Source of the DNA: a virus | IMG/VR virus record: IMGVR_UViG_3300031485_000046 | DNA: 64,000 nt | Direction: 5' to 3' (one strand) | Notes under the pieces: generated by a model | The model's database searches: none | What the model saw: only the letters and a program-made list of their open reading frames with translations | What the model was told of the DNA's origin: nothing | Shown: positions 1 to 64,000 of the stretch, piece by piece | How positions within the stretch are numbered: position 1 is the first letter of the stretch | Layout of the letters: every line of letters starts with the position of its first letter | Made by a program: the position numbers and the translations under genes

Positions 1-250
1 GCTGATATACTCAATATCATCTTTCTGCATACCTTTCTTTATCTTCTCCGTGAATATGCCTTCAATATCACGGAACGGAGCTTTATTATATTTCTTGAAG
101 TAATCCACACACCAACTGGATAATAATTTAGCCGTAGATGCTTCCATGTAATGGATTGACCATATCGGAGCGATAGCACGAATAAAATCATCGGACACGA
201 TTAAGCCAATAAGGATTTTTCGTTCTATGAATTTATCTGGCTTTTCCATT
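1..250 (-). CDS. Partial CDS (N-terminal 83 codons; continues beyond window start); possible DnaB-like replicative helicase N-terminal region
   Basis: ATG at 248-250 preceded by AGGAGGG RBS; open to position 1; sits directly downstream of the DnaC-like loader gene; weak resemblance to DnaB N-terminal domain. Confidence 0.5.
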
Positions 251-259
251 TAGGCCCTC

Positions 260-910
260 CTACTCGTTATTGTAATGGTACTTTATGATTTGTGAGCACA
301 TCCGTCCAATTCTAGATGGTATCCTAGCATCATCCATCATTTCAGACAATCCTTCAATGGACACGTTGCTAGTAAATATGGTTGGGCGCAAATATTCATA
401 TCGGGTATTTATCAACTTGTATATTTTCTCATAATTAGCTGGATTGAATATTCCCTTTTCCACTCCAAAATCATCTAATACTAATAATGGAATTTGAGAT
501 GCAACCTCTATGGGAGTGGCTAAAGCCCAGTCACGGTGATTGTGCTTACTTTCTTTGTCCAGCAAATCTGCCATAGAAGTGAAAATAAAATTCCTAGATG
601 TATTCTGGATATATGCTCTTTTCATTATTTCCACATATATGAACATGGCTAGTACAGTTTTGCCTGACCTGGGTTGATTATGCCATATGTATATCCCGCT
701 ACCTTCAGTAGCTGTCATGGCATCCGCAATCTTACTAACCTTTTGCTTGATAGATTTGGATGAATACGTTTCCAATTCTTTGAGCATTCTAGGAGTAAAA
801 TGCCCTCGCAAATGCATTTCAATAGGATGATTGTCCCATACATTTTCCCTTGCACAAAACTCGCATACTGTAAACTTATATTCTCTTCCGCATTTGTTGC
901 ACATACTCAT
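260..910 (-). CDS. DnaC/IstB-like helicase loader ATPase with N-terminal CxxC zinc ribbon
   Basis: Walker A GSGIYIWHNQPRSGKT, Walker B LLVLDDFG, sensor TSN; RBS AAGGAGGG 6 nt upstream of ATG. Confidence 0.85.
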   Translation of the reverse strand: MSMCNKCGREYKFTVCEFCARENVWDNHPIEMHLRGHFTPRMLKELETYSSKSIKQKVSKIADAMTATEGSGIYIWHNQPRSGKTVLAMFIYVEIMKRAYIQNTSRNFIFTSMADLLDKESKHNHRDWALATPIEVASQIPLLVLDDFGVEKGIFNPANYEKIYKLINTRYEYLRPTIFTSNVSIEGLSEMMDDARIPSRIGRMCSQIIKYHYNNE

Positions 911-930
911 AGGTATCCCTCCTTACAGGA

Positions 931-2346
931 TTATTCTGACTGAATCACATTACCCAACGCATCATAAAACACTATCTTTTCATCCACATGGAGTTTATTC
1001 TTTCCATTATGTCTTCGTATCCTGCTACGGAAATCTTCTATCATCCGATATTTTTTTACGAATTCTTCCATATCTCGTACTACGGGCATATAATCCATAG
1101 TTTTGTTATGAATATGCCATGACAGCAAAGTAGATAAATTGGCGGGCGGAACCTCCTCAGACATACTGAATCGGTACAAAGAATTTGCCCATTTCAGTAT
1201 TGGCGGATTCTTGGTTTTCAATGATTCTGCTAATTCTCTAGCCATTTCGACGAACGCCGGAGGCGTATTGTCGAGGGCTAATGAATAATAAAACCAGCTG
1301 AAAGCTGTTTTAGTACCTTCTTTATCTCTGGATGCAAACTCATTCCAAAGTAGGTTTGGAAGAGATACTTTTCCGGTTTCTTTAGATTTATTCCTACTTG
1401 TAACTGCTGTAAGCAGGAGATTCTTAATCTCTTCCGTTGTCCATTGTTTTCTCAGGTAAACCTGGTCGATCTTAAAGGTTTGGAAGAACTCTCGTAATTC
1501 TTTTCTTGGTTGATTGTTCTTCATGCTGACTATCGGTATTCCCTGCAACAATGCTGAAAGCATCTTGCAGGCGGATTGTATCGTTTTACTCTTTGGATCA
1601 AGGTTATGCTTTGTCACATTTGGAAGAGTATTCCAATAAGAAATTATTTCTGAATTAATATCAGATAAAACACTGGCGGACACGCATGTGTCCGATAAAG
1701 TTTTTATTCTTGTATCTTCTTTAGAAGATACAGGAAGAATAACTTTAGTTATTCTTTTGTATTTGTTTATATGTTTATTAGGTTTATATTGTGCCTCGGT
1801 GTTAGGCGTAATGTTAGCATTGATGTTAGGAGTAATGCTGTGAGTGTCATTTTCGATACTCTGGGCGAAAGCTGTTCGTACAACTGAATCGGTACGTTCA
1901 TTGACCTTTTCTACGGGTTCTGTAGAAGGTGTAAATAGTTCTATCAGCTTCAACGGGTTTATTTTGTACCATTCTTTTGCAGGTAAACCTCTGAATTCCG
2001 ATTGCATTACACCTTTTTGAATAAGGATCTTTTTTGCGTATATCACAAATTGTCCAGAAAGGTGCCCTTTTTCATACAGGTCCTTCTTGGTATAGTAAAA
2101 CCATCCTTTATGATTAGGGTACTTCTGCATGTTATACATACACATTTCAATATACATGGATACAAGTCCAGCAAACATCCATCCGTACTTTTTGACCAAT
2201 TCTTTGTTAACGGTATAATAGCTGATTTTACATACCAGGCGATTCATTATTTCGCATTCCTGTTCGTAAGTCAATTCTTTACATTTACCATATTTCTTTT
2301 GTAAAGATTCAATGGTTATTTTTTTATCTTTTTTTATTTTTTCCAT
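931..2346 (-). CDS. Hypothetical protein; possible replication initiation/replisome organiser (by position upstream of loader)
   Basis: Long ORF; start taken at MEKIKK (ATG 2344-2346); function inferred only from context. Confidence 0.65.
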   Translation of the reverse strand: MEKIKKDKKITIESLQKKYGKCKELTYEQECEIMNRLVCKISYYTVNKELVKKYGWMFAGLVSMYIEMCMYNMQKYPNHKGWFYYTKKDLYEKGHLSGQFVIYAKKILIQKGVMQSEFRGLPAKEWYKINPLKLIELFTPSTEPVEKVNERTDSVVRTAFAQSIENDTHSITPNINANITPNTEAQYKPNKHINKYKRITKVILPVSSKEDTRIKTLSDTCVSASVLSDINSEIISYWNTLPNVTKHNLDPKSKTIQSACKMLSALLQGIPIVSMKNNQPRKELREFFQTFKIDQVYLRKQWTTEEIKNLLLTAVTSRNKSKETGKVSLPNLLWNEFASRDKEGTKTAFSWFYYSLALDNTPPAFVEMARELAESLKTKNPPILKWANSLYRFSMSEEVPPANLSTLLSWHIHNKTMDYMPVVRDMEEFVKKYRMIEDFRSRIRRHNGKNKLHVDEKIVFYDALGNVIQSE

Positions 2347-2855
2347 GGCAATACATCTCTCGCTTTCCATGCACAATAATACAACATACTTGTACAAGAT
2401 GCCGCAGGAATATAATACCATGTAACAGATTTTTTGAATCGTTTTTCCTTTTCAATCTTGATAAAGTTAATGGATTGTAGAAATTTAATAACCTCCCGTA
2501 TCTTTTTAAGCGGGAATAGCGTTCTCTCTTGCATTTTTCGTAAAGGGTACGTAAACCAGATATTTCCTTGTTTATCTTCATGGTACTTATCTATCTCATC
2601 TAATTTTCGTTCTGCTGGATATAAATAGTAATGATCATACCCGGAATTTCCGTATGTGTCTTCCGCTATTTGTTTGGCTTCTATCATTAGTGAAATGATT
2701 ACTGCCGTTTCAGTACCCATTATTTTAAGGATATTTGAGTCAATCATAATCCTATCCATCCCACATAGATTCCATGCTACTTTTTCACGAATATCGGAAG
2801 TTATTTCCTTTCCATATACTTTCATAAATGTTTCCATATTCGGTAAACTTTCCAT
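2334..2855 (-). CDS. Hypothetical protein
   Basis: 173-codon ORF with RBS GGAGGTAC upstream of ATG. Confidence 0.7.
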   Translation of the reverse strand: MESLPNMETFMKVYGKEITSDIREKVAWNLCGMDRIMIDSNILKIMGTETAVIISLMIEAKQIAEDTYGNSGYDHYYLYPAERKLDEIDKYHEDKQGNIWFTYPLRKMQERTLFPLKKIREVIKFLQSINFIKIEKEKRFKKSVTWYYIPAASCTSMLYYCAWKARDVLPWKK

Positions 2856-2880
2856 TTATGTACCTCCTTCCGAAAAACCT

Positions 2881-3398
2881 TCAGGCCCTCCATTGTTAAA
2901 AAAGAGCGGAGGTTTTCAAAATTTGGCAACCTCCGCCCTTCCCACGCCCCTAATTCGTGTTTTTGTTTTTTGGAACAATGATGGTGAAACTTTTGCTTTA
3001 TTTACTCGAAACCTTTGTTGCAAGAATGACTGTTTCTGCTTGTCAGGAAATGAAAATCGTCATCATTTTCACATCCAAACTAGGATGATTACAATTATAA
3101 AATAGAATGCTGTTGTGCCGCACCTAGATCGGCCTAAGATTTTTGGTGAGTACATTCTATTTTATTTTTGTAAAATCCAAGCAGGCGTGTTCACTCTTTT
3201 GGAGCAAAACTACAGCCTCCTTTCATGTGTTTCAAGATATGGAGCTAATCTCGCTTCGTGCGAGAATGCATATTATCATACAATAGAAATTTGTCCTAGT
3301 AAAGTTGTCGAAATATTGATAGCAACGGCAGAGAAACGTATAGCGCCTTGCGTTGCATACGCATGGCGGAGAAACGGTCGGCGGAGAAACGGAGAAAC
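2881..3398. repeat. Non-coding element A: conserved TCAGGCCCTCCATT box (2881-2894) and GGCGGAGAAAC direct repeats (3365-3375, 3380-3390, partial 3391-3398); homologous to element at 15169-15697
   Basis: Shared end motifs at near-identical spacing (about 485 bp) in two intergenic regions. Confidence 0.6.
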
Positions 3399-3567
3399 TC
3401 CGCTCCTAAATCTCTGCATGGATCTCCGGAGTGCCTTCTGGATTCCTGAAAACGGTAATACTGCTTACCTCAGAAGTTATACCTGTTCCAGAATCGTATA
3501 CCTTTAAGCGGTGCTGGAACAAAGGTATTGCCAAATTGAGAAGCCTTACCGCGTCTTCTAATTCCAT

Positions 3568-3822
3568 TTACTGTTCCACCTTTGTCATAATTGTGGTACC
3601 GCCCATTTCTACAAACAGGATTGTATATTTACCTTCTGTTTTTTTGGCATACTTGTCGAAAAAGGCCATAAACGTAACAAATTCCATACATATTGTCCGT
3701 ACTACCGTAGGAACGCCTTCTGGAGTAGTTGCCCATTCCACATTAATGCTGATAATACCGTCTGGTAACTGGATTCTATCTGTTTTAGTTATCAATTTAT
3801 AAATCTTAATCCTTTCGTCCAT
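3568..3822 (-). CDS. Hypothetical small protein
   Basis: 84-codon ORF with RBS AAAGGAGAAGG. Confidence 0.6.
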   Translation of the reverse strand: MDERIKIYKLITKTDRIQLPDGIISINVEWATTPEGVPTVVRTICMEFVTFMAFFDKYAKKTEGKYTILFVEMGGTTIMTKVEQ

Positions 3823-4108
3823 TTTTATACCTTCTCCTTTCTATTATGAAAAATAGACTGATAACCACACCTATTACTTCCACGGATTTCATGTTTCCTT
3901 GGTTGGTACGCTATAGCCTTTACTTTCAAGCTATAGTTTCATGTCTTTTTTGCTACCTAGTGATCCTGAGCGATTCTAGAGCCAAGGTTATACTTCTCGT
4001 TTACATCTATCCGATATATAATACACAGGTAATTCTTTTCCTTCAGATGATGGAAAGAAAAAAAGTAGAATATATTAATCAGCTATATTTTTCACAAACG
4101 AATATGGG

Positions 4109-4134
4109 TAAAAAGAAGGCAAGGTACTGCCTTC
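4109..4134 (-). terminator. Rho-independent terminator downstream of primase gene
   Basis: Stem GAAGGCA/TGCCTTC (4115-4121, 4128-4134), 6-nt loop, U-run on minus strand (A-run 4110-4114 on plus). Confidence 0.5.
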
Positions 4135-4137
4135 TTC

Positions 4138-5046
4138 CTAAATCCAACCTAGCAATTCTTTCTTCAAGGCATCCGCGTCAGTTTGTGCCATATCACCGGG
4201 GTCACCTTGTATTTTTATAGAATAGGCATCCACGCCTCTAAGTATAAGTTCCGCAGTCAATTTTTCCGATTGTTTTATTGCCTGCGGATCATCATCGAAT
4301 ACCACAAATACTTTCTTGAACCTTTTGCTTATTTCCCTTACCTGATATTTAGTGTATTTTATCCCAAAAGTAGCAATAGCACCGTACCCAAATCTCCATG
4401 CGTCTGTGACACCCTCCACACAAATGCAAGCATCATAATCCTTAATTGGTATCGCTTGGTAAAATACGTGCTTGTGTTTTACTATCTCTCGTTGTTCTGG
4501 ACACGTTATATAGCGGAGGGAATGCTTGGCAGTAATATCCCTCGTCTGAAAAGACACAATACGATTTTCCCAATAGATGGGAATAACTAATCTGTGGGAG
4601 AATGATATTCCATCCATAAGACTGATAGGACCTGTGCCTTGTACATCCCATATCTTTTCGATTACCTCTGGATTAAACTTTCTTTTGGTAAGGTATCTTT
4701 TATGACGATCGTTCATTGGTGCAGTAGAAGGAGGCAGTCTGAATTTTTTCTGACCGACTCTTACTGTTACAGTAGATTTTACATGACTCTTACCTCCGTA
4801 TTTCCTTGCTATTTCCTTTGCTTCTTTCTCTGATACGTGTATAAGTAGTGCTAGAGCTTTATGGGTCGCTTTCCAACCGCATCTCCAACAGACATAAAAA
4901 TCATCCGCCATATTGTATCCTAAATGCATTCCTGGATTACCAATGCAAAAAGGGCAGGTCGTATTGACCCACCCTTCCCGACAATGTTTATGCCCTTCCG
5001 TAGCAAATGGTACGTTAAAATCCTTGTACAATTGGATTATATTCAC
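4138..5046 (-). CDS. DNA primase (DnaG-like, CHC2 zinc finger plus TOPRIM)
   Basis: HKHCREGWVNTTCPFC zinc finger; TOPRIM motifs CVEGVTDAWRF, VFDDDPQA, GDPGDM; GTG start with AGGAGG RBS. Confidence 0.85.
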   Translation of the reverse strand: MNIIQLYKDFNVPFATEGHKHCREGWVNTTCPFCIGNPGMHLGYNMADDFYVCWRCGWKATHKALALLIHVSEKEAKEIARKYGGKSHVKSTVTVRVGQKKFRLPPSTAPMNDRHKRYLTKRKFNPEVIEKIWDVQGTGPISLMDGISFSHRLVIPIYWENRIVSFQTRDITAKHSLRYITCPEQREIVKHKHVFYQAIPIKDYDACICVEGVTDAWRFGYGAIATFGIKYTKYQVREISKRFKKVFVVFDDDPQAIKQSEKLTAELILRGVDAYSIKIQGDPGDMAQTDADALKKELLGWI

Positions 5047-5551
5047 GGCAATCCTCCTGCATTAGGGCTTTCAGTTCGTTTATCGTATCCCAAATTCTTT
5101 CGTGTGTCCAACCTTTCTCTCTGAGGATGTGGCGCAATTTCCCACGAACTGCTCTACCGCTCATGCTACCATATTCTTCTTGTGCCTCTATAATCATATC
5201 ATATACGATTTTGGCAGAAGGACTCATACGATCCATCTTTTCTTCCCATTCTTCTTTAGCATCTACCGATTCAGGTGATGGTATAGTATATTCCATTTCT
5301 TCATCGAAAAAAGTACATGGAACCTTTTTCTGATGATACAGGTAATTGTTCAGTTTGGATTTTACGCACAAGGCAATCCAATTTATCAATGGTACGTTTT
5401 TATCCGCTTTGTATGTATTCAAGGCAACTGTATAGCCAACTGTAGCCTCAGAAAAAAGTTCCTCAAAATCTACTCCAGAGGTTTTATTGTACGACCAAGC
5501 TAATTTCCTTAGAAAGTTCTGGTACTTTTTATAGGTAGCGGTATCAGTCAC
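5015..5551 (-). CDS. Sigma-70 family-like transcription factor (regions 2 and 4)
   Basis: DFEELFSEATVGYTVALNTYKADKNVPLINWIALCVKSKL resembles sigma region 2; C-terminal HTH-like segment; start placed at GTG 5549-5551 with AGGAGGA RBS. Confidence 0.55.
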   Translation of the reverse strand: MTDTATYKKYQNFLRKLAWSYNKTSGVDFEELFSEATVGYTVALNTYKADKNVPLINWIALCVKSKLNNYLYHQKKVPCTFFDEEMEYTIPSPESVDAKEEWEEKMDRMSPSAKIVYDMIIEAQEEYGSMSGRAVRGKLRHILREKGWTHERIWDTINELKALMQEDCREYNPIVQGF

Positions 5552-5565
5552 AATATATTCCTCCT

Positions 5566-5784
5566 TTAGGATTTTCTGCTGTACTTGTGATGGTGTGGGC
5601 AGTAACAACGCCTATCAGAACGTAACACCAACCAATCCGCTTTTTTAGCACGGAAGACGCATTCTTCAAACGTATCACCAACAAATATCGCCTTGCGTTT
5701 ATACTTGTGGGAAGAGCAATATCTACAATCACATACCATTTCCATGTAGACTCTATCTCCCCACGTCACTCCCACAATAATCAT
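5566..5784 (-). CDS. Small Cys/His-rich protein
   Basis: 72-codon ORF immediately downstream of SNF2 gene; stop inside RBS of next gene. Confidence 0.45.
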   Translation of the reverse strand: MIIVGVTWGDRVYMEMVCDCRYCSSHKYKRKAIFVGDTFEECVFRAKKADWLVLRSDRRCYCPHHHKYSRKS

Positions 5785-5789
5785 AATAC

Positions 5790-7817
5790 CTACTCCGCAT
5801 AGGAATTCAGCATCGCGGTAAGCATAGAGCCTTCAGGAACATCTTCCCCATCCAGTACCGCAGTAATCACCTTTCTCTTTTCATCTATCATTTCTGCCAA
5901 CCTTTCTTCAATTGTGCCTCTGGGAAGAAGATACCAAATGTTGACAGCATTTTTTTGTCCAATACGATTGCACCTGTCCTCCGCCTGATCTAGGAGCCCA
6001 GGTGTCCAAGGCAGTTCAAGGAAAGCTACGTTGTGGGAAGCGGTAAGTGTGATACCTACTCCAGCCGCCTTAATATTACCTACGAACAATCTTACGGAAG
6101 GGTCATTCTGAAATCTATCCACTATCTCTGCTCGTTTTTGGGCAGATACAGACCCGTCTATTTTTACCGCAATCCCTGTATTGAATTCATCCATAATGGC
6201 TGATATGATTTCCTTGTGGACAGCAAACACTACAAGTTTATGGGAAGTATCGTTCAGGAAATCTTTAATCCATTCAATCGCACCCTTTAATGCACCCTTA
6301 GCCGCCATAAACCTAAGAGCAGAAATCTGGGCAAGTGCTTCCGCATTAGAAGCCTTAGCCGCTGCCAACGCACCTTTATTTTCAGTAACCCAACCAATAA
6401 AATCTCTTTCTACCTTTCGATATTCCTTCTCATTAGACAAGGCTACAGGGATGACTGCTCTCTGCTTAGGTGGCAATTCTGTCAGGACTTCTTCTTTCCT
6501 TCTACGGATCATAACTCCCTGAAGTTTTTCGTACAATTCTTCGAGATTAGAAGCACCATTGTAATCCCAACCGAATCCATTGTGCTTGGCATCGCAGTAC
6601 CGATTGGCAAAGTGCATGAAATTAGGAAAGAGATTAGGTTCTACCATGCGGATAGCATTGTATATCTCCTTAGGCCGATTGATTACGGGTGTTCCTGACA
6701 TAGGAATAATATGAGGGATCCTTTTTGCCAATGCTTTCACGGCTTTGGTTCGGATAGTAGCATTGTTCATTATTGCCTGACATTCATCCAGTACCAGCAC
6801 CTTAGGACTAAGGCTTGCAAGGTATTCTTGCCATCCTGCCACTATATCATAATTAAGGATGATTATGTCAGGGTTATCAAGTTGGTATGCCTTTTTTCCT
6901 TCAAGTACAACTGCCTTTCTATCATCAGAAAGGCATCCTTTCACTTCTTTCAGCCAATTATATTTTACCACTGCTGGTGAAATGACAATAGTAGGCTTCA
7001 GTTCAGGATGGGCATGAATGTAGGCAAGGGCTTGAATAGTTTTGCCTAGTCCCATATCATCTCCAATTATTGCTTTACCATTCCGATGTTCCAAAAAAGC
7101 TACTCCCTGTGCTTGGAAAGGGTACAGCTTTTTCTTCAAACCTTCTATATTCGCTTCCTTCATATCATGGACAGATTTCTCTATCCTTGATATGATGTTC
7201 ACCAGCCCTTCATCAATAGAGAAACCCCATTCTTTTACCTGTTTGATAGAGGCAGGCGAAGCAGAAGCAACCCAATACTTTTCGGTTTCCTTGCTGACAA
7301 ATGACCTGTTAGGAAGCGATTTTACCTTCCCAAGCAGATCACCTGTAGGCTCGAAGGTTAGTTTCATCATATCGCCAGCGACTAATGTGGCGATACTTTT
7401 CTGAGGTTCCCGATTACCATCGTAGGATTTGTGAGTAGAAGGCACCTGAACAGTTCCCGCGTCCTCGTAGGCTATGAGAACAGATTTAGGGAACCAAGAA
7501 TCAACAACCTTGCTTCTCGTAACACCTTTTGCCATCTCGATCTGTTCTGGCGTAAGGGATTCAAGAACAAGGTCACGCAAGCCCCAGTCCTTAAGACACT
7601 CAGGACCAATGCCAATGAGTTTAGAACCGGGATGGGTAAGTGCTCTTCCACATTTGGAACAACGAACTTCTGGATCAATCTCACCGTACCCGTATAGGTA
7701 AACTGCTCTTGCAGTTTCCCTAAGGATTGCGGCTTTGAAGTATATTGGTACACCTTTCTCTCTTGCTACTATGGGTCTGGTTCGATAGAACTTTGCAGGC
7801 AGCTCCATGAATGTCAT
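5790..7817 (-). CDS. SNF2/RAD54-family helicase
   Basis: DMGLGKTIQ (motif I), LVLDECQ (motif II), helicase C motifs LFVGNIKAAGVGITL and QAEDRCNRIGQ; RBS AAGGAGGG. Confidence 0.9.
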   Translation of the reverse strand: MTFMELPAKFYRTRPIVAREKGVPIYFKAAILRETARAVYLYGYGEIDPEVRCSKCGRALTHPGSKLIGIGPECLKDWGLRDLVLESLTPEQIEMAKGVTRSKVVDSWFPKSVLIAYEDAGTVQVPSTHKSYDGNREPQKSIATLVAGDMMKLTFEPTGDLLGKVKSLPNRSFVSKETEKYWVASASPASIKQVKEWGFSIDEGLVNIISRIEKSVHDMKEANIEGLKKKLYPFQAQGVAFLEHRNGKAIIGDDMGLGKTIQALAYIHAHPELKPTIVISPAVVKYNWLKEVKGCLSDDRKAVVLEGKKAYQLDNPDIIILNYDIVAGWQEYLASLSPKVLVLDECQAIMNNATIRTKAVKALAKRIPHIIPMSGTPVINRPKEIYNAIRMVEPNLFPNFMHFANRYCDAKHNGFGWDYNGASNLEELYEKLQGVMIRRRKEEVLTELPPKQRAVIPVALSNEKEYRKVERDFIGWVTENKGALAAAKASNAEALAQISALRFMAAKGALKGAIEWIKDFLNDTSHKLVVFAVHKEIISAIMDEFNTGIAVKIDGSVSAQKRAEIVDRFQNDPSVRLFVGNIKAAGVGITLTASHNVAFLELPWTPGLLDQAEDRCNRIGQKNAVNIWYLLPRGTIEERLAEMIDEKRKVITAVLDGEDVPEGSMLTAMLNSYAE

Positions 7818-7840
7818 GGTTTAATGCCCTCCTTTGGATT

Positions 7841-8152
7841 TTAGATGAGTTTCTGGTTCCTATTTAGCATTCCCTTCAGTTCATACTCCTTTTTTAACTT
7901 GTGGTAATACAAGTGCCAATCTGGAAGGGGATTCATGTGCAATTTCCCATCCCCCGATTCTGAAATGAACCATACTGCAAATCCTAACTTTCCTGAATAC
8001 CGAACGAGGAACTGGTCCCCGTTCTCGTTCATCCGCACCGCGTAACTCCAGCGGATGGTTTCTCCGCGGGCCTTCATATTCCGCATGGAAAAATGCTGAT
8101 CGCCTTGTGATATAAAGGCCCTACGAAGTTCGTTTACCGTATACTTTTTCAC
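7841..8152 (-). CDS. Hypothetical protein
   Basis: GTG start 8 nt after AAGGAGG; follows upstream stop directly. Confidence 0.6.
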   Translation of the reverse strand: MKKYTVNELRRAFISQGDQHFSMRNMKARGETIRWSYAVRMNENGDQFLVRYSGKLGFAVWFISESGDGKLHMNPLPDWHLYYHKLKKEYELKGMLNRNQKLI

Positions 8153-8455
8153 CTACATACCCTCCTTTATTCCGTATCTTTTTACTACCTCAAGTCTGCC
8201 ACAAGGTATACCCCCTATTTCAAATTCTACATAATCCTCTTCCTTTACCATAAATGTGATATTGGACAATCTTACGGTAGGTTTCAACAGGTATTTCTTT
8301 ATAACCTTTTTAAGTAGTTTATCCGTAGTCCATGTTTCCTCGTCCATTGTTAAAGGGGAATCGTGTTTCCATTGATCATTGACTTCATATCCCTCTTTTT
8401 TGTTGCCCCATACATCATACAGCCATATCTGAACATCCATATACTTTTGTTCCAT
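8153..8455 (-). CDS. Hypothetical protein
   Basis: Start placed at internal ATG (8453-8455) preceded by AAGGGGGG RBS. Confidence 0.55.
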   Translation of the reverse strand: MEQKYMDVQIWLYDVWGNKKEGYEVNDQWKHDSPLTMDEETWTTDKLLKKVIKKYLLKPTVRLSNITFMVKEEDYVEFEIGGIPCGRLEVVKRYGIKEGM

Positions 8456-8548
8456 CTTTAGTCCCCCCTTCATATTGATAAGGTACAAGAGCAAGGTATG
8501 ATACTATTTTATTTCATAGTGTAATAATATCATACCTTTTTTGTTATG

Positions 8549-9316
8549 TCAAACGCCAGTTGTGTCTGGCTTCATTATTTCATCAGCAATATACATACCA
8601 TTTCTGGAAAACACTTCGCCTAATTTCACAAGCCCTTCAATAATTTCCTTTTCATCCGTTAGCTCCTCGTAAAAATCCCTAAGTTTTAGAAAGGTATACC
8701 TAGAAAGCATTTTTATATAATGAGTTAGCCGTTCCTCTAGCAAGGAAATATTTCTCTGAATAGTATCCATTACCTCATCAGATACAGGTACAAGAATCCC
8801 CTCACCAATATCCGTTGAAGGAAATAGGGTGTTTTCATGGCAGTATATATTAGTGGAGCCGGAAATATAAATATCTAACTTTCCTAGATATTCAACCTTA
8901 GTATATTCCACATTAGGGAAGGGGTGTTCTACATACGAAAGTATCCTATAAACCAAATCTGGATATGTTTGTTCAAGATGGTGCCAGAATGATCCAAACC
9001 CTCGAAAGGTACGGCAATCTTTCTCTACCGTTTTTTCAAACCATTCTTCATGCCAGCTACCAACTGCTTGAGGAATATCTGTATCCTTGAGGACACAAGT
9101 AATTCTAGCACCATCATTCTTACAAGGATACGTAAAATCAGAATGTTCAAAGCCAATAAATGTTATCCCTTGCAATTTAAGAAACAACCGTACCTCTGCA
9201 TAAAAATGCTCGTCCCATTCCTCGGGAAGCTCTACCTTATATTCCGCAAGTGCCTTTCTCTGGATATTGGCGTCCAATTCATTATATCCGTACACTCGTA
9301 TTTTCCTGATTTTCAT
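8549..9316 (-). CDS. Hypothetical protein
   Basis: 255-codon ORF, coupled to upstream small ORF. Confidence 0.7.
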   Translation of the reverse strand: MKIRKIRVYGYNELDANIQRKALAEYKVELPEEWDEHFYAEVRLFLKLQGITFIGFEHSDFTYPCKNDGARITCVLKDTDIPQAVGSWHEEWFEKTVEKDCRTFRGFGSFWHHLEQTYPDLVYRILSYVEHPFPNVEYTKVEYLGKLDIYISGSTNIYCHENTLFPSTDIGEGILVPVSDEVMDTIQRNISLLEERLTHYIKMLSRYTFLKLRDFYEELTDEKEIIEGLVKLGEVFSRNGMYIADEIMKPDTTGV

Positions 9317-9468
9317 ATCCTACACCCTCCTATTCTGATATGGTGTAGGTTAATATTTTCTTTACCTGCATGTTCTTTTTCCTCCTTTGCTTTCTGGATA
9401 GCCTTTATAACCTCGTCAATGTCCTTATACAGGTATACCACATTATTTATGGTTATTTTGTGTATCAT
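9313..9468 (-). CDS. Small ORF (51 aa), not in the supplied ORF track
   Basis: ATG at 9466-9468 with AGGAGG RBS; stop TGA overlaps ATG of next gene (ATATGA). Confidence 0.4.
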   Translation of the reverse strand: MIHKITINNVVYLYKDIDEVIKAIQKAKEEKEHAGKENINLHHIRIGGCRI

Positions 9469-9479
9469 ACCTTTTCCTC

Positions 9480-9782
9480 CTATCCTTTGCAAAAAGAGTA
9501 AAATACCTTAGCGCATTCTCCATCCTTACTAAGGTGGATAAGGTTTGCCGTAAACATCGAAGAACAGGCAACGGCGTGTATTTCCATTCCGCATAGTGCC
9601 GATTCTTCCTTGAACCCATTTGGGCTTGTGGTAAATTCATCAAGCCAGATTCTCTGATTCCTGTATCTAACATAGGGAGAAGATACATCCATATTACCAT
9701 GCTCTTTGTTTACCGCATATTTGATTTCCTGCCAATGGTTACTGCCGAAGATCACCATTTTAGCATTTTCCCAATGTTTCAT
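9480..9782 (-). CDS. Hypothetical protein
   Basis: ORF with 4-nt overlap to upstream gene. Confidence 0.55.
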   Translation of the reverse strand: MKHWENAKMVIFGSNHWQEIKYAVNKEHGNMDVSSPYVRYRNQRIWLDEFTTSPNGFKEESALCGMEIHAVACSSMFTANLIHLSKDGECAKVFYSFCKG

Positions 9783-10072
9783 ACCTGCACCATCCTTTCT
9801 AGGATAGAAAACTCCTTCTCCAATACCTTTAGGGCCGTGTAAATATGGTCATCATTGTAATCCTTACTGTAAAACAAACTGGATATAGCAAAATCATTTT
9901 TCCTGTTTACAAAACCAAATATATCGAATAGTATTCTTCTCCTAAAATCTTTGTAGTCACCCCGTTCCTTTATCCATTTGGCATACCCAATGGCTTCTTC
10001 TTCTGGCGTAGTAGCAAGAAATTTAGCCATTTCCTCTTTCAGGTACTGGTAGTCTTCAGGCGTGATTTTCAT
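9779..10072 (-). CDS. Hypothetical protein
   Basis: 97-codon ORF in operon context. Confidence 0.6.
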   Translation of the reverse strand: MKITPEDYQYLKEEMAKFLATTPEEEAIGYAKWIKERGDYKDFRRRILFDIFGFVNRKNDFAISSLFYSKDYNDDHIYTALKVLEKEFSILERMVQV

Positions 10073-10324
10073 TTACCTTTCCTCCTGAGGATTATACGTA
10101 TGATCGAAAATGGTGCAATGGTCCGCATTGTAAACCCTTATCCTAAGAGTCCCATCTTCCTGAGGAATGCAAGATATACGAAGTATCTTATTTGGCTCAC
10201 CATTTTCCTTTACGAAAAGATCCGTGGCCATTTCCCCTGTTTTACTTCTGGGACCACCTGCAAGCAAAGTTTCCCTACCTTCAATTTCTGACCTGATCCA
10301 AAAATTTCTGATAGTCATACCCAA
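10073..10324 (-). CDS. Hypothetical protein
   Basis: 83-codon ORF in operon context. Confidence 0.55.
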   Translation of the reverse strand: MGMTIRNFWIRSEIEGRETLLAGGPRSKTGEMATDLFVKENGEPNKILRISCIPQEDGTLRIRVYNADHCTIFDHTYNPQEER

Positions 10325-10698
10325 AGCTCTCCTTCGTCATTATCCACCTTGAGGTTTCCGTCTTCTTCAAGAATCCATTTCACGGGATGGTATTGAGGAT
10401 TGATGTCCTTCATCATTACCATCCTTGTATCAGTAATCATGGCAACATATCCGCTTACTAGCTTCTGTCCTTTGGCGTTGCATAGGAAGAGTGTAGTGTT
10501 TCCTGCCGATCCTACGCCTAGTCCGAGGTAAATTGCGTCCTCATTTTCGTTGAATCCAACGAAAATGGGTGTAGGGGAGTGTGTGACTCCCCCCTCCGTG
10601 TCTACTTCTGGCTTCTGCAAACGGGTGACCTGAATATCATCACCCTCTGCCGTAATGCGGTACCGGTTTCCATCTATATTTACTATTTTCTTTGCCAT
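10315..10698 (-). CDS. Hypothetical protein
   Basis: Start at internal ATG (10696-10698) with AGAGGAGG RBS. Confidence 0.6.
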   Translation of the reverse strand: MAKKIVNIDGNRYRITAEGDDIQVTRLQKPEVDTEGGVTHSPTPIFVGFNENEDAIYLGLGVGSAGNTTLFLCNAKGQKLVSGYVAMITDTRMVMMKDINPQYHPVKWILEEDGNLKVDNDEGELWV

Positions 10699-10699
10699 T

Positions 10700-11092
10700 T
10701 TAGTTATCCTCCTCTTCAAAGTTTACCAACTCAGGCAGATACTTCCTGAGTGCGGGCAGACTGTAGAAAAACCTTGACGGTTTTCCTGTACCTGTTCTTG
10801 CCCTGAGGCATCCACCGCCTTCAGGGTAGAGGCTCATGGAGATCATGCGCCCGTTGGTGAAAGTGCCCTTCCAGGTAAGAGTTACCCTTCCAAAAATGTC
10901 TTCCTTAACTTCGATGTCAGGGTTGGGTTCCTCCCCTCTGACCTTTTCAAGTACCTCTACCCCTATTGAAAGGGGCCCGTAGGTGGTGATTTCTTTGCTG
11001 GGAGTGCCCCAGCAGTGGAGCATCCACCTGGCAAACTCGTGATATACCCTTTCTGCCTCCCTCGGGTCTTTTATGGTACGCCTTTCATCCAT
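10700..11092 (-). CDS. Hypothetical protein
   Basis: 130-codon ORF with AAAGGAGG RBS. Confidence 0.65.
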   Translation of the reverse strand: MDERRTIKDPREAERVYHEFARWMLHCWGTPSKEITTYGPLSIGVEVLEKVRGEEPNPDIEVKEDIFGRVTLTWKGTFTNGRMISMSLYPEGGGCLRARTGTGKPSRFFYSLPALRKYLPELVNFEEEDN

Positions 11093-11093
11093 G

Positions 11094-11348
11094 TTAGTTA
11101 TCCTCCTTTGCGGCTTTTCTGAAAACCGCCTTCAGCAGCTCGTGTCCTTCTTTTGAGATGCCTTTAATGTACTCTACCTTACCGCCGGGCTTCCTGGTAT
11201 TTCTAGGGGCATCATGTATAATGAAGAGCCCTGCCCTTCCGTACATTAGCCTAGTTTCTTTGCGCGGATCATCCTCGCTTCTTTTCGAGGCGAGGATGAT
11301 TTCAACTACCTGTTCGAGATGGTTTCTTACTGTCCTCATGGTACACAT
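11094..11348 (-). CDS. Hypothetical protein (first gene of leftward operon; start may be the ATG at 11337-11339)
   Basis: ORF with AAAGGAGG RBS; upstream is a divergent promoter region. Confidence 0.6.
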   Translation of the reverse strand: MCTMRTVRNHLEQVVEIILASKRSEDDPRKETRLMYGRAGLFIIHDAPRNTRKPGGKVEYIKGISKEGHELLKAVFRKAAKEDN

Positions 11349-11486
11349 TCCTCCTTTGGTTTTCTGTACTAAGGATTAGGTTGTCAAGGGTCACGGGTTT
11401 GTGCTCACTTCGCTGTCTGATGCTATTCTCTCATACCATATTTGATATGTCAAATGTCCAGTTTGTCAAACAATAGAGTCTTTTTA

Positions 11487-11515
11487 TTGACAGGATACGG
11501 TTAAGGATATATACT
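11487..11515 (+). promoter_or_regulatory. Sigma-70-type promoter for terminase operon
   Basis: TTGACA (11487-11492), 17-nt spacer, TATACT (11510-11515). Confidence 0.55.
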
Positions 11516-11595
11516 ATTTCAATCTACCTGTAATATTTTCATCTCGAAAAAATGTATATAATAGAAGCCAATTTTGAAAGGAGTGTTTCATACAC

Positions 11596-12162
11596 ATGGC
11601 ATATCGAAAATCAGGGAGACCTTTAGCAGTAGCAGAACCGTGGAATGAATCAATCCCAGAAAGGGCGTATGATCTTTGCCTTCTAGGATTGCGTGATGCC
11701 GATTTAGCCACGGCATTCGGAGTTTCTATATATACCATTGATAAATGGAAACAGACTCATCCAGAGTTTAGAGAAGCACTATCCAGAGGTAAAGAACAAG
11801 CTGACGCTAAAGTGGCAGACGCACTTTACCATAAGGCAGTAGGCTATGCCCATAAAGCTGTGGACATCAGAATAGTTGACGGCGAGGTAGTGAAAATACC
11901 ATACACTAAAATCTATCCACCAGATACTACTGCCTGCATATTCTGGTTGAAGAATAGGCAAAGACAGTACTGGACGGATACCAAGCAAAATGTTCATACT
12001 GGTACAGTGGGTGTGGAACATACTATGAGACGTCAACTTGACCTTTCTGATTTCTCCAAAGAAGAACTTGCCCTAGCAGAAAAACTAGCCTCTAGGATGC
12101 TTCAGGAGGGTACTCAGGATGCAGAGTTTACAGAAGAGGGGGAGAATGACGGGGATGAGTAA
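11596..12162 (+). CDS. terS: Terminase small subunit
   Basis: Immediately upstream of and overlapping terL; RBS AAAGGAG; family assignment is recalled resemblance to HTH-type small terminases. Confidence 0.7.
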   Translation: MAYRKSGRPLAVAEPWNESIPERAYDLCLLGLRDADLATAFGVSIYTIDKWKQTHPEFREALSRGKEQADAKVADALYHKAVGYAHKAVDIRIVDGEVVKIPYTKIYPPDTTACIFWLKNRQRQYWTDTKQNVHTGTVGVEHTMRRQLDLSDFSKEELALAEKLASRMLQEGTQDAEFTEEGENDGDE

Positions 12163-13714
12163 ATATGAACGTAAGGACGCCTTAAAACGCCAAAGAGAAA
12201 ACATCATCCCAAAATCAGATAGGTTCCAAGCATTACTTTTGAACCCATTGCAGATAAAAGCAGAAAAATGCCGTAGGTCCCTATTTGAATTTATGAAAGA
12301 ATTCTGGCCAGAAGTATCCACAAGTGACCCTACATGGAATTGGCATCTAGAATACCTAGCTAACGAACTGGAAAGGATGATGTATAGAGTAGCAAACAGA
12401 CAACCAAAAGAATACGACCTCATAATAAACATAAGCCCCGGTACCACAAAGTCTACCCTATGTTCCATAATGCTGAATGCATGGGTGTGGGCTAAATGGC
12501 CTTGGCTCCGATTCATCAACGCATCCTATTCTGGAGCCCTATCTCTGGAACATTCAGAATTGTGTCGTGACCTTATACGGTCAGAACGATACAAAAGGTT
12601 ATTCCCGTATTTGGAAATAAAGCAAGACAAGGATACCAAAACTAACTTTAAAATTTTATATGATGAAGAGCGTCTGGATTCCATAACAGGCGAAGCATCT
12701 ACACTAAAAAAGAGTGGTGGTAACAGATACTCCACCTCCGTAGGCGGCACCTTGACTGGATTCCATGCTGATGTACTGTTAGTAGACGATCCATTGGATC
12801 CGCAAAGAGCTGTATCCGACGTGGAAGTCCTTAAAGCCAACACATGGATAGATCAGACACTATCTACCAGAAAGGTAGATAAAGCGGTAACACCAACCAT
12901 AATCATAATGCAAAGGCTCCATCAGAATGACCCTACGGGTTATCTGCTATCCAAGAAGAATAAAAAGATAAAGCATATCTGCCTACCAGGTGAAATACGG
13001 AATTACAGGAAAAATTTGAAACCTAAAGCCCTAGCCAAGTATTATAAGGATGATCTGTTCGACCCTATAAGAATGCCATGGAAAGTCCTTGACGACCTAA
13101 GAGTAGACCTTGGTGAATTCGGGTATGCTTCCCAGATCGGCCAATCCGCAGTATCAGACAAGGGCAACTTATTCAAGGTAGAACACTTTCAAATCATCCA
13201 TAGTATGGTACCAGACCCAGACATAGTAAGATCCATACGATACTGGGACAAAGCCGGTACAGCTGGAGCTGGAGCATACACGGTGGGGGTACGAATGCTT
13301 GCATTGAATAATGGAAAATTCCTTATCACGGATGTTAAAAGAGGGCGGTGGTCCACAGAACAACGGGAAGCCATCATCAGACAGACTGCAGAAGCCGACG
13401 GTACAGACACAATAATCTGGCATGAACAAGAACCAGGTTCAGGCGGAAAAGAATCCGCAGAAGGCACTATAAGAAACCTAGCTGGATACACCACGTATGC
13501 AGATAGGGTAACTAGAAACAAGGAAATGAGAGCGGATCCATATTCAGTCCAAGTAAATAATGGTAACGTACTGTTACTATATGCTCCGTGGAACCAAGAC
13601 TTCATAGAAGAGCACAGATACTTCCCAAATTCAACATATAAGGATCAGGTAGACGCAGCCTCAGGAGCGTTCTCTAAGGCAGTACGGAAAAAGATAGCCG
13701 GTGCGATAGGATAA
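12155..13714 (+). CDS. terL: Terminase large subunit (ATPase plus RNase H-like nuclease)
   Basis: N-terminal ATPase region; C-terminal nuclease-domain pattern (IRYWDKAGTAGAGAY...DQVDAASGAF); start at ATG 12155 with RBS, overlapping terS stop. Confidence 0.9.
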   Translation: MSKYERKDALKRQRENIIPKSDRFQALLLNPLQIKAEKCRRSLFEFMKEFWPEVSTSDPTWNWHLEYLANELERMMYRVANRQPKEYDLIINISPGTTKSTLCSIMLNAWVWAKWPWLRFINASYSGALSLEHSELCRDLIRSERYKRLFPYLEIKQDKDTKTNFKILYDEERLDSITGEASTLKKSGGNRYSTSVGGTLTGFHADVLLVDDPLDPQRAVSDVEVLKANTWIDQTLSTRKVDKAVTPTIIIMQRLHQNDPTGYLLSKKNKKIKHICLPGEIRNYRKNLKPKALAKYYKDDLFDPIRMPWKVLDDLRVDLGEFGYASQIGQSAVSDKGNLFKVEHFQIIHSMVPDPDIVRSIRYWDKAGTAGAGAYTVGVRMLALNNGKFLITDVKRGRWSTEQREAIIRQTAEADGTDTIIWHEQEPGSGGKESAEGTIRNLAGYTTYADRVTRNKEMRADPYSVQVNNGNVLLLYAPWNQDFIEEHRYFPNSTYKDQVDAASGAFSKAVRKKIAGAIG

Positions 13715-13772
13715 ACATATAAAGGTAACCAAACAGATAACCCGTTTAGCCGTAGGCTATAGGGATAAATAA

Positions 13773-13817
13773 TGATACAGATAGATATGGATTCACCTAT
13801 CTGTATCATTTTTTTAT
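13773..13817 (+). terminator. Rho-independent terminator after terL
   Basis: Perfect 12-bp stem TGATACAGATAG/CTATCTGTATCA, 12-nt loop, T-run 13809-13817. Confidence 0.6.
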
Positions 13818-14325
13818 GGTAAAATACTCATACCGTAAGGTAAGCTATGATATAGTAAAAATTGGGTAGTTTGGTAGTTATAGAGGTAGTCAGATAGAAT
13901 AGGAAAAAAACTATCCATAAAAATAACATAGATAGGTAGACTAATATGGTATAATCTATAGAAACCTATATATCAATACAATCCATACTTTTACTATCCA
14001 AATAAGCTAATAATCCAATATAATCCAGATAATCCTAAACAGGTACATATAGTCAATTATAATAAGATACAGAAGAGGCAATCCCAAATCATACTAAGAT
14101 GGTATACCAATATATCTGATACACCATATAACCTATCTCATGTAACCATACGAATATGCATATGGATAAACAGTAAGAACGACATAATACAAATATACAC
14201 CAATTCAATCAAGCTAATAGGAACATACGCAATAAGCTAATATCCGATAAGCCTAAACAGGTACATAGTCAATATCAATATCTAGTCAATAGTAAACTAA
14301 CATGCGAGCCTCCCTAAGGTAGGTC

Positions 14326-14370
14326 CCATAAATTGGTACCATAAATTGGTACCATATCCTGGTTTACCAG
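14326..14370. repeat. Tandem repeat ATAAATTGGTACC (about 2.5 copies)
   Basis: Direct read of sequence. Confidence 0.6.
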
Positions 14371-14688
14371 CATGTGGTAACCTTACCTCCATCCTTACCA
14401 TCACCTATACCACCATTCATCTGGATCTAATCTGCCTATACCCATATTTAATCTATGGTATTTAATAAATGGACACCATATTTCATAAATGGATAGCCAA
14501 AACCATACAAGCCATATCCTATTCCGTATTCCAATCCAATATATAGATACCTATACCTCCACTTCACCATGTACTGGGAAACCCAGTAATTGGTATAAAA
14601 AAATGGGACCTAAGTGTGGTAACCTAGATTTATCTATGTATGATCGTTTATATAGTGAAACCGAGATTTATACCTATTATTTTGTCCT

Positions 14689-15080
14689 CCACTATACCAA
14701 TACGGTGGTATGCTGGATTGTAATCAGGAAATTCAAATACGGAGTAGACCTCGATGTTTTACTATGTATATATAGAACGTATCTTTATAACAGTACCTAC
14801 CAACTATCCACTACGGTGGTGTGTTGGATTGTACTTATAAATATGTGGAAAATAGAAAATGGGAGGTATTTCGATGTTTTACTATGTAGAACCGACGGTC
14901 TGTTTTTGTCAGGAATCTTCCAACTATCCACTACGGTGGTATATTGGGAGATACTTACCGAAACGTGTATGATATGAAATGGGAGGTATTTCGATGTTTT
15001 ACTATGCATATATAGAGATATTGATTGGTTCCCATTTACCCTATATCTTACCCAGTATCCACTACGGTGGTATGTTGGGT
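14689..15080. repeat. Four direct repeats, period about 120-130 bp, with conserved cores CCACTACGGTGGT and GGGAGGTATTTCGATGTTTTACTATG
   Basis: Core copies at about 14689, 14801, 14921, 15051; second core at 14751, 14871, 14991. Confidence 0.7.
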
Positions 15081-15168
15081 AGTATTAATCCGTAGTATGG
15101 GTAGGTACTGTCTAGATTGTTTATCTATATATAGAGAATGAATAAGGTGTGTCCATTCCCAAAATACC

Positions 15169-15697
15169 TCAGGCCCTCCATTATCTAGAATTTTCCCCAA
15201 TTATAAAAATTTGTCAACCTCTGGCAGCTAAATGGAGTATAAGTATCCTACGGATACATGTATAAAAATGAAATCTTGGACACGTATCCAACGGATTATT
15301 TTATAAAAATGGGATTGGATTATTTTTATTTATACAGGTTCAATTTGAGAAAATGCACCTGTTTGAGTTTTCGATGGGTAATTGGTATAACAATAGTTGG
15401 ATTATATAAAAACGGTATGGGATAATACCAGACCCGTTTTGAAGGCATAAATTGCATAAATCAGTTCCGTTTATTTTTTTATTTCCTATGGATGGTACCG
15501 AATATTTCGAGGAGAAAAGGAATCCATAAAAATCATACGAGGTTTTTCATGCTACCTAATCCAAAATACGTGGCGAATTTTCGGCTCCGTAATCGTTTTT
15601 CTAGAGGTGAGCGGTGAATTCATACCGGTAGAAAATGAGCGCCTTCTAGCGCACCGCTGGCGGAGAAACTCATTGGCGGAGAAACTGGCGGAGAAAA
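15169..15697. repeat. Non-coding element B: TCAGGCCCTCCATT box (15169-15182) and three GGCGGAGAAA(C/A) repeats (15659-15669, 15675-15685, 15687-15697)
   Basis: Homologous end motifs and spacing to element A (2881-3398). Confidence 0.6.
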
Positions 15698-15748
15698 TGG
15701 ATGGATTTTTCTGTTTTTCTGTTTTTCTGATTGTTGTACATCGTTTCT

Positions 15749-15797
15749 ACATTCTACATTCTACATTCTACATTCTACATTCTACATTCTGCATTTC
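15749..15797. repeat. Heptanucleotide tandem repeat ATTCTAC, about 7 copies
   Basis: Direct read of sequence. Confidence 0.75.
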
Positions 15798-16019
15798 AGA
15801 AGAATGCATGTGGTACTTTATAAGATGCATGTATGCAATGTCATATGCATCCTTAATTGTCTCCTGATTACTATACAATTATACACTATTCCTATTCCTG
15901 TTTCAATCGTAACAGATATTTTACTATTATATAATAATCTATAGTATTGTGTCATATTGTAGAATATTCTTATATTCATGAATATCAGACAAGCATAATG
16001 CAGAATGCATATTATACAA

Positions 16020-16213
16020 TGCATTATTCAGCTATATTTTTCACAAGCATTTTTTAGTAGTACAATGCATAATGCAGAATGCATCATGCATTATTCAATG
16101 AAACATTTCACAAGTGTTCATACAGTGCATACAATACATTCTGCATCATGCATCATGCATTATTCAGCTATATTTTTCACAAGCATTTTTTAGTAGTACA
16201 ATACATTCTGCAA
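16020..16213. repeat. Two copies of a 50-bp direct repeat (16021-16070, 16157-16206) plus three copies of TTCAATGAAAYATTTCACAAG
   Basis: Direct read of sequence; repeats about 136 bp apart. Confidence 0.6.
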
Positions 16214-16439
16214 TATGCATTGTATAGCATGTATTATTCAATGAAACATTTCACAAGTGTTACTGTATCCGAAGAGTATACAATGCATTTTTCAATGAAA
16301 TATTTCACAAGCGATACTGTGATCGAATTGTATCTGAATGACTATACAATTCACTATTATTTTATAAAACTCTATAGTATTGCAGAATACAGTAGAATTC
16401 AGTAGAATTATATTAAGTGTATAGTCTTTTCATGCATAG

Positions 16440-16467
16440 TTGACATTCTATCGTAGAGTGCTATACT
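16440..16467 (+). promoter_or_regulatory. Sigma-70-type promoter for three-gene cassette
   Basis: TTGACA (16440-16445), 16-nt spacer, TATACT (16462-16467). Confidence 0.5.
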
Positions 16468-16584
16468 GTACTCGTAGCAAGCGAGCGAGCAAGTTCTTTG
16501 ACAACTGAAGAAGCAAGCTCATAACAGAGTAACACTTCTTCAGAACATACGCGCACAACGTTGCGCAGAAAGAGAGTGTGTAGC

Positions 16585-16923
16585 ATGACAACGAGCAGCA
16601 AGAAGAACGTAAACAGTAAGAAAGCTGAAATAGTCGAACAGAAAGCAGTTGAAGTAAAGAAAGAAGAAGTAAGAGAAGCAAAGAAGATTAGCAATACTCA
16701 GAAGTGTGCTGATATGATCATGCAACTTGCGAAAGACGCTAAGTATACTCGCAGTGAAATTTGTAATGCTGTTTCAGATGCACTAACAGCATTAAGCATA
16801 GTCACAGTAAAGACTATGCTTTCAGACTTGCAGAACAGCAAGTATGCAAGACGTTATAGCACTCATACTATCGCAGTAAACAAAGAAACAAAGATTGTAA
16901 CAGTAGCAAGTGAGATAAAATGA
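16585..16923 (+). CDS. Hypothetical lysine-rich protein (cassette gene 1)
   Basis: ATG at 16585 downstream of promoter; 5' leader contains 9-bp inverted repeat CTGAAGAAG/CTTCTTCAG (16503-16545). Confidence 0.55.
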   Translation: MTTSSKKNVNSKKAEIVEQKAVEVKKEEVREAKKISNTQKCADMIMQLAKDAKYTRSEICNAVSDALTALSIVTVKTMLSDLQNSKYARRYSTHTIAVNKETKIVTVASEIK

Positions 16924-17132
16924 AGTATCAGCATGTTGAACGTTCGCAAGCTCTCGCAGTAAGTGACGTTGAAACTTTGCAGAATATTGCAAAAAGACGT
17001 CTGATCGATTTGAAACAGCTTGCAAGAGAAGCAGACTCTTTACTTGTCTTTTCAGTAATAAGAAATACATGTATTCAAATCGATCGAAGCATCGATGATG
17101 CACTTGAAAACGCAAGAAAATTACTGAAGTAG
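16920..17132 (+). CDS. Hypothetical protein (cassette gene 2)
   Basis: ATGA overlap with upstream stop. Confidence 0.5.
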   Translation: MKYQHVERSQALAVSDVETLQNIAKRRLIDLKQLAREADSLLVFSVIRNTCIQIDRSIDDALENARKLLK

Positions 17133-17141
17133 TACAAAAAA

Positions 17142-17185
17142 AGATAGTCAAGTATCTACAATTCGATACTTGACTATCTTTTTAT
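17142..17185 (+). terminator. Rho-independent terminator
   Basis: Perfect 15-bp stem AGATAGTCAAGTATC/GATACTTGACTATCT, 8-nt loop, T-rich tail. Confidence 0.6.
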
Positions 17186-17208
17186 CTCATTTGAAAGAGA
17201 GTGATACT

Positions 17209-17532
17209 ATGTTAGATAATCAGTATGAATTACATCAAAAGATACAAAAAATAGAACACAAGCATATCAGATTACATGCAAGCAATTGTATGTACAAATT
17301 GATGAATATTCAATTGTTACTTGAAGAACAGATTAATCTACTCATTTCTGATATTGTAGCAAATGATGCTTCTGTTAGTGAAATATTGCTAACAGAACGT
17401 CAAAGTACATTTGATAATGAACTTTTTGCGATAACGACAAAAGAAGATAGAAAAGCAATAGCAATACTGCATAATACTATAATCGATAGTATGAATGCAG
17501 TAAGAAAGACAATCATCTATACAGACGAATAA
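17209..17532 (+). CDS. Hypothetical protein (cassette gene 3)
   Basis: ATG at 17209 (MLDNQYELHQ) after weak RBS; ORF track start at 17170 lies inside the terminator. Confidence 0.5.
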   Translation: MLDNQYELHQKIQKIEHKHIRLHASNCMYKLMNIQLLLEEQINLLISDIVANDASVSEILLTERQSTFDNELFAITTKEDRKAIAILHNTIIDSMNAVRKTIIYTDE

Positions 17533-17574
17533 AATTACACAATAGAGCATAATTGATAGCAATTGAATAGAAAA

Positions 17575-17612
17575 GAGTAGTCAATACTAGACTACTCTTT
17601 TCTTTTTTATTC
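17575..17612 (+). terminator. Rho-independent terminator
   Basis: Stem AGAGTAGTC/GACTACTCT, 7-nt loop, T-run. Confidence 0.6.
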
Positions 17613-17750
17613 ATGCATACAATGCATGATGCATCCTGCACTATGCATAGTATAAGCGTTCATAGTAGCATTTGATAACATAACACTACACTATTTATTA
17701 CAATTAGACAATATACTACAATATGATAGTGTAGTGTGTATTGTCTATTC

Positions 17751-17794
17751 TATACACTACAATATAGACAAGTATACACTACAATATAGACAAG
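17751..17794. repeat. Tandem 22-bp direct repeat TATACACTACAATATAGACAAG (2 copies), flanked by inverted repeat ACACTACACTAT/ATAGTGTAGTGT
   Basis: Direct read of sequence. Confidence 0.6.
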
Positions 17795-17998
17795 TATAGA
17801 ATAGAGTATAATAATCTATAGTATGCTACACTATATAGCAATATAATATAATAATATATAATTGTATAGTAAAGCAGATACAATTCAATACAATGACTGC
17901 GCTAGTATACAATGCATGATGCATGATGCATCGTACACAATGCATAATGTAAAATCGATTTTACACGTTGCAGAATGCATGCTGGCTCCTGGCCCCCT

Positions 17999-18152
17999 CT
18001 AAAATTGTGACAAATTTTTCTGGATATTAAAATGGGTAATCCATTATTTTCTAAAGCATATTCATTATTTATTCTACGTATCTTTCACACACCCCTCGTA
18101 AAATTGCTACTGATTTTTCCCAATACTAAAGTGGGTAATCCATTATTTTCGA
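17999..18152. repeat. Two copies of about 55-bp element ending in TGGGTAATCCATTATTTTC (promoter-like)
   Basis: Copies at about 17999-18052 and 18094-18150; degenerate third at about 18340-18375. Confidence 0.55.
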
Positions 18153-18414
18153 TATATCTATTCTGTATGACTGTATAGATAGTATAAGATGCAGTATCCA
18201 ATTTTAACTAATGGATTAATATACCCAATTTACTCATACTATACGTATCTTCATGGATCCGTTTTCTTTCGTCTTTATTTTTACCATACCCCGTCATTCT
18301 GTATGAATTTATCCAAAAATAACCGCATAAATATTTTGTAAAAATTTATATGGGAGTTAAAATGGGTTGATTAGATCAGTAGAGAGGTTAGATCACACTA
18401 GGGAGTTAGATACG

Positions 18415-18452
18415 ATGCATCCTAGCCCGGATCCTGATAGGCTAGGATGCAT
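18415..18452. other. Perfect 13-bp inverted repeat (stem-loop) ATGCATCCTAGCC / GGCTAGGATGCAT with 12-nt loop
   Basis: Direct read of sequence; no T-run follows. Confidence 0.5.
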
Positions 18453-18674
18453 ATAGAAACTATGTTTGTCGTAATATATCTTGAAAACGCATCAGATTCG
18501 TTTCATACTGTGCGATTTCCTTGCTTATGGAAGCTGTTCGTTCTGTTTCAGACGTTGTTTCTATCGTCTAGAGTGAAAAAGATCGAATACCGTGCAAGGA
18601 TTTAACGTGTCATGCCATCCCATTCGGTTGTTCCCTCCGTCCTTGCGACTTTCCTATAAGGGATGGAAACCGGG

Positions 18675-18893
18675 TCATTTCGCCCGCTCCTCCCAGAACC
18701 GTCTGCGTCGCTCCTCCCTGTGACGCTTGATATTCTCCCGCACCCTCTGCGTGCGGGGCGGGAACGTGTTCAGATGGGTCAGCACCGGCTCCACGCTGAC
18801 AGCTCTGCCGAATTCCCTCTCCCATTCCTGGGCGTAGATTTCCTCGTAGGATAACATTTCGCGAAATCTGAGCCCCGTGCATCGTCCGCTCAT
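18675..18893 (-). CDS. Small basic, arginine-rich protein encoded in a GC-rich patch
   Basis: ATG overlaps stop of KdsB-like gene (ATGA); local composition visibly GC-richer than surroundings. Confidence 0.4.
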   Translation of the reverse strand: MSGRCTGLRFREMLSYEEIYAQEWEREFGRAVSVEPVLTHLNTFPPRTQRVRENIKRHREERRRRFWEERAK

Positions 18894-19684
18894 TCCTTAC
18901 CCTCCTTTTTTTCTATAATTTCATCATATTCATTTTCTTTACCAGAGTTTATTATACAACGAACAGCTTCCAAATCAGCAGGAGTATCTACACTAGGTCC
19001 AACTTTTTTTGCTCTTGTTATTTCTACTTTAATGGAAAAATCATGTTCTAATATTCTGAGCTGTTCCAGTGATTCTGCTGATGCCAAAGGTGTTTGTGGC
19101 ATTTTGGCATAATAATGGATTAAGAAACGTCTAGTAAATCCATAAATTCCTATATGTCGGTAGATGGGATATACTTCTTCCGGATCTCTAATAAAAGGGA
19201 TAGGAGACCTACTGAAATATAAAGCATCTCCATTTATTCTGAATGCCACTTTTACTACCGATGGATCATTGATAGTAGCGGTATCTGTAATAAGGGCACA
19301 TATCGTAGCAGATTCCGTAGCCCTATTTTCAGTTTTATAAAATAATGATATTACTTCATCAATCATACAAGGATTAAGTAATGGTTCATCCCCTTGTATG
19401 TTTATCACTATATTATTATTAGAGAATTTTTTAGCTATTTCCACAACTCTACTAGTTCCGTTTGTATGATTTGGAGAAGTTAGCATAGCTTCTCCACCGA
19501 AATTATTTACAGCCTGCACGATTCTTTCATCGTCAGTAGCTACAATCAACCGGTCAAGTAAAGTAGATCGTGAGGCTCGCTCGTACACTCTCTGGATCAT
19601 TGTTTTTCCGCATATATCAGCTAGAGGTTTACCGGGGAGCCTTGTAGAATTGTATCTAGCGGGGATAACTCCTAAAGTTATCAT
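18890..19684 (-). CDS. kdsB: CMP-Kdo synthetase-like cytidylyltransferase (3-deoxy-manno-octulosonate cytidylyltransferase family)
   Basis: IPARYNSTRLPGKPL, VATDDE, GGE, QGDEP, ALYFSR, HIGIYGF, LEQLR, VDTPADLE match KdsB signature blocks as recalled. Confidence 0.85.
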   Translation of the reverse strand: MITLGVIPARYNSTRLPGKPLADICGKTMIQRVYERASRSTLLDRLIVATDDERIVQAVNNFGGEAMLTSPNHTNGTSRVVEIAKKFSNNNIVINIQGDEPLLNPCMIDEVISLFYKTENRATESATICALITDTATINDPSVVKVAFRINGDALYFSRSPIPFIRDPEEVYPIYRHIGIYGFTRRFLIHYYAKMPQTPLASAESLEQLRILEHDFSIKVEITRAKKVGPSVDTPADLEAVRCIINSGKENEYDEIIEKKEGKE

Positions 19685-19703
19685 TATTTATCACTTCCAT
19701 TCA

Positions 19704-19850
19704 TTATTTAAGATTATGTGGTACTTTTTTGTCAAGTTCCAGTAATTTTGCATTAACTTTTTCTAGTTCAGCCATGAGAAATATTACCATATCGCATCTA
19801 TCAGGTAGTATTTTTTCTTTACCTGTTACTTTCCTCCATAATTCTACCAT
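19704..19850 (-). CDS. Short ORF (48 aa) paralogous to C-terminal half of the 20615-20914 protein; not in ORF track
   Basis: ELWRKVTGKEKILPDRCDMVIFLMAELEKVNAKL vs RLWRKTTGKDFIMPDRCDLVVYLMEELDKAKRRI; no clear RBS. Confidence 0.3.
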   Translation of the reverse strand: MVELWRKVTGKEKILPDRCDMVIFLMAELEKVNAKLLELDKKVPHNLK

Positions 19851-19906
19851 CGGGATTTGTCCAAAGTTTCTTGTTATTGTCGTATTTCTATCCAGTTCTA
19901 TAATAC

Positions 19907-20443
19907 TTATTCAGAAAGGTTGTCATGTTCACTTGCATTTTCCTCCTTTGTTGGAAGTGGTACCGGTAACTTTTCTTTTATGCAATTCATAAGGATTGTA
20001 TATTTCCTTTCTTGCATCATTTCTAATGCTTTTACCATCGTTTTTCCCCAACCATTACATGAATATTTTCCTAAGTCTTTAATGTAGGCAACGTATCCTT
20101 TCATTCCGTTTAGTTCTGTAGTCATTGGCTGAATTGTAATGGAATACGGAATTTTCATCAATTCATCTATAGTGGGATCCTCGTTTCTGTTTATATTTTG
20201 TGAAATTACCGACATATTTATCATGTCAAACCTATTAGACATACGGTCAGGTACGTTAATCGTAGCACCACATCCGGAGCATCGCAAAATTAAGGAATCT
20301 AATTCTGCAATCATTTTATATGGATTTGGATACGCATACTGTATTTGGTCAAGAGTGTCAATTGGTTTAGCGCAAAGTGGGCAAATTATTTGTCTACCGT
20401 CACAAAACAATACATAACGCCCTTGTCCTATAGAAAGACTCAT
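19907..20443 (-). CDS. Hypothetical protein with paired CxxC motifs
   Basis: 178-codon ORF with AAAGGAG RBS. Confidence 0.6.
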   Translation of the reverse strand: MSLSIGQGRYVLFCDGRQIICPLCAKPIDTLDQIQYAYPNPYKMIAELDSLILRCSGCGATINVPDRMSNRFDMINMSVISQNINRNEDPTIDELMKIPYSITIQPMTTELNGMKGYVAYIKDLGKYSCNGWGKTMVKALEMMQERKYTILMNCIKEKLPVPLPTKEENASEHDNLSE

Positions 20444-20637
20444 TCTTCCATCTCCTTTTTAAGCAAAGCCTTCTGCATTTTCCCCAAAGCCGCAAACAAC
20501 GTATCTTTACAACCCGTATAGATATACAGACTGCCCACAACTTTACCATCAACGAGTACAGTATATGTAGGAGATTTGATTGGCCCATGGTTCTCTTCGA
20601 GTATTATCACTATTTCATTCCCCCTTTTCCATTTCAC
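20440..20637 (-). CDS. Hypothetical small protein
   Basis: GTG start, no clear RBS, overlaps upstream gene by 23 nt. Confidence 0.35.
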   Translation of the reverse strand: MKWKRGNEIVIILEENHGPIKSPTYTVLVDGKVVGSLYIYTGCKDTLFAALGKMQKALLKKEMEE

Positions 20638-20914
20638 GTATTCTACGTTTAGCTTTATCCAATTCCTCCATCAGATATACTACTAAATCACATCTGTCTG
20701 GCATGATAAAATCTTTCCCTGTTGTTTTTCGCCATAGTCTTACCGCTCTCATATCCGCTTTCCATACAATATCGAACACATTCTGGAGTTGTTTAGCGTC
20801 TTCTTTCAAGGAATCCACGAGCATTTTCATATTTTCTAACCGTTTTTTCAAGGAATCTCTCTCTTTAACCAGCTTTTCTAGTTCTTGCATGAGCAATTTT
20901 CGATCACTTTCCAT
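20615..20914 (-). CDS. Hypothetical coiled-coil protein
   Basis: ATG 20912-20914 with AAGGAGGG RBS. Confidence 0.55.
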   Translation of the reverse strand: MESDRKLLMQELEKLVKERDSLKKRLENMKMLVDSLKEDAKQLQNVFDIVWKADMRAVRLWRKTTGKDFIMPDRCDLVVYLMEELDKAKRRIREMEKGE

Positions 20915-21044
20915 CAATGTCCCTCCTTATAAATTTGCGCTTCACTATATTATACAACACCATTTTTGCTCATTTATACATAGTTTTCCATGAAAATTGT
21001 GTTTAATTTGCAATTATAGTATACTGTATAGTTTTCTGTCATAG

Positions 21045-21073
21045 TAGACAAAATTGAATTATGGGTATATAAT
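21045..21073 (+). promoter_or_regulatory. Sigma-70-like promoter for morphogenesis operon
   Basis: TAGACA (21045-21050), 17-nt spacer, TATAAT (21068-21073). Confidence 0.5.
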
Positions 21074-21095
21074 GTATTTATAATACGGTAAGGAG

Positions 21096-22556
21096 GTGAG
21101 TAGGATAGAAAATATCAGTACCAACGAATTGGTTGGGCAATTACAGCGGATTACAGCTATGGCTGAACTGGCTACAAGAATGAATGTCGGTGCTAGGATG
21201 GGAATGCAGTATGACGGCCAACGGGATATTGCAAAAGCTCTTGGCTACCCACAAACAATACGGTACAACGACCTCCTTGCCGCATATACCCGTCAGGATA
21301 TGGCGAAAGCCATTATAGATCGTCCCGTAAAATCTACTTGGCGTGGAGATTTCAAGCTAGTAGAAACCCACAGGGACGATGATACGCAACTCGAAACAGC
21401 TTGGTCTACATTATATAGGAAATTGCACATAAAACAGAATTTCCTTAGAGTGGACAAGCTAGCCTGCCTCGGTAATTATGCTCTTCTTTTTCTTGGTTTC
21501 AATGATGTGAATAGTCCTGAAGAATTGATACGACCTGTTTCTGCTGGAGTAGGACGTGAATTGCTGTATTTGAAACCGTTTGGACAGAATGTCATTCAGA
21601 TCAAAGATTGGGAAGATGATACAAGTTCACCTGAATATGGAATGCCGCTTATTTATGAAGTAGACATTGGAGAAGCATCATCTAAAAAGAGCCGAACTGT
21701 CAGCATCCATCGGTCAAGGATTGTTCATGTAGCTTTCGACCTACTTGAATCAGAGTATGAAGGTGCTCCTGTTCTAGAAGTTGTTTTTAACCGTCTGAAA
21801 GACCTTGAAAAGCTAGTAGGCGGTTCTGCTGAAATGTTCTGGAGAGGTGCTAGACCTGGATATGCAGGTAAAATTGATCCAGAATACATGCTGACGAAAG
21901 ATACGGAAGAGGGATTGAAACGCCAGCTGGATGAGTTTGAAAATAATCTGCGAAGGATACTCATGCTTGAAGGTGTTACACTCGATAGCCTTGAGCCGCA
22001 GGTAGTTGACCCGTCTATGCACGTTGATATCCAGATTCAGATGATTTCTGCTATTACTGGTATTCCTAAGAGAATTCTTACAGGAAGTGAGCGAGGTGAT
22101 CTTGCTTCTACGCAAGACAAAGATAACTGGCTCGACCTTATCCAAATGCGACGGGAAGAATATGCTGAACCTAAGATCATTCGAGCAACCATTGACCGTT
22201 GTATTGAATTTGGTGTGCTTCCTAAGCCTGAAAAGGAAACATACAAAATAAAATGGCAGGATCTTTATGCACCGTCTGTTAAGGATCAAGCGGACATTGG
22301 GCAGATACGTTCGCTTGCCTTGAAACATTATACGTACAATCCTGAAGCAGAGCAGTTTATCCCGTTTGAAGCGTTCCTTACATTCTTCCTTGGTTTGGAA
22401 GATGAGGAAGTGGAGTATATCAAAAAGCTCCAGCAAACAAGTGAAAGGATATTGACGCCTGAATTAAAGGAACTTGCGAATGAAAATGCACCAACACGGA
22501 GAGAACGCCCTCCGCGGAGAGGAATACCTCGAGAGGATGAAGAACTAGAAAAGTGA
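21096..22556 (+). CDS. Portal protein
   Basis: Size and position (first gene of head module after terminase region); GTG start abuts RBS so true start may be downstream. Confidence 0.75.
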   Translation: MSRIENISTNELVGQLQRITAMAELATRMNVGARMGMQYDGQRDIAKALGYPQTIRYNDLLAAYTRQDMAKAIIDRPVKSTWRGDFKLVETHRDDDTQLETAWSTLYRKLHIKQNFLRVDKLACLGNYALLFLGFNDVNSPEELIRPVSAGVGRELLYLKPFGQNVIQIKDWEDDTSSPEYGMPLIYEVDIGEASSKKSRTVSIHRSRIVHVAFDLLESEYEGAPVLEVVFNRLKDLEKLVGGSAEMFWRGARPGYAGKIDPEYMLTKDTEEGLKRQLDEFENNLRRILMLEGVTLDSLEPQVVDPSMHVDIQIQMISAITGIPKRILTGSERGDLASTQDKDNWLDLIQMRREEYAEPKIIRATIDRCIEFGVLPKPEKETYKIKWQDLYAPSVKDQADIGQIRSLALKHYTYNPEAEQFIPFEAFLTFFLGLEDEEVEYIKKLQQTSERILTPELKELANENAPTRRERPPRRGIPREDEELEK

Positions 22557-22568
22557 GCAGGCTATTGG

Positions 22569-22629
22569 GGCAGACTAGGGAAATAACTACACTTACTTAT
22601 AATGGGCAGGTTTATTTGCCCTAGTCTGC
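22569..22629 (+). promoter_or_regulatory. Stem-loop between portal and scaffold genes
   Basis: GGCAGACTAGGG (22569-22580) pairs with CCCTAGTCTGC (22619-22629); internal GGGCA/TGCCC sub-hairpin. Confidence 0.4.
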
Positions 22630-22696
22630 TTCTCCTGCTCCAGCTATTCTTCATTCTCCTGATAATATAGATTGCAAAGGAGGTGGTGATTAAACA

Positions 22697-24121
22697 ATGA
22701 CAACCGCAGTAATCAGTATGTATCAGGTGCAGGCAAATAATTATGAAATTCGTATGGAAACGTACATGGGAAGAAAGCATTTGATCGTTCCTGTAGTGAT
22801 GATGGTAGAAGGTGTGCATTGTGGTAGTGCTGGCCCGTTGTTTCATTCAATAGAAGAGCTTGGTAAGTACCCTGATTCTTGGAATGGAATCCCTGTTTCT
22901 ATTCAGCATCCCGAGCAAGATGGGCAGTATATTTCCGCAAACAGTCCTGAAGTTCTTGAACGGCAGACTGTTGGGCAGGTTTTCAATACGTTTGTTGATG
23001 GAAATAAGCTAAAAGCAGAGTGCTGGATTGACATTGAACGTATTACCACTATTAGTCCAGAAGCATACGCATATCTCCAGAATAAACGACCTCTGGAAGT
23101 GAGTATTGGTGTGTTTTCAGATGATATTCCACAAGAAGGCGATTGGAACGGAGAACATTATATAGCTGTTGCCACCAATCATCGTCCTGATCATCTTGCT
23201 CTTCTTCCTGGTGGCAGAGGTGCGTGTTCCTGGGCAGATGGAGCAGGTATCAGAGCCAATTCTATGAAGAAAGGAGGAGAGCCGGTGGATATTACTGCAA
23301 CGATAAAGGATCTTGTGTGTAAAGGATATGGAGTTCTATCGTATCAGAGTAATGAAGGTTTTCGTTCCATTATGTCGCAGATACAGGATGTGCTCAATGG
23401 GTACGATACGGGTCTAAAACTGCATTATCTGTCGGAAGTATACGAGGATTTTTTCGTATATGAGGTGAATTCTCGTATCAATCCAGAAACCTACATTACA
23501 TCCGTAAAGTATTACAAACGTCCGTATTCTGTTAATGAAGATGGAAAAGTTACGCTGGGAGATGTAGCTACGGAAGTGATGCGCAAAATTGTGTATGATG
23601 AGGTTAAAACTAATTCCAAGTATCGAAGAAAGGATGATGTGAAAGTGGACAAAGCAAAAATGGATATTCTGGTCCAGAGCGGAGTGTTTTCCGAAGCTGA
23701 CCAGGAGTGGCTTACGGGACTCGATGCCGAGCGCCTTGATAAGCTGGTTACTGCTTGCACTAAGAAAGTGGAAACTCCGCAGGCGAATGAGGCGAAAGTG
23801 GATATTCCCACAGTCATTCAGGCACTGGCTGAACAGTTTAAGACTCCTGAGCAGTACATCCAGCTGATGCCGGAAGAAATGCGTGATCAGATGGAATCGG
23901 GACTGAAACTGCACAGGGAACAGCGTCAGGCAGTCATTGACAAGATCAAGGCGTTCAATGTATTTTCGGAAGAAGAGCTTCAGAAAAAATCTATGGATGA
24001 ACTGAACAAGATTTCTAAGCTGATTCCTGCGCCTAGGGATTATTCGCTTGCCGGAGCCAAATCTGTCAATACGAATACGGAAACTGAGGAAGTTCTGCTT
24101 CCTCTCGGGCTGAAAGCCTAA
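22697..24121 (+). CDS. Putative prohead protease/scaffolding protein
   Basis: Position after portal; N-terminal globular domain followed by acidic coiled-coil region; RBS AAAGGAGGTGGTG. Confidence 0.55.
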   Translation: MTTAVISMYQVQANNYEIRMETYMGRKHLIVPVVMMVEGVHCGSAGPLFHSIEELGKYPDSWNGIPVSIQHPEQDGQYISANSPEVLERQTVGQVFNTFVDGNKLKAECWIDIERITTISPEAYAYLQNKRPLEVSIGVFSDDIPQEGDWNGEHYIAVATNHRPDHLALLPGGRGACSWADGAGIRANSMKKGGEPVDITATIKDLVCKGYGVLSYQSNEGFRSIMSQIQDVLNGYDTGLKLHYLSEVYEDFFVYEVNSRINPETYITSVKYYKRPYSVNEDGKVTLGDVATEVMRKIVYDEVKTNSKYRRKDDVKVDKAKMDILVQSGVFSEADQEWLTGLDAERLDKLVTACTKKVETPQANEAKVDIPTVIQALAEQFKTPEQYIQLMPEEMRDQMESGLKLHREQRQAVIDKIKAFNVFSEEELQKKSMDELNKISKLIPAPRDYSLAGAKSVNTNTETEEVLLPLGLKA

Positions 24122-24142
24122 TAAAAAGGAGGGTAAAAGAAT

Positions 24143-24634
24143 ATGGCGTACAATACCATCAAAGTTAAGAAGTATTCGGATGTTATTGAGGAGAAAGTTG
24201 CCAGTGCGGCAATCACTCCGGGTATGCTTCTCATCATTGAAAGTGCAGGTACTGTGAAAGCGCACGATCAGGCGGATAAGGACGCATTTCCTATTTTCGC
24301 ACTTGAGGACGAACTTCAGGGCAAAGGGATTGATGATGCGTATGCAGCGAATGACCCTGTCCAGTGCTGGATTCCCTATCGCGGAGATATTGTGAATGCT
24401 ATTCTCGCTGACGGACAGAAGGTTGTTATTGGGGATCCTCTTACCAGTGATGGCTACGGTCGCCTGAAGAAGCATGTTACCGACGTTGGTGCGTCTGCGG
24501 CTGAACTTGTTTCCGTGTACCCGCTACAGATTGTTGGGTATGCCGCCGAAGCTCTTGACCTGTCTGGTTCTAGCGGAGCCGAAGTTTCAGGCCCTCTCGG
24601 CTATCACAAGCGCCTGCTCGTCAGGATTGCGTAA
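24143..24634 (+). CDS. Putative head decoration protein
   Basis: Small ORF immediately upstream of capsid gene (lambda D-E-like order); RBS AAGGAGGG. Confidence 0.45.
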   Translation: MAYNTIKVKKYSDVIEEKVASAAITPGMLLIIESAGTVKAHDQADKDAFPIFALEDELQGKGIDDAYAANDPVQCWIPYRGDIVNAILADGQKVVIGDPLTSDGYGRLKKHVTDVGASAAELVSVYPLQIVGYAAEALDLSGSSGAEVSGPLGYHKRLLVRIA

Positions 24635-24661
24635 TCACAAACATAAGGAGGAGTGCTGAAT

Positions 24662-25783
24662 ATGGAACCCAATGTCTATATGGATTTTCTTGCTAACGGA
24701 GCGGCTCAGGGAGAAGTTGCCCAGAACCTTCAGGTGAATGGTCGGCTTGATCCTGCTATGCTTCGTCCGTATATTGGAAGGGATGGAGCATCCTACATCA
24801 CCGTCTGCAAACACGGTGCTGATCCCAAGGATCCTAAGAGTTATCAGTCTATCCGCGTGAATTCTGGTGCAACTCTTCGCAGAGAAGAGTGGCAGTATCT
24901 GGACGAGGCTGTTCTCAATGTTTCTCGGTATCGTCTTGGCGGTATTGCTGACCTTGAGGCAAACGGACTTGTTTACAACCTCAACAATGCTATGGGAACC
25001 ACCGTTCTTGAGTACCATGATGTATCTGACGCTTTCGAGGCAGAACTTACGATGGATGGGGTTACTAGGAGCAAGGGAGACCGTGTGAATTTCGGTGCAA
25101 AGTACCTGCCCATTCCTATCATTCATGTGGACTACGAGATTAATGCTCGTGTTCTTGCCGCTTCTCGTAGCCTTGGTAATGCGCTCGATACGACTCAGGC
25201 AGAAGTTGCCGCTCGTAAGGTTATGGAGAAGCTAGAGAAAATGATGTTCACCAGCGAAACTTACTCGTTTGGTGGGGGAACAATCTATTCTCTTGTCAAT
25301 CATCCTCATCGTAATCCTGTTACTCTCACGGTGAATTGGGATGATAGTACGTCTACTTCTTCTGGTGATCCTGTCATTACAGGTGCAAAGATCATTCAGG
25401 ATGTTCTTGCTATGAAGCAGGCAAGCATTGATGCTTACCACTATGGTCCCTGGATGCTATACATTCCGACCGCATACGAAACAGTCCTTGACTCGGATTA
25501 TGATACCGTTACGCCTGGCACTACGATTCGGGAGAGGATTATGAAGATCGAAGGTATCAAAGGTATCAAGGTTATTGATGTACTCGCTTCCAATAACGTG
25601 CTCCTTGTGCAGATGACCCCCGATGTGGTTCGCCTTGTGAAGGGCATGGCTATTCAGAACGTGGAATGGCAGACTGAGGGACGCTTCATCAATAAGTACA
25701 AAGTTATGACGATCCAGGTTCCTCAGGTTCGTTCTGACTACAACCAGAAGAGCGGCATCGTTCATCTCGCTCCTGCACCCTAA
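24662..25783 (+). CDS. Major capsid protein
   Basis: Size and position; ATG 24662 with AAGGAGG RBS. Confidence 0.7.
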   Translation: MEPNVYMDFLANGAAQGEVAQNLQVNGRLDPAMLRPYIGRDGASYITVCKHGADPKDPKSYQSIRVNSGATLRREEWQYLDEAVLNVSRYRLGGIADLEANGLVYNLNNAMGTTVLEYHDVSDAFEAELTMDGVTRSKGDRVNFGAKYLPIPIIHVDYEINARVLAASRSLGNALDTTQAEVAARKVMEKLEKMMFTSETYSFGGGTIYSLVNHPHRNPVTLTVNWDDSTSTSSGDPVITGAKIIQDVLAMKQASIDAYHYGPWMLYIPTAYETVLDSDYDTVTPGTTIRERIMKIEGIKGIKVIDVLASNNVLLVQMTPDVVRLVKGMAIQNVEWQTEGRFINKYKVMTIQVPQVRSDYNQKSGIVHLAPAP

Positions 25784-25830
25784 AGGTTAATATCAGGCTA
25801 ATCACGCCTATATAAAGGAGGCATGTAAAA

Positions 25831-26259
25831 ATGGTTGAAAGTAAGGCAGTAAAGAAAAAGGTAGTAAAGAAAAAGGTTGTTGAAAAGAAAGAACCTGAAA
25901 TTACTACTTCCAAAACTGAGGTGATTACTCCTCAGATTGTTGTTACCCCTCCGGGAATGTGTACATGGAGGAAAAAGGAAGGTGCTACATTCAGGCTTGG
26001 TAATGGTAAGAAAGTAAAGCCGAATGAAGTATTCAAGGCGTATCCTCGTGAAATTCCGCCTGCATTTCGTGACCTGTTTGAATTGCTTGAAGGTGATGAG
26101 AATGCTGTGGAACGAGTGATTACCGCTCCTTCTAAGTTTGCTATTGGTGAACGTGAAGACGGTATGTTTGATGTAGTTGATCCTGATGGTAAGTGTATCA
26201 ATGATGTTCCGCTCGGTAAAGAGGATGCCGAAAAACTGCTTATAGCACTCTCTACTTGA
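25831..26259 (+). CDS. Hypothetical protein with lysine-rich N-terminus
   Basis: RBS AAGGAGG; 142 codons. Confidence 0.6.
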   Translation: MVESKAVKKKVVKKKVVEKKEPEITTSKTEVITPQIVVTPPGMCTWRKKEGATFRLGNGKKVKPNEVFKAYPREIPPAFRDLFELLEGDENAVERVITAPSKFAIGEREDGMFDVVDPDGKCINDVPLGKEDAEKLLIALST

Positions 26260-26263
26260 TACA

Positions 26264-26977
26264 ATGCGGGCGTGGAATACTCCGAGGATATGGGATAAAG
26301 GTGAATGTTGGATAATAGGAGGAGGACCTTCTATTATGCGACAGTTCCATATTCCTGAGAATGTGATTGAGGCGGTTAGAGAAAAAAGATTACCGCTTTC
26401 TGCATATTCTCCGTACATGGAAAGCATTCATTCTAAGCATATCATCGGAGTAAACATGGCATTCCAGCTAGGAAATTGGGTTGATTTTTGTTTCTTCGGA
26501 GACGATGGTTGGTTTCGGGACCATAGAAAAGAATTAGCCCAATTTACTGGTGTAAGGGTATCTTGCGCACCTATGTTCAGTAAAAATACGTACCATGCAG
26601 ATAATGGGGAACGTATTAAGTACCTAGCGCAGGATCCTAAAAAATCACACGGTATTAGTGAAGTACCTTACACCGTATGTTGGAATGCAAATAGCGGAGC
26701 GGCGGCAATCAGCCTAGCTTCTCATCTAGGTGCTAAAAAGATTGTTCTGTTAGGATTCGATATGCAGTTAGATCCTAATGGAAATAGTCATTGGCACAAA
26801 GAGTATCAAATGAATCCAGCAAAACGATCCGTGTTTCCTCGACACCTTAGAGGGTTTCCAATTATCGCCGCGGATGCTAAACGGATGGGCATCGAAATAC
26901 TAAATGCCTCACCTGAAAGCGTAATAGACGATTTTCCTAAAATGACAGTGGAGGCGATATTGAATGGTTCTCCATAA
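26264..26977 (+). CDS. Sialyltransferase-like (CMP-sugar-dependent) glycosyltransferase candidate 1
   Basis: Motifs CWIIGGGPS, SGAAAISLASHLGAKKIVLLGFD, HWHKE resemble GT42/GT29-type and Maf/DUF115-type transferases (recalled). Confidence 0.6.
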   Translation: MRAWNTPRIWDKGECWIIGGGPSIMRQFHIPENVIEAVREKRLPLSAYSPYMESIHSKHIIGVNMAFQLGNWVDFCFFGDDGWFRDHRKELAQFTGVRVSCAPMFSKNTYHADNGERIKYLAQDPKKSHGISEVPYTVCWNANSGAAAISLASHLGAKKIVLLGFDMQLDPNGNSHWHKEYQMNPAKRSVFPRHLRGFPIIAADAKRMGIEILNASPESVIDDFPKMTVEAILNGSP

Positions 26978-27578
26978 AAACAATATCGCGGTTATAGGAC
27001 ACGGTCCTAGCACTCGTGGAAGGAAACTAGGCAGTTTCATTAACCTTTGTGATACGGTCATTCGCATGATCGAATGTGATTGGCAGGATGCAGAAGATTA
27101 CGGTAGTAAATATACGATCGGTGTATATGCTACGGGAGGATCTGACGATTTTACAAAGGTGATTGAACGAAAGCCTTCTCTTTGCTGGTGGGTGTACGTT
27201 GCGGCTGGAACCCGTCCTTCTACGGCGATGAATGATGATACAGTAGATGCTCCAGGTGTTGCGGGTCGTCCGATACGGTGGTTACGAAGAACCGTATGGG
27301 ATTGGATCGGTGATAATAAAAAGTTCTCTAGAGGTACTGCTGCCGCGATTGCGTCTATGGCGATCCTAAAACCCACTACAGTTCATTTAGTTGGGTTTGA
27401 TGATGTTGCAAGGGGTGGAATGCTGAAAGGAGCATATCATCCTCCTGAGTTGCAACAGTACCTCAAAGAACAAGGAAAGACACTTGCCAGAAGTGAAACA
27501 GACCATGATTGGAATAATGAAGGCACCGTACTCCAACGTGCCGCAGACTATTACGGAGTTGAGGTGAATTTTCTATGA
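26964..27578 (+). CDS. Sialyltransferase-like glycosyltransferase candidate 2 (paralogue)
   Basis: Motifs IAVIGHGPS, RGTAAAIASMAILKPTTVHLVGFDD, HDWNNE; RBS GGAGGCG. Confidence 0.6.
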   Translation: MVLHKNNIAVIGHGPSTRGRKLGSFINLCDTVIRMIECDWQDAEDYGSKYTIGVYATGGSDDFTKVIERKPSLCWWVYVAAGTRPSTAMNDDTVDAPGVAGRPIRWLRRTVWDWIGDNKKFSRGTAAAIASMAILKPTTVHLVGFDDVARGGMLKGAYHPPELQQYLKEQGKTLARSETDHDWNNEGTVLQRAADYYGVEVNFL

Positions 27579-28813
27579 AGACAATATCAGAGGAATATAT
27601 TCGCCTTAATTCTGAGGTACACAACCAGCGGAGAGGGTACGGTAATTCAGCCAATCGGTTTGCTAAGGACATTGGGCTTGTTTTGCATCAGTTCCACACA
27701 ATGTCTTTTCTGGATTATGGATGCGGAAAAGAATCTTTGATCCGTTGTATTACGAAGGACTATCCGTATCTTGCCCAGAGAGCAAAGTATGGAGCATACG
27801 ATCCAGCTATACCGCACCGGTCCGTTAAGCCGGAAGAGCAGTATGATATGGTTATTTCTACAGATGTTCTTGAACACATTGAACCTGAATATCTGTCAGC
27901 CGTGCTGGAAGAGATCAAAGGATATGCTAAAAAAGGCGTCTATCTGAATATCTGTATGCGACCGTCAGGAGATATTCTACCTGATGGTCGAAATGCCCAT
28001 CTGATCGTTAAAGATGCCCCGTGGTGGCGTGAAACACTATCCAAAGCGTTTGAAGGATGGGCACTGGAAGAACGGGATGTACTTGACTCTTGGCGCAATT
28101 ATACAGTAGTATTGACACCACCTAAGATTCAAAAGCCATTAAATATCGTCTGTTTCTACTGGAAAGGTACGAGTAATCGGTACCCAGGATGGGACGATGT
28201 GGATTTGGCAAAGATTTATGTCAACAATCTGTATAATGGCGTCCGTCGAAATTTGAACAAGGATTACAAGTTCATCTTGTTTTCCAATGATATTGAAGAT
28301 GGGCTGGATCCACATGTAGAGATACGAAAGTTCCAGCCTATCTCGTGGACAGGGTGCAATCCTAAGTTGTATGTGCATAGCCCAGATGCAGGATTAGAGG
28401 GAAGGGTGCTTACGTTTGATATGGATACTATCATCGTAGGAGACCTTACTAATTTTGCAGAATACGATGGGGCTTTCACTACACGGATGGAACCTGACCG
28501 AAGAAGAGTAACAGCAGGAGACCTGCTAGGATTTGAAGCAGGTGAAACGTACCAGTTATGGGAGAATTATAAGAATATCTCCAAGTATGCTGAAAAGTAT
28601 CAAGGAGATGAAAGGGAGATCTACAAACTTCTTTGGAAACATTTGCTGTACTGGCAAGAAGAAATACCCGGGCAGTTGGTTTCTTATAAAGGTGATGTTC
28701 GTCCTAATCAGAACAGACTGCCTAGAAATGCAAGAATTGTAAGTGCGCACGGTAAGCCTCGTCCGCATGAGATCAATGCGGAATGGATTAAATCGTGTTG
28801 GTGGGGAAAATGA
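27575..28813 (+). CDS. Fusion protein: N-terminal class I SAM-dependent methyltransferase, C-terminal domain of unknown (possibly transferase) function
   Basis: FLDYGCGKESL (motif I-like) and MVISTDVLEHIEP (motif II-like); C-terminal FDMDTIIVGD. Confidence 0.6.
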   Translation: MKTISEEYIRLNSEVHNQRRGYGNSANRFAKDIGLVLHQFHTMSFLDYGCGKESLIRCITKDYPYLAQRAKYGAYDPAIPHRSVKPEEQYDMVISTDVLEHIEPEYLSAVLEEIKGYAKKGVYLNICMRPSGDILPDGRNAHLIVKDAPWWRETLSKAFEGWALEERDVLDSWRNYTVVLTPPKIQKPLNIVCFYWKGTSNRYPGWDDVDLAKIYVNNLYNGVRRNLNKDYKFILFSNDIEDGLDPHVEIRKFQPISWTGCNPKLYVHSPDAGLEGRVLTFDMDTIIVGDLTNFAEYDGAFTTRMEPDRRRVTAGDLLGFEAGETYQLWENYKNISKYAEKYQGDEREIYKLLWKHLLYWQEEIPGQLVSYKGDVRPNQNRLPRNARIVSAHGKPRPHEINAEWIKSCWWGK

Positions 28814-29526
28814 AACCGTATGTAGAATCTCCCATTATCATAACAGGTTGTCCACGAAGCGGAACTAGCATCATTTCTGGGATGTTAGAAATATGTGGTG
28901 CATTTGCAGGAACTATTCCACAGCCTACGAAACACGAAACAAGAGGCATGGGAGAGAATCGGGTTATATATGAGGATGTTGTTAAACCGTATATTCAGAG
29001 TTTGCAAGCGGATCCATCTGGACAATGGCCATTGATGGATTCTGAAAAACTGATGATTCCTATCGACTGGGAATCAATGATTTCAGACGCCTTGCACAAG
29101 GATGGCTATATGGGAGGCAAATGGCTATATAAGAGTAATACTGCGGCTCTTATGTGGAAAGTGTGGTCCTACGCCTATCCTAGCGCCAAATGGGTCCTAG
29201 TACGCAGGCGTACAGGTGACATAGTTTCTTCATGTTTGCAGACCTCGTATATGAAAGCATTCAAAAATCCTGCATATCGTAAGGAAATTGGAGCGGAAAC
29301 AGAATCAGAAGCATGGATCCATTGGGTACATAAGTATGAAGAAGCCTTTGTAGGGATGTTGACTGCGGGAGTTAATTGTAAGGTTGTCTGGCCGGAAAGA
29401 TTCGTAAGAAACGATTATCAACAGTTGTATGAAGTAATTGAATGGGTAGGGCTTGAATGGAAATCTTCTGTAGCAGATTATCTAGACCCAAAGCTATGGA
29501 AGAATGAACGGAAGGAGGAGTGCTGA
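28810..29526 (+). CDS. Sulfotransferase
   Basis: IIITGCPRSGTSIISGML (5'-PSB PAPS-binding motif) and VLVRRRTGDIVSS (3'-PB-like); ATG 28810 overlaps upstream stop (ATGA). Confidence 0.7.
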   Translation: MKPYVESPIIITGCPRSGTSIISGMLEICGAFAGTIPQPTKHETRGMGENRVIYEDVVKPYIQSLQADPSGQWPLMDSEKLMIPIDWESMISDALHKDGYMGGKWLYKSNTAALMWKVWSYAYPSAKWVLVRRRTGDIVSSCLQTSYMKAFKNPAYRKEIGAETESEAWIHWVHKYEEAFVGMLTAGVNCKVVWPERFVRNDYQQLYEVIEWVGLEWKSSVADYLDPKLWKNERKEEC

Positions 29527-29894
29527 TGGCTAGAGTAACTCCAGCGGAAGTAAAATTGATCCTTCCTGATTCTGAACTGACAGATCCTACGATCACTGCG
29601 TTTATCACCAGTGCGAATAATCTGGTAAATGCAGTGCTTACGGATTACTTGACGGAGCCGTTGCTTACCGAAGTAGAAAAATGGCTGACCGCGCACATGA
29701 TTGCTTCTACAGTTGAGAGAATGGCAACTAGGGAAGGTGCCGGCGGTGCAGAAATTTACTACACGGGTAAGTACGGACAGAATCTAACATCCACACCATA
29801 CGGCCAGATGGTGCTGTCGTTAGATCCATCAGGAAGAATGGCGGCTCTCGGTGGCAAGACTGTCACCATGATTGCCATTAAGAATTTTGATTGA
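29527..29894 (+). CDS. Putative head-tail connector/adaptor protein
   Basis: Position and size; ATG 29527 with AGGAGG RBS. Confidence 0.55.
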
Positions 29895-30277
29895 TGGTTA
29901 GCGGGCTTATCAAGTTCATAAAAAAAGTGTGTGTTCAGCCTGCCGTTTATTGGGGTGCTCCGAAGCCCGATGGATTTGGCGGAATGACATACGGCACTCC
30001 CGTAGAAATAAAATGTAGGTGGACAGATAAAGTGCAGGTAATAAAGTGGCAAAGTGCATACGTACCGACAAGTAATGAATTTATTTCTTATGCGGAAATA
30101 CTGTTGTATTATGATGTGGAGCTTCAAGGTGTGTTATGGCTTGGTTCTCTTACATCCTTGTCTACCACACAAAAAGCCGCTCCACTTACAATACCTGGCG
30201 CACGGGAAATAAAGACATTGGAACGGGTTCCTTTGTTCAGATCGTCTACGGAATTCGTAAAGAAGGTGTATCTGTAA
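29891..30277 (+). CDS. Hypothetical head-tail joining protein
   Basis: Operon position; 4-nt overlaps. Confidence 0.55.
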   Translation: MMVSGLIKFIKKVCVQPAVYWGAPKPDGFGGMTYGTPVEIKCRWTDKVQVIKWQSAYVPTSNEFISYAEILLYYDVELQGVLWLGSLTSLSTTQKAAPLTIPGAREIKTLERVPLFRSSTEFVKKVYL

Positions 30278-30771
30278 TGGCATACGCGGTATGGAATGGT
30301 TTGCCAAAAGTGATTCAAAATCTAAATGCACAGATAATGAAAATTCAGGGACGAACACTACTTGGATTGATACGTGGTGCATCAATTATCAAAGATACGA
30401 TGGATTCTATGCCTCCTGTTATACCTGTTGATACAGGAAATATGCGCCATAGTTGGTTTGTTGTCACGAACAATGGTGGTGTTCGAGCTGGAAAGAATCC
30501 TAGTTTTCTGCCGGGTCCGCATAATGATCGAGATGTTGCAAAGCTAAAGAGTGACCACGCTAAGGCGATTTCAGTATCCGCTTCTATGATTAAAGGCAAA
30601 GAACCGGCGGTAGCATTAGGTTTTTCTGCCTATTATACGATGTGGGTACATGAAAACGTAGGCGCACATTTTACAAAACCGGGTTCTGGTGCTAAGTTTT
30701 TTGAAGCAGGAATAAAAAATAGTACCAAACGAGTATTGATGGTGATACAATCGGAGGCGAAAATACGATGA
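30277..30771 (+). CDS. HK97 gp10-like neck/tail completion protein
   Basis: VDTGNMRHSW motif; ATG 30277 overlaps upstream stop (TAATG). Confidence 0.6.
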   Translation: MAYAVWNGLPKVIQNLNAQIMKIQGRTLLGLIRGASIIKDTMDSMPPVIPVDTGNMRHSWFVVTNNGGVRAGKNPSFLPGPHNDRDVAKLKSDHAKAISVSASMIKGKEPAVALGFSAYYTMWVHENVGAHFTKPGSGAKFFEAGIKNSTKRVLMVIQSEAKIR

Positions 30772-31205
30772 ATGCTCCTTCTATTGATATAAAGGATATT
30801 TTAGCGTATATTCCTCCTTCCGAATCATCTAGTGGATACGATCCTGTTAATGAGTTTGGATTAACATTCGGATCAAATTTATTTGTAGGACGAGAGCCTG
30901 CACAACCAGACGAAACAGTTACAATTTTCGACGTTGTAGGATGGGAGCCTCAGCTTACCTTTAACAAAGAAGAGATATATGAGTACCCGGCTGTTCAAGT
31001 AAGAGTTCGTTCCAGATCGTATGTCACTGGTTGGAATCTTCTTGAACAGATTGTACGGAGGTTGCACGGAATTGCTCAGGAAACATGGAATGGGACATTG
31101 TATAGTGTAGTGCGGTGTTCCAGAGCACCGATGCTCTTGGATTGGGATGAAAATGCAAGAGTGCGGTTAATTGCTAGTTTTGAAATTCAAAGGAGGAGTG
31201 CTTAA
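30768..31205 (+). CDS. Putative tail terminator/neck protein
   Basis: Position between neck genes and major tail protein. Confidence 0.55.
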   Translation: MNAPSIDIKDILAYIPPSESSSGYDPVNEFGLTFGSNLFVGREPAQPDETVTIFDVVGWEPQLTFNKEEIYEYPAVQVRVRSRSYVTGWNLLEQIVRRLHGIAQETWNGTLYSVVRCSRAPMLLDWDENARVRLIASFEIQRRSA

Positions 31206-31206
31206 T

Positions 31207-31641
31207 ATGGCAATTGCTGGTGTTGGAACAGTATTCAACCGTTGGGACCCTACAGCGGGATCGTCGGGCGGATGGAAAAGAATTGCGGAGATTAACAATA
31301 TCACTGGCCCGGGTATGTCGAGGGATACGATTGATACATCCACCCTTGATACTGAGGGCGGATATCGGACATTCATCACAGGATTCAGAAATGCAGGCAC
31401 CATGACCCTTGCGATGAATTTTACTCAGGCAACCTATCTTCAGATGAAGGCAGATTTTGAGAGTAATGATCCTGTTTCTTATCAGGTCATTCTTCCGGAT
31501 GATGAAGAAACTGTGATCGAATTCGATGGACTTGTTACTGAAATTCCGTTGACGATTCCTACGGATGACAAGATTACTGCGGATGTTACGATTCAGATCA
31601 GCGGCCCTGTTGATGTATTCAAGGGCAGTAGTGGAATGTAA
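31207..31641 (+). CDS. Major tail protein
   Basis: Position upstream of chaperone pair and tape measure; ATG 31207 with AAAGGAGG RBS. Confidence 0.7.
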   Translation: MAIAGVGTVFNRWDPTAGSSGGWKRIAEINNITGPGMSRDTIDTSTLDTEGGYRTFITGFRNAGTMTLAMNFTQATYLQMKADFESNDPVSYQVILPDDEETVIEFDGLVTEIPLTIPTDDKITADVTIQISGPVDVFKGSSGM

Positions 31642-31660
31642 TTAAGAGAGGAGCCTAATC

Positions 31661-32083
31661 ATGGCATTTTTGAACAGGGAAGAACTTCTGAAAAAAGCAC
31701 CGTTTAGGGTGGAACGAGTAGATTTTCCTAATGGGGATTTTGTGTTCGTTCGCCAAATGTCTTCTAAGATGAAAGATCAGCTAGAAAATTCGGTTCTTAG
31801 GCGTAGTATTGACAAGAACGGACAGGTACAGTTTGAACAGGATCTTTCAGGATTCAATGCAAAAGTAGCGGCACTTTCTCTTTGTGATGAAGAAGGTAAT
31901 CTGCTTCTTTCTTTGAAGGATGCAGACCTGCTTGCAGAGAACAAACCCGCAGAAATGATTGATACCATTTCTCTTAAAGCAGGTGAACTGAACGGCATTT
32001 CTGTCAATGCGAAAGAGGAAGCAGTAAAAAACTCCGAGAGCGGCACACCCGAAGATTCCTCTTCAGGTTGTGTCGAGAATTAG
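31661..32083 (+). CDS. Tail assembly chaperone (gpG-like)
   Basis: Acidic small protein directly upstream of tape measure, with overlapping -1 frame ORF. Confidence 0.7.
   Translation: MAFLNREELLKKAPFRVERVDFPNGDFVFVRQMSSKMKDQLENSVLRRSIDKNGQVQFEQDLSGFNAKVAALSLCDEEGNLLLSLKDADLLAENKPAEMIDTISLKAGELNGISVNAKEEAVKNSESGTPEDSSSGCVEN
32026..32032 (+). other. Candidate -1 programmed ribosomal frameshift slippery site A_AAA_AAC
   Basis: Heptamer in zero frame of chaperone ORF (codons GTA AAA AAC); -1 frame open from 31987 to 32433. Confidence 0.55.
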
Positions 32084-32433
32084 GATACACACACCCTAAC
32101 GATCTGCTGGAATGCCTCTCACTTGAGGAACTCCAAGAATGGGAGGCATTCGATTCCTTAGAGCCTGTGGGAAGATTAGAAGAACGAATGGAATATATGT
32201 TTGGGATGGTTTGCGCAGTTATCACAAACAATATTGCCGCCATATTCGGTAAGAAGGGTTCTAATCAGACTACAGTAACTCCAGCAGATTTCATGCCTAA
32301 ATGGGGTGTGTTCCCTGAAGAAGTAAAAAAGGAAAAACAGATACAATCTGTTGAGGAAATGAAACAAATACTGCTTTCTATGGCTAAAGTACAGAATACC
32401 AAACATCCTAGAGAAAGGAGGCGAAGAAAATAA
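32032..32433 (+). CDS. Frameshift extension of tail assembly chaperone (gpGT-like C-terminal part)
   Basis: -1 frame ORF ending at tape measure start; no independent RBS. Confidence 0.55.
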   Translation, partial: LRERHTRRFLFRLCRELGYTHPNDLLECLSLEELQEWEAFDSLEPVGRLEERMEYMFGMVCAVITNNIAAIFGKKGSNQTTVTPADFMPKWGVFPEEVKKEKQIQSVEEMKQILLSMAKVQNTKHPRERRRRK

Positions 32434-35067
32434 ATGGCGATAGGTGGTACTGCTAGTCTTGGAACACTTGTTACCACACTTGGTGTTAATTCAAAACCAC
32501 TGTTGACTGCGGAAAAGCAGGTAGCCACATTTGCTAATAGAACGAATACGTTGATGGCGTCTGTCCGTAGGACAATGATGACCGTATTCGCTACTGTTGG
32601 TGTGGGCCGTCTTGCTAAAGGATTTCTTGATGCCGCCGTATCTGTGGAAAATTACAAAGTATCTTTGAACGCCGTTATCAAGGACGCACAAAAAACGGAA
32701 GCTGTATTCCAAGACCTTTTCAAATGGGCGTCCATCAATCCTATTGATACGGATGATGCTATTAAATCATTTGTTCGTCTGAAAACAGCTGGTGTGGAAA
32801 ATACAAAAGCCGCTGTTGTCGCCGCGGCAGATGCGGCAACAGTTATGCAGAAACCTGTTGAATACGTAGCAAATGCGATGGTTTCTACGAATAATAAGAT
32901 GCTTCGGCAGATAGGTGTACAGCTTGACCGTACAGGTAAAACAGCTATTATCCGAAGTGGTAAAGTACGAATTGAAGTTGAAAAAGATATAGACAAGATC
33001 CGTCAAGGCATTATCGAGGTTCTTCAAAAGAATTTCGGTGGTGCGATGGATGCTTTCAAAAATACCTGGAGAGGTTCTCTGAATACCATGAAAGGTCTTT
33101 GGTGGACTTTCATGGCGGAAGTTATGGGAACAAACAATTCAGGAGGTCCTTATGAAACATTGGTCAAAGGGATAAACAGGGTTCGGGATGCTTGGATAGA
33201 ATGGAGAGAAACTACGGATTATACAGAATTTGTAGCAAATACCCAAGCAGTATTTTCAGCCATGATTGATGGGATGATAAAGGGTATTGAGATGTTAGTA
33301 AAAGGGTTTAAGTGGTTGCTTGATAATCTAGAGATGGTAAAAACAGCGATTATTGTACTTGCAAGTGCGAGAGTGATGGGGCTTCTTATCCGTTCCTTTG
33401 CTCTCCTTCGTACTGAATTAATTGCAGGAAGTGCAGCCACTTCGTTATTTATGAAGGCGATATATGCGCTCAGGCTTGCATTTCTTGAACTACGCACGGC
33501 AAATACAATTTTAGGAGGGCTAAAAGGGGCACTTGCCGCTTTGGGGCTAGGGCCGGGTGGTTTGTTAATCGGAGCAATCGGTGGTTTGGTACTCCTTGCG
33601 GAAAATTTGAAACCTCCGTTCCAAGTTGCGTATGATGAGATTCGCAGATTCAAGCAGGAATTACGCACCATCCCTGTAGACAAGATTAAGGAGATTGTTG
33701 ATCTTAGTTATTCCATGGGTGGGTTTGGGATGGGGGGAAATTATAAAGCCTCCATAGCGCAAGCAGTACAAAATGAAACAGGTAGAACATTGGCTGAAAT
33801 AAAAACACAAGCTGGTAAAATGAAAGCTATGTGGAATTACATGAAGCAAAAAGGGTATGGGGATAAGATATATGTAGAGCCAGAAACAACAGATCAACCT
33901 AGTATGGGCGGCGGTGAATCTAAGTATAAAAAACTCATCCAGCAAATGAAGGATGAGGCAAAATATCTTGGTGCAAACGTACAAGCCTTTCTTCCTATAC
34001 TGGATCAATGGGCATCTAAGATGAAACCTCTTTCTGAGGATTGGAAGCTGATTAAAGATTATGCTGTGGAAATAAGAACAGGAATGGCTAAAGAAGCTGG
34101 GAAAGAAGCCGCTGATACAATGAAACGGCTGGAAGAGCAAATAAAATTGCAAAAGGAAGCGAGAGAAGCGGCGGAACAAGGAGTAGAAAAGTTCTGGAGC
34201 ACCGCGGCTAATGGATTTTCGCAAGGACTTATTAAAGGTCAAGAGTATTTCCAGATGCTCACAAATGAATTTGAAAAATTGAAAGAAGCGGTAAATGCAG
34301 AAGCCGGTGGGTTTTTGAATATGGAAGATATATTCAATTGGACTGAACCGATGTGGACTATATTTTCTGAATTGCAGAGTGTGGGAGGACATCTTGCTAA
34401 TCTTGACCTTACTAGGCTCAACGAGCAGTTGGAAAAAGGGGTTCTTTCTCAAAAAGAGTGGAATGCGGCCGTACAGGAATTACTCGACAAATACTCCGCG
34501 CTTCCTTCTGTCGTGGAACAAGTAAACAACGCTCAGCAAAACACAAAGAAGACCTCCGACGAGTTCGGAATAAGCGCAAAACTCTGGGCGAACGACCTCT
34601 CACAAGGACTTGCACAAGCCATTGTCAACGCCGAAGACCTGGGTGACGCGCTGCGGAATATTGCCAAGTCCATAGCAGGGAGTTTTTTACAAAAGCTCAT
34701 CGGTGGATGGATCGGCGGTTTATTCGCCGACGGCGCGGCCTTTCAAGGCGGGAGCGTCATCCCGTTCGCAAAAGGTGGTATCGTGGGCCGCCCGACAATC
34801 TTCCCTATGGCTCGCGGCATGGGCTTGATGGGGGAAGCTGGCCCGGAGGCGGTCATGCCGTTGACACGGACAGCAGGGGGCGAGCTTGGCGTTAAGGCAG
34901 AGGGTAACGGCAGCGGCGAGATGAATATCACCATGAATATCAACGCCGTTGATAGCCGCTCCTTCGTGGAGATGATGCGGTCGAACAGGGCGAGCGTTGA
35001 AAGCATCGTTGTGGAAAATATTATGAAAAACGGGGCTGTTAGGAGTGCTATGAGGGGGATGGCGTAA
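32434..35067 (+). CDS. Tail tape measure protein
   Basis: 877 codons, hydrophobic segments, position after chaperone pair. Confidence 0.9.
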   Translation: MAIGGTASLGTLVTTLGVNSKPLLTAEKQVATFANRTNTLMASVRRTMMTVFATVGVGRLAKGFLDAAVSVENYKVSLNAVIKDAQKTEAVFQDLFKWASINPIDTDDAIKSFVRLKTAGVENTKAAVVAAADAATVMQKPVEYVANAMVSTNNKMLRQIGVQLDRTGKTAIIRSGKVRIEVEKDIDKIRQGIIEVLQKNFGGAMDAFKNTWRGSLNTMKGLWWTFMAEVMGTNNSGGPYETLVKGINRVRDAWIEWRETTDYTEFVANTQAVFSAMIDGMIKGIEMLVKGFKWLLDNLEMVKTAIIVLASARVMGLLIRSFALLRTELIAGSAATSLFMKAIYALRLAFLELRTANTILGGLKGALAALGLGPGGLLIGAIGGLVLLAENLKPPFQVAYDEIRRFKQELRTIPVDKIKEIVDLSYSMGGFGMGGNYKASIAQAVQNETGRTLAEIKTQAGKMKAMWNYMKQKGYGDKIYVEPETTDQPSMGGGESKYKKLIQQMKDEAKYLGANVQAFLPILDQWASKMKPLSEDWKLIKDYAVEIRTGMAKEAGKEAADTMKRLEEQIKLQKEAREAAEQGVEKFWSTAANGFSQGLIKGQEYFQMLTNEFEKLKEAVNAEAGGFLNMEDIFNWTEPMWTIFSELQSVGGHLANLDLTRLNEQLEKGVLSQKEWNAAVQELLDKYSALPSVVEQVNNAQQNTKKTSDEFGISAKLWANDLSQGLAQAIVNAEDLGDALRNIAKSIAGSFLQKLIGGWIGGLFADGAAFQGGSVIPFAKGGIVGRPTIFPMARGMGLMGEAGPEAVMPLTRTAGGELGVKAEGNGSGEMNITMNINAVDSRSFVEMMRSNRASVESIVVENIMKNGAVRSAMRGMA

Positions 35068-35399
35068 TGGCAGAGACATTTTCCTATTCGCCTCTCTATG
35101 CGTATCAAAGAGGATTAAATCATAATGTCCTGATAACGGAGTTTGAATCAGGAAAAGAGCAACGTAAGTATTTAGGAGTTCGTGCTAGGACGTGGACACT
35201 CGGATTCCGAGCCGACGTTGCTACCATCCAGGGAATCGAGGATTTCTACAATGCCCGTGGTGGTAATTACGAGGCGTTCAACTGGACACCTCCGGGAGGA
35301 AGCGCCATTTCCGTCCGGTTTGAGGAAGGGAGCCTGTCGGTCAGTTATTACGGCTCTCAGTACGGCGAATGTGAAGTCACATTGAGGGAGATATTATGA
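35067..35399 (+). CDS. Minor tail protein M-like (lambda gpM family)
   Basis: GGNYEAFNWTPP resembles lambda gpM GGWKSFLWTPP (recalled); TAATG coupling to tape measure. Confidence 0.75.
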   Translation: MAETFSYSPLYAYQRGLNHNVLITEFESGKEQRKYLGVRARTWTLGFRADVATIQGIEDFYNARGGNYEAFNWTPPGGSAISVRFEEGSLSVSYYGSQYGECEVTLREIL

Positions 35400-35938
35400 G
35401 CAGGGCAGGAGCGGCATATATAGCAGAATCGGCGAATGACGAACTGAAGCCTATCCTGCTGGTGCGTGCGCTGGATATTCCACAGGTGCTCAATCCTTCG
35501 GTCAAGGTCAGTCTGTATTTGACCAATGCGCAAACGGACATATCCTTTTTTGACGAGAATGATAACACCCAATTGTACACTGCATGCGCCCTGTCCTATG
35601 ACCAGGTGCAGGCGTCCACGGATAATGAGATCGGCACGGTAAACGTGCGGCTGGACAACGTATCAGGGACGTTTACCAGCCTTGCGAAGGACTACCTTTT
35701 ACGCGGCGTGAGAATGCATCTGCTGGAGGCGTTCCAGGATACGTTATTGTCTCCTGCCGGGGCGCGGTGGATATTCCAGGGACATCTCGAAAAAGCGATT
35801 ATAGGGATGTCAGCCATCGAGGTGATGGTCAAGGCGGATTTTTCTCTTTCGACGCGGGTTCCTCGCAGGCTCTACTGGGTGAAGGACTTCCCGCATCTCC
35901 CGTCTGCGAAAGACCCGCGGACGCTGGCGCTGAAATGA
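35396..35938 (+). CDS. Minor tail protein L-like
   Basis: Position in M-L-K-J order. Confidence 0.6.
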   Translation: MSRAGAAYIAESANDELKPILLVRALDIPQVLNPSVKVSLYLTNAQTDISFFDENDNTQLYTACALSYDQVQASTDNEIGTVNVRLDNVSGTFTSLAKDYLLRGVRMHLLEAFQDTLLSPAGARWIFQGHLEKAIIGMSAIEVMVKADFSLSTRVPRRLYWVKDFPHLPSAKDPRTLALK

Positions 35939-36321
35939 TCGGTATTCCGTGGAAGACGAAAGGGCGGGACCGGGACGGGATTGACTGCGTCGGTCTAGCC
36001 CTTCTCGCGCAAAAGGAGCTGTACGGGCGGGAGTATGACTTCCCATTTGACTACGACCCGGAGACGGGGGATGAGCGCGTTTTGCTCGACTGGCTGGAAG
36101 ACATAGCTGATGAAGTGGACATACCGCAGAATGGAGACCTGGTGATTTATCGGATGCCGGGAATTGACGGGATTGTAAAACATCACATCGGTACGGTCGT
36201 TGGCGAGGCATTGTTGCACATTTATCCGGGGAAGAGTTCTCGGAAGGTGAAAATCAGGATGAAACGGATCTACAAAATCTACCGGGCGAAGGAGGTGGAG
36301 ACATGCCGGGAGCGGCAATAG
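35935..36321 (+). CDS. Tail assembly protein K-like (NlpC/P60 peptidase fold)
   Basis: GIDCVGLALL (Cys) and HHIG (His) motifs; start at internal ATG 35935. Confidence 0.7.
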   Translation: MIGIPWKTKGRDRDGIDCVGLALLAQKELYGREYDFPFDYDPETGDERVLLDWLEDIADEVDIPQNGDLVIYRMPGIDGIVKHHIGTVVGEALLHIYPGKSSRKVKIRMKRIYKIYRAKEVETCRERQ

Positions 36322-39300
36322 GGGCGCTGTTAGGATTTGCCTTGTCAGGAACTGGGCTTGGGATAGGACTTGCAGGATTCCTTGGCGTTTCAGCCGGTAC
36401 CCTCTGGATGGTTGGGGCCTCCCTCGGTTCGTTGTTCGACGGACCGGATATCGACCTTGGAGGTTCGACGCCTAATTACACATTCGGACAGCTGTCGAAT
36501 ACGAAGAGCCAAATGCTCCCCATCCCCATCGTATACGGGCGGTGCAGGGTCGGCGGGAATGTGTTCATGCAGACGTTTTACGACGATACCTTGCAGAAAA
36601 TGGATATGCTGGTCGGTGTTTCCGAAGGGCCAATCCAGTCCATAAAATCCATTTACGCCAGCGACACGGAACTGACGGATGTAAACGGTGATATTACCCA
36701 CGAATTGGAAGAGGTGACGCTGAACGTCCACCTCGGTGAACCAGGCCAGGTTGCTGACAGCCGAGACCCCAGCGGGAGCACATATGCGAATGTGGCTTAT
36801 GTGGGGCTGACGCTGAAGGCGCAGGACGGGCTATCAGGCAACCCTACCATATCGTCCATAGTGGAAGGGCGGAAGATATGGACGCCTGCTGGTACGATGT
36901 TTTCAAGGAACCCAGCGTGGATCGTCTATGACTTCCTGACCAATACCCGCTACGGCGTCGGCATTCCAACAGACCTGATCGACCTCGACTCATTCATGGC
37001 GTCCGCCGACTATTGTGACGCTCTGGTTGAGGGTGAACCTCGTTTCACACTGGATTATATCATCGACACTCAGCGACCGGCGGTGGACCATCTGCAATCC
37101 ATGCTGGCTTGTTTTAGAGGGTATTTCCTCGCCCGGGACAAGATCGAATTGCACGTGGAGCAGGCCGGGAGTGTGTACAAGGCCCTTGGGCCGGATAATT
37201 TCGTGAAGGACAGCTTCACCTGGTGGCAGAAGAGCGGCGACGATTCACCGAACAGAATCACCCTGGAGTGGATCGACCCGGACAACCATTACGAGCAGTC
37301 CTCGGCTGTGTTTGAGTATCAGGAGGATATGCAGGCTCGTGGTGTTTTTGAAAAATCATTCTCCGTGCTCGGAGTAACCCGCTCGTCCCAGGTAGGTCGG
37401 TTGGGTAATTACCTGATGGAAACAGCAAAGCGGGTACAGAATTTCTGCTCGTTCCAGGTGGGACTCCAAGATGCCGACATCGAGGCAGGGGAAATCATAT
37501 CCCTGACATATCCCGATTTTACGGGGTGGGATTCGAAACCCTTCCGGGTTGTGGCGGTGCAGGACCACGGTGATTCGGGTTTAGTTACAATCACCTGTGC
37601 GGAATATGATGCGACGGTATACGGTGATGATGCGCTGCCTGTGCAGACACCCATAGTAGACCCGACGCCCGTTACCTATGACGATGTGTACTCCCTCGCT
37701 CTTGAGGATATGGGGCATATCGCCGATGACGGGACATGGTTCCCGGTAATTCGTGCTACGTGGCAGAACCCGTCCGACTACACGCCCGCTGCACTTAACA
37801 TCCGCTGGCGATATAGCGGCGATACGGTATGGAACCTGCATCTGAACACGTCCCGGCTGACCACGCAGACCAACATTACCGGGCTGACTACCGGAGAGGA
37901 TCTGGAAGTTTGGGTTAATTGCGTTAAGCCAAATAATGGCAGGGAGACAACCGGGGCGACGGCAACGCTGTCCGTAGGACGGGATGTTACCCCTCCGGCG
38001 GCCCCAACTTCCCTTACTGCAACGGGATGGTTTGGAAGCATTAATCTGGAATGGGTGAATCCTGCTGACAGGGACCTTAGTCATATCGAGGTATGGGAAA
38101 ATGCCATTGATAACAGGGCAACCGCAGTAAAAATTGCCGAGACAAAAGGGACATCATACCAGCGGTATGTAGGGTCGTTCATTACTCGTTACTACTGGGT
38201 GCGGGCGGTTGATTTCTCAGGCAACGTGGGCGCATGGAACGCTACGGCAGGCACGGCTGGCAACTCTGACCAGAAGAACCATCAGGATTTTGTAGATTTG
38301 GTGCTACAGGAAAATCCGTATCTCGCAGAAGTACAGACAGACCTCAACTCAGCGATAGTTTTAGGCGACACAAACATTAAGACAATTGACCTGCCTGGCT
38401 ATGAGCAGAGGATAGCCAACCGCATTGATGAGGTCAACGATGACATAATGACGCAGGTCAACACGTATGCTGACGGAACTATCGATGCGATGCTTGACGC
38501 TTCCGAAGCAATAAGTGCAGTAAGAGATGCGGGGATTATTACCGATCCTGTTACGGGATTGACAAGCATTTTCGCCCTTGATGCATACAAGACAGCAAAT
38601 GACGCAAGAGTATCAAACGTTGAGATTGACCTTGATGCAGTCGAATCCACTCTTACATCTAAGGTCACTCTGGCACAGGTGGACGAGCGGATCGCAGGGG
38701 CTGTCTTCGGCGATGCAGGGGAATTGCTCCTGTCCGGCGTGGATGCACGGGTGTCGCTGGTAGAGGAGACCCTTGACGGTGTTGAGGCCGAACTTCTCGA
38801 AAAGGCAACATACGTGGAGGTGAACGAACTCGGCGGGCGAATCGGCACAGCAGAGTCAAGGTTAGACGGTCATGATGCGGAGATTGCCATGCTTGCCACG
38901 TCACAGGAACTTGACGAGGTAGAGAGCCGTGTGACAACGGCAGAGCTTAATATCGATGCCCTTGAAGGATCAATTGTCAATAAGGTTGCCAGCACGGTAA
39001 CGATTACACAAGACCAAGAGGAGCTAATAGCACAGGGCCTGGTTGATGCGATGCTAAACGACCGTGAGGCACAGACCGATGCTAAGGCAAAAACGCAGAG
39101 TGCATTAGCAATAGCGGAGTCTGAACTGTACGCCCATGTCAATGATGAGATGGAAGCAGAGGCGGGGCAGAGATTGTTGTTGGCGGCGAAAGTTGACAAT
39201 AATCAAGCGACTATCCAGAGTGAGTCTGTCGCACGAGCAAATGCTGATTCCGCCATAGCCTCTAATGTATCAACATTGTCAACCACCGTAGGGAACAACA

Positions 39301-39773
39301 CATCAGCGATACAGACAATTGACAGTTCAGTAGACGGGATTCAATCAAAACACGCCGTTAAAATCGATACAAACGGATATGTCACAGGCTATGAACTTAT
39401 CGGCACAGGCGCATCAAGCTCCATGGTGTTCCACGTTGATAATTTCCTAGTCGGCAAGCCGGGTACAACCAACAAATATCCGTTTGTAATCGGCACGGTA
39501 GACGGTGTATCGCGGGTTTCTATGGACTCGGCGTTTATACAGGATGCGGCAATCGAGAATGTGAAGATTGCAAATGCAACAATAACAAGGTTAAAAATTG
39601 AAGGACACACTCTGACTGAGGTCGCATCGTATTACGTTGCAGCAGCGAAGGATATGTTAGAGGACGCAACGTGGACTTACTACACGGATATCGACCAAAT
39701 AACAATTACAACAGAAGCGGGTTATCCAGCACCGATAACGTGGACGGCAGTGCTCAATACAGGAGCAGGGTGA
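36303..39773 (+). CDS. Host specificity/tip attachment protein J-like, with glycine-rich hydrophobic N-terminal segment
   Basis: NPAWIVYDFLTNTRYGVGIP region resembles lambda gpJ NNMAWCLWDMLTHPRYGMG (recalled); 1156 codons; RBS AAGGAGGTGGAG. Confidence 0.85.
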   Translation: MPGAAIGALLGFALSGTGLGIGLAGFLGVSAGTLWMVGASLGSLFDGPDIDLGGSTPNYTFGQLSNTKSQMLPIPIVYGRCRVGGNVFMQTFYDDTLQKMDMLVGVSEGPIQSIKSIYASDTELTDVNGDITHELEEVTLNVHLGEPGQVADSRDPSGSTYANVAYVGLTLKAQDGLSGNPTISSIVEGRKIWTPAGTMFSRNPAWIVYDFLTNTRYGVGIPTDLIDLDSFMASADYCDALVEGEPRFTLDYIIDTQRPAVDHLQSMLACFRGYFLARDKIELHVEQAGSVYKALGPDNFVKDSFTWWQKSGDDSPNRITLEWIDPDNHYEQSSAVFEYQEDMQARGVFEKSFSVLGVTRSSQVGRLGNYLMETAKRVQNFCSFQVGLQDADIEAGEIISLTYPDFTGWDSKPFRVVAVQDHGDSGLVTITCAEYDATVYGDDALPVQTPIVDPTPVTYDDVYSLALEDMGHIADDGTWFPVIRATWQNPSDYTPAALNIRWRYSGDTVWNLHLNTSRLTTQTNITGLTTGEDLEVWVNCVKPNNGRETTGATATLSVGRDVTPPAAPTSLTATGWFGSINLEWVNPADRDLSHIEVWENAIDNRATAVKIAETKGTSYQRYVGSFITRYYWVRAVDFSGNVGAWNATAGTAGNSDQKNHQDFVDLVLQENPYLAEVQTDLNSAIVLGDTNIKTIDLPGYEQRIANRIDEVNDDIMTQVNTYADGTIDAMLDASEAISAVRDAGIITDPVTGLTSIFALDAYKTANDARVSNVEIDLDAVESTLTSKVTLAQVDERIAGAVFGDAGELLLSGVDARVSLVEETLDGVEAELLEKATYVEVNELGGRIGTAESRLDGHDAEIAMLATSQELDEVESRVTTAELNIDALEGSIVNKVASTVTITQDQEELIAQGLVDAMLNDREAQTDAKAKTQSALAIAESELYAHVNDEMEAEAGQRLLLAAKVDNNQATIQSESVARANADSAIASNVSTLSTTVGNNTSAIQTIDSSVDGIQSKHAVKIDTNGYVTGYELIGTGASSSMVFHVDNFLVGKPGTTNKYPFVIGTVDGVSRVSMDSAFIQDAAIENVKIANATITRLKIEGHTLTEVASYYVAAAKDMLEDATWTYYTDIDQITITTEAGYPAPITWTAVLNTGAG

Positions 39774-39794
39774 AACGTTACTTTCGGGGCAAGG

Positions 39795-40004
39795 TTGCTC
39801 CGTAACGGTGTAGTAATCAACACAAGGGACGCTTTTTATTACTCTTTATATCAAGGGATGTCTCCGGTTGTTTTTAGTTTTGTTGATACAGGGGCATCGA
39901 CAGGATCAACTACTTATAAGATACAGGTTAAGCGGGTTCGGTCTCTGGACTGTCATGTTTCGGCATCGGAGAGGACGATGGTGGTTCATTATGCCTACAG
40001 ATAG
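39795..40004 (+). CDS. Hypothetical small protein
   Basis: TTG start, weak RBS. Confidence 0.3.
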   Translation: MLRNGVVINTRDAFYYSLYQGMSPVVFSFVDTGASTGSTTYKIQVKRVRSLDCHVSASERTMVVHYAYR

Positions 40005-40350
40005 GGGAACATGGTTTACGTATTATTCTCAAAACGGGGAGATTTACGGGAGCTATTCAAATACACGCGAGAACATGCTGATTGACCTAGCTGACAAGTC
40101 ATACATCGAAGCACCCGACAATGACATTGACATCAGCAATAAATATGTAGACAACGGAGAAGTTAAAATCAGACCTAACATGAACCTTGCCATTATTGGA
40201 GGGGTAATCACGGGCATACCGCAGGGCGCAACGGTCACACTGGGCGAGCAGTCTTTTACTGTCGATGATGGGGAAGCTGACATCGAGGGATATACAGGGA
40301 TAGTTAAAATAACATGCTGGCCCTATCTTGATGCGGAGGTGACGCTATGA
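39991..40350 (+). CDS. Hypothetical protein
   Basis: Internal ATG 39991 overlapping upstream stop. Confidence 0.5.
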   Translation: MPTDRGTWFTYYSQNGEIYGSYSNTRENMLIDLADKSYIEAPDNDIDISNKYVDNGEVKIRPNMNLAIIGGVITGIPQGATVTLGEQSFTVDDGEADIEGYTGIVKITCWPYLDAEVTL

Positions 40351-40541
40351 AAATAAACTACAAGCCGACCTCTGCGGAGGTGCGGAAAAAACGCAAAGAG
40401 GACTATCTGCAACGCTTCCCGGTTGAACGGCAGTTGGAAGCCCTCACGGAAGCGGCATCGGGCAGACCGGAAAAACTGAATGAACTCATGCAGGGCCTCG
40501 CTGAAATACGCAGGGCCTTGCCATTTGCGAAGGAGGAATGA
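40347..40541 (+). CDS. Hypothetical small protein
   Basis: ATGA coupling. Confidence 0.5.
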   Translation: MKINYKPTSAEVRKKRKEDYLQRFPVERQLEALTEAASGRPEKLNELMQGLAEIRRALPFAKEE

Positions 40542-41947
40542 ATTTGAGCTGGTATAGAACAGGTACCGTAGCCGTAACAAACGGAAGTAAGACAGTCACA
40601 GGAGTAGGTACGTTGTGGACAACGGCAGTCAATGCTGGTGACGCTTTCGCCCTTGTTGACGCAAATCTAAACCCGACTGATGCATGGTATGAGGTGGAGT
40701 CCGTCACGAACAATACGACTCTGGTGCTGAAGCAGAGTTACGCCGGGACAACCGGGAGCAATAATCAATATTGTGTATTTAACATGGTCGGCAACATGAC
40801 CACGCCGTCATTTGCTCAGAGGTTGGCTACGTTCTTCGCATCCTTCCAGAGTTTGATCGACAAGCCGACGACCACACCTACGGCATCCAGCATCCCGGTT
40901 GCGGACTCCGGCGGGAAAATCGCCGACGGATGGGTTCCTGACACTATAGCACGTCTCGCCTCACCAGCACTCACTGGCTCCCCCACAGCCCCCACGCAGT
41001 CAGCGAGCGATGATAGCACGAAGATTGCCACGACTGCGTTTGTGAAGGATCAGGTGGCATCGGAGACTGTTGCCGGAATGGTTGAACTCGCCACGTCAGC
41101 AGAGGTTTTAGCAGGGGAGGATACAGAAAGGGCGGTAACACCTGCGGGCTTAAAAGCGGGATTAGAAGCATCTTACGCTATCTTTGACTCTGACCGCATT
41201 TATGATGGCGTGAACCTCGAAACCAAGTTTGCCGCTGAGATAGCGGGATATACAGATGTTTGGGCATGGATAAAGGCACGTATTGCAGCAGGAGATTACA
41301 GTGGTCTGCATGTCGGTGATTACGTCCAGTTTACGGTAGGGTCTGATACGGTTCAAGCTCAGATTGCAGGAATGGATACGTATTATAGGACTGGAGACTC
41401 CCCACTCGGTCACCACATTGATTTTATCTCTAGGGATTGCCTGACGGCAACATATCAATGGAATACAACAGGCAACAACAACGGCAACTCATCTAATCCA
41501 TCTCCGTGGATGGTGTCTGCACTCAAAGCAAGCCTTGACGGACTTGTAACAAGCCTCCCAGCGGGGTTGCAGTCTGTTGTGGTTACAAAACGAGCATTTA
41601 TTGAAACACGATATACAAGTGGGTCAACGTTGATTGACTCGACATCGTGGGCTTGGAACAACATGGGCAAGTTGTGGGTTCCGTCTGAGTTCGAGGTTTT
41701 TGGCACTATAGTTTGGGGGACACGTGGATACAGTAATAACGGCGGGGTGCAGTATCCTATTTTTGGGAACTCATGGAAAAACAGGATGAAAGGCGCAGGG
41801 CATAACGGGGAGCGCACCGTCTGGTGGTTGTCTTCCGTCTATAGTGGCAATTCTGAGTCATGTTGCAATGTCGGCAACGGCGGGATTATCGGCCGCAGTA
41901 ACGCATCCGACGCTTATAGGGTGCCGCTCTGCTTCCGAATATCGTAG
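40538..41947 (+). CDS. Side tail fibre protein
   Basis: SDDSTKIATTAFVKDQV motif typical of tail fibres; RBS AGGAGG. Confidence 0.8.
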   Translation: MNLSWYRTGTVAVTNGSKTVTGVGTLWTTAVNAGDAFALVDANLNPTDAWYEVESVTNNTTLVLKQSYAGTTGSNNQYCVFNMVGNMTTPSFAQRLATFFASFQSLIDKPTTTPTASSIPVADSGGKIADGWVPDTIARLASPALTGSPTAPTQSASDDSTKIATTAFVKDQVASETVAGMVELATSAEVLAGEDTERAVTPAGLKAGLEASYAIFDSDRIYDGVNLETKFAAEIAGYTDVWAWIKARIAAGDYSGLHVGDYVQFTVGSDTVQAQIAGMDTYYRTGDSPLGHHIDFISRDCLTATYQWNTTGNNNGNSSNPSPWMVSALKASLDGLVTSLPAGLQSVVVTKRAFIETRYTSGSTLIDSTSWAWNNMGKLWVPSEFEVFGTIVWGTRGYSNNGGVQYPIFGNSWKNRMKGAGHNGERTVWWLSSVYSGNSESCCNVGNGGIIGRSNASDAYRVPLCFRIS

Positions 41948-41953
41948 GAGGTG

Positions 41954-42478
41954 ATGGATATGAACGACATGGAGTACAACAATGCTGTACAGATACTGCG
42001 ACAAACGGATTATGTCGCGCTGAAGCTCGCAGAGGGCGCAGACCCTCTCGAATATGCCGAGGTCTTAAAACTCCGTCAATCGTGCCGAGATAAAATTAAC
42101 GATTGGAACGGAGAAGATTTCATCGCACCGACATTTGAGGATTTGAGAAACAGAAAATATCGGGAAATCTCACAGGCCCACAAGGAGCATGTGGCAGGAA
42201 GCATCATGACATCCCTCGGCTTCCCCATGCAGTTCGACATGAAGGACAATCTCATGGTGGAAGGAACCATAAAACTGGCACAGGCAAGCGGAGCAACTAC
42301 AATTTACCTGACTGACGCAGAGGATGTCACTCATTACGACATCCCTCTTGCAGACGCACAGGCCGTGTTGCTTGAGATGAGTACTGCATTTGCACAGGCT
42401 CATGCTAAAAAACAGACGCTTCGGGAGCGGACAGCAGAAGCACAGACCCAGAGCGATCTGGACAAGATAAGCTGGTAG
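41954..42478 (+). CDS. Tail fibre assembly protein (Tfa-like)
   Basis: Position immediately after tail fibre; RBS AGGAGGTG; start ambiguous (41954 or 41960). Confidence 0.6.
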   Translation: MDMNDMEYNNAVQILRQTDYVALKLAEGADPLEYAEVLKLRQSCRDKINDWNGEDFIAPTFEDLRNRKYREISQAHKEHVAGSIMTSLGFPMQFDMKDNLMVEGTIKLAQASGATTIYLTDAEDVTHYDIPLADAQAVLLEMSTAFAQAHAKKQTLRERTAEAQTQSDLDKISW

Positions 42479-42490
42479 GAGGGGGATCGT

Positions 42491-42577
42491 GTGGTAGTGA
42501 TTCAGTGTCAGGATTTCTGGCCGATTGTTCTTGGCGGTGCGATCATCTTTATATTGGTGATGATGCTAAGGAGGTGA
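42491..42577 (+). CDS. Very small hydrophobic ORF (28 aa) upstream of endolysin
   Basis: GTG 5 nt after GGAGGGGG; single predicted TM segment. Confidence 0.25.
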   Translation: MVVIQCQDFWPIVLGGAIIFILVMMLRR

Positions 42578-42581
42578 AAAA

Positions 42582-42968
42582 ATGGGAAATCTTTCCAAAA
42601 ACTTTTCTAGTTCAGAATTTGAATGTCCACATTGTCATCAATCTCCAATGGATCCGTTGCTGATTTCTATATTGCAGATAATTAGAAACTATGTGAAATT
42701 GCCTATTGTTGTAAATTCAGGGTATCGTTGCCCTGAACATAACAAAAGGGTGGGAGGTGTTGCCAACTCCCAACATATCTTTGGTAAAGCGGCGGATATT
42801 TATGTTGAAGGCTGGTCAAATAAACAGTTGTTAGATGTAATCCGCGCCCTGACTGTAGCGAAAAAGATTTATGTAGGGTATGCGTACATTATAAAAAACT
42901 CGAATCGTGCCGTACATATTGATGTTCGTATACCCGAATCCAATACAGTCAGGGGGTGGATGAAATAG
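42582..42968 (+). CDS. Endolysin, peptidase M15-type (zinc D-Ala-D-Ala carboxypeptidase-like)
   Basis: SGYRCPEHNKRVGGVANSQHIFGKAADI with His/Asp metal ligands; RBS AAGGAGGTG. Confidence 0.85.
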   Translation: MGNLSKNFSSSEFECPHCHQSPMDPLLISILQIIRNYVKLPIVVNSGYRCPEHNKRVGGVANSQHIFGKAADIYVEGWSNKQLLDVIRALTVAKKIYVGYAYIIKNSNRAVHIDVRIPESNTVRGWMK

Positions 42969-43345
42969 AGTCCCAGAACATAGAACTTCGTGAACTTCGG
43001 GACGATATAAAAGAGATCAAGGATACGATGAAAGAACTGGCAAAGGTAGCAAGTACCCAAGCCCTTCAAAATCAACGCCTTGACATGGTAGAAAGGGATA
43101 TGTCCAATATTAAAGATGATTTGCTTTCAATCCATCGAGAACTTGTTATTATTGATAAACGATGCCTTGAACGATCACCTGTTATAGAGTTTGGGAAAAA
43201 ACGAATGGATAGTCCGGATAAGTATATGTCTAATGATACGTGGTGGACAATGTTTATCGGTAGTGCAGTTCGGAATGGGGTATGGATCGTTTTAACGGGT
43301 TTGATTGTTCCGTTGATTCTTTATTTAACGGGGGTGAAAAAATGA
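42956..43345 (+). CDS. Lysis-associated membrane protein (coiled coil plus C-terminal TM)
   Basis: C-terminal hydrophobic segment; start uncertain. Confidence 0.5.
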   Translation: MDEIESQNIELRELRDDIKEIKDTMKELAKVASTQALQNQRLDMVERDMSNIKDDLLSIHRELVIIDKRCLERSPVIEFGKKRMDSPDKYMSNDTWWTMFIGSAVRNGVWIVLTGLIVPLILYLTGVKK

Positions 43346-43881
43346 ATCTCCTGGAAGTGGTACCTGCACTTGATTCAATTATTGGTAAGATCATTCAAGA
43401 TCCAAATCAAGCAGGGAATCTAAAACTGGAACTAGAAAAATTGGATGTTCAAAAAGATATTGAACGGTATAAAGTACAGCAGAGTTGGTTGAGCAATAAA
43501 TCCGTATACGTTGCGGGAGCAATCCCTACAATCCTATGGCTTCTGTCAGTAGTGGTAGCATTCAACCACATCATCGCTCCACTACTTATAGGAATGGGCA
43601 TGAATATTCCTGTTCTGGAACTACCTTCGTATTATACTGATCTTGCTGGTACGATTGTTCTTGGTTTGTTTGCGAAGAAGGCGTGGGATGGTAGCACTAT
43701 TGAGAAGTTAGGTAAAAAACCTAAAGAAGAAAAGGCTGTAGAAGTAAAGGTAGTAGAAAAAGTAAAAGTTCCTGTTGTGGACGAATCTGGAGAAGAGCCT
43801 GTTTCTGAAATACCGAAAGATGATCCAGACTATTACAATAAGCGGTATGAGGAACTTATCAAGAAATTTAACAAGACATAA
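43342..43881 (+). CDS. Putative holin-like membrane protein
   Basis: Multiple hydrophobic helices; ATGA coupling; last gene before terminator. Confidence 0.55.
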   Translation: MNLLEVVPALDSIIGKIIQDPNQAGNLKLELEKLDVQKDIERYKVQQSWLSNKSVYVAGAIPTILWLLSVVVAFNHIIAPLLIGMGMNIPVLELPSYYTDLAGTIVLGLFAKKAWDGSTIEKLGKKPKEEKAVEVKVVEKVKVPVVDESGEEPVSEIPKDDPDYYNKRYEELIKKFNKT

Positions 43882-43895
43882 AGTTAAAACAAAAA

Positions 43896-43928
43896 GGGAG
43901 GGTCAAACTTCGACCACTCCCTTTTTTT
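43896..43928. terminator. Bidirectional rho-independent terminator between convergent gene blocks
   Basis: Imperfect stem GGGAGGGTC/GACCACTCCC, A-run upstream, T-run 43922-43928. Confidence 0.6.
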
Positions 43929-43930
43929 GT

Positions 43931-44581
43931 TTATTCTGCTACAAGAATTTCTGCAAGAGATTCATCTAGTTTATATACCGCGTCCCATAACGCATTACAA
44001 AAATCATTGAATTCCTTCATAGCGGGAGGGTTCCCTCTAAGTTTGTAAATATGTCGCCATTCTCGCATATTACCTGTAACAAGCATTTTTGTTGGAGTAC
44101 ATTCAGGCAATAGGTATTTAGCTGTATCATTCCCGTGCTTTTCTTGAATCTTTTTTACAAGCTGGGTTCCTTTATACAACCAATCCAATACTTCTGCATC
44201 TTGTTCAATAGCTTCAGGAAGTATGAACCCAATAGGATTCTTAATGATGGATTTAAGTGACCATCGTGTGCTTTGTACGGAAAAGGAAAGCAACCTATGC
44301 CGTGCAAATTGCTGAAGAAGAGCCCTAGAGATGTTAGAAACTTCCACGACGAGGACAATGTGTTCTATCACACTTTCATGACCGTCTTTGATTCGTTTAA
44401 GGACATACTGTTTTGCTGTTTCCGTATCATACCCATCTTCTTTCCAGAATACAATTAGGTCTTCATACTCATCAGTTATTGCAGGAAAAGCCTCTTGATT
44501 CACACAAATCTTAGATCCATGTAAAGCGTTTTGCAAAACAGTGGCATCTAACACTTTTACAGTCACAGGAAACTCTCTCAT
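43931..44581 (-). CDS. thyX: Flavin-dependent thymidylate synthase ThyX
   Basis: RHRLLSFSVQS matches ThyX RHR(x7)S motif; start at ATG 44579-44581 with AGAGGAG RBS. Confidence 0.85.
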   Translation of the reverse strand: MREFPVTVKVLDATVLQNALHGSKICVNQEAFPAITDEYEDLIVFWKEDGYDTETAKQYVLKRIKDGHESVIEHIVLVVEVSNISRALLQQFARHRLLSFSVQSTRWSLKSIIKNPIGFILPEAIEQDAEVLDWLYKGTQLVKKIQEKHGNDTAKYLLPECTPTKMLVTGNMREWRHIYKLRGNPPAMKEFNDFCNALWDAVYKLDESLAEILVAE

Positions 44582-44749
44582 AAAATCATCACTCCTCTTA
44601 CGTAAATACATACGTATCCTTGGCGAATCCTTGCGTCAGGATCGCATTCTTTTAGAAAAGAGATATAGAATCATGTCTAAACTGTTTTTTATTGCAGGAA
44701 AGCGTATTATCCGTCAGAATGACGTGTGCCCATCCTGCGATGTTAAATC

Positions 44750-45265
44750 CTAATAAGCACCCGACGTAAAACAGGAAGAAGCTATGCATATCAAATCTCC
44801 TATTGTTCCAGAGTTTTCTATAATATGGTCAAAACAGAATCCATCTAATTCCGTTTCTGACGGATGATTCTTCTGTTCTTCTGTAAGACCATTATCATAG
44901 TTAGGACGTTCGATACGAACCGTAATCACTTTGTATCCATTCTTTTTTCCCCATTGTCGCATAATCTGGATCTCATTCAAATACCGGCAGTCTGTTATTG
45001 CTATTTGATTTGGATAACTGTTAGTCTCCAGCATGCGACAGACAAGATTCACCCAAGTATCTCGATTATATTCCCTTACGGTAGAAGCAAGATCCTGTAG
45101 AAATTTACGACCTCGTTCATCTTTGTGCCCATTCCAACCCAACTTGATAGCAAAATCCTTAAGCCGACCAGCAAAGGAATATTTATTGTACCCATCTAAT
45201 CCTAACGCAAATGTATCTTTACCGGCTCTAGCTTTACCAGATATAAGAATGATCGTTTTATTCAT
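44750..45265 (-). CDS. Deoxynucleoside monophosphate kinase (P-loop)
   Basis: ISGKARAGKDT P-loop; size and context. Confidence 0.75.
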   Translation of the reverse strand: MNKTIILISGKARAGKDTFALGLDGYNKYSFAGRLKDFAIKLGWNGHKDERGRKFLQDLASTVREYNRDTWVNLVCRMLETNSYPNQIAITDCRYLNEIQIMRQWGKKNGYKVITVRIERPNYDNGLTEEQKNHPSETELDGFCFDHIIENSGTIGDLICIASSCFTSGAY

Positions 45266-45407
45266 CCGAAGTATTACCTTTTTCTACAGAAGGTAAGGGT
45301 TCATTTGTTTGTGCTGGACTAAAACATTTAGCCAATGTGGGTAGTCCATCTTCTTCTGCTACTTGCCGCATAATTTCCCGCAATTTCTGAGGCATGATTC
45401 TTGCCAT
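45258..45407 (-). CDS. Small ORF (49 aa)
   Basis: ATG 45405-45407 with GTGAGGT RBS-like sequence. Confidence 0.35.
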   Translation of the reverse strand: MARIMPQKLREIMRQVAEEDGLPTLAKCFSPAQTNEPLPSVEKGNTSDE

Positions 45408-45412
45408 GCTGA

Positions 45413-45829
45413 TTACCTCACTTTCGTCAATAACATAGGAATATATACTTTTACTTTTCTTCTTCCCCACCGTAGTGCCTCTTGCCGAGTATGGAAACAA
45501 ATATCTATCTTGTTTCCAGTTATTCTTTTTCCTCTATCATCTACCCTGCGCCATCCAATGCCTTGCAAATGTACCCATGTACCAAATGGAATATATTTTG
45601 GTGCGGCAATTGTAACATCAGGTGTCGTTCGATTCCCGCTTGCTGTTACTGTAGGATCTCCAGAATAACACATACCTTTAATTGCTTTAGGATCTAATGG
45701 AGCGTATCCTGTGGCAACCATTTCAATTGTCTTAGATAAAGGATACGAAAAAACGGGATGTACTGAAAGTAACATCCCGAAACCAAACATCATACTACCG
45801 AGAAGGAGGATCTTCTTTATCGACATCAT
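45413..45829 (-). CDS. Secreted 3D-domain protein (putative cell-wall hydrolase)
   Basis: N-terminal signal peptide; 3D-domain pattern TASG...PFGT...DRG...GNKIDI. Confidence 0.7.
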   Translation of the reverse strand: MMSIKKILLLGSMMFGFGMLLSVHPVFSYPLSKTIEMVATGYAPLDPKAIKGMCYSGDPTVTASGNRTTPDVTIAAPKYIPFGTWVHLQGIGWRRVDDRGKRITGNKIDICFHTRQEALRWGRRKVKVYIPMLLTKVR

Positions 45830-45956
45830 TCCAAAACTGGGTCATTTTCTTACCTACCCAAATGTACATTACGATAAGAGCAATAATGTACAATCCGATA
45901 AGTGTGCCGATAACCGTCAACAACCAAAATATCCACATAGGTAGATATATTGTCAT
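45795..45956 (-). CDS. Small membrane protein
   Basis: Two hydrophobic helices; starts 1 nt after dUTPase stop. Confidence 0.4.
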   Translation of the reverse strand: MTIYLPMWIFWLLTVIGTLIGLYIIALIVMYIWVGKKMTQFWNDVDKEDPPSR

Positions 45957-45957
45957 A

Positions 45958-46428
45958 TCAGACACCTGTACTTCCAAAACCACCCGCACCTCTATCAGTA
46001 TCCGTGAGGGAATTTACATACTCATTAAGCGCATGAACTACTGGAACCACAACAGCTTGGGCGATTCTGTCACCATGCTCAATAATAATGTCTGGATCAG
46101 TTATCCACCCCGCATGTTCAATCAATACCTTTATTTCACCGCGGTAATCAGAATCAATAGTGCCTGGGGCGTTTGGAATCCTTAGTTTTGTAGTAAATGA
46201 CAGTCCTGATCTTGGGCGTATTTGCATTTCACAGCCTTCAGGTATTTCTACTGCAAGTCCTGTGGGAATAGCTTTAATCTGCCCAGGTTTTACCGTTATA
46301 TTCCCGTCAGGGTACAGGAAAGGATCTGCTAGACATGCTTTTAGATCCATCCCGCTTGCTCCTACAGACATATACTTAGGTGAAGTAGCTGCAGGGTCAA
46401 GCAGTTTCCACTTCAGGATAACAGTCAT
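45958..46428 (-). CDS. dut: dUTP diphosphatase
   Basis: Motifs RSGL, GTIDSDYRGE, GAGGFGSTG. Confidence 0.85.
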   Translation of the reverse strand: MTVILKWKLLDPAATSPKYMSVGASGMDLKACLADPFLYPDGNITVKPGQIKAIPTGLAVEIPEGCEMQIRPRSGLSFTTKLRIPNAPGTIDSDYRGEIKVLIEHAGWITDPDIIIEHGDRIAQAVVVPVVHALNEYVNSLTDTDRGAGGFGSTGV

Positions 46429-46439
46429 TATACTCCTCC

Positions 46440-47090
46440 TTATCTAATCTGGAATGTTTTTGTAAATCCGTTTCTACTTTTGCACCATCCTACTAGCCAA
46501 TAACAAAATGGTGTATCACTCAATGCGATCAATATTTTAACAACCCACTGGCTCATTATCATGGAAAATAAAACAGGCATGGGCATAATTCCATAAAATG
46601 CAATAACGATAAAGATTACCGTATCGAAAAACTGGCTAGATATGGTACCTACGTTATTTCTAAGCCACAAATGTTTTCCATGTGTTAAATCCTTTAGCTT
46701 ATGAAATACCCATACATCATTCAGCTGGCTGACAAGATAAGCAGTCAATGAAGCTCCAGTAATCCTACCAACTCTTCCAAAGAGTTCTGTAAAGAATTCC
46801 TGCCTCTCATAGAAAGGAGCGGCGGGAAGCATAACAGCGATAAACCCTAGTGACATAGCAAGCAGACTACAAAAGAATCCTGCCCATACAACCCTTGTAA
46901 CTACTTTCTTACCCCATACCTCTCCAATCACATCAGTCATAAGAAAAGTAATTGGGTATGCGATAACACCTGCTGGTAGAATGAAATCCCCAAACATAAA
47001 CAGTTTTGTTGCCAATACGTTTGCAGTTACCAACGATGTCACAAATACTGCAACCAGTGTGATGAATGTTCTTGGAATCTTGAGTTCCAT
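46440..47090 (-). CDS. YhhQ/VUT-family queuosine-precursor transporter
   Basis: Multi-pass membrane protein; YPITFLMTDVIGEVWG, LTAYLVSQLNDVWVFHKLK, FFDTVIFIVIAF align with recalled E. coli YhhQ blocks. Confidence 0.7.
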   Translation of the reverse strand: MELKIPRTFITLVAVFVTSLVTANVLATKLFMFGDFILPAGVIAYPITFLMTDVIGEVWGKKVVTRVVWAGFFCSLLAMSLGFIAVMLPAAPFYERQEFFTELFGRVGRITGASLTAYLVSQLNDVWVFHKLKDLTHGKHLWLRNNVGTISSQFFDTVIFIVIAFYGIMPMPVLFSMIMSQWVVKILIALSDTPFCYWLVGWCKSRNGFTKTFQIR

Positions 47091-47105
47091 GCTGATACTC
47101 CTCCC

Positions 47106-47714
47106 TTAGATTACGGTACTTCGTCTTTTTCTGTTCTGTATCTGAAATACTTTATCCGCCGATTCAATCAAAGCATCAGAATGGGTAATCATGATAATTT
47201 GTAATCCGAGTTTGTCTGATACCTGTTTTAGCATCTCACTTGCTTTAGGTAGCAATCCTTCAGAAAGATTCTTGAATGGTTCATCCAGTAACAGCACATT
47301 CCGAGTTTTTGGCCGTTGCATAGACCATGATGCAACCCTAAGCGCAAAACTAGCTACATCTACTGCACCACCTCCAGACGCTGATAAAGGATCTATCACC
47401 TGCTTTCCTCGTTGAAACATCAGATCACATTCAGTCTTACCTCTCCTTTGCACAAATTCTACCAACATACTGTATGGATCATCAAATACAGAATCAAGTG
47501 CCATCGAAACCGTATCTGCTATATGGTACTGCAACGATTGTTGTGTTTTCAATCCTACTTCCTTTACTACCGCTATCGCTTGTTCGTGCTTTCTTATTTC
47601 TCGGTGTGTTTCTGCTAATCCTTGTTTGGCAGTTTCTAATGACTGTTCAAGCTGTTCTTTCTGCCCTTTCAATCGTTCAAGCTGGATTCGCAATTGCCTT
47701 ATCTCATTTTTCAT
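47106..47714 (-). CDS. SbcC/Rad50-like ATPase, C-terminal half
   Basis: Signature-like LSASGGGAVD, Walker B LLLDEP, H-loop ITHS, preceded by coiled coil. Confidence 0.75.
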   Translation of the reverse strand: MKNEIRQLRIQLERLKGQKEQLEQSLETAKQGLAETHREIRKHEQAIAVVKEVGLKTQQSLQYHIADTVSMALDSVFDDPYSMLVEFVQRRGKTECDLMFQRGKQVIDPLSASGGGAVDVASFALRVASWSMQRPKTRNVLLLDEPFKNLSEGLLPKASEMLKQVSDKLGLQIIMITHSDALIESADKVFQIQNRKRRSTVI

Positions 47715-47982
47715 TGTCTGAATATGATTGCGCTATTTCTTCAAGAAGCGAATCCAGTTTAGAGGAAACAGTATCCAAATTACTCTGGATTTTTGCAAGA
47801 GTTTTTTCCGCTTCTTCTAAATCCTTACAACCCCATTTTTCCGCTAGTTCTTTCAACATATAGTCTTTCTTGCCTTTTAATTCAGCTATTTTTGCTTTAC
47901 CGTCTTCAATCTTCTTCTTTAGTACAAATAGTTCCTTTTCTGTCAGTTTAGAGGAGCGAATTGCCATCTTTATCACATCCAT
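47704..47982 (-). CDS. Coiled-coil protein
   Basis: 92-codon ORF overlapping the SbcC C-half by 11 nt. Confidence 0.5.
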   Translation of the reverse strand: MDVIKMAIRSSKLTEKELFVLKKKIEDGKAKIAELKGKKDYMLKELAEKWGCKDLEEAEKTLAKIQSNLDTVSSKLDSLLEEIAQSYSDNEK

Positions 47983-48271
47983 TCATATAGTTTTGGTACC
48001 GCCTACAATGGTCCTTTTTAACACAAGTATGGAAGCATATTTGAGCCGCAACCATACATTCTCTTGCAGTACACCACAAGAATTCTGTTTCATGCAAAGC
48101 AGCCAATTCCTCGAATCGTTTCATTCTGTTTCTGCTCAATACTTTAGGTTTTTCCCCGAATACCCACTGTCGAATCATAGGAGGATTAATTGTGCCGTTT
48201 ACGGGAACTTCAACAATTCCTTTAGGTTTTTTTAGGAATTTACGAGTTTTCTTCTTAGCATACTTTTTCAT
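47948..48271 (-). CDS. Small Cys-rich basic protein
   Basis: ATGA overlap with SbcD stop. Confidence 0.45.
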   Translation of the reverse strand: MKKYAKKKTRKFLKKPKGIVEVPVNGTINPPMIRQWVFGEKPKVLSRNRMKRFEELAALHETEFLWCTARECMVAAQICFHTCVKKDHCRRYQNYMNGCDKDGNSLL

Positions 48272-49170
48272 AGCACTTCACCATCCATCGCTTTATGGAT
48301 AAGTGATATAACTGATTTTCTTAGTTTATTGGTTGAAAGAAATTCCCTTAGATTGTCTTCGAATGACAATGACACATTCCAGTCCTCCTTCAGGCGTGAT
48401 ATAAATGCTTCCATCCGCATATCTCTTTCTGCCTTTACCTCAAGATGTTCCTTTGTAATCACATCTGTCTTTATTGGTAGATATTCTGCGGTTACACTAT
48501 TTGTTTCAGCAAACCATAAATATACCCTAGGTTTGTGTTCCGCCTGATCCGCAGTTTGTCTTGTGATAGATCCAGGATTTACTAGCAATCTATCTTTATA
48601 TTTTACCACAAAAGGTGTATGGTTGTCACCTGTCAATATTAATTTATACTTAGAAAATTTTCTAAGTATTTGCTCCGCAGTAGGATCTGTACATCCTAGC
48701 CATGGTTTATTGCCTGTATATGTAAACTTGTGCCATACAGCAACATTTTCAAATGCACTACCTGCTAGTAGTTCTGAAATAGCCTCATTGGGTTTTTCTT
48801 CCCCCCAATGCCCATTTCTTAAAACTGTAATGTTATGTGCTGTACTTAAAGTATACATCCCAGACCGTTGTGCAAGTTCCATATTATGTTGTGGCAAATC
48901 GTGATTCCCGTATACCGTTAAAAAAGCAGGACCATTTTTGAATTCAGAAAACTGGTTGAAAAATGATATTGATGCAGAGAGTAAATAGGGTGATGTTTTC
49001 CATGTATGGAATAAATCTCCAGCATGGATAACAGGGCAACCATACTTTCTTTGCAATTCCATAATATAGTTCGCTTTTATCCATTGGGATTCCCAAAAAT
49101 TATCAGTACGGCAGATTGGTTGTGTGTCTCTCAAATGCCAATCTGCCGTAAGAATTGCCGTAGGTTTCAT
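48268..49170 (-). CDS. SbcD/Mre11-like nuclease (calcineurin-like phosphoesterase)
   Basis: Motifs TADWHL, GDLFH, GNHD, GDNH. Confidence 0.85.
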   Translation of the reverse strand: MKPTAILTADWHLRDTQPICRTDNFWESQWIKANYIMELQRKYGCPVIHAGDLFHTWKTSPYLLSASISFFNQFSEFKNGPAFLTVYGNHDLPQHNMELAQRSGMYTLSTAHNITVLRNGHWGEEKPNEAISELLAGSAFENVAVWHKFTYTGNKPWLGCTDPTAEQILRKFSKYKLILTGDNHTPFVVKYKDRLLVNPGSITRQTADQAEHKPRVYLWFAETNSVTAEYLPIKTDVITKEHLEVKAERDMRMEAFISRLKEDWNVSLSFEDNLREFLSTNKLRKSVISLIHKAMDGEVL

Positions 49171-50219
49171 TTCTTACCTCCTTTTTTACTGCCGCATAAA
49201 GGACAAGTATCTGGAAATAGCGCATCAAACTTTTCCTGAAGTTTATTAGTTTCTTGCACTATATTATACATATCCTCGTCATTTTCCTTTATGTTTGTGA
49301 AAAGAAGGTATACATCTTTTTTATTATCGTAAAGTGTTCTTAGGTTTTGAAACAATTCAATAGCATTGTCTACTTGCGTTTCCTTAATAGGAAATGCTTC
49401 AAGTTTTTTTAATGCTTGTGATACTGCTTTTATTTCTGAAACAATGTCTGAAGCTCGAAGGAAAGTGTGTTCCAGTTGCGTTTTTTCTTCACGCAAAGTA
49501 AAATACTCCGTTACTTTTTTATCTATAGCAAAAAGAGGTTCAAATTCTTCCATTTGTAAATCAACCTCTTCTATGACATCAATAATCCTACTCAATTCCA
49601 TCAGGTCTTTGTCAAGTTTCTCTATCCTATTTTGAAGTTTCTCCGCACGGATAATTTTCTTTTCCATTTCAGAAATATGATTAAACTTAATAAGGGAATT
49701 TTCATATTCCTCTATTTTGCTTTCGTATACCCGTACATCCTGATTTAATTGCCTTTGCCACGATGCAAGTGTTTTCATTGTAGCATCAATAATGTCTAGG
49801 TGTGCGATCCTATTAAAATGAGCCGCTACCTCACCTGCACTAGAATCAAGTAAAAAGGGTCGGTCAAACTGCTGTTGCAGATTTACCTCGTCAATATTAA
49901 GGATTCGCACAACATCATCGGGAACATCTGTTTTGATAGCAGTCAGCTTGCTACCGTTTATTGTGTACCCATGTCCGCTATCATGTTTCCAACGGGTAAT
50001 CTCGTTATCAGGTACTTGAATAGTAACAGAAGTATCTCCGCCCCAGTCAGAACGAAAAGCATCTCCTAAGGGTCTATTCCAAATAACCCATCGTAATGCT
50101 CTTAGGATAGCAGTCTTGCCAGAGTCTGAGGGGCCAATGATAGCATTGACCCCTGCTTCAAACTCGAATTGGCTTTTCGTATGTGACTGGAAATTTCTTA
50201 GCTCCACTCGCTCAATCAT
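49167..50219 (-). CDS. SbcC/Rad50-like ATPase, N-terminal half with coiled coil and C-terminal CxxC hook
   Basis: Walker A GPSDSGKT; long coiled coil; CPLCG. Confidence 0.8.
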   Translation of the reverse strand: MIERVELRNFQSHTKSQFEFEAGVNAIIGPSDSGKTAILRALRWVIWNRPLGDAFRSDWGGDTSVTIQVPDNEITRWKHDSGHGYTINGSKLTAIKTDVPDDVVRILNIDEVNLQQQFDRPFLLDSSAGEVAAHFNRIAHLDIIDATMKTLASWQRQLNQDVRVYESKIEEYENSLIKFNHISEMEKKIIRAEKLQNRIEKLDKDLMELSRIIDVIEEVDLQMEEFEPLFAIDKKVTEYFTLREEKTQLEHTFLRASDIVSEIKAVSQALKKLEAFPIKETQVDNAIELFQNLRTLYDNKKDVYLLFTNIKENDEDMYNIVQETNKLQEKFDALFPDTCPLCGSKKGGKK

Positions 50220-50221
50220 AA

Positions 50222-50590
50222 TTATTTACCTTTGTTTTTCTGCAAAAGCTGAAAGAATACTTTTGCATCCATAATTACGATAGGATCTTTTCGACTTTTT
50301 TTCGCAAACAGCAACCATTCTGTTCCTGGAATGGTATTGGTTTGCGCTTGCTCTATCCAAGATGGGATAGACCAATTTTCCTGTGCTTTACACTCAACAG
50401 AGTATGGAAATTCTTTCAGCACTTTTGCTTCCATGCGAACATCTACGCCATTCTGCCCCATACCTCTAGATTCGATAGGGCAATCGTGGCCCCATTCATA
50501 CCCAGTTAGATTCGATATTTGTTCACAAACCCATTTCTGTAGCCTGCGACCTTTATCCTTAGCAGATGCAACAGATATCCGTTTTTTCAT
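50222..50590 (-). CDS. Putative PD-(D/E)xK nuclease (Holliday junction resolvase-like)
   Basis: GVDV...VECK arrangement; placed between recombinase and SbcCD. Confidence 0.5.
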   Translation of the reverse strand: MKKRISVASAKDKGRRLQKWVCEQISNLTGYEWGHDCPIESRGMGQNGVDVRMEAKVLKEFPYSVECKAQENWSIPSWIEQAQTNTIPGTEWLLFAKKSRKDPIVIMDAKVFFQLLQKNKGK

Positions 50591-51651
50591 ACCAATACCC
50601 TGCGTTTCCTATTGGAATCGAATTGTGATTCAACTTCTTCCCATAAATCAATTACAGCATCTTCCAATTTCTTTTCAAGCCCGTCTTCTTCAATCATCCG
50701 AATAGATTCTTCTAATGATTTGCCTAGTTTCGTATCTCCAAGCGCATAAACAGTATTACCGCTCATCTTCTTCAGGTATTGCAGATTCTCTCGAATATTA
50801 TCAATACCATAATCAAAGATTATAGTTAAAGGAGCAGAACGATACGGCTTCCATACAGAATTCTTGTATACTTCCACTTCTGTAGTTACGCCAATTACTC
50901 GTTCCACTTCCTTTTTGTTGATAGTTTTTACAACCTTTATCTTTTTAGGACTACTGAATTTCAGTCGAGTGGATGCATAAAATCCAATTGCAAATCCACC
51001 TGCGGCAGAAGTTTTTTCAGCATAAGGAGAAGAATCTCCTGAACTCCTTACCTGATTAGAACAGACCACAAGAAACTTCTTTTCCGTAATGACACGGCAG
51101 GTTTTTCGTAGCTGTTCCGAAAACTCCTTTGCCCTTCTCATTCCCATTTTGTCGCCTTCTTTTCCCTCTAATTCAAGGTTGGTAGAAAGAGCGGCTAGAG
51201 AATCCACAAATACTCCGTGCAAATTTCCTTCAGGTTCTGGTGCCCATTTACGAATAGGTTCAAACACTTCAGGTACAGTATCAGGGTGGTCTATCTCCAT
51301 TTCCTCTACATCAAGATCGAACATCGTAGCAAATTGCCTATTCAACCTTGCTTCGGGATCACGAAAGAAAATAGAACCACCCTGCCTTTGTATTGCACCT
51401 GCTATCTGACATAACACAACTGTCTTACCACTGCCTGATGGGCCAAATGCTTCTACGAGCACTCCACCCGGCAACCCACCACCTCTTACCCTTCCACCTG
51501 ATATAGCAAGGTCAAGCAACGTAGAACCCGTAGATACTTTGTGCGTAAAATCACCATCATACTCCTTTTTCTTTGCAGGTGGTTCACTCATTCTTTGCTT
51601 TATCTGGGTAGTTAATTTACTTGGCGTCAGCTTTTTCTTTCTTACCACCAT
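50587..51651 (-). CDS. RecA/UvsX-family recombinase
   Basis: Walker A GPSGSGKT preceded by STGSTLLDLAISGG; RBS AGGAGG. Confidence 0.8.
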   Translation of the reverse strand: MVVRKKKLTPSKLTTQIKQRMSEPPAKKKEYDGDFTHKVSTGSTLLDLAISGGRVRGGGLPGGVLVEAFGPSGSGKTVVLCQIAGAIQRQGGSIFFRDPEARLNRQFATMFDLDVEEMEIDHPDTVPEVFEPIRKWAPEPEGNLHGVFVDSLAALSTNLELEGKEGDKMGMRRAKEFSEQLRKTCRVITEKKFLVVCSNQVRSSGDSSPYAEKTSAAGGFAIGFYASTRLKFSSPKKIKVVKTINKKEVERVIGVTTEVEVYKNSVWKPYRSAPLTIIFDYGIDNIRENLQYLKKMSGNTVYALGDTKLGKSLEESIRMIEEDGLEKKLEDAVIDLWEEVESQFDSNRKRRVLV

Positions 51652-52027
51652 TCTCTATCTCCTCCATGCGTTTGATGATAGCTTCAATCTGGTCTACTGT
51701 AAGTTTCTTTTTATTCAGTAGACCACTGGCAGTAATCTTATACCGATCCATTGGTATATTATCAGCCTTAAGGAGTAAGAGCCGTTTTGCAATATCATTC
51801 ACCATTGTAGGCGTTGAAGGAGCTTCCTTGCTTAGTTCCTTCTCCACTAAATCACATATAACATGTGATCTGGACAGACCTTTGTACACCGTATATAGGC
51901 TAAACTTGTCGGCAAGGGCAGGGGGAAGATACCCCCCTGCCATCTTGTTCCGATCAAGAAGAGCCTTAGGCTTTTTTTCTACAGGAGCAATCACTTCAGC
52001 CTTTTTCTTCTTAATCGTCTTCGCCAT
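51617..52027 (-). CDS. Hypothetical protein
   Basis: RBS AAGGAGG; 136 codons. Confidence 0.6.
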   Translation of the reverse strand: MAKTIKKKKAEVIAPVEKKPKALLDRNKMAGGYLPPALADKFSLYTVYKGLSRSHVICDLVEKELSKEAPSTPTMVNDIAKRLLLLKADNIPMDRYKITASGLLNKKKLTVDQIEAIIKRMEEIENGGKKEKADAK

Positions 52028-52029
52028 AA

Positions 52030-53304
52030 TTAATCCTCCTTAGCATCCATACAATCGTCCCATTTCGCACAATCATCACATTCATCATATTCTTCACAAT
52101 CTTTTCCGAATACATGACCGTGCGGACACTTGTTCTTTCCAGCTTTCTTATTTACCTTTTCTTCTTTCTTTCCCTTTTTAGCAGGTTCTTCTTTCAGTTT
52201 CTTTCTACCAGTACCATCACAGGGATTGCATACGCCCCCTCTAGAATTCTTACCAGTACCCTTGCAAGCCACACATTTTTCCTTTTCCGGAATATCTTCC
52301 TCTTCTTCCTCTTCTTCTACTTCATCATCATCTTCATCATCGTCCGTATCCTCTTCATCCTCCTCTTCTTCATCTTCGTCATCCGTATCTTCATCCTCAT
52401 CTTCGTCAGAGATGTCGTCCTCGTCCTCGTCATCCTCGTCAGAAGAATCATCAGCATCGTCTTCATCCTCTTCGTCAGGATCAGCCTCTTTCTTTTTCTT
52501 GGATTTCATCATACTACGGACAGAAGTTCCATCTTCTTCTTCGTCATCCTCAGTTTCATACTCAAAGAATTTAGCTTCCAGCTCATTATACGTAAGCACC
52601 TGAAGAATCTCATCCAGATTAGGAACATCTTTCAGATCCTTTTCCTTATATGGCTTTTCACGTTCTTCAAAATCAATTCTGGAGGTAGCGGCGTACTTAT
52701 TCTTACCAAACTGTTCCTCGCTGAAACGAATCTTGAGAGTAAGCCCTTCATCAGGATCAGGGAATACAGCATTCGTATCATCTTCTTCAAGTTCCTCATT
52801 CAGCTTATCCTGAAAAAGATACTGCGAAATATCCCAAATATGAGGTTTCTTTTCGTGATCCTTTGAATTCAGAGGCACCACTACGTACAAGTTCCGAAGA
52901 GAAGGCTTGAGTGCCTTCAGTTCATCGTCTTCCGCATCTCCATCTTTCACTCGCTTAGCTCGATGTTCGCAGATAGGACATTTCTTACCGAAAGTTGTGA
53001 GGCAGACAAAGGTTTCCTTATTTGCCCCTATTCCGCGATGTACTTTATACGGCTTCTTATACCACTGCTCTCCAACAGTAGCAATACCAAGATCCACATT
53101 CTTATCCATATGCTTTGGGTCTGTAACAGTATATGGAAGAATGTCGAGTGATACTCTAGAACCCGGCTCTTCTTTGAATACTCGAATATTTTTAGGCAGA
53201 TTCAGATATCCGTATTTAGAACCTTGTGCTTTCTGCTGTTTCACATTACCAGCAACTGCCGCCCTGAATTTGCTGTTACTGCCCTTTTTTCCAAGTTTAG
53301 CCAT
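52030..53304 (-). CDS. Putative ssDNA-binding protein with long acidic D/E tract and Cys-rich C-terminus
   Basis: Position in replication module; zinc-ligand-like CPICEH; function inferred. Confidence 0.55.
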   Translation of the reverse strand: MAKLGKKGSNSKFRAAVAGNVKQQKAQGSKYGYLNLPKNIRVFKEEPGSRVSLDILPYTVTDPKHMDKNVDLGIATVGEQWYKKPYKVHRGIGANKETFVCLTTFGKKCPICEHRAKRVKDGDAEDDELKALKPSLRNLYVVVPLNSKDHEKKPHIWDISQYLFQDKLNEELEEDDTNAVFPDPDEGLTLKIRFSEEQFGKNKYAATSRIDFEEREKPYKEKDLKDVPNLDEILQVLTYNELEAKFFEYETEDDEEEDGTSVRSMMKSKKKKEADPDEEDEDDADDSSDEDDEDEDDISDEDEDEDTDDEDEEEEDEEDTDDDEDDDEVEEEEEEEDIPEKEKCVACKGTGKNSRGGVCNPCDGTGRKKLKEEPAKKGKKEEKVNKKAGKNKCPHGHVFGKDCEEYDECDDCAKWDDCMDAKED

Positions 53305-53306
53305 AT

Positions 53307-53459
53307 TTACTTTTCCTCCTTATGATTTATAATGTGAATTGGCCCTTCACAATCAGGATCCACACATTCTTTACAACCGATAGTTCGTCTTGCCTGCGTA
53401 ATATGCTCACAATGCACACAACCCTCTTCAGGGTAGTTTCTGCACTGGAACCAAGGCAT
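53307..53459 (-). CDS. Small zinc-ribbon ORF (50 aa), not in ORF track
   Basis: ATG 53457-53459 with AGGAGG RBS; CxxC...CxxC...C. Confidence 0.45.
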   Translation of the reverse strand: MPWFQCRNYPEEGCVHCEHITQARRTIGCKECVDPDCEGPIHIINHKEEK

Positions 53460-53623
53460 GTTTTATTCCTCCTCTTCTTCTTCGTTCTCTCCTGCTTTCT
53501 TTTTAAGAAAATCATCAAATGCATTTAGCCATGCAGTCATTTGAAGCCTGCTGAAAAGATATACAAAGAATGGTATGATAAATGCACAAAGGACGCTGAT
53601 AATAAGGATTTGGGTAAATGACA

Positions 53624-54118
53624 CTATGATTTCCTCGCTTTCTTTTTCTTCACCATAGAAGCGGCAACGGTTTCATTCACTTTCTCATTTTTCCGCGTCC
53701 TCTCTTCTGAAAGATTTCTAGGAATAGACGGCCCTGCAAAATACTGCATACCATGTAGCTTGATTAACCCATCAAGTGTATCTTTTCTGGAAGCGATCGC
53801 ATCGAATGCTGATTTAGCCATACCGTACCTATACTGTGCTTCGATTACTTCCTCCGCGGCTTTCTTGTAAGAATCTTGAAGGATGATTGTATCTGCTACA
53901 AGATTCTCGGTTATCTTGCCCAAACCAAATGCATCAGGATCTGCTCGTATCTCTTTACTCAACTCAGCCTTAACAGCGTCAAACTGTTCCTTCATATAGT
54001 CAAGTTCCTTCCTAGCTTCACTTACTACATCTCCGTATTTCTTCATCAGGATCGGCTGTTCAAGCAATTCTACATCAAGGGCAGTTTCGTCAATGTTTAC
54101 ATCAAGATTGTACTCCAT
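53624..54118 (-). CDS. Hypothetical protein
   Basis: 164-codon ORF in replication operon. Confidence 0.6.
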   Translation of the reverse strand: MEYNLDVNIDETALDVELLEQPILMKKYGDVVSEARKELDYMKEQFDAVKAELSKEIRADPDAFGLGKITENLVADTIILQDSYKKAAEEVIEAQYRYGMAKSAFDAIASRKDTLDGLIKLHGMQYFAGPSIPRNLSEERTRKNEKVNETVAASMVKKKKARKS

Positions 54119-54189
54119 TATAATTCTCCTTTCTTAATTTATTTTCGTTGCTACACTATATAATACAACCTGCTTTTATCCTATTTAGA

Positions 54190-55104
54190 TCAATTTTCTC
54201 CGCAAACAATAGAAAAACATGCAAACGTAAGTCCTGGAAATCCCGTATTGTAGAACGGTTCTATGAACTGTTCCATAACTAGCCCTGCTTGCATGTTCTC
54301 TCCCTTAAGGAGAATCGTGTTGCAGTAGCTAAGAACCAGCCTGCGAATTGACTCAGGATCTTGGTCTTTCAACTTAGTAAGAATTCCTGCCACTTTCTTC
54401 CAAGGTGCTTTTTGCATAAGAACACGGCATAATTCAATAGCATCTGATTGTACCTCAGCCGCTCTCTTTGCAACTTCTATCCGCATTTCAGCGGGCACAC
54501 CAAGCACCTGATCCAATATCTGCAACGCATTTCTTGGATGACCCTGACTATCCATAATAATCTGTTCATACACTTCTTTAGTCAATTTATGTCCTTCTGT
54601 TTTTACAACAGAACGAAGCAAGGTCATCATTTCTGAATCTGTTAACTGTTTCACCTGATACTGTGAACATCTTCCTTTTATCGTAGCAATCAATTTCTGT
54701 GGATCTGTCGTAGCCAATATATAGTAAACATGTGGTGGTGTATCTTCCAACGCTTTTAGTAGTGCGGACTGGGCATCATTGGTTAGTCGATGAACTTCAT
54801 CCAGTAACCACACTCTACATTTACCTGATAAAGGTTTATACTGCGATTGCCTGCGTATTTCCCTTACAGTTTCAATGCCTCGAAAATCAGCACTATCCAC
54901 TTCCTTAAAATCATCTTCTGAACAACCAAGTTCCGTAGCGATGATTCTACCAAGGGTAGTCTTACCACAACCGGTAGGGCCGTGCAGAAGATATGCATGA
55001 GGATGATCTTCTTTAGCCAGATCCGATTTGAGTGCCGCTACCACTTCTACGTTGCCAACAACCTCGTCAAAAGTAGCTGGACGATATTTATGATAAAGGG
55101 ACAT
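54190..55104 (-). CDS. Clamp loader subunit (AAA+; DNA polymerase III gamma/tau or RFC-like)
   Basis: KYRPATFDEVVGN, Walker A GPTGCGKTT, Walker B LLDEVH, GRCSQ sensor. Confidence 0.85.
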   Translation of the reverse strand: MSLYHKYRPATFDEVVGNVEVVAALKSDLAKEDHPHAYLLHGPTGCGKTTLGRIIATELGCSEDDFKEVDSADFRGIETVREIRRQSQYKPLSGKCRVWLLDEVHRLTNDAQSALLKALEDTPPHVYYILATTDPQKLIATIKGRCSQYQVKQLTDSEMMTLLRSVVKTEGHKLTKEVYEQIIMDSQGHPRNALQILDQVLGVPAEMRIEVAKRAAEVQSDAIELCRVLMQKAPWKKVAGILTKLKDQDPESIRRLVLSYCNTILLKGENMQAGLVMEQFIEPFYNTGFPGLTFACFSIVCGEN

Positions 55105-55109
55105 AGTAA

Positions 55110-55316
55110 TTACTCCCTAAACGGAATACACATTTGTCCTTTTGCAGGTGCACCAGATAGAGATACATTCGTACACATTCCGAGTACCTGTTTCATATCA
55201 TCCACAGCACATTCCTCGATCATTCCCACAATTTCTCCATCACGAATTCTAACCAGAAGATAATTGAACCCAATCTCGCTGAACTTACTAGGATACGCCA
55301 CTATTGTGAATTTCAT
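55110..55316 (-). CDS. Hypothetical small protein
   Basis: 68-codon ORF. Confidence 0.5.
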   Translation of the reverse strand: MKFTIVAYPSKFSEIGFNYLLVRIRDGEIVGMIEECAVDDMKQVLGMCTNVSLSGAPAKGQMCIPFRE

Positions 55317-55498
55317 AATTTACCCTCCTTCTCAATGCATTCAGTACACCTGACAGGTTTTCTGTTATGGCAGAACAACCTGATCCCATACATCAGACAA
55401 CCGTAGCATGTGTCCATATAATCATACGTAGTTGTGTCAAGGTACTCACATGATTCACAATACTTGTTCTTAGGCTTTGCTACTTTTATAATTGCCAA
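55313..55498 (-). CDS. Small Cys-rich zinc-finger protein
   Basis: Multiple CxxC pairs. Confidence 0.5.
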   Translation of the reverse strand: MAIIKVAKPKNKYCESCEYLDTTTYDYMDTCYGCLMYGIRLFCHNRKPVRCTECIEKEGKL

Positions 55499-55510
55499 TC
55501 CTACCCCTCC

Positions 55511-57328
55511 TTATTTGAAATGGTAATCTCCCTTCTCATTCCAAGAACAATCAACAGGACACACTTCTGCTTCTACTTCCAAGGGTACATTTATCCAGCT
55601 CCAGTGCTTAGGTAAATCTTCACAAGTAATCCTATGAACAGTAGACGCAACCATATCTAATTCGTCAGGATGCACATCCAACACCATTGCGTCATGTATC
55701 TGTCCGATCAATCTGGATTTCCAGTTCTGTTCTCTGGATATCTTGTCAACCTGAATGAACGACCATAACAGACAATGAAATGCACTTCCCTGAATAGGAA
55801 TATTTATGCATTCATTCCTACGCATGATACCAGAACATCTGAATCCTGTGTACATGCTCACATACCCGTTTTTTTGATACCCTTCCCACCACTTGTCTTT
55901 CCAACGATTATACACTTTGAATCGCCTATTCCAAAAATCATCTTCAATTTTCTTGATATGGTCCGTAAACTTATCGAAGGAATCTAGCTTGTTTGCAATC
56001 AAGTGGTCGGAAATATGACCTCCGTCATGCTCAATGCCTTCACCTTTCTTCCATTTGCCTTTAGATAATCCGCACCATTTACAAGCAATATTTTCGGCGC
56101 AGTTTACATAATAGTCACCATAGAACTGCGGAAATACAAATCCGTTCTTTGCCGCTTGCCTCATCATTTTATGCGATGGTATACTCTTGTCTAACTTATC
56201 AAGTACAAATATCTGACAAGCCATATCACCGTGCATATCCGATGAAGGATCTTCAATGTACTTTCTCATAACAGGGTCATGATGGTAACACTCGCTGATT
56301 CTTACTTCCACTCCTGAATAGTCTATTTCAAGTAGCTGGTGACCTGGCTTAGGAAATATCGCTTTGCGAGTAATCTCCATAGCCTCTTTATCTCGCTTGG
56401 GAATATTTTGGAAGTTTATCCGCTCCGATGAATTATGTACGCATATTTGGTTCACGATAAAATTATGATATTTTTCCACTTCAATATCGTACACATCTAC
56501 CGGCTCATCAAGGTACTCTATTGTGTGGTCTGTATGATTAGACAATACCTTATTAGAAAGACGTGTATCTGATAACGCCCTCGCTTGCACGTATGTTCCA
56601 TCTATTAGACGGATTTTGTGCTCAGGTGTCACATCTAAGTATCCTTTCCCACCTCCACCGTTTATAGAGTAATGGATTCGCACAACTTTCTTATGTCCTG
56701 TTTTGCCAGCCCATATAACTTTTTGAATAGAAGGGCGGAGTTTATCGTCAAAACAATACACATAATCACCCTTCTTTACATTTTCAATAGGGGTCCCTTC
56801 TGGTTGTGCTTCAAAATCTTTCATTACCAATACTTTAGATCCTTTAGCTACACAAGAGCGAAATGTCTTTACTGTATGCAAATTAAAGAAAGGATGCAAG
56901 TATCCGCCTACTTGTTCTCTTATGAAAGCATCCAGATACGTATCTCGCACCTTTTTCAATTTGCGCATTTCCAAAATCCACTTTATCTCAGGAATATCAA
57001 TCTGGGAAAGTGCTTCATCGTCTGTTGCACCCTTGCCAGATGGTGTCAACTTTGCAGGGGTGATTTTCCTAACATTGTACAAAAGGTGTGCTAACTGCCA
57101 ATTAGAATCAGGGTTAGCCTTAGCACCATACACCTTCGTCCAATGCATATAGAATTTAGTATCCCTGAGTTTTCTATCCAATCGTGCTATTTTTTTGTCA
57201 AGGTACTCTTTTTTCTTTAAGCAGTAATCAACATCAATCCGCATTCCTTCTTGTTCTGCCCTCGCAAAAGCAAGGATGCCATCTTGCAATAGCTGATATG
57301 CTTCAGGAAGATTAGGTGTCAGTTGCAT
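55511..57328 (-). CDS. DNA polymerase family A, polymerase subunit (intein-containing)
   Basis: NFQNIP, motif A DYSGVEVRI, motif B RQAAKNGFVFPQFYG, motif C QIHDAMV; start at ATG 57326-57328 with AAGGAGGG RBS. Confidence 0.9.
   Translation of the reverse strand: MQLTPNLPEAYQLLQDGILAFARAEQEGMRIDVDYCLKKKEYLDKKIARLDRKLRDTKFYMHWTKVYGAKANPDSNWQLAHLLYNVRKITPAKLTPSGKGATDDEALSQIDIPEIKWILEMRKLKKVRDTYLDAFIREQVGGYLHPFFNLHTVKTFRSCVAKGSKVLVMKDFEAQPEGTPIENVKKGDYVYCFDDKLRPSIQKVIWAGKTGHKKVVRIHYSINGGGGKGYLDVTPEHKIRLIDGTYVQARALSDTRLSNKVLSNHTDHTIEYLDEPVDVYDIEVEKYHNFIVNQICVHNSSERINFQNIPKRDKEAMEITRKAIFPKPGHQLLEIDYSGVEVRISECYHHDPVMRKYIEDPSSDMHGDMACQIFVLDKLDKSIPSHKMMRQAAKNGFVFPQFYGDYYVNCAENIACKWCGLSKGKWKKGEGIEHDGGHISDHLIANKLDSFDKFTDHIKKIEDDFWNRRFKVYNRWKDKWWEGYQKNGYVSMYTGFRCSGIMRRNECINIPIQGSAFHCLLWSFIQVDKISREQNWKSRLIGQIHDAMVLDVHPDELDMVASTVHRITCEDLPKHWSWINVPLEVEAEVCPVDCSWNEKGDYHFK
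56432..56854 (-). mobile_element. Mini-intein (141 aa) inserted in polymerase
   Basis: Begins Cys (CVAKGSKV), TPEH block B, ends YHNFIVNQICVHN followed by Ser; flanking exteins reconstitute HTVKTFRS-SERINFQNIP. Confidence 0.8.
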
Positions 57329-58590
57329 CCTATGTACCCTCCTTGCTGAATCCATCGCATTTGTTTAGATGCTAACCGGTAAGTGAACAAACTATCCATA
57401 CCACAGTATATCAATAGTTTATTCCAAATATCAGATCCTACAGGAACATCAAGCAATTTGTTCATGGAATTGCTATCTTTATCATCCGCCCCTTTAAGAT
57501 ATGGAGCGACCTCATCATCATACCCTGCTACACCAAAATTGATATAGGTTTGTATCTTCAATCCTGTGATGTCTGGTCTGTTATCAAGAATGTGTGTAGC
57601 CAACATAGTATCCCATATCCAGTTTTTTACTTCATACCCCAGAATATTTTGTGTCCATGTGTGTTCAAACTTCAGATTTTGGGCAATCTTTCCTATCTTG
57701 TCTGATTGCAAAATTTCCTTAAGCAGTCTATTTCCTTTCTTACTTTTAGGCATCCCAAAAACTATTGCATCTTCAGGATTACTACACATGGACATGCAGA
57801 TGATTTTGTGCTTGCTTGTATCATGCGGTTTAAGGCCCGTCGTTTCATAATCAATAGCAATAGAAAACGGAAACTTTCTAGAAAGAAACTCTTCAAAAAT
57901 TCCTACTAGCTCACTTTCTGATTTTACTATCTTGATAGCCGTCATTTCATCTGGATATGTTTGCATAGACATGTCCACTGTATTTAATGCCCTGTCAAGG
58001 TCCTGTTTCCATACTGTTCGATATTCCTGTGCATCTTGTTTTTCTACAAACTCTGGATGAAATATCGGGCAGATCCACGTATTGTATTTCCTATCTGGAA
58101 TAGTAAATCCTCTCCATTTATTCATTCCACCTAAATTCTTTGTCCAGATAGAACCTATCACGGAGTTTAATGCTAGTTCACCTACAAGAATTATCACTTT
58201 AGGTTTATACTGCTCAATAGTAGATAGCACTCTTCGTCGGCAACATTGAACTTCTTTTGTCCACGGATTGGTGGTTTCCTTGGACCCTGAAGCATAGCAA
58301 GACAAAGCAAAGAGATTCAGACAGTCTTTGAACAAATCAACGCCTCTACGTTCAAATTCTCGCCTAAGCGTTGTTCCAAATCTGTCTTGCCACGGTTTGC
58401 CTACTCGATCATCTCTACTGCTTGGCATATCACCAATGACCATTATTTTCTTTTCAAATTCCCCGAATGGTGCCATTCTAGGAGACGAAATATCTTTATA
58501 CAACCCACAAGAAGCGCAAGAGAAAGCCTTATTACCACTAGGCCTAGTTTTAGATTTAGTTTCTTCTACTGAAAAGAATCCACTAGCCAT
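57319..58590 (-). CDS. DNA polymerase A accessory subunit: UDG-like domain plus 3'-5' exonuclease domain
   Basis: N-terminal CASCG and IMVIGDMPS (family-4 UDG-like, variant motif); Exo I IDYETTGL; separate ORF overlapping pol subunit by 10 nt. Confidence 0.85.
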   Translation of the reverse strand: MASGFFSVEETKSKTRPSGNKAFSCASCGLYKDISSPRMAPFGEFEKKIMVIGDMPSSRDDRVGKPWQDRFGTTLRREFERRGVDLFKDCLNLFALSCYASGSKETTNPWTKEVQCCRRRVLSTIEQYKPKVIILVGELALNSVIGSIWTKNLGGMNKWRGFTIPDRKYNTWICPIFHPEFVEKQDAQEYRTVWKQDLDRALNTVDMSMQTYPDEMTAIKIVKSESELVGIFEEFLSRKFPFSIAIDYETTGLKPHDTSKHKIICMSMCSNPEDAIVFGMPKSKKGNRLLKEILQSDKIGKIAQNLKFEHTWTQNILGYEVKNWIWDTMLATHILDNRPDITGLKIQTYINFGVAGYDDEVAPYLKGADDKDSNSMNKLLDVPVGSDIWNKLLIYCGMDSLFTYRLASKQMRWIQQGGYIGCN

Positions 58591-58594
58591 CTTA

Positions 58595-59602
58595 CTAACC
58601 TTTCATTTCTAGAACGCCAACATACTCCCAATTATCTCCTATGAACTTGATAGCGTTTTCACCAAGAATGCATTTTTTAAGCATTTTACTTACATCCTTA
58701 AGAAGTTCAGGACGAATAGTAAATTTCTTTTCCTCACCTTTATATTTCAGATTCATCTCTTCTTCAAACCAGCCAACTTCAGACTGACCACGAATAATCA
58801 TGCGTTTGGGCTTGATAGTTATTGTTACAGCATTACTTTCTGCTTCACTGGAAAAGATAGACGCACGGTCTAACACCTCTTCAATAGCTCTAGGCAATTC
58901 AAAATCCGCACCCTGCACATCCATATATTTCGACACATCTGGAAATGTATCTCCGAAGAAAGTTCGGCAAGAATACTCCGTACCTTTCTCAGTCTTGAAA
59001 TGAATCCACCCGTGCCCTTCTGCAATATGTGTGGGTACACATCCATTCAATCTCTTTATAGTGCTTGCTGGCAAAAGAAACGTAGACACAGGCATCTTTT
59101 CAGTTAACTTGTACACCATTATTCTATAACTGTCAGACGCTTCAACGGAACCTTTTTCTGTCACATTTACACAAGTAATGATCGGACGGCTCATATCATT
59201 GGAACAAGCAAAGGAAACAAATTTAAGCGCCTTCATAAGACCTTCAGGTACTTTCTTCCATTTGCTTTTCTCACCAATCGCTTCTAGAGGCATCCGTATC
59301 TTTTCTTGAAGAGTAAGTCCTGCTTTAGCTTTACCTGCTTTCATGCGAACCTCAGAACCATTTGCCTCTATTTCTACATCATTGGTTTTCATTTTGCACA
59401 GCACCTGATAAAACTCGTCAGCCTTGATAGCACCCTCAAGCCCATCTAATCCTTCCACAGGATGGGACACACTTATTTCGTCATTGAATGTCATTACTTT
59501 CCCATCCTTAAAAGCAAAGCAGGTAGACTGTTCAATGTGCTCCTTAGACGCAAGACCGGGCTTCACTATTTCAAGAGCTTCCAGAATATCTTCCCTATTC
59601 AT
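58595..59602 (-). CDS. Putative sliding clamp (DnaN-like)
   Basis: Size and position between polymerase and other replication genes; weak pattern similarity. Confidence 0.5.
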   Translation of the reverse strand: MNREDILEALEIVKPGLASKEHIEQSTCFAFKDGKVMTFNDEISVSHPVEGLDGLEGAIKADEFYQVLCKMKTNDVEIEANGSEVRMKAGKAKAGLTLQEKIRMPLEAIGEKSKWKKVPEGLMKALKFVSFACSNDMSRPIITCVNVTEKGSVEASDSYRIMVYKLTEKMPVSTFLLPASTIKRLNGCVPTHIAEGHGWIHFKTEKGTEYSCRTFFGDTFPDVSKYMDVQGADFELPRAIEEVLDRASIFSSEAESNAVTITIKPKRMIIRGQSEVGWFEEEMNLKYKGEEKKFTIRPELLKDVSKMLKKCILGENAIKFIGDNWEYVGVLEMKG

Positions 59603-60189
59603 ATTATATCCACCCCTTTTGCCCTATTTCGTTTTACCTGCCGATGTATAAGAAATGCAAACTGTTTATACATGTTAATAAAATTATACCCAACATGCTT
59701 TAGTTTGCCTTTCTGTATTTCCCACGGAGTGCATATCCTATCTGCTTTCTCCCATCGCATGTCAAGTACATATTTATCAAAAGGAATAAAATCGTATCGT
59801 TCCGCCCAATAAGAAGACATAAGCCCATTATTCAGAACAAGTACACAAAAATGGATGTCGTATTTACTGCATTTATTATACAATTCCTCACAACTATGCA
59901 TTGTCTTGGGCAGATGCAGTCTAGGGTAATTACGAAGCTGGGAGTAAGACTGCCTTATCCAGAATTTTACTGGAATTGTTGTCTGTTCATTTTTTAGTCC
60001 TACATCCACAATTAAACCAATCCCTGAGAACATGTTTTGCGTCTTACCGGGTAATTCACACCGCAACGGACTCATAGGCATATTAACTAATTTTTCAACA
60101 TACCTGAGAACCATGCCGTTGTACTTATTTATATCTTCCTGCGGATTTCTTCCCTTAGTGTCTGATTCTACCTTGAACATCGGTTCCAT
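59599..60189 (-). CDS. Hypothetical protein adjacent to DpdA-like gene
   Basis: 196-codon ORF. Confidence 0.6.
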   Translation of the reverse strand: MEPMFKVESDTKGRNPQEDINKYNGMVLRYVEKLVNMPMSPLRCELPGKTQNMFSGIGLIVDVGLKNEQTTIPVKFWIRQSYSQLRNYPRLHLPKTMHSCEELYNKCSKYDIHFCVLVLNNGLMSSYWAERYDFIPFDKYVLDMRWEKADRICTPWEIQKGKLKHVGYNFINMYKQFAFLIHRQVKRNRAKGVDII

Positions 60190-60204
60190 ATTATGTTTCC
60201 CTCC

Positions 60205-61176
60205 TTATATAGTGAATAATCCTTTGCTTACTTGGAATTGAACTCCTTTGCGATATTCATTCACCCATTGCTCTAATCCTAGAATGTATCGGATGTTAAT
60301 TTCACAACGAACATCAAAGGATTGAATCTCATCATACGTGTACCCATCATCTTCAATCTGTTTTAATTTCCGAGGTGTAAGTACACCCATTCCTTTACTA
60401 GACCGTTGCTTCGATACACAAAACACCATCGGTTGCTTTGAATAATCAGGATTCTTGAATCCACCGATAGGGTACATGATAGAACCCCACGCGGCAACTA
60501 TTCTCCAAGTAGCGGCATCAGCACTAGTAAAAGGTAGCGTTTTCAGCACGGGCAACATCCATACTGCAAATCCGTGTGTTTTAACACGGATTCTATTTAT
60601 ATGGATGTAAGAAAATACTGACCGCATCCAAGATAGCCTAGATTGGACACTCATATCGTTTGCAGGTGACACTCCGATATAGTCAGTAAGTTCTACCATT
60701 TTGTGCAACCATTCCCAATCTTCTCCTTGATGGAAGACATGAATAGGAGTGATCCCTGCATCTTTCATCCTAAGAAGATTTTCGTATCCTTTCGCGGCCG
60801 CTGTATTGATAATTTTCTTATTCTCCGCAGTCTTCACTCGATTGAGATGTGTAGAAGTACCAGGAGAACCGGGGATCACATCGAGGTTGACTACCCTCAA
60901 CTTTTTATTATCATCCGCCGCTATTTGGATTGCCTCTTTAGCATAACTAATGTAGGCGTCAATGGGAATAGAATGACCTTTAGCCCATGCTGAAAACGCA
61001 CCTGAATCAAGAATGATGTTTCCATTTAATGTAGGAACTTGTCTGCACCATTCTTTAAGCTGTTTTGGATAGAGATAAGAAACCAGTCTGTTCGTAATCC
61101 GCCTGTTGAGTTCCTTACCGCGTTCTTCCTTAGGATTAAAAACAGGACCGGCAAAATACAAACGGACTGGCTTCAT
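60205..61176 (-). CDS. dpdA: DpdA-like tRNA-guanine transglycosylase-family protein (7-deazaguanine DNA transglycosylase candidate)
   Basis: ILDSGAF motif resembling TGT catalytic DSGGFQ; no zinc subdomain; adjacent to queF and queC. Confidence 0.65.
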   Translation of the reverse strand: MKPVRLYFAGPVFNPKEERGKELNRRITNRLVSYLYPKQLKEWCRQVPTLNGNIILDSGAFSAWAKGHSIPIDAYISYAKEAIQIAADDNKKLRVVNLDVIPGSPGTSTHLNRVKTAENKKIINTAAAKGYENLLRMKDAGITPIHVFHQGEDWEWLHKMVELTDYIGVSPANDMSVQSRLSWMRSVFSYIHINRIRVKTHGFAVWMLPVLKTLPFTSADAATWRIVAAWGSIMYPIGGFKNPDYSKQPMVFCVSKQRSSKGMGVLTPRKLKQIEDDGYTYDEIQSFDVRCEINIRYILGLEQWVNEYRKGVQFQVSKGLFTI

Positions 61177-61178
61177 TT

Positions 61179-61604
61179 TCAGTTACCTGTTCCGTCGTAC
61201 TCGGCAATCACCGAAATATCAGTACCACCTCTGCGATTGAAATTAGCCTCTATTCGCATGTGGTACGGTTTGCAAGCGTTCGACAGATCGTCCAGTATTT
61301 TGTTTGTAACAGACTCCATAAACGCTCCGTGCTGACGATATGCTCCCATGTATATCTTGAGTGCTTTCGTTTCCAAACAAAAATCCTTTGGAAAGTATCG
61401 AATCGTGATAGTGCCAAAATCAGGATTTCCTGTACGCGGACACAGACTGGAAAATTCCGTGAATACGAACTCCGTGGCGTATTGCCTGTCTTTGCACGGA
61501 TTATCAAATACTTCAAGAAGAGCTGGATCTGGATTATTGTACCTGTCGTACGGTACGACTGTTCCGAGGTTTTTCAGATGGTCTACATTCACTTTTCTAT
61601 CCAT
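61179..61604 (-). CDS. queF: NADPH-dependent 7-cyano-7-deazaguanine reductase QueF
   Basis: EFSSLCPRTGNPDFGT (catalytic Cys motif) and ETKALKIYM (QueF motif); start ATG 61602-61604 with GAGGAGGG RBS. Confidence 0.85.
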   Translation of the reverse strand: MDRKVNVDHLKNLGTVVPYDRYNNPDPALLEVFDNPCKDRQYATEFVFTEFSSLCPRTGNPDFGTITIRYFPKDFCLETKALKIYMGAYRQHGAFMESVTNKILDDLSNACKPYHMRIEANFNRRGGTDISVIAEYDGTGN

Positions 61605-62292
61605 TGTTTGCACCCTCCTCATAGAATACTGGGTCGATCAGATTGTTTTCTGCAAAGGCCTCAAGGCGTTCATAACAACTTCCACATTTTCCGCAAGGAT
61701 TCGGTTGGTTCTTGTAACAAGTTCTTGTAAGGTGATATGGTGCGTTATTTGCAATACCATACTGCACTATCTGACTTTTAGACATGTGAAGGAACGGTGC
61801 AAGTATATTCACATTTCTATCCGTACCAAGATAAATCGCTGTATCCATTGCTTTATGAAATTCTGGGCGACAATCAGGGTAAATAGCATGATCGCCTCTA
61901 TGAATTCCTATAGCAATATTCTCTATACCTTTTGACCACGCCATACCGGCTAGGATCGACAGGAACACTAGATTACGAGCAGGTACCACCGTCTGACTCA
62001 TATTCGATGATTCATAGTGTCCTTCCGGTATTTCTCCACCGCTTAGAAGCAGACTAGATTCCATTCCAGTAAATGCTCCGGACAGGTCTACAACTTCGTA
62101 GGTCAATTCGCAAGGAACGGCAGACACATAATATTTCAATACTGCGTCTGCCGCTCTTCGTTCGTACACATTGTGTTTGCTACCGTACTGGAAATTTACA
62201 CAATGGATTTTCTTGAATTCCTTGCGAATAAGCCAAGCAAGAACTGTTGCAGAATCCAGTCCTCCTGAGAAAGAAAGGACTGCGGAACGCAT
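61597..62292 (-). CDS. queC: 7-cyano-7-deazaguanine synthase QueC
   Basis: PP-loop SFSGGLDS; C-terminal CGKCGSC; start at ATG 62290-62292 (longer ORF-track N-terminus rejected). Confidence 0.85.
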   Translation of the reverse strand: MRSAVLSFSGGLDSATVLAWLIRKEFKKIHCVNFQYGSKHNVYERRAADAVLKYYVSAVPCELTYEVVDLSGAFTGMESSLLLSGGEIPEGHYESSNMSQTVVPARNLVFLSILAGMAWSKGIENIAIGIHRGDHAIYPDCRPEFHKAMDTAIYLGTDRNVNILAPFLHMSKSQIVQYGIANNAPYHLTRTCYKNQPNPCGKCGSCYERLEAFAENNLIDPVFYEEGANNG

Positions 62293-62293
62293 C

Positions 62294-63211
62294 TTACTTC
62301 TTCTTTCCAGCCTTCTTGCCAGCTTTCGCTTCCTTAGCCGGAGCGGTCTTTGCAGGCGCTTCCTTCTTTGCAGAAGCTTTCTTTTCCGCCATTTCTGCCT
62401 TCGCCTCCTTCTTTTTAGAAGATTTACTACCACCATCGTGCTTCACGATTTCCTTAGTGATCTTACTGCCTTTCTCACACTTGATATCCGTGAACTTCAC
62501 GATGTTGCCATCTTCCTTGTCAATGTAGATAAGCACAGGGAAGCGGCAATATTTAGGATTAGTCCCATCAGAAAGAATTGTAGAAAGAGCGGCGATGGTT
62601 GCGTCGGGGAACTGCTTTGCCGCAAGTTCGATCAGATCCTTTTTGCTGTACCGACCCTCATTGATAAGGTCGATAAAAAATTCGATCCTTTTGGCAGTCT
62701 TATTGCCACCAAATATCTCATCCTTCGTTTTCGTGGGCTTATCAGATTTTGCAGGCTTTTCTGCCTTCGGAGCCTTAGCAGGCTTTTCTTCCTTGGCTTT
62801 ACTCTTGCCCTTCTTAGGAATAGGAAGTACCTCTATTTCGTCTTCCTCTTCTTCCTCTACATCGTCACCGTCTTCGACATCTTCGTCCTCATCGCTTTCG
62901 TCCCCATCTTCCCCTTCCTCGTTGACCCCTTCATCGTCTTCGTCTTCATCGTCAGCTTCTTCGTCCCCTTCGACTTCTTCCTCATCCGCATCCTCCTCGT
63001 CGGCATCCTCTTCCTCTTCATCAGCATACTTAGCCTGAATCTGTGCAAGAATATCCATCGTTTCCTCGGAAAGTCCATCCTCTTCGCTTACAGCTTCAGA
63101 AGCCTCAAGCAGTTCAGCTTCCAGTTCGTCAGTACCGAGCTTTACATCAATGGGAGGCTCGATAATAGTATTAATCTCCTTAGCCGCCTTAACCAGTTCA
63201 CTTTTCTTCAT
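62294..63211 (-). CDS. Hypothetical protein with long acidic (D/E) and lysine-rich low-complexity tracts
   Basis: RBS TAGGAGGG; 305 codons. Confidence 0.6.
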   Translation of the reverse strand: MKKSELVKAAKEINTIIEPPIDVKLGTDELEAELLEASEAVSEEDGLSEETMDILAQIQAKYADEEEEDADEEDADEEEVEGDEEADDEDEDDEGVNEEGEDGDESDEDEDVEDGDDVEEEEEDEIEVLPIPKKGKSKAKEEKPAKAPKAEKPAKSDKPTKTKDEIFGGNKTAKRIEFFIDLINEGRYSKKDLIELAAKQFPDATIAALSTILSDGTNPKYCRFPVLIYIDKEDGNIVKFTDIKCEKGSKITKEIVKHDGGSKSSKKKEAKAEMAEKKASAKKEAPAKTAPAKEAKAGKKAGKKK

Positions 63212-63321
63212 AATCTTTGTTCCCTCCTAAATAGATTTTTGTGGATCGCTTGTTTTTTTGCTCTCTGACATATAATAACATATAATTCACGTCCAGTCAG
63301 ATTGTATATAAAACAGATTTA

Positions 63322-64000
63322 TTAAAAATAACTCCCGATAAAGGGTCGGCCTCGTTGCAAGCATTGAAGCACTTTCACTTGCCTTGTCCTGTCAAATTCT
63401 GATTCCCTTACAACTAATTCTCCTAAGCGCATAATACCGATTTTCTTTTCCTCGTCTGTTTGATTCAAACTATATGTAGCCGTTGTGTGGGCATACTTTC
63501 GTTTGTCTTCCGAGAAGTCTGACAAAGATAAGGTTTCCTTGTCATAACTTGACGCTGCCGCTTGTGTAGCCGTAATCAATAAACAATGTTTCTCCTGACT
63601 CAACTTTCGCATCCTTTGCCAAATCTTGTTTATCTGCCCCCTCCCGTCTAACCTGCTACAGTCATAATCTGGAGCAAGAATGTCCGCATAATCTATCAGA
63701 ACTACATCAGGTACGAACCCATCCTGTCGCTCCCACAACGTAAGCAGATTGCTAATTTCCTGCATGGTAAGAGTTTCATTTGGATATGTGGCTAACTTAA
63801 ATTTCTTATTATGTTTCTTCTGCCATGCTTTCATAATCTTGTATGCGTCCTTCCATGTAAGTGTTTTGACAGAAGGACTGTACTCTAGCCAAACAGCACC
63901 TCGTATTCTATCACAATTCCTACATGGTTTATACTCTGGATAATCTTGTTTTGCTTCCATCAGCATATCAAAGGTAATCTTCTTTTGTTCCATATCCGGA
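63322..64000 (-). CDS. Partial CDS (C-terminal region; N-terminus beyond window end): RecA-fold DnaB-like helicase
   Basis: VVLIDYADIL (Walker B-like) and CLLITATQ blocks spaced as in DnaB C-terminal domain; ORF open to window edge. Confidence 0.55.
   Translation of the reverse strand, partial: PDMEQKKITFDMLMEAKQDYPEYKPCRNCDRIRGAVWLEYSPSVKTLTWKDAYKIMKAWQKKHNKKFKLATYPNETLTMQEISNLLTLWERQDGFVPDVVLIDYADILAPDYDCSRLDGRGQINKIWQRMRKLSQEKHCLLITATQAAASSYDKETLSLSDFSEDKRKYAHTTATYSLNQTDEEKKIGIMRLGELVVRESEFDRTRQVKVLQCLQRGRPFIGSYF

What the first reader, a model, noticed from the sequence alone, without database searches (positions are those of the whole stretch)
2881..3398. Two homologous non-coding elements with GGCGGAGAAAC iteron-like repeats
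Element A (2881-3398) and element B (15169-15697) both start with TCAGGCCCTCCATT followed by a related AAAATTTG(G/T)CAACCTC segment, and about 485 nt later both carry AGCGCCTT...TGGCGGAGAAAC followed by further GGCGGAGAAA(C/A) copies. The interiors differ. A sits inside the replication module, B in the large non-coding region. Candidates are iteron-containing origins, or ends of a non-coding RNA or defunct mobile element.
Basis: seen in the sequence. Interest (0 to 1): 0.55.

Follow-up and report, generated by a model that had tools for sequence, protein, structure and literature searches.

The report
Paired phage control modules, not iterons
An uncultivated 64.6-kb phage carries two copies of a ~540-bp non-coding module, a short-repeat array and a rigid promoter-like cassette about 480 bp apart; the copy in the replication module encloses a new ~370-nt structured RNA gene just upstream of the replication-initiator operon, so these look like paired transcription-control elements rather than replication-origin iterons.

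Summary
Elements A (2858-3400) and B (15146-15697) share only their ends (shuffle z 8.5 and 10.6); their interiors are unrelated (z -0.7).

Related metagenomic phages keep both elements: A in 8 sequence types and B in 3.

The left end is a gap-free 53-nt cassette, GAGGT-N40-GGGCCTGA. On the minus strand it reads as -35 TTTAYA, a 17-nt spacer, -10 RATAAY, a GC-rich start and a U-rich leader. In every A copy it runs straight into a ribosome-binding site and whichever gene follows.

The right end is 3-5 copies of GAGAAAC, always 474-527 nt from the cassette.

A's interior is a minus-strand RNA gene with a near-consensus sigma-70 promoter, about 370 nt of covarying structure, and an intrinsic terminator built into the cassette. 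B has none of these.

The repeats stay unchanged where the initiator's DNA-binding domain is swapped, and the initiator genes carry their own lineage-specific tandem repeats. The iteron reading is therefore disfavoured.

Within a genome, the A and B ends evolve in concert.

Best reading (about 0.4): two copies of a leftward transcription-control module. The function is inferred, not shown. The conserved ~480-bp spacing is unexplained.

The parts
2858..3400 (-). Element A as a whole: repeat array, internal promoter, RNA gene, terminator, and promoter-like cassette with leader.
   Evidence: Its left border is a mosaic breakpoint at about 2858-2863 in relatives.
3327..3398 (.). Right-end array of A: GAGAAAC at 3331, 3369, 3384 and 3392 on the plus strand (GTTTCTC on the minus strand). 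It begins 5 nt after the stop codon of the 53-aa gene.
   Evidence: The core is invariant in 7 of 8 A sequence types.
3275..3303 (-). Internal sigma-70-type promoter P_int: -35 TTTACT (3303-3298), 17-nt spacer, -10 TATGAT (3280-3275).
   Evidence: It is conserved in relatives, and reads TTGACT-18-TATAAT (11/12) in L061.
2898..3268 (-). Predicted ~370-nt structured non-coding RNA, or long leader, running from P_int to the terminator.
   Evidence: MFE z -5.2. Consensus structure has 96 pairs, 16 with compensatory changes. 93% of cells pair, against 42-47% in slid controls. 93.0% pair on the minus strand against 84.4% if the plus strand were the RNA. No Rfam match.
2898..2938 (-). Intrinsic terminator: stem GGGCGGAGGTT (2938-2928) pairing with AACCTCCGCTC, followed by T6 (2914-2898). 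Folded with its flanks (2895-2950) the hairpin has dG about -25 kcal/mol.
   Evidence: The hairpin is kept with changed sequence in L026, L061 and L069.
2858..2933 (-). Left cassette of A: GAGGT (2933-2929), -35 TTGAAA (2919-2914), -10 AACAAT (2897-2892), GGGCCTGA (2888-2881), U-rich leader, RBS GGAAGGAGG (2871-2863). The start codon of the 173-aa gene follows at 2855.
15146..15697 (-). Element B as a whole.
15146..15221 (-). Left cassette of B: GAGGT (15221-15217), -35 TTTATA (15207-15202), -10 GATAAT (15185-15180), GGGCCTGA (15176-15169), and leader GGTATTTTGGGAA. There is no terminator hairpin, no T-run, and no RBS or gene after it.
15222..15637 (.). B interior. It has no internal sigma-70 promoter and no significant RNA structure. 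Its array-proximal part (about 15460-15660) is nearly invariant among 10 homologues and is partly shared with L071.
15638..15697 (.). Right end of B: the hairpin-forming stretch from AGCGCCTT (15638) to about 15655, then GGCGGAGAAAC at 15659 and 15675, and GGCGGAGAAAA at 15687.
15878..15955 (-). Two strong leftward sigma-70-type promoters: TTGAAA-17-TATAAT (15906-15878) and ATGACA-18-TATAAT (15955-15926). They would transcribe the B array and interior on the minus strand.
   Evidence: Equivalent leftward promoters lie to the right of B in L071 (4007-3979) and L061 (12591-12562).

Best explanation
A and B are two paralogous copies of a bipartite cis-acting module for leftward (minus-strand) transcription.

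Part 1 is the left end. It is a rigid ~75-bp promoter-plus-leader cassette: a GAGGT element at about -45, -35 TTTAYA, a 17-bp spacer, -10 RATAAY, a GC-rich start region GGGCCTGA, and a U-rich leader. In A it launches, or re-launches, transcription of the replication-initiator operon. In B it launches an untranslated leftward transcript.

Part 2 is the right end. It is an array of 3-5 GAGAAAC/GTTTCTC units about 480 bp upstream. I infer that this is the binding site of a sequence-specific phage regulator acting on leftward transcription.

In A, the space between the two parts holds a sigma-70-driven ~370-nt structured RNA. Its intrinsic terminator is built into the cassette, so a short terminated RNA or leader precedes the initiator operon.

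Shown directly from sequence: the homology, the geometry, the RNA-gene signals, the covariation, and the conservation across lineages.

Inferred only: promoter activity, protein binding to the array, and any functional coupling between the two ends.
For: Left cassette.
- GAGGT-N40-GGGCCT(A/G)(A/G) occurs without any indel in every A and B copy: 21 distinct sequences covering 11 sequence types of element (8 of A, 3 of B). It occurs nowhere else in the window.
- The promoter scan independently flags the same aligned hexamers in window A (2919-2892), window B (15207-15180) and L071 (3397-3369).
- In all A copies the cassette is followed, at a nearly fixed distance, by AAGGAGG plus a start codon, whatever gene follows: a 130-219-aa winged-helix-like protein or directly a type-2 initiator. 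The recombination breakpoint sits exactly there.

Array.
- The core is invariant in A copies of 7 sequence types and in all 3 B types, while copy number (3-5) and spacing (8-38 nt) vary.
- In the most divergent lineage, L069, the same position holds 4 copies of an unrelated repeat (TTTAAGGC) while the cassette is unchanged. This is the behaviour of an exchangeable operator/regulator pair.
- Both arrays lie downstream of leftward promoters.

RNA gene in A.

Concerted evolution. In the 30-nt window around block 1, the two copies within a genome are as alike as or more alike than A is to its counterpart in the other genome. Within-genome identity is 77% in the window and 77% in L061; window A against L061 A is 63%. 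The variable patch is TCCAT in both window copies and CCAGG in both L061 copies.

The phage sigma-like factor diverges faster between the window and L061 (55% aa identity) than the primase does (79%).
Against: - The -10 hexamer lacks the canonical final T in most lineages (GATAAC, AATAAC, TAATAC), so host sigma-70 recognition is uncertain.
- Only two copies of the cassette exist, which is few for a phage-sigma promoter class.
- No candidate array-binding protein was found. The adjacent 53-aa gene is absent from two array-bearing lineages and present in the lineage with the different array. The 173-aa protein is absent from several array-bearing lineages.
- The variable spacing of the repeats is unusual for cooperative DNA binding.
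- B's cassette leads into no gene.
- The model does not explain why the array-to-cassette distance is held at about 480 bp in both A and B despite unrelated interiors.
- There are no transcript data.
Confidence: 0.4

Rival explanations
1. Replication origins or auxiliary origin elements. The GAGAAAC arrays are iterons bound by the O/DnaD-like initiator (931-2421), and A and B are two origins or an origin plus a cis-acting partner site. The precedents are SPP1 oriL/oriR and P4 ori/crr (from my own knowledge). Optionally the A transcript would prime or activate replication, as in lactococcal phage c2 or ColE1.
For: A sits immediately upstream of the initiator-loader operon. Both elements are AT-rich (interior GC 0.26-0.44) and carry clustered direct repeats. 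There are two copies per genome with shared repeats. One lineage has a different repeat at the same site, as expected for specificity switching.
Against: The arrays are unchanged across a swap of the initiator N-terminal domain to a version about 25% identical, and across initiators only 46-59% identical overall. Initiator genes carry their own tandem repeats with an adjacent AT-rich tract in the linker, with a different motif in each lineage: window 1800-1837, L032 24 nt x 2.5 perfect, also L068 and L069. This is the usual origin location for this initiator class (established knowledge for lambda O and phage replisome organisers). Repeat spacing is irregular (8-38 nt). GC skew simply follows gene orientation.
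Confidence: 0.2
2. RNA-level signals. The GUUUCUC repeats, and possibly the GGGCCUGA leader, act within leftward transcripts. They could be a nut-like processive-antitermination site that lets upstream transcripts read through the A terminator into the initiator operon, or a C-rich Rho-loading or processing site.
For: Both arrays lie inside predicted leftward transcription units, after the 53-aa gene stop in A and 100-200 nt after strong promoters in B, B' and B''. Variable spacing and copy number suit multivalent RNA recognition. A small hairpin after the array shows one compensatory change between A types 1 and 2 (read). A strong terminator lies about 450 nt downstream in A. On the minus strand, C exceeds G over the arrays and the B' interior, and B interiors are unstructured.
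Against: The post-array hairpin is not conserved in B' or B''. No antiterminator homologue was identified. B has no downstream terminator or gene to regulate. Rho loading needs no conserved 7-mer.
Confidence: 0.2
3. Terminase recognition (pac-like) sites: two protein-binding ends flanking a cleavage region, with B next to the terminase genes.
For: B lies 0.8-1.5 kb downstream of TerL in all three B lineages. It is surrounded by short tandem repeats: heptamers at 15745-15795 and octamers at 15706-15729.
Against: A is 8.7 kb from the terminase genes, inside an operon. The cassette is fused to an RBS and gene in A. There is no evidence of read or contig termini. Nothing here is specific to terminase.
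Confidence: 0.05
4. Remnants of a ~540-bp non-autonomous mobile element (MITE-like) present in two copies.
For: There are two copies of equal length with conserved ends. A 9-bp inverted match joins the left end to the array in one lineage (L026: CTCCGGTAT / ATACCGGAG, read).
Against: That inverted match falls to 6-8 of 9 in the other copies and is broken in the closest relative, L061. There is no target-site duplication, no empty sites, no transposase and no interior similarity. The ends are in fixed register with neighbouring genes.
Confidence: 0.03

Closest known systems
Lambda late control region: pR' promoter, 6S RNA, tR' terminator, Q antitermination (from my own knowledge)
   Same: A constitutive sigma-70 promoter makes a short terminated RNA immediately upstream of an operon. 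Expression of that operon then needs read-through or re-initiation. Regulator sites lie next to the promoter.
   Different: Here the RNA is about 370 nt and structured. A second promoter-like cassette overlaps the terminator. The repeat array lies 25-130 nt upstream of P_int. No Q homologue was found. A second copy (B) lacks the RNA gene.
Lambda nutL / nutR (from my own knowledge)
   Same: Two homologous short non-coding sites per genome, each downstream of an early promoter, evolving together with a lineage-specific factor.
   Different: No boxA/boxB architecture. Both copies are on the same strand. The element is bipartite, with a ~480-nt spacer.
SPP1 oriL/oriR and P4 ori/crr (from my own knowledge)
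   Same: Two distant loci share short repeats, and one of them lies in the replication module.
   Different: The repeats do not follow the initiator's DNA-binding domain. In-gene repeats are the better origin candidates.
Arrays of 7-8-bp operator repeats bound by ribbon-helix-helix proteins: omega of pSM19035, and MetJ metboxes (from my own knowledge)
   Same: Short 7-8-bp units, partly contiguous (8-nt period in L026, L067 and window 3384/3392), near promoters.
   Different: Spacing is irregular. No RHH protein was detected. Binding is untested.
Transcribed origin of lactococcal phage c2, and the ColE1 RNA II primer (from my own knowledge)
   Same: A structured non-coding transcript several hundred nt long inside the replication region.
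   Different: The A RNA ends at a strong intrinsic terminator and points into the initiator operon. There is no evidence of priming.

Membership tests
Iteron-type phage/plasmid replication origin | Direct repeats are the specific binding sites of the cognate initiator, so they co-vary with its DNA-binding domain. | tested here: not met
   The GAGAAAC arrays are identical in phages with type-1 and type-2 initiator N-domains (about 25% identical over the first 250 aa) and across initiators 46-64% identical overall.
Iteron-type phage/plasmid replication origin | Regularly spaced repeats next to an AT-rich unwinding element. | tested here: inconclusive
   Spacing is irregular (8, 12, 15, 16, 38 nt). 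The interiors are AT-rich (GC 0.26-0.44), but in A the adjacent DNA is a promoter and RNA gene.
Iteron-type phage/plasmid replication origin | Initiator binding and replication start at the site. | not testable with these tools
   Needs EMSA and origin mapping.
Any described RNA family (Rfam 15) | Covariance-model match at the gathering score. | tested here: not met
   No match in the window at gathering score. Only sub-threshold chance hits were found (best: L20_leader at 21.9 bits against a 58.7 cutoff).
Independent bacterial-type RNA gene (sigma-70 promoter plus intrinsic terminator) | Promoter hexamers with 16-18-nt spacing, conserved in relatives. | tested here: met
   TTTACT-17-TATGAT at 3303-3275. 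Conserved in types 1-3. TTGACT-18-TATAAT in L061. Similar promoters in L067, L068 and L069.
Independent bacterial-type RNA gene (sigma-70 promoter plus intrinsic terminator) | GC-rich hairpin followed by a U-tract. Structure supported by covariation. Non-coding. | tested here: met
   Terminator dG -25 kcal/mol plus U6. 16 compensatory pairs against 2-5 in slid controls. The candidate micro-ORF start is lost in L005. Caveat: only three independent lineages could be aligned.
Sigma-70-type promoter (left cassette) | -35 and -10 hexamers 17 bp apart, including the invariant A at position 2 and T at position 6 of the -10. | tested here: inconclusive
   Geometry is fixed in 21 distinct sequences. 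The A at position 2 is present in 8 of 9 compared sequence types, but position 6 is C in 6 of 9. The scan tool flags 3 copies at 9/12.
MITE / IS-derived mobile element | Terminal inverted repeats, target-site duplication, near-identical copies, empty sites. | tested here: not met
   No empty site was found in any relative.
Lambda-type nut antitermination site | boxA plus boxB hairpin, and a cognate N-like protein. | not tested
   No boxA/boxB-like conserved hairpin was seen by eye in B' or B''. No model search was possible.

The most novel reading that the evidence does not exclude
The array and the cassette form one length-measured (~480 bp) bipartite element that works as a unit, for example by protein-mediated looping or wrapping, or by a transcript of fixed length. 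It is kept in two copies per genome by concerted evolution. It would couple expression of the replication-initiator operon with events in the repeat-rich region next to the terminase genes. That would be a kind of phage control or origin element not described so far.
Probability: 0.15. Interest if true: 0.75.

Novelty: new variant of a known kind. Interest (0 to 1): 0.55.

Why it matters
Non-coding control DNA of uncultivated phages is almost unexplored. This work defines three things: (i) a new conserved ~370-nt structured RNA in front of a phage replication-initiator operon; (ii) a rigid promoter-like cassette present exactly twice per genome and evolving in concert; and (iii) a conserved ~480-bp distance to an exchangeable repeat array. 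If the two ends act together, this would be an unusual long-range control or origin-like device in a lytic phage with its own replisome and sigma factor. If they do not, it is still a clean example of how modular promoter and terminator cassettes mark recombination joints in phage mosaics. It also warns against calling any clustered repeat near a rep gene an 'iteron'.

Tried and rejected
- Rfam at gathering and E-value thresholds, and ARAGORN: nothing.
- Megablast of the first 20 kb against phage and plasmid records: no match. The nearest isolates share only 31-50% TerL identity.
- Protein coding. No ORF is conserved. The TTG micro-ORF after the SD-like AAAGGAGG is lost in L005 and L026. Read-through of TAG, TGA or TAA gives no consistent frame; the 180-codon plus-strand frame across A with one TAG is not kept in relatives.
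- Hidden interior homology among A, B, A' and B': none (z -1.1 to 2.5).
- B as a structured RNA: MFE z -1.7 and -1.4 for B, 0.05 for B'', 0.16 for B'.
- A closing helix or inverted repeat between the left end and the array: perfect only in L026, weak elsewhere, so rejected as unsupported.
- Pairing between the repeats and the terminator arm as an antiterminator: only the trivial CUCCG/CGGAG match.
- The 53-aa and 173-aa neighbouring proteins as array binders: their phyletic pattern does not fit. No DNA-binding domain was found in the small neighbouring proteins.
- Distant primase or TerL relatives (L027-L029, L065, L072) lack the element.
- Literature search for the motifs: only unrelated primers.
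- A 14-base cassette pattern scanned against viral contigs returned only chance hits apart from loci already known.
- No covariance model was built, because a ~380-nt model seemed likely to exceed the tool's calibration-time limit.

Full report
**What the window is.** Related contigs join window position 64000 to position 1 through a constant 611-nt stretch. The window is therefore almost a whole circularly permuted phage genome of about 64.6 kb. No close relative exists among deposited phages or plasmids.

Genes from 11348 down to 1, and on from 64000 down to 43931, lie on the minus strand. They encode an SNF2 helicase, a small sigma-70-family protein, a primase, an O/DnaD-like initiator, a DnaC-like loader, PolA with an intein, a clamp, a clamp loader, a RecA-like protein, an SbcCD-like nuclease, ThyX, dUTPase, and QueC, QueF-like and YhhQ-like proteins. 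TerS, TerL, portal and the structural genes lie on the plus strand from 11596. A 7.4-kb insert separates TerL from portal. It is repeat-rich and largely non-coding, and it contains element B.

**Checking the observation.** GGCGGAGAAAC with up to 1 mismatch occurs 9 times against 0.67 expected. Against dinucleotide shuffles, A and B align significantly at the left end (z 8.5) and the right end (z 10.6) but not in the interior (z -0.7). The left homology actually extends to about 2858 and 15146.

Neither element codes for protein:
- There is no conserved ORF.
- Indels among relatives are not multiples of three.
- A candidate micro-ORF loses its start codon in L005.
- No stop-codon reassignment helps.

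Rfam and ARAGORN find nothing.

**Relatives.** DNA-pattern scans and protein-anchored look-ups recovered the following.
- A homologues fall into eight sequence types: window/L018/L031/L045/L066; L032/L052; L001/L005; L026; L061; L067; L068; L069.
- B homologues fall into three sequence types: the window type (L021, L022, L030, L034, L035, L040, L050, L053, L056); L061-L064; L071.

L061 is the only other contig that holds both elements. Both occupy the same genomic positions as in the window. More distant relatives (L027-L029, L065, L072) lack them.

**The left end is a rigid cassette.** Read on the minus strand, all copies align without a single gap:

GAGGT - N8 - TTTAYA-like hexamer - 17 nt - RATAAY-like hexamer - 3 variable nt - GGGCCTGA - N4 - TTTT

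The regular expression GAGGT.{40}GGGCCT[AG][AG] matches every A and B copy, giving 21 distinct sequences. In the window it matches only at those two places. The individual blocks are not enriched elsewhere in the window.

The consensus promoter scan flags exactly these hexamers in window A (TTGAAA-16-AACAAT, 2919-2892), window B (TTTATA-16-GATAAT, 15207-15180) and L071 (TTTATA-17-AATAAT).

In every A copy the cassette continues into AAGGAGG and a start codon. The gene that follows differs between phages: a 130-219-aa protein with a weak winged-helix-like match, or directly a type-2 initiator. The recombination breakpoint lies at 2858-2863, at the end of the cassette.

I therefore read the left end as a promoter plus 5' leader for leftward transcription. 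There is one caveat. The last base of the -10 hexamer is C rather than T in most lineages. The polymerase holoenzyme that uses it, whether with host sigma A or with the phage's own sigma-like protein, is therefore open.

B's cassette has the same geometry but no gene behind it.

**The interior of A is an RNA gene.** On the minus strand a conserved promoter (TTTACT-17-TATGAT, 3303-3275; TTGACT-18-TATAAT in L061) is followed about 370 nt later by a strong intrinsic terminator. The terminator stem runs from 2938 to 2904, with T6 at 2903-2898. Folded with its flanks (2895-2950), it has dG about -25 kcal/mol. The 5' arm of the terminator contains the cassette's GAGGT. Its 3' arm and T-run fill the cassette's 17-nt spacer. 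B copies have neither hairpin nor T-run.

The evidence for structure:
- The RNA folds better than shuffles (z -5.2).
- A consensus structure over three alignable lineages has 96 pairs, 16 of them with compensatory changes.
- 93% of cells pair, against 42-47% when partners are slid. The covariation score is 0.233 against at most 0.106.
- G-U pairs favour the minus strand: 93.0% paired against 84.4%.

This support is moderate, for two reasons. The structure was derived from the same six sequences, and they represent only three lineages.

Conserved blocks such as UGAAAGGRGG and AAAUGAUGAC recur in L026, L061 and L069.

B, B' and B'' show no internal promoter, no terminator and no excess structure.

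**The right end.** The invariant core is GAGAAAC(T) on the plus strand. There are 3-5 copies at irregular spacing, and copy number varies even between close relatives (L005 has one more than L001).

In A, the array begins 5 nt after the stop codon of a genuine 53-aa gene. Its C-terminus...PEGTPEIHAEI, is conserved at the protein level in relatives. The array sits 25-130 nt upstream of P_int.

In B, B' and B'', the array lies 100-200 nt downstream of strong leftward sigma-70-type promoters.

In L069, the same position holds four copies of a different motif (TTTAAGGC on the sense strand), while the cassette is unchanged. This shows that the array and the cassette are separable modules and that array specificity can be exchanged.

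**Why the arrays are probably not iterons.** In L018, L005, L032, L052 and L066, the segment 1654-2858 is replaced. That segment holds the initiator N-terminal half and the 173-aa gene. The new initiator N-domain is only about 25% identical to the window's, while the C-terminal half is over 90% identical. The arrays stay the same.

The initiator genes themselves carry tandem repeats in the inter-domain linker, each lineage with its own motif:
- window: 12 nt x 3.2 at 1800-1837, followed by an AT-rich tract;
- L032: 24 nt x 2.5, perfect, plus 15 nt x 2.7;
- L068 and L069: their own repeats.

From established knowledge of lambda O and of phage replisome-organiser genes, that is where the cognate origin is usually found.

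**Two observations that remain unexplained.**

First, concerted evolution. The variable patch just upstream of GGGCCTGA is TCCAT in both window copies and CCAGG in both L061 copies. L026, otherwise almost identical to L061 in A, has TCCGG there. Either gene conversion or co-evolution with one trans-acting factor keeps the two copies alike. The phage sigma-like protein is 55% identical between the two lineages, against 79% for the primase. That is compatible with co-evolution but does not prove it.

Second, length homeostasis. The distance from TCAGG to the main repeat cluster is 474-499 nt in every copy. This holds even though interiors are unrelated between A and B, and between B and B'. Within A, 22-79 gap columns in 7-16 indel events cancel out to a net difference of no more than 13 nt. 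RNA structure could explain this for A, but not for B.

**Mechanism I commit to (confidence about 0.4).** A and B are two copies of a control module for leftward transcription. It consists of an upstream array bound by a sequence-specific regulator, which is inferred, and about 480 bp downstream a promoter/leader cassette, which is moderately supported.

In A, host polymerase starting at P_int makes a structured ~370-nt RNA that ends at the terminator inside the cassette. Expression of the initiator operon then depends either on firing of the cassette promoter or on read-through.

In B, the cassette starts an untranslated leftward RNA that runs against the end of the late TerS-TerL transcription unit.

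Rivals are an auxiliary origin (0.2), RNA-level signals such as a nut-like or Rho-loading site (0.2), pac-like sites (0.05) and a defunct mobile element (0.03). The remainder is 'something else'.

**Novelty.** No database family matches, and no paper in the searched library mentions the motifs. The parts are of known kinds: promoter, terminator, operator-like repeats, phage non-coding RNA. The new features are the paired, length-conserved, concertedly evolving arrangement and the RNA itself.

Noticed in passing
window 1760-1837 (inside the initiator gene 931-2421, minus strand): Tandem repeats (12 nt x 3.2, TTACTCCTAACA on the coding strand) followed by an AT-rich tract, in the linker between the initiator's two domains. 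The swapped type-2 initiator of L032 has perfect 24-nt x 2.5 and 15-nt x 2.7 repeats at the same place. This is the likely true origin.
   Followed up: partly
window 14687-15090: Four ~120-nt tandem units. Each has an imperfect palindrome around CCACTACGGTGG, followed by GGGAGGTATTTCG-ATG and a 28-33-codon ORF starting MFYY. Similar units occur in L070 and L071. Function unknown.
   Followed up: no
window 15706-15795: (TTTTTCTG)x3, then (TTCTACA)x7.3, immediately to the right of B's array. Related TTCTGCAT/CAGAATGCA repeats flank the arrays in L061 and L071, and flank the A copy of L067.
   Followed up: partly
window 15978-16315, 17620-17950 and 4066-4097: Five ~68-nt tandem units, each carrying a plus-strand promoter-like TTCACA-17-TACAAT and ATGCAT-rich operator-like words. 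Inverted copies lie about 1.5 kb away (16061-16092 against 17621-17652, 91% complementary). A related 32-nt copy overlaps the minus-strand promoter at 4097-4069, after the primase terminator.
   Followed up: no
window 1 / 64000: All relatives bridge the window ends with the same 611 nt, so the window is a nearly complete circular or terminally redundant genome of about 64.6 kb. In several relatives a 512-aa DnaB-like helicase follows the DnaC-like loader (L066, L068, L069), but it does not appear to in the window.
   Followed up: partly
window 1654-2858 and 3600-3818: Mosaic replacement of the initiator N-terminal half plus the 173-aa gene (in L018, L005, L032, L052, L066). Deletion of the 84-aa gene (in L032, L052). 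The breakpoints coincide with the edges of element A's cassette.
   Followed up: partly
window 18890-19684 (minus strand): A KdsB (CMP-Kdo synthetase) homologue scoring 287 bits. This is an auxiliary gene pointing to a host with Kdo-containing envelope glycans, even though the phage genes use strong Shine-Dalgarno sites.
   Followed up: no
window 46440-47090, 61179-62436 and 55511-57355: A YhhQ-like preQ0 transporter, a QueF-like protein and QueC, suggesting 7-deazaguanine DNA modification. PolA is interrupted by an intein, and relatives add an HNH domain there.
   Followed up: no
window 2656-3507 (plus strand): A 284-codon frame antisense to element A and its neighbours is interrupted by a single TAG at 3103-3105. 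It is not conserved in relatives and is probably a composition artefact.
   Followed up: yes
window 52268-52485 and 62826-63037 (minus-strand ORFs): Long acidic (D/E-rich) low-complexity repeats in two ORFs. These account for the largest 'repeat families' reported by the repeat finder.
   Followed up: no
L009:2241-2393 and L008:5845-5880 (unrelated viral contigs): Other phages carry non-coding clusters of GGCGGAGA-type repeats: GGCGGAGACTT/GGCGGAGAAAC in L009, and an 18-nt tandem AGGAGAAACTCTCCTGGG in L008. They lack the left cassette.
   Followed up: no

What the first reader, a model, noticed from the sequence alone, without database searches (positions are those of the whole stretch)
13715..16560. 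About 2.8 kb AT-rich region without credible ORFs between terminase and the rest of the late genes
After terL and its terminator there is no convincing protein-coding ORF for about 2.8 kb in a genome that is otherwise tightly packed. The stretch contains several unrelated repeat families. Such a region could hold the packaging site or genome termini, replication origins, or non-coding RNAs; its position separating terminase from portal is atypical.
Basis: seen in the sequence. Interest (0 to 1): 0.65.

Follow-up and report, generated by a model that had tools for sequence, protein, structure and literature searches.

The report
Conserved non-coding repeat module after terminase
The 2.8 kb after the phage terminase gene really is non-coding, and it is one arm of a 5 kb conserved block of DNA repeat arrays (plus a probable hairpin RNA) built around a tiny operon for a DNA-binding protein; its job in this uncultured phage group is not yet known.

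Summary
Window 13715-16560 has 33.7% GC against 41.9% for the genome. No ORF in it reaches the codon score of real genes or has a ribosome-binding site. Repeated 10-mers cover 41% of it, against a median of 9%.

It is not junk. Phages with 85-99% identical TerL keep the same layout: terL, about 2.8 kb non-coding arm A, a small + strand operon, about 1.1 kb non-coding arm B (17533-18674), a variable - strand gene block, then portal. Relatives with about 60% identical TerL lack the module. Bases 14315-15664 are 93-99% identical between close relatives, above terL third-codon identity (89-90%).

Arm A has two parts:
- Left: a conserved extended -10 promoter and 3-4 tandem 120-nt units with stem-loops that are more stable on the + strand.
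- Right: GGAGAAAC triplets, about 30 ATGYAKN heptads and TTCAG..ATTTCACAAG units. The same motifs recur, many in the opposite orientation, in arm B.

The operon's first protein has a lysine-rich tail and a winged helix.

Best reading (about 0.4): protein-binding arrays plus a non-coding RNA form an early or chromosome-handling control locus, like the untranslated repeat regions of phage T5. A replication origin or the physical genome ends remain live rivals. No known RNA family, tRNA, DnaA-box cluster or recoded gene was found.

The parts
13767..13814 (+). terL terminator: 18-bp stem hairpin followed by a T-run
   Evidence: Inverted repeat I22, 94% complementary; sequence. Conserved in L140 and L149.
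13715..16584 (.). Non-coding arm A (the finding): AT-rich and repeat-dense, with no credible ORF
   Evidence: GC 33.7%. ORF codon scores 0.063 or less against at least 0.089 for real genes, and no SD. Repeated-10-mer coverage 41% against 9%. Colinear in L140, L149, L152, L142 and L141.
13945..13955 (+). Candidate extended -10 promoter TATGgTATAAT, which could drive a + strand non-coding transcript
   Evidence: Read from the sequence. The same ATATGGTATAAT is present in L152, L149 and the 86%-TerL lineage L135. Block 13865-14014 is 90% identical to L152, against 77% at terL third-codon positions. Promoter activity is inferred.
13960..14600 (+). C/A-rich, G-poor tract with repeated ATAAAT(T)GGTA motifs (GGTACCATAAATT x2.7 at 14322-14356)
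   Evidence: GC skew down to -0.34. Tandem repeat. The motif recurs in L142 and L141, and all lineages carry a C/A-rich tract after terL although its sequence differs.
14630..15125 (+). Four tandem units of about 120 nt. Each has a TTTTACTATGTATATATAGA-like box, a dyad or stem-loop core (CCAC-TACG-GTGG with an outer stem) and AAATGGGAGGTATTTCGATG
   Evidence: Repeat families D4, D5 and D10; TRF period 120. There are 3 units in L140 and L149 and 4 in L152. 11 of 13 cores fold with z of -2 or lower; the + strand is more stable than the - strand in 11 of 13; G.U pairs number 16 on + against 6 on -. Column covariation is not significant.
15156..15221 (.). 66-nt element (..CCTCAGGCCCTCCATT..AAAATTTGTCAACCTC), a paralogue of an element at 2868-2933 in the early non-coding region
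   Evidence: 70% identity, E 1e-6. Conserved in L142, L152 and L149. Both copies change together in lineage L134/L135.
15230..15311 (+). Two 41-nt direct repeats, each with a GTATCC-TAC-GGATAC hairpin
   Evidence: Repeat family D12. Conserved in L140 and L149.
15659..15729 (+). GGCGGAGAAA(C) x3 followed by TTTTTCTG x3
   Evidence: TRF. GGAGAAAC occurs 8 times against 2.0 expected, 5 of them in two clusters (3368-3398 and 15662-15685). Three GAGAAAC copies sit at the same place in L135, L142 and L152, and in the early non-coding region of L134.
15745..15795 (-). 7.3 contiguous heptads TTCTACA (read on the - strand: ATGTAGA x6 plus ATGCAGA)
   Evidence: TRF: 97% matches. Aligned at 88% with L134-L139. 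Several assemblies break here.
15990..16320 (.). ATGYAKN heptad arrays in both orientations, interleaved with five units of about 67 nt (TACAATGCATT.TTCAG..ATTTCACAAG)
   Evidence: Repeat families D1, D3, D6 and D7. All 4 exact ATGCAGAAT sites of the window lie in 15786-16146. TTTCACAAG occurs exactly 5 times here. Lag-7 autocorrelation 0.42. The unit is conserved in L135, L152 and L149. One copy lies at 4066-4097 in an early intergenic region.
16322..16396 (.). Left arm of a 75-nt imperfect inverted repeat whose partner (17815-17889) lies beyond the operon
   Evidence: Inverted repeat I1, 71% complementary; also I3 (81%), I4 (91%) and I15 (20 nt, 100%). 12-mers shared between the flanks: 20 inverted and 13 direct, against 0.2 in shuffles.
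16440..16467 (+). Operon promoter TTGACA-16-(TG)TATACT, tied for the best sigma-70-type score in the scanned locus
   Evidence: 11 of 12 matches with TG. Conserved in L135, L149 and L152.
16585..16923 (+). Protein A, 112 aa: disordered lysine-rich N-terminal tail plus winged-helix domain
   Evidence: Codon score 0.184. 130 homologues, nearly all on contigs under 5 kb. AlphaFold2 pLDDT above 90 for residues 37-110, with helix-helix-helix then a beta hairpin. Foldseek best matches are Fur, SarX, MarR, ScpB and ORC winged helices, at E of 0.05 or more.
16920..17132 (+). Protein B, 70 aa: two long antiparallel helices
   Evidence: 44 homologues. Model pLDDT 94.8. Absent from lineage L152.
17209..17532 (+). 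Protein C, 107 aa, replaced by unrelated small proteins in other lineages; terminators at 17138-17183 and 17569-17603
   Evidence: ORF and terminators. Different third and fourth genes in L135, L149 and L152.
17533..18674 (.). Non-coding arm B: heptad arrays (17612-17652 and 17905-17980), 22-nt tandem repeat (17751-17810), right inverted-repeat arm (17815-17889), CCCC.CTAAAATTGTGACAAATTTTTC units (17993-18150), a 13-bp-stem hairpin (18415-18452) and a conserved 18450-18600 block
   Evidence: Colinear with L152 and L135. GC 33.4%.

Best explanation
The stretch is the left arm of a conserved module of about 5 kb, mostly non-coding: arm A, a three-gene early mini-operon, and arm B. The module acts at the nucleic-acid level and has two layers.

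(1) Left third (about 13950-15150). A conserved extended -10 promoter probably drives a + strand non-coding transcript. It starts with a C/A-rich leader and carries 3-4 tandem stem-loop units.

(2) Right two thirds of arm A, and arm B. These hold arrays of short DNA repeats: about 30 ATGYAKN heptads in runs of 4-7, GGAGAAAC triplets, TTCAG..ATTTCACAAG units and lineage-specific 22-25-mers. They lie on both sides of the mini-operon, many in opposite orientation.

The most likely mechanism is as follows. The operon is read first, from a near-consensus host-type promoter. Its product A, which has a sequence-specific winged helix and a lysine-rich histone-H1-like tail, binds the flanking arrays. 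Binding builds a spread or looped nucleoprotein complex. That complex shuts the operon off and organises this part of the phage chromosome for an early chromosome-handling step such as DNA entry, end handling or the start of replication.

In organisation it works like the untranslated repeat regions of the phage T5 terminal repeat, and like phi29 p6 or plasmid omega-type arrays (the phi29 comparison is from my own knowledge).

Shown: non-coding status, conservation, repeat anatomy, repeats shared by both arms in both orientations, the fold of proteins A and B, and motifs shared with the replication-gene non-coding region.

Inferred: transcription, which protein binds which repeat, looping, and the biological role.
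For: - Non-coding.
- Layout conserved in six lineages, and missing in relatives with about 60% identical TerL.
- 14315-15664 is 93-99% identical to L149 and L140, against 89-90% at terL third-codon positions.
- Conserved islands in the 85%-TerL lineages.
- Heptad periodicity and repeats shared between the two flanks, far above shuffles.
- ATGCAGAAT clusters in both arms of every relative that covers them, but occurs at most once, in 4 loci, among the roughly 120 unrelated loci.
- Protein A is a winged helix. The residues of its third helix are invariant in 52 homologues, and the heptad core is the same in all lineages.
- The variable third gene goes with lineage-specific 22-25-nt repeats that occur on both sides of the operon.
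- Near-consensus promoter and strong terminators of the operon.
- Hairpin cores fold with z of -2 or lower in 11 of 13 units, and are more stable on the + strand with an excess of G.U pairs. Promoter conserved across lineages.
- In T5, conserved untranslated repeat regions with distant inverted partners flank conserved rightward genes, including the small DNA-binding protein A2, and a hypervariable leftward block: 10.1101/866236.
Against: - No binding, transcription or phenotype data exist.
- The arrays do not overlap the operon promoter. The nearest lies about 45 nt upstream of the -35 hexamer; most are 150-700 nt away.
- A 7-bp period is typical of ribbon-helix-helix proteins, not winged helices, and protein B is not ribbon-helix-helix.
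- Foldseek matches for A are weak (E of 0.05 or more).
- Column-wise covariation in the stem-loops is not above shuffles. Whole-unit fold z-scores are only -0.8 to -1.4.
- The explanation does not account for so many different repeat families, for the C/A-rich tract, or for the copies of three motifs in the early non-coding region.
Confidence: 0.4

Rival explanations
1. Replication origin. The repeats are iterons for a phage initiator, either the O-like protein at 931-2421 or protein A. The AT-rich segments act as unwinding elements. Transcription from the operon promoter activates initiation. This could be a second origin sharing sites with the non-coding region beside the replication genes, as SPP1 has oriL and oriR (my own knowledge).
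For: - AT-rich and dense in iteron-like repeats.
- Lies on the flat minimum of cumulative GC skew, 11.5-21 kb.
- GGAGAAAC triplets and two other motifs are shared with the 2856-3405 non-coding region next to the O-like, DnaC-like and DnaB-like genes, and they change together between lineages.
- The four 120-nt units have dyad-symmetric cores.
- Precedent: the 2.7-kb repeat-bearing non-coding region of the V. cholerae PLE satellite contains its origin (PMC7145576).
Against: - Locally the module lies between convergent units (terL to the right, accessory block to the left), not divergent ones.
- No DnaA-box enrichment.
- 4 kb is far larger than known phage origins (my own knowledge).
- O-type initiators usually bind inside or next to their own gene (my own knowledge), and a 52-bp palindrome sits in the middle of that gene.
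- Spacing of the GGAGAAAC copies varies between lineages.
Confidence: 0.25
2. Physical ends or packaging start. The virion DNA is linear with a direct terminal repeat or a pac site inside arm A. terL would then be the last gene of the right end, and the mini-operon would hold the first genes to enter and be expressed, as at the ends of T7 or in the T5 terminal repeat. The circular assembly hides the ends.
For: - Directly downstream of terL, with co-directional early-looking genes next to it.
- A hypervariable accessory block lies alongside, as in the T5 terminal repeat.
- Conserved untranslated repeats with distant inverted partners, as in T5.
- The genome closes as a 64,611-bp circle in two assemblies, which is compatible with a collapsed terminal repeat.
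Against: - There is no read-level evidence at all.
- All assembly breaks in the region are explained by internal exact repeats or by population variation.
- The nearest characterised TerL relatives, at only 24% identity, are T1-like phages, which package by the headful mechanism (packaging type is my own knowledge).
- T5's hallmark DnaA-box pairs are absent.
- A 247-nt promoter region upstream of terS is the more usual place for a cos or pac site (usual location is my own knowledge).
Confidence: 0.2
3. Purely an RNA locus. Most of arm A encodes one long or several small non-coding RNAs, for example a sponge with repeated stem-loops and GGGAGG motifs. The DNA repeats would simply be RNA modules.
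For: - Conserved + strand extended -10 promoter.
- Repeated stem-loops with UACG tetraloops, more stable on the + strand, with a G.U excess.
- The SD-like GGGAGG..ATG is conserved at the nucleotide level but not as an ORF.
Against: - No Rfam family in the window.
- No significant covariation and modest z-scores for whole units.
- Heptad arrays occur in both orientations and on both sides of the operon, which fits double-stranded DNA sites better than RNA.
- No clear terminator was found.
Confidence: 0.15
4. A selfish or mobile insertion (a cassette with long imperfect inverted flanks) that landed between terL and portal and does nothing for the phage.
For: - Clade-specific presence; absent in relatives with about 60% identical TerL.
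- Imperfect inverted repeats flank the operon.
- The operon and right flank diverge faster than TerL: protein A is 73-79% identical where TerL is 97-99%.
Against: - No transposase, integrase or homing endonuclease in the module.
- The inverted pairs are not nested and are only 71-91% alike.
- Protein A homologues were found in no IMG/VR contig and in only one reference-genome contig, a 2.7-kb fragment in a Methanolobus MAG bin.
- Always at the same site.
- Parts are under stronger constraint than terL silent sites.
- Three motifs are shared with another region of the same genome.
Confidence: 0.07
5. Decayed or recoded protein genes.
For: ORFs of 162 and 108 aa exist, and gene callers call the first one.
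Against: - Codon scores are below all real genes and there is no SD.
- No Pfam or PHROG family hits; NCBIfam was run on the 162-aa ORF only, also with no hit.
- The 162-aa ORF is made of the tandem repeats and is not called in L152.
- Of 9 substitutions against L140 read from the alignment, 5 are at second and 4 at third codon positions (read by eye).
- Alternative codes open nothing.
- The late genes read normally in code 11.
Confidence: 0.03

Closest known systems
Untranslated repeat regions of the phage T5 left terminal repeat (injection-stop region); Davison 2020, bioRxiv 10.1101/866236
   Same: - Kilobase-scale untranslated regions packed with direct repeats, inverted repeats and palindromes.
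- The order of repeats is better conserved among relatives than the neighbouring ORFs.
- Inverted-repeat partners lie kilobases apart in two separate repeat regions.
- Conserved rightward genes, including a small double-stranded-DNA-binding protein (A2), sit next to a hypervariable leftward block (searches compared).
   Different: - No DnaA-box pairs.
- No evidence that the region lies in a terminal repeat.
- No named family for the three operon proteins in Pfam, PHROGs or NCBIfam; they were not compared directly with T5 A1 or A2.
- The host is probably a Firmicute-like bacterium, inferred from SD and promoter types.
- The module lies between terL and portal.
Iteron-type origins in large non-coding regions (the 2.7-kb non-coding region of V. 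cholerae PLE, PMC7145576; lambda ori and SPP1 oriL/oriR from my own knowledge)
   Same: Several repeat families in an AT-rich non-coding region. A DNA-binding protein gene lies nearby. A second site elsewhere in the genome shares motifs, comparable to SPP1 oriL and oriR.
   Different: Locally convergent rather than divergent transcription. The initiator-like gene is 12 kb away. The region is much larger than lambda- or SPP1-type origins. No replication data exist.
Omega (ribbon-helix-helix ParB) heptad arrays of plasmid pSM19035 (PMC9499535)
   Same: Runs of 4 or more contiguous 7-bp repeats in direct and inverted orientation near promoters (one search compared).
   Different: No ribbon-helix-helix protein: A is a winged helix and B a helical hairpin. 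No ParA-type ATPase was seen among the annotated genes. The phage looks virulent.
phi29 protein p6 nucleoprotein complexes; SPO1 TF1 (my own knowledge)
   Same: A small, basic, phage-encoded DNA-binding protein that coats preferred repeated or bendable sites and controls both early transcription and replication.
   Different: No sequence or fold relation was shown. Binding is untested here.
T7-type genome ends (terminal repeat flanked by arrays of short imperfect repeats, with terL as the last gene; my own knowledge)
   Same: The non-coding repeats follow terL and are followed by strongly promoted small early genes.
   Different: TerL is not T7-like. No phage RNA polymerase was seen. The ends are unknown.

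Membership tests
T5-type terminal-repeat untranslated repeat regions / injection stop signal | Lies inside a long direct terminal repeat of the virion DNA | not testable with these tools
   Only assembled contigs are available. The genome closes as a circle.
T5-type terminal-repeat untranslated repeat regions / injection stop signal | [quoted passage not shown] | tested here: met
   The accessory block varies between phages with 97-99% identical TerL.
T5-type terminal-repeat untranslated repeat regions / injection stop signal | Paired DnaA boxes in the inverted repeats | tested here: not met
   TTATCCACA with up to 1 mismatch: 26 matches against 21 expected, with no cluster in the module.
Iteron-type replication origin | Multiple direct repeats next to an AT-rich unwinding stretch | tested here: inconclusive
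   Many repeat families, and segments of about 28% GC at 15800-16400. It is unknown which repeat, if any, is an iteron.
Iteron-type replication origin | Cognate initiator encoded at or next to the origin | tested here: inconclusive
   The O-like initiator is at 931-2421, 12 kb away. Protein A is a winged helix of no known initiator family. GGAGAAAC triplets are shared with the non-coding region near the replication genes.
Iteron-type replication origin | Strand-skew switch or divergent transcription at the site | tested here: inconclusive
   The module lies on the flat skew minimum at 11.5-21 kb, but between locally convergent units.
Omega-type heptad operator/centromere (pSM19035) | Four or more contiguous 7-bp repeats in direct and inverted orientation | tested here: met
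   TTCTACA x7.3; ATGCAT-type runs of 4-6 heptads in both orientations.
Omega-type heptad operator/centromere (pSM19035) | Ribbon-helix-helix binding protein and a ParA ATPase partner | tested here: not met
   Protein B is a two-helix hairpin and protein A a winged helix. No ParA was seen among the annotated ORFs.
Known structured RNA families (Rfam 15) and tRNA/tmRNA | Covariance-model match at the gathering score; ARAGORN hit | tested here: not met
   No family reached its gathering score in the window. The only hits in 13000-19500 at E of 1 or less were chance miRNA matches. No tRNA.
Novel structured RNA (tandem stem-loop units) | Base pairs kept by compensatory changes | tested here: inconclusive
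   71% of cells paired, against 32-47% when the partners are slid. Covariation does not exceed shuffles. The local hairpins are stable and biased to the + strand.
cos/pac packaging site | Terminase cleavage site with fixed or semi-fixed read starts | not testable with these tools
   No reads are available.
Stop-codon-recoded late genes | Long ORFs appear under genetic code 4, 15 or 25 | tested here: not met
   Longest ORF 197 aa, with no gene-like set of ORFs.

The most novel reading that the evidence does not exclude
The module is a phage 'chromatin nucleation centre'. A histone-H1-like winged-helix protein, encoded by the first operon expressed, loads on about 30 heptad sites on both sides of its own gene. 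With the tandem stem-loop RNA, it controls a staged step of the incoming chromosome: either a T5-like pause and restart of DNA entry or the licensing of replication. This would be a new family of proteins and cis sites, unrelated in sequence to T5 A1/A2, phi29 p6 or plasmid omega.
Probability: 0.15. Interest if true: 0.75.

Novelty: new variant of a known kind. Interest (0 to 1): 0.55.

Why it matters
Tailed phages rarely spend 6-7% of a 64.6-kb genome on non-coding DNA. Where they do (the ends of T5 and T7, satellite and plasmid origins), that DNA runs key steps such as DNA entry, early shut-off, replication start and packaging.

This module marks a whole clade of uncultured phages with their own replisome and 7-deazaguanine DNA-modification genes. 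More than 100 protein-A clusters were found in metagenomes.

The module also explains why assemblies of these phages break at this locus. It pairs a new winged-helix/lysine-tail protein family with a defined, conserved DNA motif (ATGCAGAAT heptads), and that pairing can be tested directly by EMSA or DAP-seq.

Tried and rejected
- Alternative genetic codes 4, 15 and 25: no gene-like ORFs.
- Pfam and PHROGs on the two largest ORFs of the region, and NCBIfam on the 162-aa one: nothing.
- Rfam at E of 1 or less on the locus and at gathering score on the whole window; tRNA and tmRNA: nothing.
- Nucleotide similarity to 50,697 GenBank phages, near and distant modes: none. There is no cultured close relative by TerL, portal or helicase.
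- DnaA boxes: not enriched.
- Small peptides behind the GGGAGG..ATG motifs: the reading frame and start codon are not conserved between copies or lineages. Rejected.
- Ribbon-helix-helix fold for protein B, which would have matched heptad binding: rejected, because it is a two-helix hairpin.
- Transposon-like element: no recombinase, and the inverted pairs are not nested.
- Archaeal host (TATA-like boxes; portal nearest to haloviruses): rejected, because the phage encodes a sigma factor, a beta-clamp, RecA, DnaB/DnaC and a DnaG-type primase.
- Sigma-70 promoter reading of the TTTCACAAG units: a plausible -10 exists only in the window lineage, not in L135.
- A 14-mer scan of IMG/VR returned only chance hits and wasted one scan.
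- Protein A and B scans of IMG/VR found nothing. The reference-genome scan found only one mis-binned 2.7-kb contig. The metagenome scan gave only short contigs.

Full report
**Context**

The window is almost a whole phage genome. Identical Logan contigs from SRR34859213 cover window 18868 through the wrap-around to 14886 (60,630 bp) and 16173-18717. This gives a circle of 64,611 bp. The JGI source contig is 64,752 bp, which is 141 nt of terminal overlap more.

The genes are:
- terS 11596-12162, terL 12119-13714, portal 21096-22556 and the head and tail genes on the + strand.
- A large - strand block with an O-like initiator, DnaC-like loader, DnaB-like helicase, DnaG-type primase, SNF2 helicase, family A polymerase with an intein, clamp and clamp loader, RecA, SbcCD-like proteins, ThyX, and QueC, QueF, tgt-like and YhhQ proteins.
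- A sigma-70 region-2 protein.

No cultured phage is close: TerL is at most 50% identical and there is no nucleotide match. Strong AAGGAGG ribosome sites and TTGACA-17-TATACT promoters point to a Firmicute-like bacterial host. This is an inference.

**Checking the observation**

terL ends at 13714 and is followed by an 18-bp-stem hairpin and a T-run at 13767-13814. The next real gene starts at 16585.
- GC is 33.7% against 41.9% for the genome.
- On a codon-usage log-odds trained on 33 genes of this genome (mean 0.166, minimum 0.089), every ORF of 50 aa or more in the stretch scores 0.063 or less, and none has a Shine-Dalgarno sequence. The three genes at 16585-17532 score 0.15-0.18.
- The 162-aa ORF at 14489-14977 is built from the tandem repeats. 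It has no family hit. It is not called in L152, whose TerL is 97.5% identical.
- Codes 4, 15 and 25 open nothing gene-like.
- Elsewhere the genome has gaps of 550 nt or less.
- Repeat density is exceptional. Repeated 10-mers cover 41% of the stretch, against a median of 9% for equal windows. The four top windows all lie between 14 and 20 kb.

The gene-poor zone continues beyond a 1-kb operon as a second arm, 17533-18674.

**Anatomy of arm A, left to right**
- terL terminator.
- A candidate extended -10 promoter, TATGgTATAAT, at 13945-13955.
- A C/A-rich, G-poor tract up to about 14600, with ATAAAT(T)GGTA motifs.
- Four units of about 120 nt (14630-15125). Each has a TTTTACTATGTATATATAGA-like box, a stem-loop core CCAC-UACG-GUGG with an outer stem, and AAATGGGAGGTATTTCGATG.
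- A 66-nt element (15156-15221).
- Two 41-nt repeats.
- GGCGGAGAAA x3 (15659-15697) and TTTTTCTG x3.
- 7.3 perfect heptads TTCTACA (15745-15795).
- ATGCAT-type heptad runs in both orientations, interleaved with five units of about 67 nt (TACAATGCATT.TTCAG..ATTTCACAAG) (15990-16320).
- A 75-nt inverted-repeat arm (16322-16396).
- The operon promoter, TTGACA-16-(TG)TATACT, at 16440-16467.

TTCTACA is the reverse complement of TGTAGAA, a one-base variant of TGCAGAA. The 'heptad', 'ATGCAT' and 'ATGCAGAAT' families are therefore one family, ATGYAKN, in two orientations. All four exact ATGCAGAAT sites of the 64 kb lie in 15786-16146. Lag-7 autocorrelation is 0.42 against 0.28.

**Anatomy of the operon and arm B**

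The operon encodes three proteins:
- A, 112 aa.
- B, 70 aa.
- C, 107 aa.

It ends in two strong terminators.

Arm B carries more heptad runs (17612-17652 and 17905-17980), a 22-nt tandem repeat, the partner of the 75-nt inverted repeat (17815-17889), two or three CCCC.CTAAAATTGTGACAAATTTTTC units, a 13-bp-stem hairpin, and a conserved block up to about 18600.

The two flanks of the operon share 20 12-mers in inverted orientation and 13 in direct orientation. Shuffles give 0.2.

**Comparison with relatives**

TerL homologues at 80-98% identity sit on short contigs. Fetching them, together with the contigs that carry protein A, gave six lineages:
- Close relatives, TerL 97-99% identical: L140, L149-151 and L152-154.
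- More distant relatives, TerL 85-86% identical: L134-139, L142 and L141.

All lineages that reach far enough show the same order: terL, 1.7-2.9 kb without credible genes, an operon starting with protein A, 1.1-1.7 kb without genes, a variable - strand block (absent in L135), then portal.

Relatives with 46-61% identical TerL have portal directly or shortly after terL and no such module. The module is therefore a clade-specific, conserved feature.

Against L149 and L140, bases 14315-15664 are 93-99% identical, while terL third-codon positions are 89-90% identical. Against L152, the blocks 13865-14014 (90%) and 14615-14764 (87%) exceed the 77% seen at third positions. Unit number varies (3 or 4), and indels of 47-184 nt occur between blocks.

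In the 85% lineages the following survive:
- The stem-loop units (67-75% identity).
- The 66-nt element.
- Three GAGAAAC copies.
- The heptads.
- The TTCAG..ATTTCACAAGCG unit.
- The operon promoter.
- The heptads and AAAATTG.GACAAATTTTT units of arm B.

ATGCAGAAT clusters in both arms of every relative. Among the roughly 120 unrelated viral loci fetched by accident, it occurs at most once, in 4 loci.

Each lineage also has its own 22-25-nt tandem repeat. It occurs on both sides of the operon in opposite orientation, and it goes with a different third gene.

Nearly all of the 130 protein-A homologues sit on contigs under 5 kb. This fits assemblies breaking in the flanking repeats.

**A second site in the same genome**

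The largest other gap, 2856-3405, lies in the early - strand operon three genes from the O-like initiator. It carries the 66-nt element (70% identity, E 1e-6), three GGAGAAAC copies and AGAATGCATATTAT, in the same orientation as in arm A. GGAGAAAC occurs 8 times against 2.0 expected, and 5 of these are in the two clusters.

The early gap of lineage L134 has the same two elements. The lineage-specific version of the 66-nt element (AGGCCCCCAGGTA instead of CAGGCCCTCCATT) is found in both of its copies. This points to a shared trans-acting factor or to gene conversion.

In the early copy, the element forms an intrinsic terminator on the - strand, 45 nt ahead of the next gene.

**Proteins**

Protein A:
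- It has a variable lysine-rich tail and a conserved domain of about 75 aa.
- AlphaFold2 models the domain as three helices and a beta hairpin at pLDDT above 90.
- Foldseek places it among Fur, SarX, MarR, ScpB and ORC winged helices, but only at E of 0.05 or more.
- No PDB sequence match.
- The third helix is invariant across 52 homologues, in step with the invariant heptad core.

Protein B is a two-helix hairpin (pLDDT 95) and not ribbon-helix-helix. It is missing from lineage L152.

None of A, B or C has a significant family hit.

**RNA tests**

No Rfam family and no tRNA were found. Whole 120-nt units fold only slightly better than shuffles (z -0.8 to -1.4).

On 13 units from four lineages, a 12-pair helix is 71% paired, against 32-47% when the partners are slid. 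Covariation does not exceed shuffles.

The 41-nt cores do better:
- 11 of 13 fold with z of -2 or lower.
- The + strand is more stable than the - strand in 11 of 13.
- G.U pairs number 16 on the + strand against 6 on the - strand.

The loops are UACG on the + strand. Together with the conserved + strand promoter, this gives moderate support for a + strand transcript. It is not proof.

**Interpretation**

The right two thirds of arm A, and arm B, look like double-stranded protein-binding arrays. The left third looks like an RNA with repeated stem-loops.

The organisation resembles what Davison describes for the T5 terminal repeat (10.1101/866236):
- Untranslated repeat regions better conserved than the ORFs.
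- Inverted partners kilobases apart.
- Conserved rightward genes including a small DNA-binding protein.
- A hypervariable leftward block.

The T5 DnaA boxes are absent here, and a terminal position cannot be tested.

An origin is also plausible, given the AT-rich iterons, the skew plateau, the motifs shared with the replication-gene gap and the PLE precedent. However, the local transcription is convergent, and the O-like gene holds its own 52-bp palindrome.

Heptad arrays recall pSM19035 omega sites, but neither a ribbon-helix-helix protein nor a ParA is present.

I therefore commit, at about 0.4, to this reading: a nucleoprotein control locus in which the operon's winged-helix protein loads on the flanking arrays, with an associated non-coding RNA, acting early on the phage chromosome. 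Origin (0.25) and physical ends (0.2) are the main rivals or overlapping roles.

**What remains unexplained**
- The number of distinct repeat families.
- The compositionally conserved C/A-rich tract.
- The 14-mer spacing of the heptads relative to a winged-helix footprint.
- The role of the phage sigma factor.
- The conserved 18450-18600 block.

Noticed in passing
window 2856-3405 (also 3823-4137): A second non-coding region, inside the early - strand operon. It shares three modules with the finding: the 66-nt element, GGAGAAAC x3 and AGAATGCATATTAT. A TTTTTCACAA unit lies at 4066-4097. The 66-nt element here forms an intrinsic terminator on the - strand, 45 nt upstream of the next gene, which hints at antitermination control.
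   Followed up: partly
window 1696-1747: A 52-bp near-perfect palindrome (25-nt arms, 88% complementary) in the middle of the O-like replication-initiator gene (931-2421). This is where lambda-type origins sit (my own knowledge), so it is an alternative origin candidate.
   Followed up: no
window 18675-20917: The - strand accessory block next to arm B differs completely between phages with 97-99% identical TerL. Here it holds a cytidylyltransferase (PF02348), a HicB-like protein and a 60%-GC 72-aa gene. Elsewhere it holds ThyX, a P22_Y8K6-family protein or an N6/N4 methyltransferase. Homology with L152 ends near 18600, and the Logan assembly breaks at 18717 and 18868.
   Followed up: partly
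window 46440-47090 and 60205-62436: Gene set for 7-deazaguanine DNA modification: QueC, QueF, a tgt/DpdA-like protein and a YhhQ-type transporter.
   Followed up: no
window 55511-57355: The family A DNA polymerase is interrupted by an intein (PF14890, residues 189-308).
   Followed up: no
window 5015-5608: A phage-encoded sigma-70 region-2 protein (PF04542). Its promoter motif was not identified. Promoters for the terS and portal operons and the - strand accessory block look host-type.
   Followed up: partly
window 16565-16584 and 17190-17208; L135 4318-4338 and 5002-5021: The operon genes are preceded by a conserved GAAAGAGAGTGAT leader instead of the AAGGAGG used by other genes of the phage.
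   Followed up: no
window 27575-29526: A methyltransferase (PF13489) and a sulfotransferase (PF13469) are encoded inside the head-gene block.
   Followed up: no
window 18415-18600: A 13-bp perfect-stem hairpin with no T-run on either side, followed by a 150-nt block that is nearly identical in L152. On the - strand the whole stretch folds with z = -2.5. It may be a 3' element of the accessory block or a recombination boundary.
   Followed up: partly

What the first reader, a model, noticed from the sequence alone, without database searches (positions are those of the whole stretch)
16028..16046. Recurring 19-mer TCAGCTATATTTTTCACAA at three intergenic sites
The identical 19-mer occurs at 4079-4097, 16028-16046 and 16164-16182. 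On the minus strand the first copy reads TTGTGA-N17-TATATT, a plausible promoter facing the leftward genes at 3822. The other two copies lie in the repeat region and may be further promoters or binding sites for the same factor.
Basis: seen in the sequence. Interest (0 to 1): 0.4.

Follow-up and report, generated by a model that had tools for sequence, protein, structure and literature searches.

The report
Conserved protein-binding repeat in phage control regions
The 19-mer is real. It is the core of a roughly 29-bp two-part DNA motif that an uncultivated phage and its relatives keep in one to five copies upstream of a small winged-helix gene, with one more copy in front of the replication-initiation genes; it is most likely a docking site for a DNA-binding protein, not a set of promoters.

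Summary
TCAGCTATATTTTTCACAA occurs exactly at 4079, 16028 and 16164 (+ strand), against 0.04 matches expected by chance. The window is a phage genome of about 65 kb.

- **Copies 2 and 3** share 48 identical bases. They belong to a five-member direct-repeat family at 16022-16314.
- **Motif:** YATTWTTCA-N7-WTTTCACAAG. The 9-mer TTTCACAAG is unchanged in every copy upstream of the small operon in the window and 18 related contigs. All these copies have the same orientation, upstream of a conserved 112-aa winged-helix gene.
- **Copy 1** lies in a roughly 100-bp insertion/deletion cassette just after the primase terminator. Some relatives lack the cassette.
- **Matching variants:** the motif variant (A versus A2) is the same at both loci within a clade.

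It scores no better than chance and loses its -10 box in another clade. Copies 2 and 3 have TGCATT/TGCATG at that position.

Best reading: operator- or iteron-like binding sites that link two control regions. The binding protein is unknown. My pick is the winged-helix protein; the main rival is the replication initiator. This is an ordinary kind of element in an unusual 5-kb repeat-filled non-coding module.

The parts
4073..4101 (+). Copy 1 of the two-part element (type A; the 19-mer is 4079-4097): TATTAATCAGCTATATTTTTCACAAACGA
   Evidence: weight-matrix score 38.7. Also present in L001/L044, L011, L054, L055 and L065. L046 carries the A2 variant. L045, L052 and L053 lack it.
4069..4097 (-). 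Its -35 box and spacer overlap copy 1.
   Evidence: 9 of 12; the number of such matches in the region equals the shuffle expectation. The -10 box is not conserved in L046.
4109..4140 (-). Intrinsic terminator hairpin that ends the primase gene. It belongs to the same insertion/deletion cassette as copy 1.
   Evidence: -16.4 kcal/mol, z = -5.1, U-run follows. The homologous hairpin in L046 carries compensatory changes. The cassette is absent in L045 and L052.
16022..16050 (+). Element copy, type A (19-mer 16028-16046)
   Evidence: score 43.7
16089..16117 (+). Element copy, type B (TTCAATGAAACATTTCACAAG; contains the near-palindrome TGAAA-N2-TTTCA)
   Evidence: score 36.5
16158..16186 (+). Element copy, type A (19-mer 16164-16182)
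   Evidence: score 43.7
16232..16260 (+). Element copy, type B
   Evidence: score 35.6
16286..16314 (+). Proximal element copy, type B' (TTCAATGAAATATTTCACAAGCGA; contains the perfect palindrome TGAAATATTTCA). It occupies the position that holds a type A or A2 copy in most relatives.
   Evidence: It ends 128 bp before the -35 box of the rightward promoter.
15972..15985 (.). Perfect 14-bp palindrome ATATTCATGAATAT. In relatives it lies directly upstream of the proximal element. Clade II has ATATTCTAGAATAT, a symmetric change.
16440..16467 (+). Strong sigma-70-type promoter TTGACA-16-TATACT for the small operon, conserved in all relatives
15878..15955 (-). Two leftward sigma-70-like promoters (ATGACA-18-TATAAT and TTGAAA-17-TATAAT). 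The element array lies between these and the rightward promoter.
   Evidence: 11 of 12 each. Conserved in L025 but not evident in clade II.
16585..16923 (+). Conserved 112-aa protein with a Lys-rich disordered N-terminal tail and a winged-helix domain. It is the candidate binder of the element.
   Evidence: 114 homologues, all from uncultivated sequences. Alignment. AlphaFold2 model with core pLDDT about 88 and the topology H-b-H-H-b-b. The best Foldseek matches are winged-helix proteins (Fur, MarR, ScpB), but E >= 0.08.
260..3822 (-). Replication-initiation operon downstream (leftward) of copy 1: 84-aa gene, DnaD-like protein (2334-2855), O-like initiator (931-2421) and DnaC-like loader (260-910)

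Best explanation
The 19-mer is the core of a roughly 29-bp two-part cis element with consensus YATTWTTCA-N7-WTTTCACAAG(Y)G. I read it as a docking site for a sequence-specific, phage-encoded DNA-binding protein.

The genome has six sites at two loci. Five are direct copies (16022-16314), placed between divergent host-type promoters upstream of a small operon whose first gene encodes a conserved winged-helix protein. One copy (4073-4101) lies just after the primase terminator, over the -35 box and spacer of the only sigma-70-like promoter match in front of the replication-initiation operon.

Proposed mechanism (inferred, not shown): the protein occupies the upstream array and the lone site. My pick for the protein is the 112-aa winged-helix protein encoded about 280 nt downstream of the proximal copy. 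At 4.08 kb, occupancy would block or time transcription of the initiator and loader genes. The array, whose copy number varies from 1 to 5, would set or buffer the concentration of free protein and control the flanking promoters.

Shown here: the sites are non-random, conserved, fixed in orientation, confined to these two loci, and carry the same variant at both loci within a clade. Not shown: that any protein binds them, or which one.
For: 1. **Not chance.** Shuffles predict 0.04 matches and 3 are seen. A weight matrix built from 28 distinct instances finds exactly six sites in 64 kb, scoring 35.6-43.7; nothing else scores 9 or more.
2. **Selective conservation.** The 9-mer TTTCACAAG is unchanged in every copy upstream of the small operon, in the window and 18 related contigs whose small protein is only 62-91% identical. 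The 7 bases between the two blocks vary freely: TATATTT, TATATAT, GTTATAT, TAACGAT, ATGAAAC.
3. **Fixed orientation and position.** Every copy is on the + strand relative to the small gene. Every relative keeps a proximal copy whose distance to the -35 box is 98, 108, 118, 128, 138, 148 or 208 bp, always 8 modulo 10.
4. **Neighbouring features typical of protein sites.** A perfect 14-bp palindrome changes symmetrically between clades (ATATTCATGAATAT versus ATATTCTAGAATAT). Type B copies contain TGAAA-N2-TTTCA.
5. **The two loci carry the same variant.** Clade I has type A at both loci. Clade II has A2 (AGCGTTATATTTCACAAGC) at the 16-kb locus (L039, L041, L056-58) and in the primase cassette of L046, which is 93% identical in nucleotides to L052.
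6. **A plausible binder is next door.** A conserved winged-helix protein is encoded immediately downstream.
7. **Position of copy 1.** It overlaps a promoter-like site placed right after a terminator.
Against: - No binding data exist, and the binder is a guess. The winged-helix fold matches are not significant (E >= 0.08) and the protein has no Pfam family.
- Type A copies have no dyad symmetry, which is unusual for dimeric repressors.
- The array lies 98-490 bp upstream of the rightward promoter, too far for simple occlusion.
- Clade II genomes have a single copy at the 16-kb locus, and some lack copy 1 altogether, so the 4-kb site is dispensable.
- In clade III the primase cassette carries a different motif, CCAGAAATTGGTA twice, which is also found in the large non-coding region. 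Matching variants could therefore reflect repeated copying of DNA from that region rather than selection for binding.
- The clade II match rests on two different contigs of the same clade, not on one genome.
Confidence: 0.5

Rival explanations
1. The copies are iterons for the phage replication initiator (the O-like 496-aa protein or the DnaD-like 173-aa protein). On this view the five direct repeats at 16 kb form, or belong to, a replication origin. The single copy in front of the initiator operon would be an autoregulatory or handcuffing site, as in F, P1 and pPS10 plasmids, or like the two-site origins of phage P4 (ori/crr) and SPP1 (oriL/oriR).
For: - Five same-orientation repeats of about 24-29 bp with a two-part structure. 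Rep monomers with two winged-helix domains read two-part iterons (established knowledge).
- Very AT-rich DNA lies next to the array, and promoters flank it.
- Copy 1 lies directly upstream of the operon that encodes the O-like initiator, the DnaD-like protein and the DnaC-like loader.
- The phage has its own replisome, so it needs an origin.
- Almost all genes point away from the 11-21 kb region and converge at 44 kb.
- In F, RepE binds iterons at the origin and at incC, and also sites at its own promoter (PMC13028717).
Against: - Spacings of 67, 69, 74 and 54 bp are neither short nor in helical phase.
- Clade II phages have only one copy at the locus, which cannot make an iteron origin.
- Copy 1 is a direct full copy, not an inverted partial repeat.
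- Copy 1 is missing in L045 and L052, and clade III has another motif there.
- No repeats were found inside the O-like gene either, so the origin location is simply unknown.
Confidence: 0.2
2. The copies are promoters. This is the first reader's idea, extended: each copy is read leftward, either by the host sigma-70-type polymerase or by polymerase carrying the phage sigma factor (5015-5608), with TTGTGA as the -35 box.
For: - Copy 1 reads TTGTGA-17-TATATT just after a terminator and faces genes.
- The phage encodes a sigma-70-family protein. Its Sigma70_r2 score is 28.4 bits against a cut-off of 24.
- All copies share one orientation. Leftward of the 16-kb array there is a possible non-coding transcription unit that ends at a terminator-like site at 15652-15639.
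Against: - The -10 position reads TGCATT, TGCATG, TACATG, TGCTTG or TATATG in the other copies and in relatives, so no consistent box exists.
- The copy 1 match is no better than chance (3 found against 3.3 expected).
- The real operon promoters in this genome are near-consensus TTGACA-16/17-TATACT, at 11487-11515 and 16440-16467.
- The motif precedes no other operon, which is odd for a sigma regulon.
- The conserved blocks are only about 13 bp apart, not the 17-bp spacer between hexamers expected for -35 and -10 boxes.
- The plus-strand matches (TTTTCA or TTCACA-17-TACAAT) are not conserved in relatives.
Confidence: 0.08
3. The copies are functionless repeat DNA. The 16-kb region is an unstable tandem-repeat field, and short pieces of it are occasionally copied into the primase-downstream gap by template switching or gene conversion. 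The 19-mer identity would then simply reflect recent copying.
For: - Copies 2 and 3 lie in a recent 136-bp duplication with 48 identical bases.
- Copy number varies from 1 to 5 between close relatives.
- Assemblies break or carry N gaps here.
- The primase cassette is an insertion/deletion, and in clade III it holds a different fragment that is also found in the big non-coding region.
Against: - TTTCACAAG and TTCA stay unchanged while the 7 bases between them and the flanks diverge.
- A proximal copy is kept at a homologous position in all clades, despite about 20% nucleotide divergence in neighbouring genes.
- Orientation never flips.
- The adjacent palindrome changes symmetrically.
Confidence: 0.12
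4. The copies are recognition sites for packaging. The small terminase subunit would bind the repeats, in the manner of cosB R sites or pac boxes, because the array lies 2.3 kb downstream of the terminase genes in the main non-coding region, where the genome ends may lie.
For: - The array is close to TerS (11596-12162) and TerL (12119-13714).
- Known pac and cos regions contain repeated short boxes (established knowledge).
- The region is the only large non-coding stretch in the genome.
Against: - A packaging signal has no obvious reason to recur downstream of the primase gene.
- A better-conserved candidate block exists at 14315-14370.
- Copy number falls to one in clade II.
- The genome ends could not be located with the data available.
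Confidence: 0.05

Closest known systems
Lambdoid operator sets (OL1-3 and OR1-3) (from established knowledge)
   Same: Several near-identical sites of about 17-20 bp sit in two separate control regions of one phage genome. They lie in or near promoters, and a DNA-binding-protein gene is adjacent to one set.
   Different: - Lambda operators are dyad-symmetric, spaced a few bp apart, and overlap the promoters they control.
- Here type A sites are asymmetric and 54-168 bp apart.
- Here the sites lie 98 bp or more upstream of the rightward promoter.
- Only one of the six overlaps a promoter-like sequence.
- No CI- or Cro-type protein was identified.
Iterons and Rep initiators of theta plasmids (F RepE, P1 RepA, pPS10 RepA); PMC13028717
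   Same: Direct repeats of about 20 bp in one orientation, with a two-part conserved pattern. A second set or single copy lies near the initiator gene. AT-rich DNA is adjacent. Copy number can titrate the protein.
   Different: - Spacing is irregular and long.
- Some relatives have one copy only.
- The site at the initiator operon is not an inverted partial repeat.
- The nearby initiator is O-like/DnaD-like, not a RepA-family protein.
- Binding is untested.
Two-site phage origins: P4 ori/crr bound by the alpha protein, and SPP1 oriL/oriR bound by G38P (from established knowledge)
   Same: The same short recognition sequence recurs at two loci several kb apart. One locus is next to replication genes and the other is in a non-coding segment.
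   Different: No evidence that either locus here is an origin. The 4-kb copy is dispensable in natural relatives.
Heptad arrays bound by the omega (ParB) protein of pSM19035; PMC9499535
   Same: This comparison concerns the neighbouring ATGCATN/ATGCAGA units, which interleave with the element. They are contiguous 7-bp repeats in both orientations, in runs of 4 or more, located upstream of promoters.
   Different: - The 19-mer itself is not a heptad array.
- No ribbon-helix-helix protein and no ParA were found.
- The function of the ATGCAT units is unknown.

Membership tests
Sigma-70-type promoter | A -35 and a -10 hexamer separated by 16-18 bp, with A at position 2 and T at position 6 of the -10 box | tested here: inconclusive
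   Copy 1 passes at 9 of 12, but that is at chance frequency. Copies 2 and 3 fail on the minus strand, where the -10 position reads TGCATT or TGCATG. On the plus strand they pass at 9 of 12 only by borrowing TACAAT from the next repeat unit.
Sigma-70-type promoter | Both hexamers conserved in relatives | tested here: not met
   L046 has TGCATT at the -10 position of copy 1. L045 and L052 lack the site. The -10 positions of the 16-kb copies vary: TGCATG, TGCTTG, TATATG.
Sigma-70-type promoter | A mapped transcription start downstream | not testable with these tools
   No transcript data are available for this uncultivated phage.
Iteron-type replication origin | Three or more direct repeats of about 17-22 bp in one orientation | tested here: inconclusive
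   Five copies in the window, L035 and L042; three in L038 and L061; one in clade II (L039, L041, L056-58).
Iteron-type replication origin | Regular spacing in helical phase (multiples of about 11 bp) | tested here: not met
   Spacings are 67, 69, 74 and 54 bp in the window, and 108, 166 and 168 bp in relatives.
Iteron-type replication origin | An adjacent AT-rich unwinding region | tested here: met
   The window has its lowest GC at 15-18 kb (0.30-0.35). The sequence at 15880-15990 is very AT-rich. This feature is not specific to origins.
Iteron-type replication origin | The initiator binds the repeats, and the locus supports autonomous replication | not testable with these tools
   Needs gel-shift or footprint assays and origin mapping.
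Phage operator set (repressor or regulator sites) | Several similar sites at more than one control region of the same genome | tested here: met
   Six sites at two loci and nowhere else.
Phage operator set (repressor or regulator sites) | Dyad symmetry of each site | tested here: not met
   Type A has none. Types B and B' contain TGAAA-N2-TTTCA. A separate perfect palindrome lies nearby.
Phage operator set (repressor or regulator sites) | Sites overlap the regulated promoters | tested here: inconclusive
   Only copy 1 overlaps a promoter-like site. The array lies 98 bp or more from the rightward promoter and about 70 bp or more upstream of the leftward ones.
Phage operator set (repressor or regulator sites) | A cognate DNA-binding protein is encoded nearby and binds the sites | not testable with these tools
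   A winged-helix protein is encoded 280 nt downstream. Binding is untested.

The most novel reading that the evidence does not exclude
The 5.2-kb, almost gene-free module between the terminase and portal genes may be a control hub of a kind not yet described. It holds ATGCAT heptad arrays, the TTCA-N9-TTTCACAAG elements, 10-, 13-, 22- and 120-bp tandem repeats, and divergent strong promoters. The module is absent from more distant relatives. On this reading, the short gap after the primase gene is a satellite site that must carry a copy of whichever motif the hub uses: type A in clade I, A2 in clade II, AAATTGGTA in clade III. The two loci would then be physically coupled, by looping or handcuffing, to link replication initiation with early transcription or packaging.
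Probability: 0.12. Interest if true: 0.6.

Novelty: new member of a known kind. Interest (0 to 1): 0.3.

Why it matters
If the reading is right, the element gives a concrete, testable handle on how a widespread but uncultivated phage lineage is regulated. The lineage has 114 homologues of the small protein and hundreds of primase homologues in metagenomes.

The test needs only a defined 29-bp probe and four or five candidate proteins. It would show whether one factor links the replication-initiation operon to the large repeat-filled region.

Taken alone, a repeated protein-binding motif in a phage control region is ordinary. The less ordinary points are the size and complexity of the surrounding non-coding module, and the fact that the satellite site carries different motifs in different clades.

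Tried and rejected
- **Known RNAs:** no tRNA or tmRNA and no Rfam family in the window.
- **DNA similarity to cultured phages:** none for 13700-17000. TerL and the capsid protein have only distant cultured relatives, so no host or annotated homologue could be borrowed.
- **19-mer in 596 Gb of genomes:** 16 loci. I judged 15 single hits in unrelated taxa to be chance. Only L025, a 2.7-kb scaffold binned with a Methanolobus genome, is a true relative.
- **More distant TerL relatives (46-59% identity):** they lack the element and the whole non-coding module.
- **Plus-strand promoters formed by one repeat's TTCACA and the next repeat's TACAAT:** not conserved in relatives.
- **Host regulator sites recalled from memory:** Rex (TTGTGAA-N4-TTCACAA), CRP (TGTGA-N6-TCACA) and 434-type operators (ACAA-N6-TTGT). 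Only one half-site fits, and type A has no partner half, so I dropped them.
- **RNA-level function:** folding z-scores of -2.6 and -4.6 are explained by the palindromic ATGCAT units. Copy 1 would also be transcribed in the opposite sense to the 16-kb copies, so a shared RNA role is unlikely.
- **Repeats inside the O-like initiator gene (a lambda-style origin):** none found.
- **Literature search for the 9-mer:** only primers and shRNA loops.
- **Sequence and fold searches for the 112-aa protein:** nothing significant.
- **A single clade II or clade III contig holding both loci:** not obtained. The loci are 11-12 kb apart, beyond the 10-kb flank limit.

Full report
**1. The observation**

TCAGCTATATTTTTCACAA occurs exactly at 4079, 16028 and 16164, all on the + strand. 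No further match appears even with three mismatches. Dinucleotide-preserving shuffles give 0.04 matches on average. All three sites are non-coding.

**2. The genome**

The window is nearly a whole phage genome.
- The source contig is 64,752 nt.
- A DnaB-like gene at the right edge and a DnaC-like gene at the left edge would be neighbours on a circular map.
- Leftward genes at 260-11348 encode a DnaC-like loader, an O-like initiator, a DnaD-like protein, a primase, a sigma-70-family protein and an SNF2 helicase.
- TerS and TerL lie at 11596-13714.
- Structural genes run from the portal gene at 21096 to about 43.9 kb.
- A leftward block from 43.9 to 64 kb encodes a full replisome and 7-deazaguanine enzymes.

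No cultured phage is close. Genes carry strong Shine-Dalgarno sites (AAAGGAG before the gene starting at 3822). The clear operon promoters are near-consensus TTGACA-16/17-TATACT, so sigma-70-type rules are the right yardstick.

The genome is tightly packed except for four gaps: 3823-4137 (which holds copy 1), 11349-11595, 13715-16560 (which holds copies 2 and 3) and 17533-18889.

**3. Anatomy of the element**

Copies 2 and 3 share 48 identical bases within an 88-nt unit repeated 136 bp apart. They are the two type A members of a five-copy direct-repeat family with spacings of 67, 69, 74 and 54 bp. The other three members are type B, TTCAATGAAA(C/T)ATTTCACAAG.

Aligning 28 distinct instances from this and related genomes gives the consensus YATTWTTCA-N7-WTTTCACAAG(Y)G. 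There are two conserved blocks about 13 bp apart and a free 7-bp middle. A weight matrix built from these instances finds exactly six sites in the window, the five above plus copy 1. Nothing else scores 9 bits or more.

The array is interleaved with contiguous 7-bp ATGCATN units (ATGCAT is enriched 59-fold). It lies between two leftward promoter-like sites, each matching 11 of 12 (15955-15878), and the strong rightward promoter at 16440-16467.

**4. Relatives**

I collected about 30 related contigs using exact-pattern scans and homologues of the small protein and the primase. The gene order is conserved: TerS, TerL, about 2.7 kb of non-coding DNA, the small operon, more non-coding DNA, leftward accessory genes, then the portal gene.

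Every relative keeps a proximal element in the + orientation upstream of the small gene. Copy number at the locus is 1, 2, 3 or 5. TTTCACAAG is unchanged in all copies at this locus, although the small protein falls to 62% identity and the flanking DNA diverges strongly. Variants differ only in the middle block:
- **A:** TATATTT
- **A':** TATATAT
- **A2:** GTTATAT
- **A3:** TAACGAT
- **B:** ATGAAAC

The distance from the proximal element to the -35 box is always 8 modulo 10 (98 to 208 bp), because the spacer is built from 10-bp repeats. A perfect 14-bp palindrome next to the element changes symmetrically between clades.

More distant relatives, with TerL at 46-59% identity, have the portal gene directly after TerL. 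They have no such module and no element.

**5. Copy 1**

On the minus strand the primase gene ends in a strong hairpin followed by a U-run. Copy 1 follows 12 nt later. Comparison with relatives shows that element plus hairpin form a cassette of about 100 bp:
- **Present, type A:** clade I (window, L001, L011, L054, L055, L065). The base after CACAA varies (A, G or T).
- **Present, type A2:** the clade II contig L046.
- **Absent:** the clade II contigs L045, L052 and L053, where about 29 bp replace about 104 bp.

L046 is 93% identical in nucleotides to L052, which is the same contig that carries an A2 element at its 16-kb locus. So the variant type matches between the two loci within each clade.

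In clade III (primase 77% identical) the cassette instead holds two copies of CCAGAAATTGGTA. That motif's relatives lie in the large non-coding region of all clades.

**6. The promoter idea**

TTGTGA-17-TATATT at copy 1 is a genuine 9-of-12 match in a sensible place. However, such matches occur at chance frequency in that region, the -10 box is lost in L046, and the cassette is dispensable.

For copies 2 and 3, and for all other copies, the -10 position reads TGCATT, TGCATG, TACATG, TGCTTG or TATATG. No gene lies leftward of them. The motif is absent from every other operon start. The plus-strand matches that use the next unit's TACAAT are not conserved.

I therefore rate the promoter reading as partly supported for copy 1 only.

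**7. Mechanism**

What is shown: a short two-part sequence is kept under selection at two loci, in one orientation, with the same variant at both.

What I infer: it is a protein-binding site. I commit to an operator-like role for a phage DNA-binding protein. The 112-aa protein encoded next to the array is the most likely binder. It has a winged-helix core with pLDDT of about 88, a Lys-rich tail, and is conserved in all relatives. Occupancy at copy 1 would cover the -35 box and spacer of the promoter-like site in front of the initiator and loader operon. The variable array would control the divergent promoters and buffer the concentration of free protein. Confidence is about 0.5 for a protein-binding site that links the two regions, and lower for the identity of the binder.

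**8. Rivals**

- **Iterons of the replication initiator (0.2).** This fits the direct repeats, the AT-rich context and the position of copy 1. It is weakened by irregular spacing, single-copy clade II genomes and the dispensable copy 1.
- **Neutral repeat DNA spread by copying (0.12).** This fits the insertion/deletion behaviour and the clade III motif swap, but not the selective conservation of the two blocks.
- **Promoters for the host or phage sigma factor (0.08).**
- **Terminase recognition sites (0.05).**

**9. Comparison with known systems**

The arrangement works most like lambdoid operator sets, or like iteron sets with a remote partner site (F oriS/incC, P4 ori/crr, SPP1 oriL/oriR). 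It fails defining features of each:
- Type A copies have no dyad symmetry.
- The spacing is not in helical phase.
- Five of the six sites do not overlap a promoter.

The neighbouring ATGCAT heptads resemble the heptad arrays bound by the omega protein of pSM19035 (PMC9499535), but I found no ribbon-helix-helix protein and no ParA. Membership in any named family is therefore not claimed.

**10. Verdict**

The motif is real, conserved and most likely protein-binding. It is an ordinary kind of element set in an unusually large and complex non-coding module. Interest is 0.3.

**Limits**
- No binding or transcript data exist.
- The host is unknown.
- The clade II match between the two loci is inferred from two contigs of one clade, not from a single genome.
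- Some assemblies have N gaps in the repeat region, so copy numbers for L036 and L037 are minimum values.

Noticed in passing
window 13715-18889: A 5.2-kb stretch is almost gene-free apart from a three-gene operon (16585-17532) and is packed with at least 20 repeat families. The whole module between TerL and the portal gene is absent from relatives with TerL at 46-59% identity, where the portal gene follows TerL directly.
   Followed up: partly
window 15745-15850, 16005-16290, 17613-17650, 17905-17980: The palindromic hexamer ATGCAT occurs 13 times in 740 nt, a 59-fold enrichment. It forms contiguous 7-bp units (ATGCATA ATGCAGA ATGCATC ATGCATT at 16065-16092). An opposite-orientation run of TTCTACA units repeats about eight times at about 15745-15795. 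A second pair of ATGCAT clusters flanks the most AT-rich 250 bp of the window. The arrangement resembles heptad arrays bound by small repressor/ParB proteins, but no such protein was found.
   Followed up: partly
window 17751-17794: An exact tandem duplication of the 22-mer TATACACTACAATATAGACAAG lies inside the AT-rich core between the two right-hand ATGCAT clusters.
   Followed up: no
window 14687-15089: Four repeats of about 120 nt each contain a hairpin (CCAAC-TAT-CCAC-TACG-GTGG-TGT-GTTGG) that includes a DnaA-box-like CTATCCACT. Three of the units are followed by GGGAGG and a tiny ATG-TTT-TAC-TAT-G... reading frame.
   Followed up: no
window 14315-14370; L063 9100-9200: The block CCTAAGGTAGGTCCCATAAATTGGTACCATAAATTGGTACCATATCCTGGTTTACCAGC is conserved in all clades about 600 nt after TerL. 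In clade III the primase-downstream cassette carries two copies of the related CCAGAAATTGGTA(CCGTATCCTGGT) in place of the TTTCACAAG element. The block is a possible packaging or other essential cis site.
   Followed up: partly
window 15635-15955 (minus strand): Two near-consensus leftward promoters (11 of 12 each) and a terminator-like hairpin at 15652-15639 bracket about 250 nt made of TGGCGGAGAAA (three copies), TTTTCTG (three copies) and the TTCTACA run of about eight copies. All are conserved in L025. This may be a small non-coding RNA built from tandem repeats.
   Followed up: partly
window 16380-16410; L061 3720-3890: 10-bp tandem repeats (CAGTAGAATT) between the proximal element and the rightward promoter vary from about 2 to 11 copies among relatives. 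As a result the element-to-promoter distance is always 8 modulo 10 (98 to 208 bp).
   Followed up: partly
L025 1650-1700; L039 9945-9990; L056, L061: Relatives with the short type of small-operon leader carry an inverted repeat TCGCAAG-N11-CTTGCGA just after the promoter. Its right arm is an inverted near-copy (11 of 12, CGCTTGCGAAAT against CGCTTGTGAAAT) of the element's conserved block. The window has a longer leader of a different type with a 9-bp hairpin, CTGAAGAAG...CTTCTTCAG.
   Followed up: partly
window 3839-3855 versus 4086-4102: An inverted partial copy of the element's right half (14 of 17 complementary, TTCTATTATGAAAAATA) lies next to the ribosome-binding site of the 84-aa gene, 230 nt from copy 1.
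   Followed up: no
window 60205-62436: A 7-deazaguanine DNA-modification gene set: a DpdA-like transglycosylase (60205-61176), a QueF-like gene (61179-61622) and QueC (61597-62436). The phage probably replaces some G in its DNA.
   Followed up: partly
window 18500-19684: A cytidylyltransferase of the CMP-KDO-synthetase type (CTP_transf_3, E = 1.5e-56) is encoded at 18890-19684, next to a GC-rich stretch at 18600-18900 in an otherwise AT-rich region. Relatives carry different accessory genes here (a methyltransferase, Thy1).
   Followed up: partly
window 5015-5608: A phage-encoded sigma-70-family protein (Sigma70_r2, above Pfam's cut-off) overlaps the start of the primase gene. I could not identify its target promoters; the clear operon promoters look host-type.
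   Followed up: partly
window 55511-58590: The family-A DNA polymerase appears split into two adjacent reading frames (57319-58590 and 55511-57355).
   Followed up: no
L025 (JAVEPM010000269.1): A 2.75-kb scaffold of this phage lineage is deposited inside a Methanolobus metagenome-assembled genome. This is probably a binning artefact and not evidence of an archaeal host.
   Followed up: no
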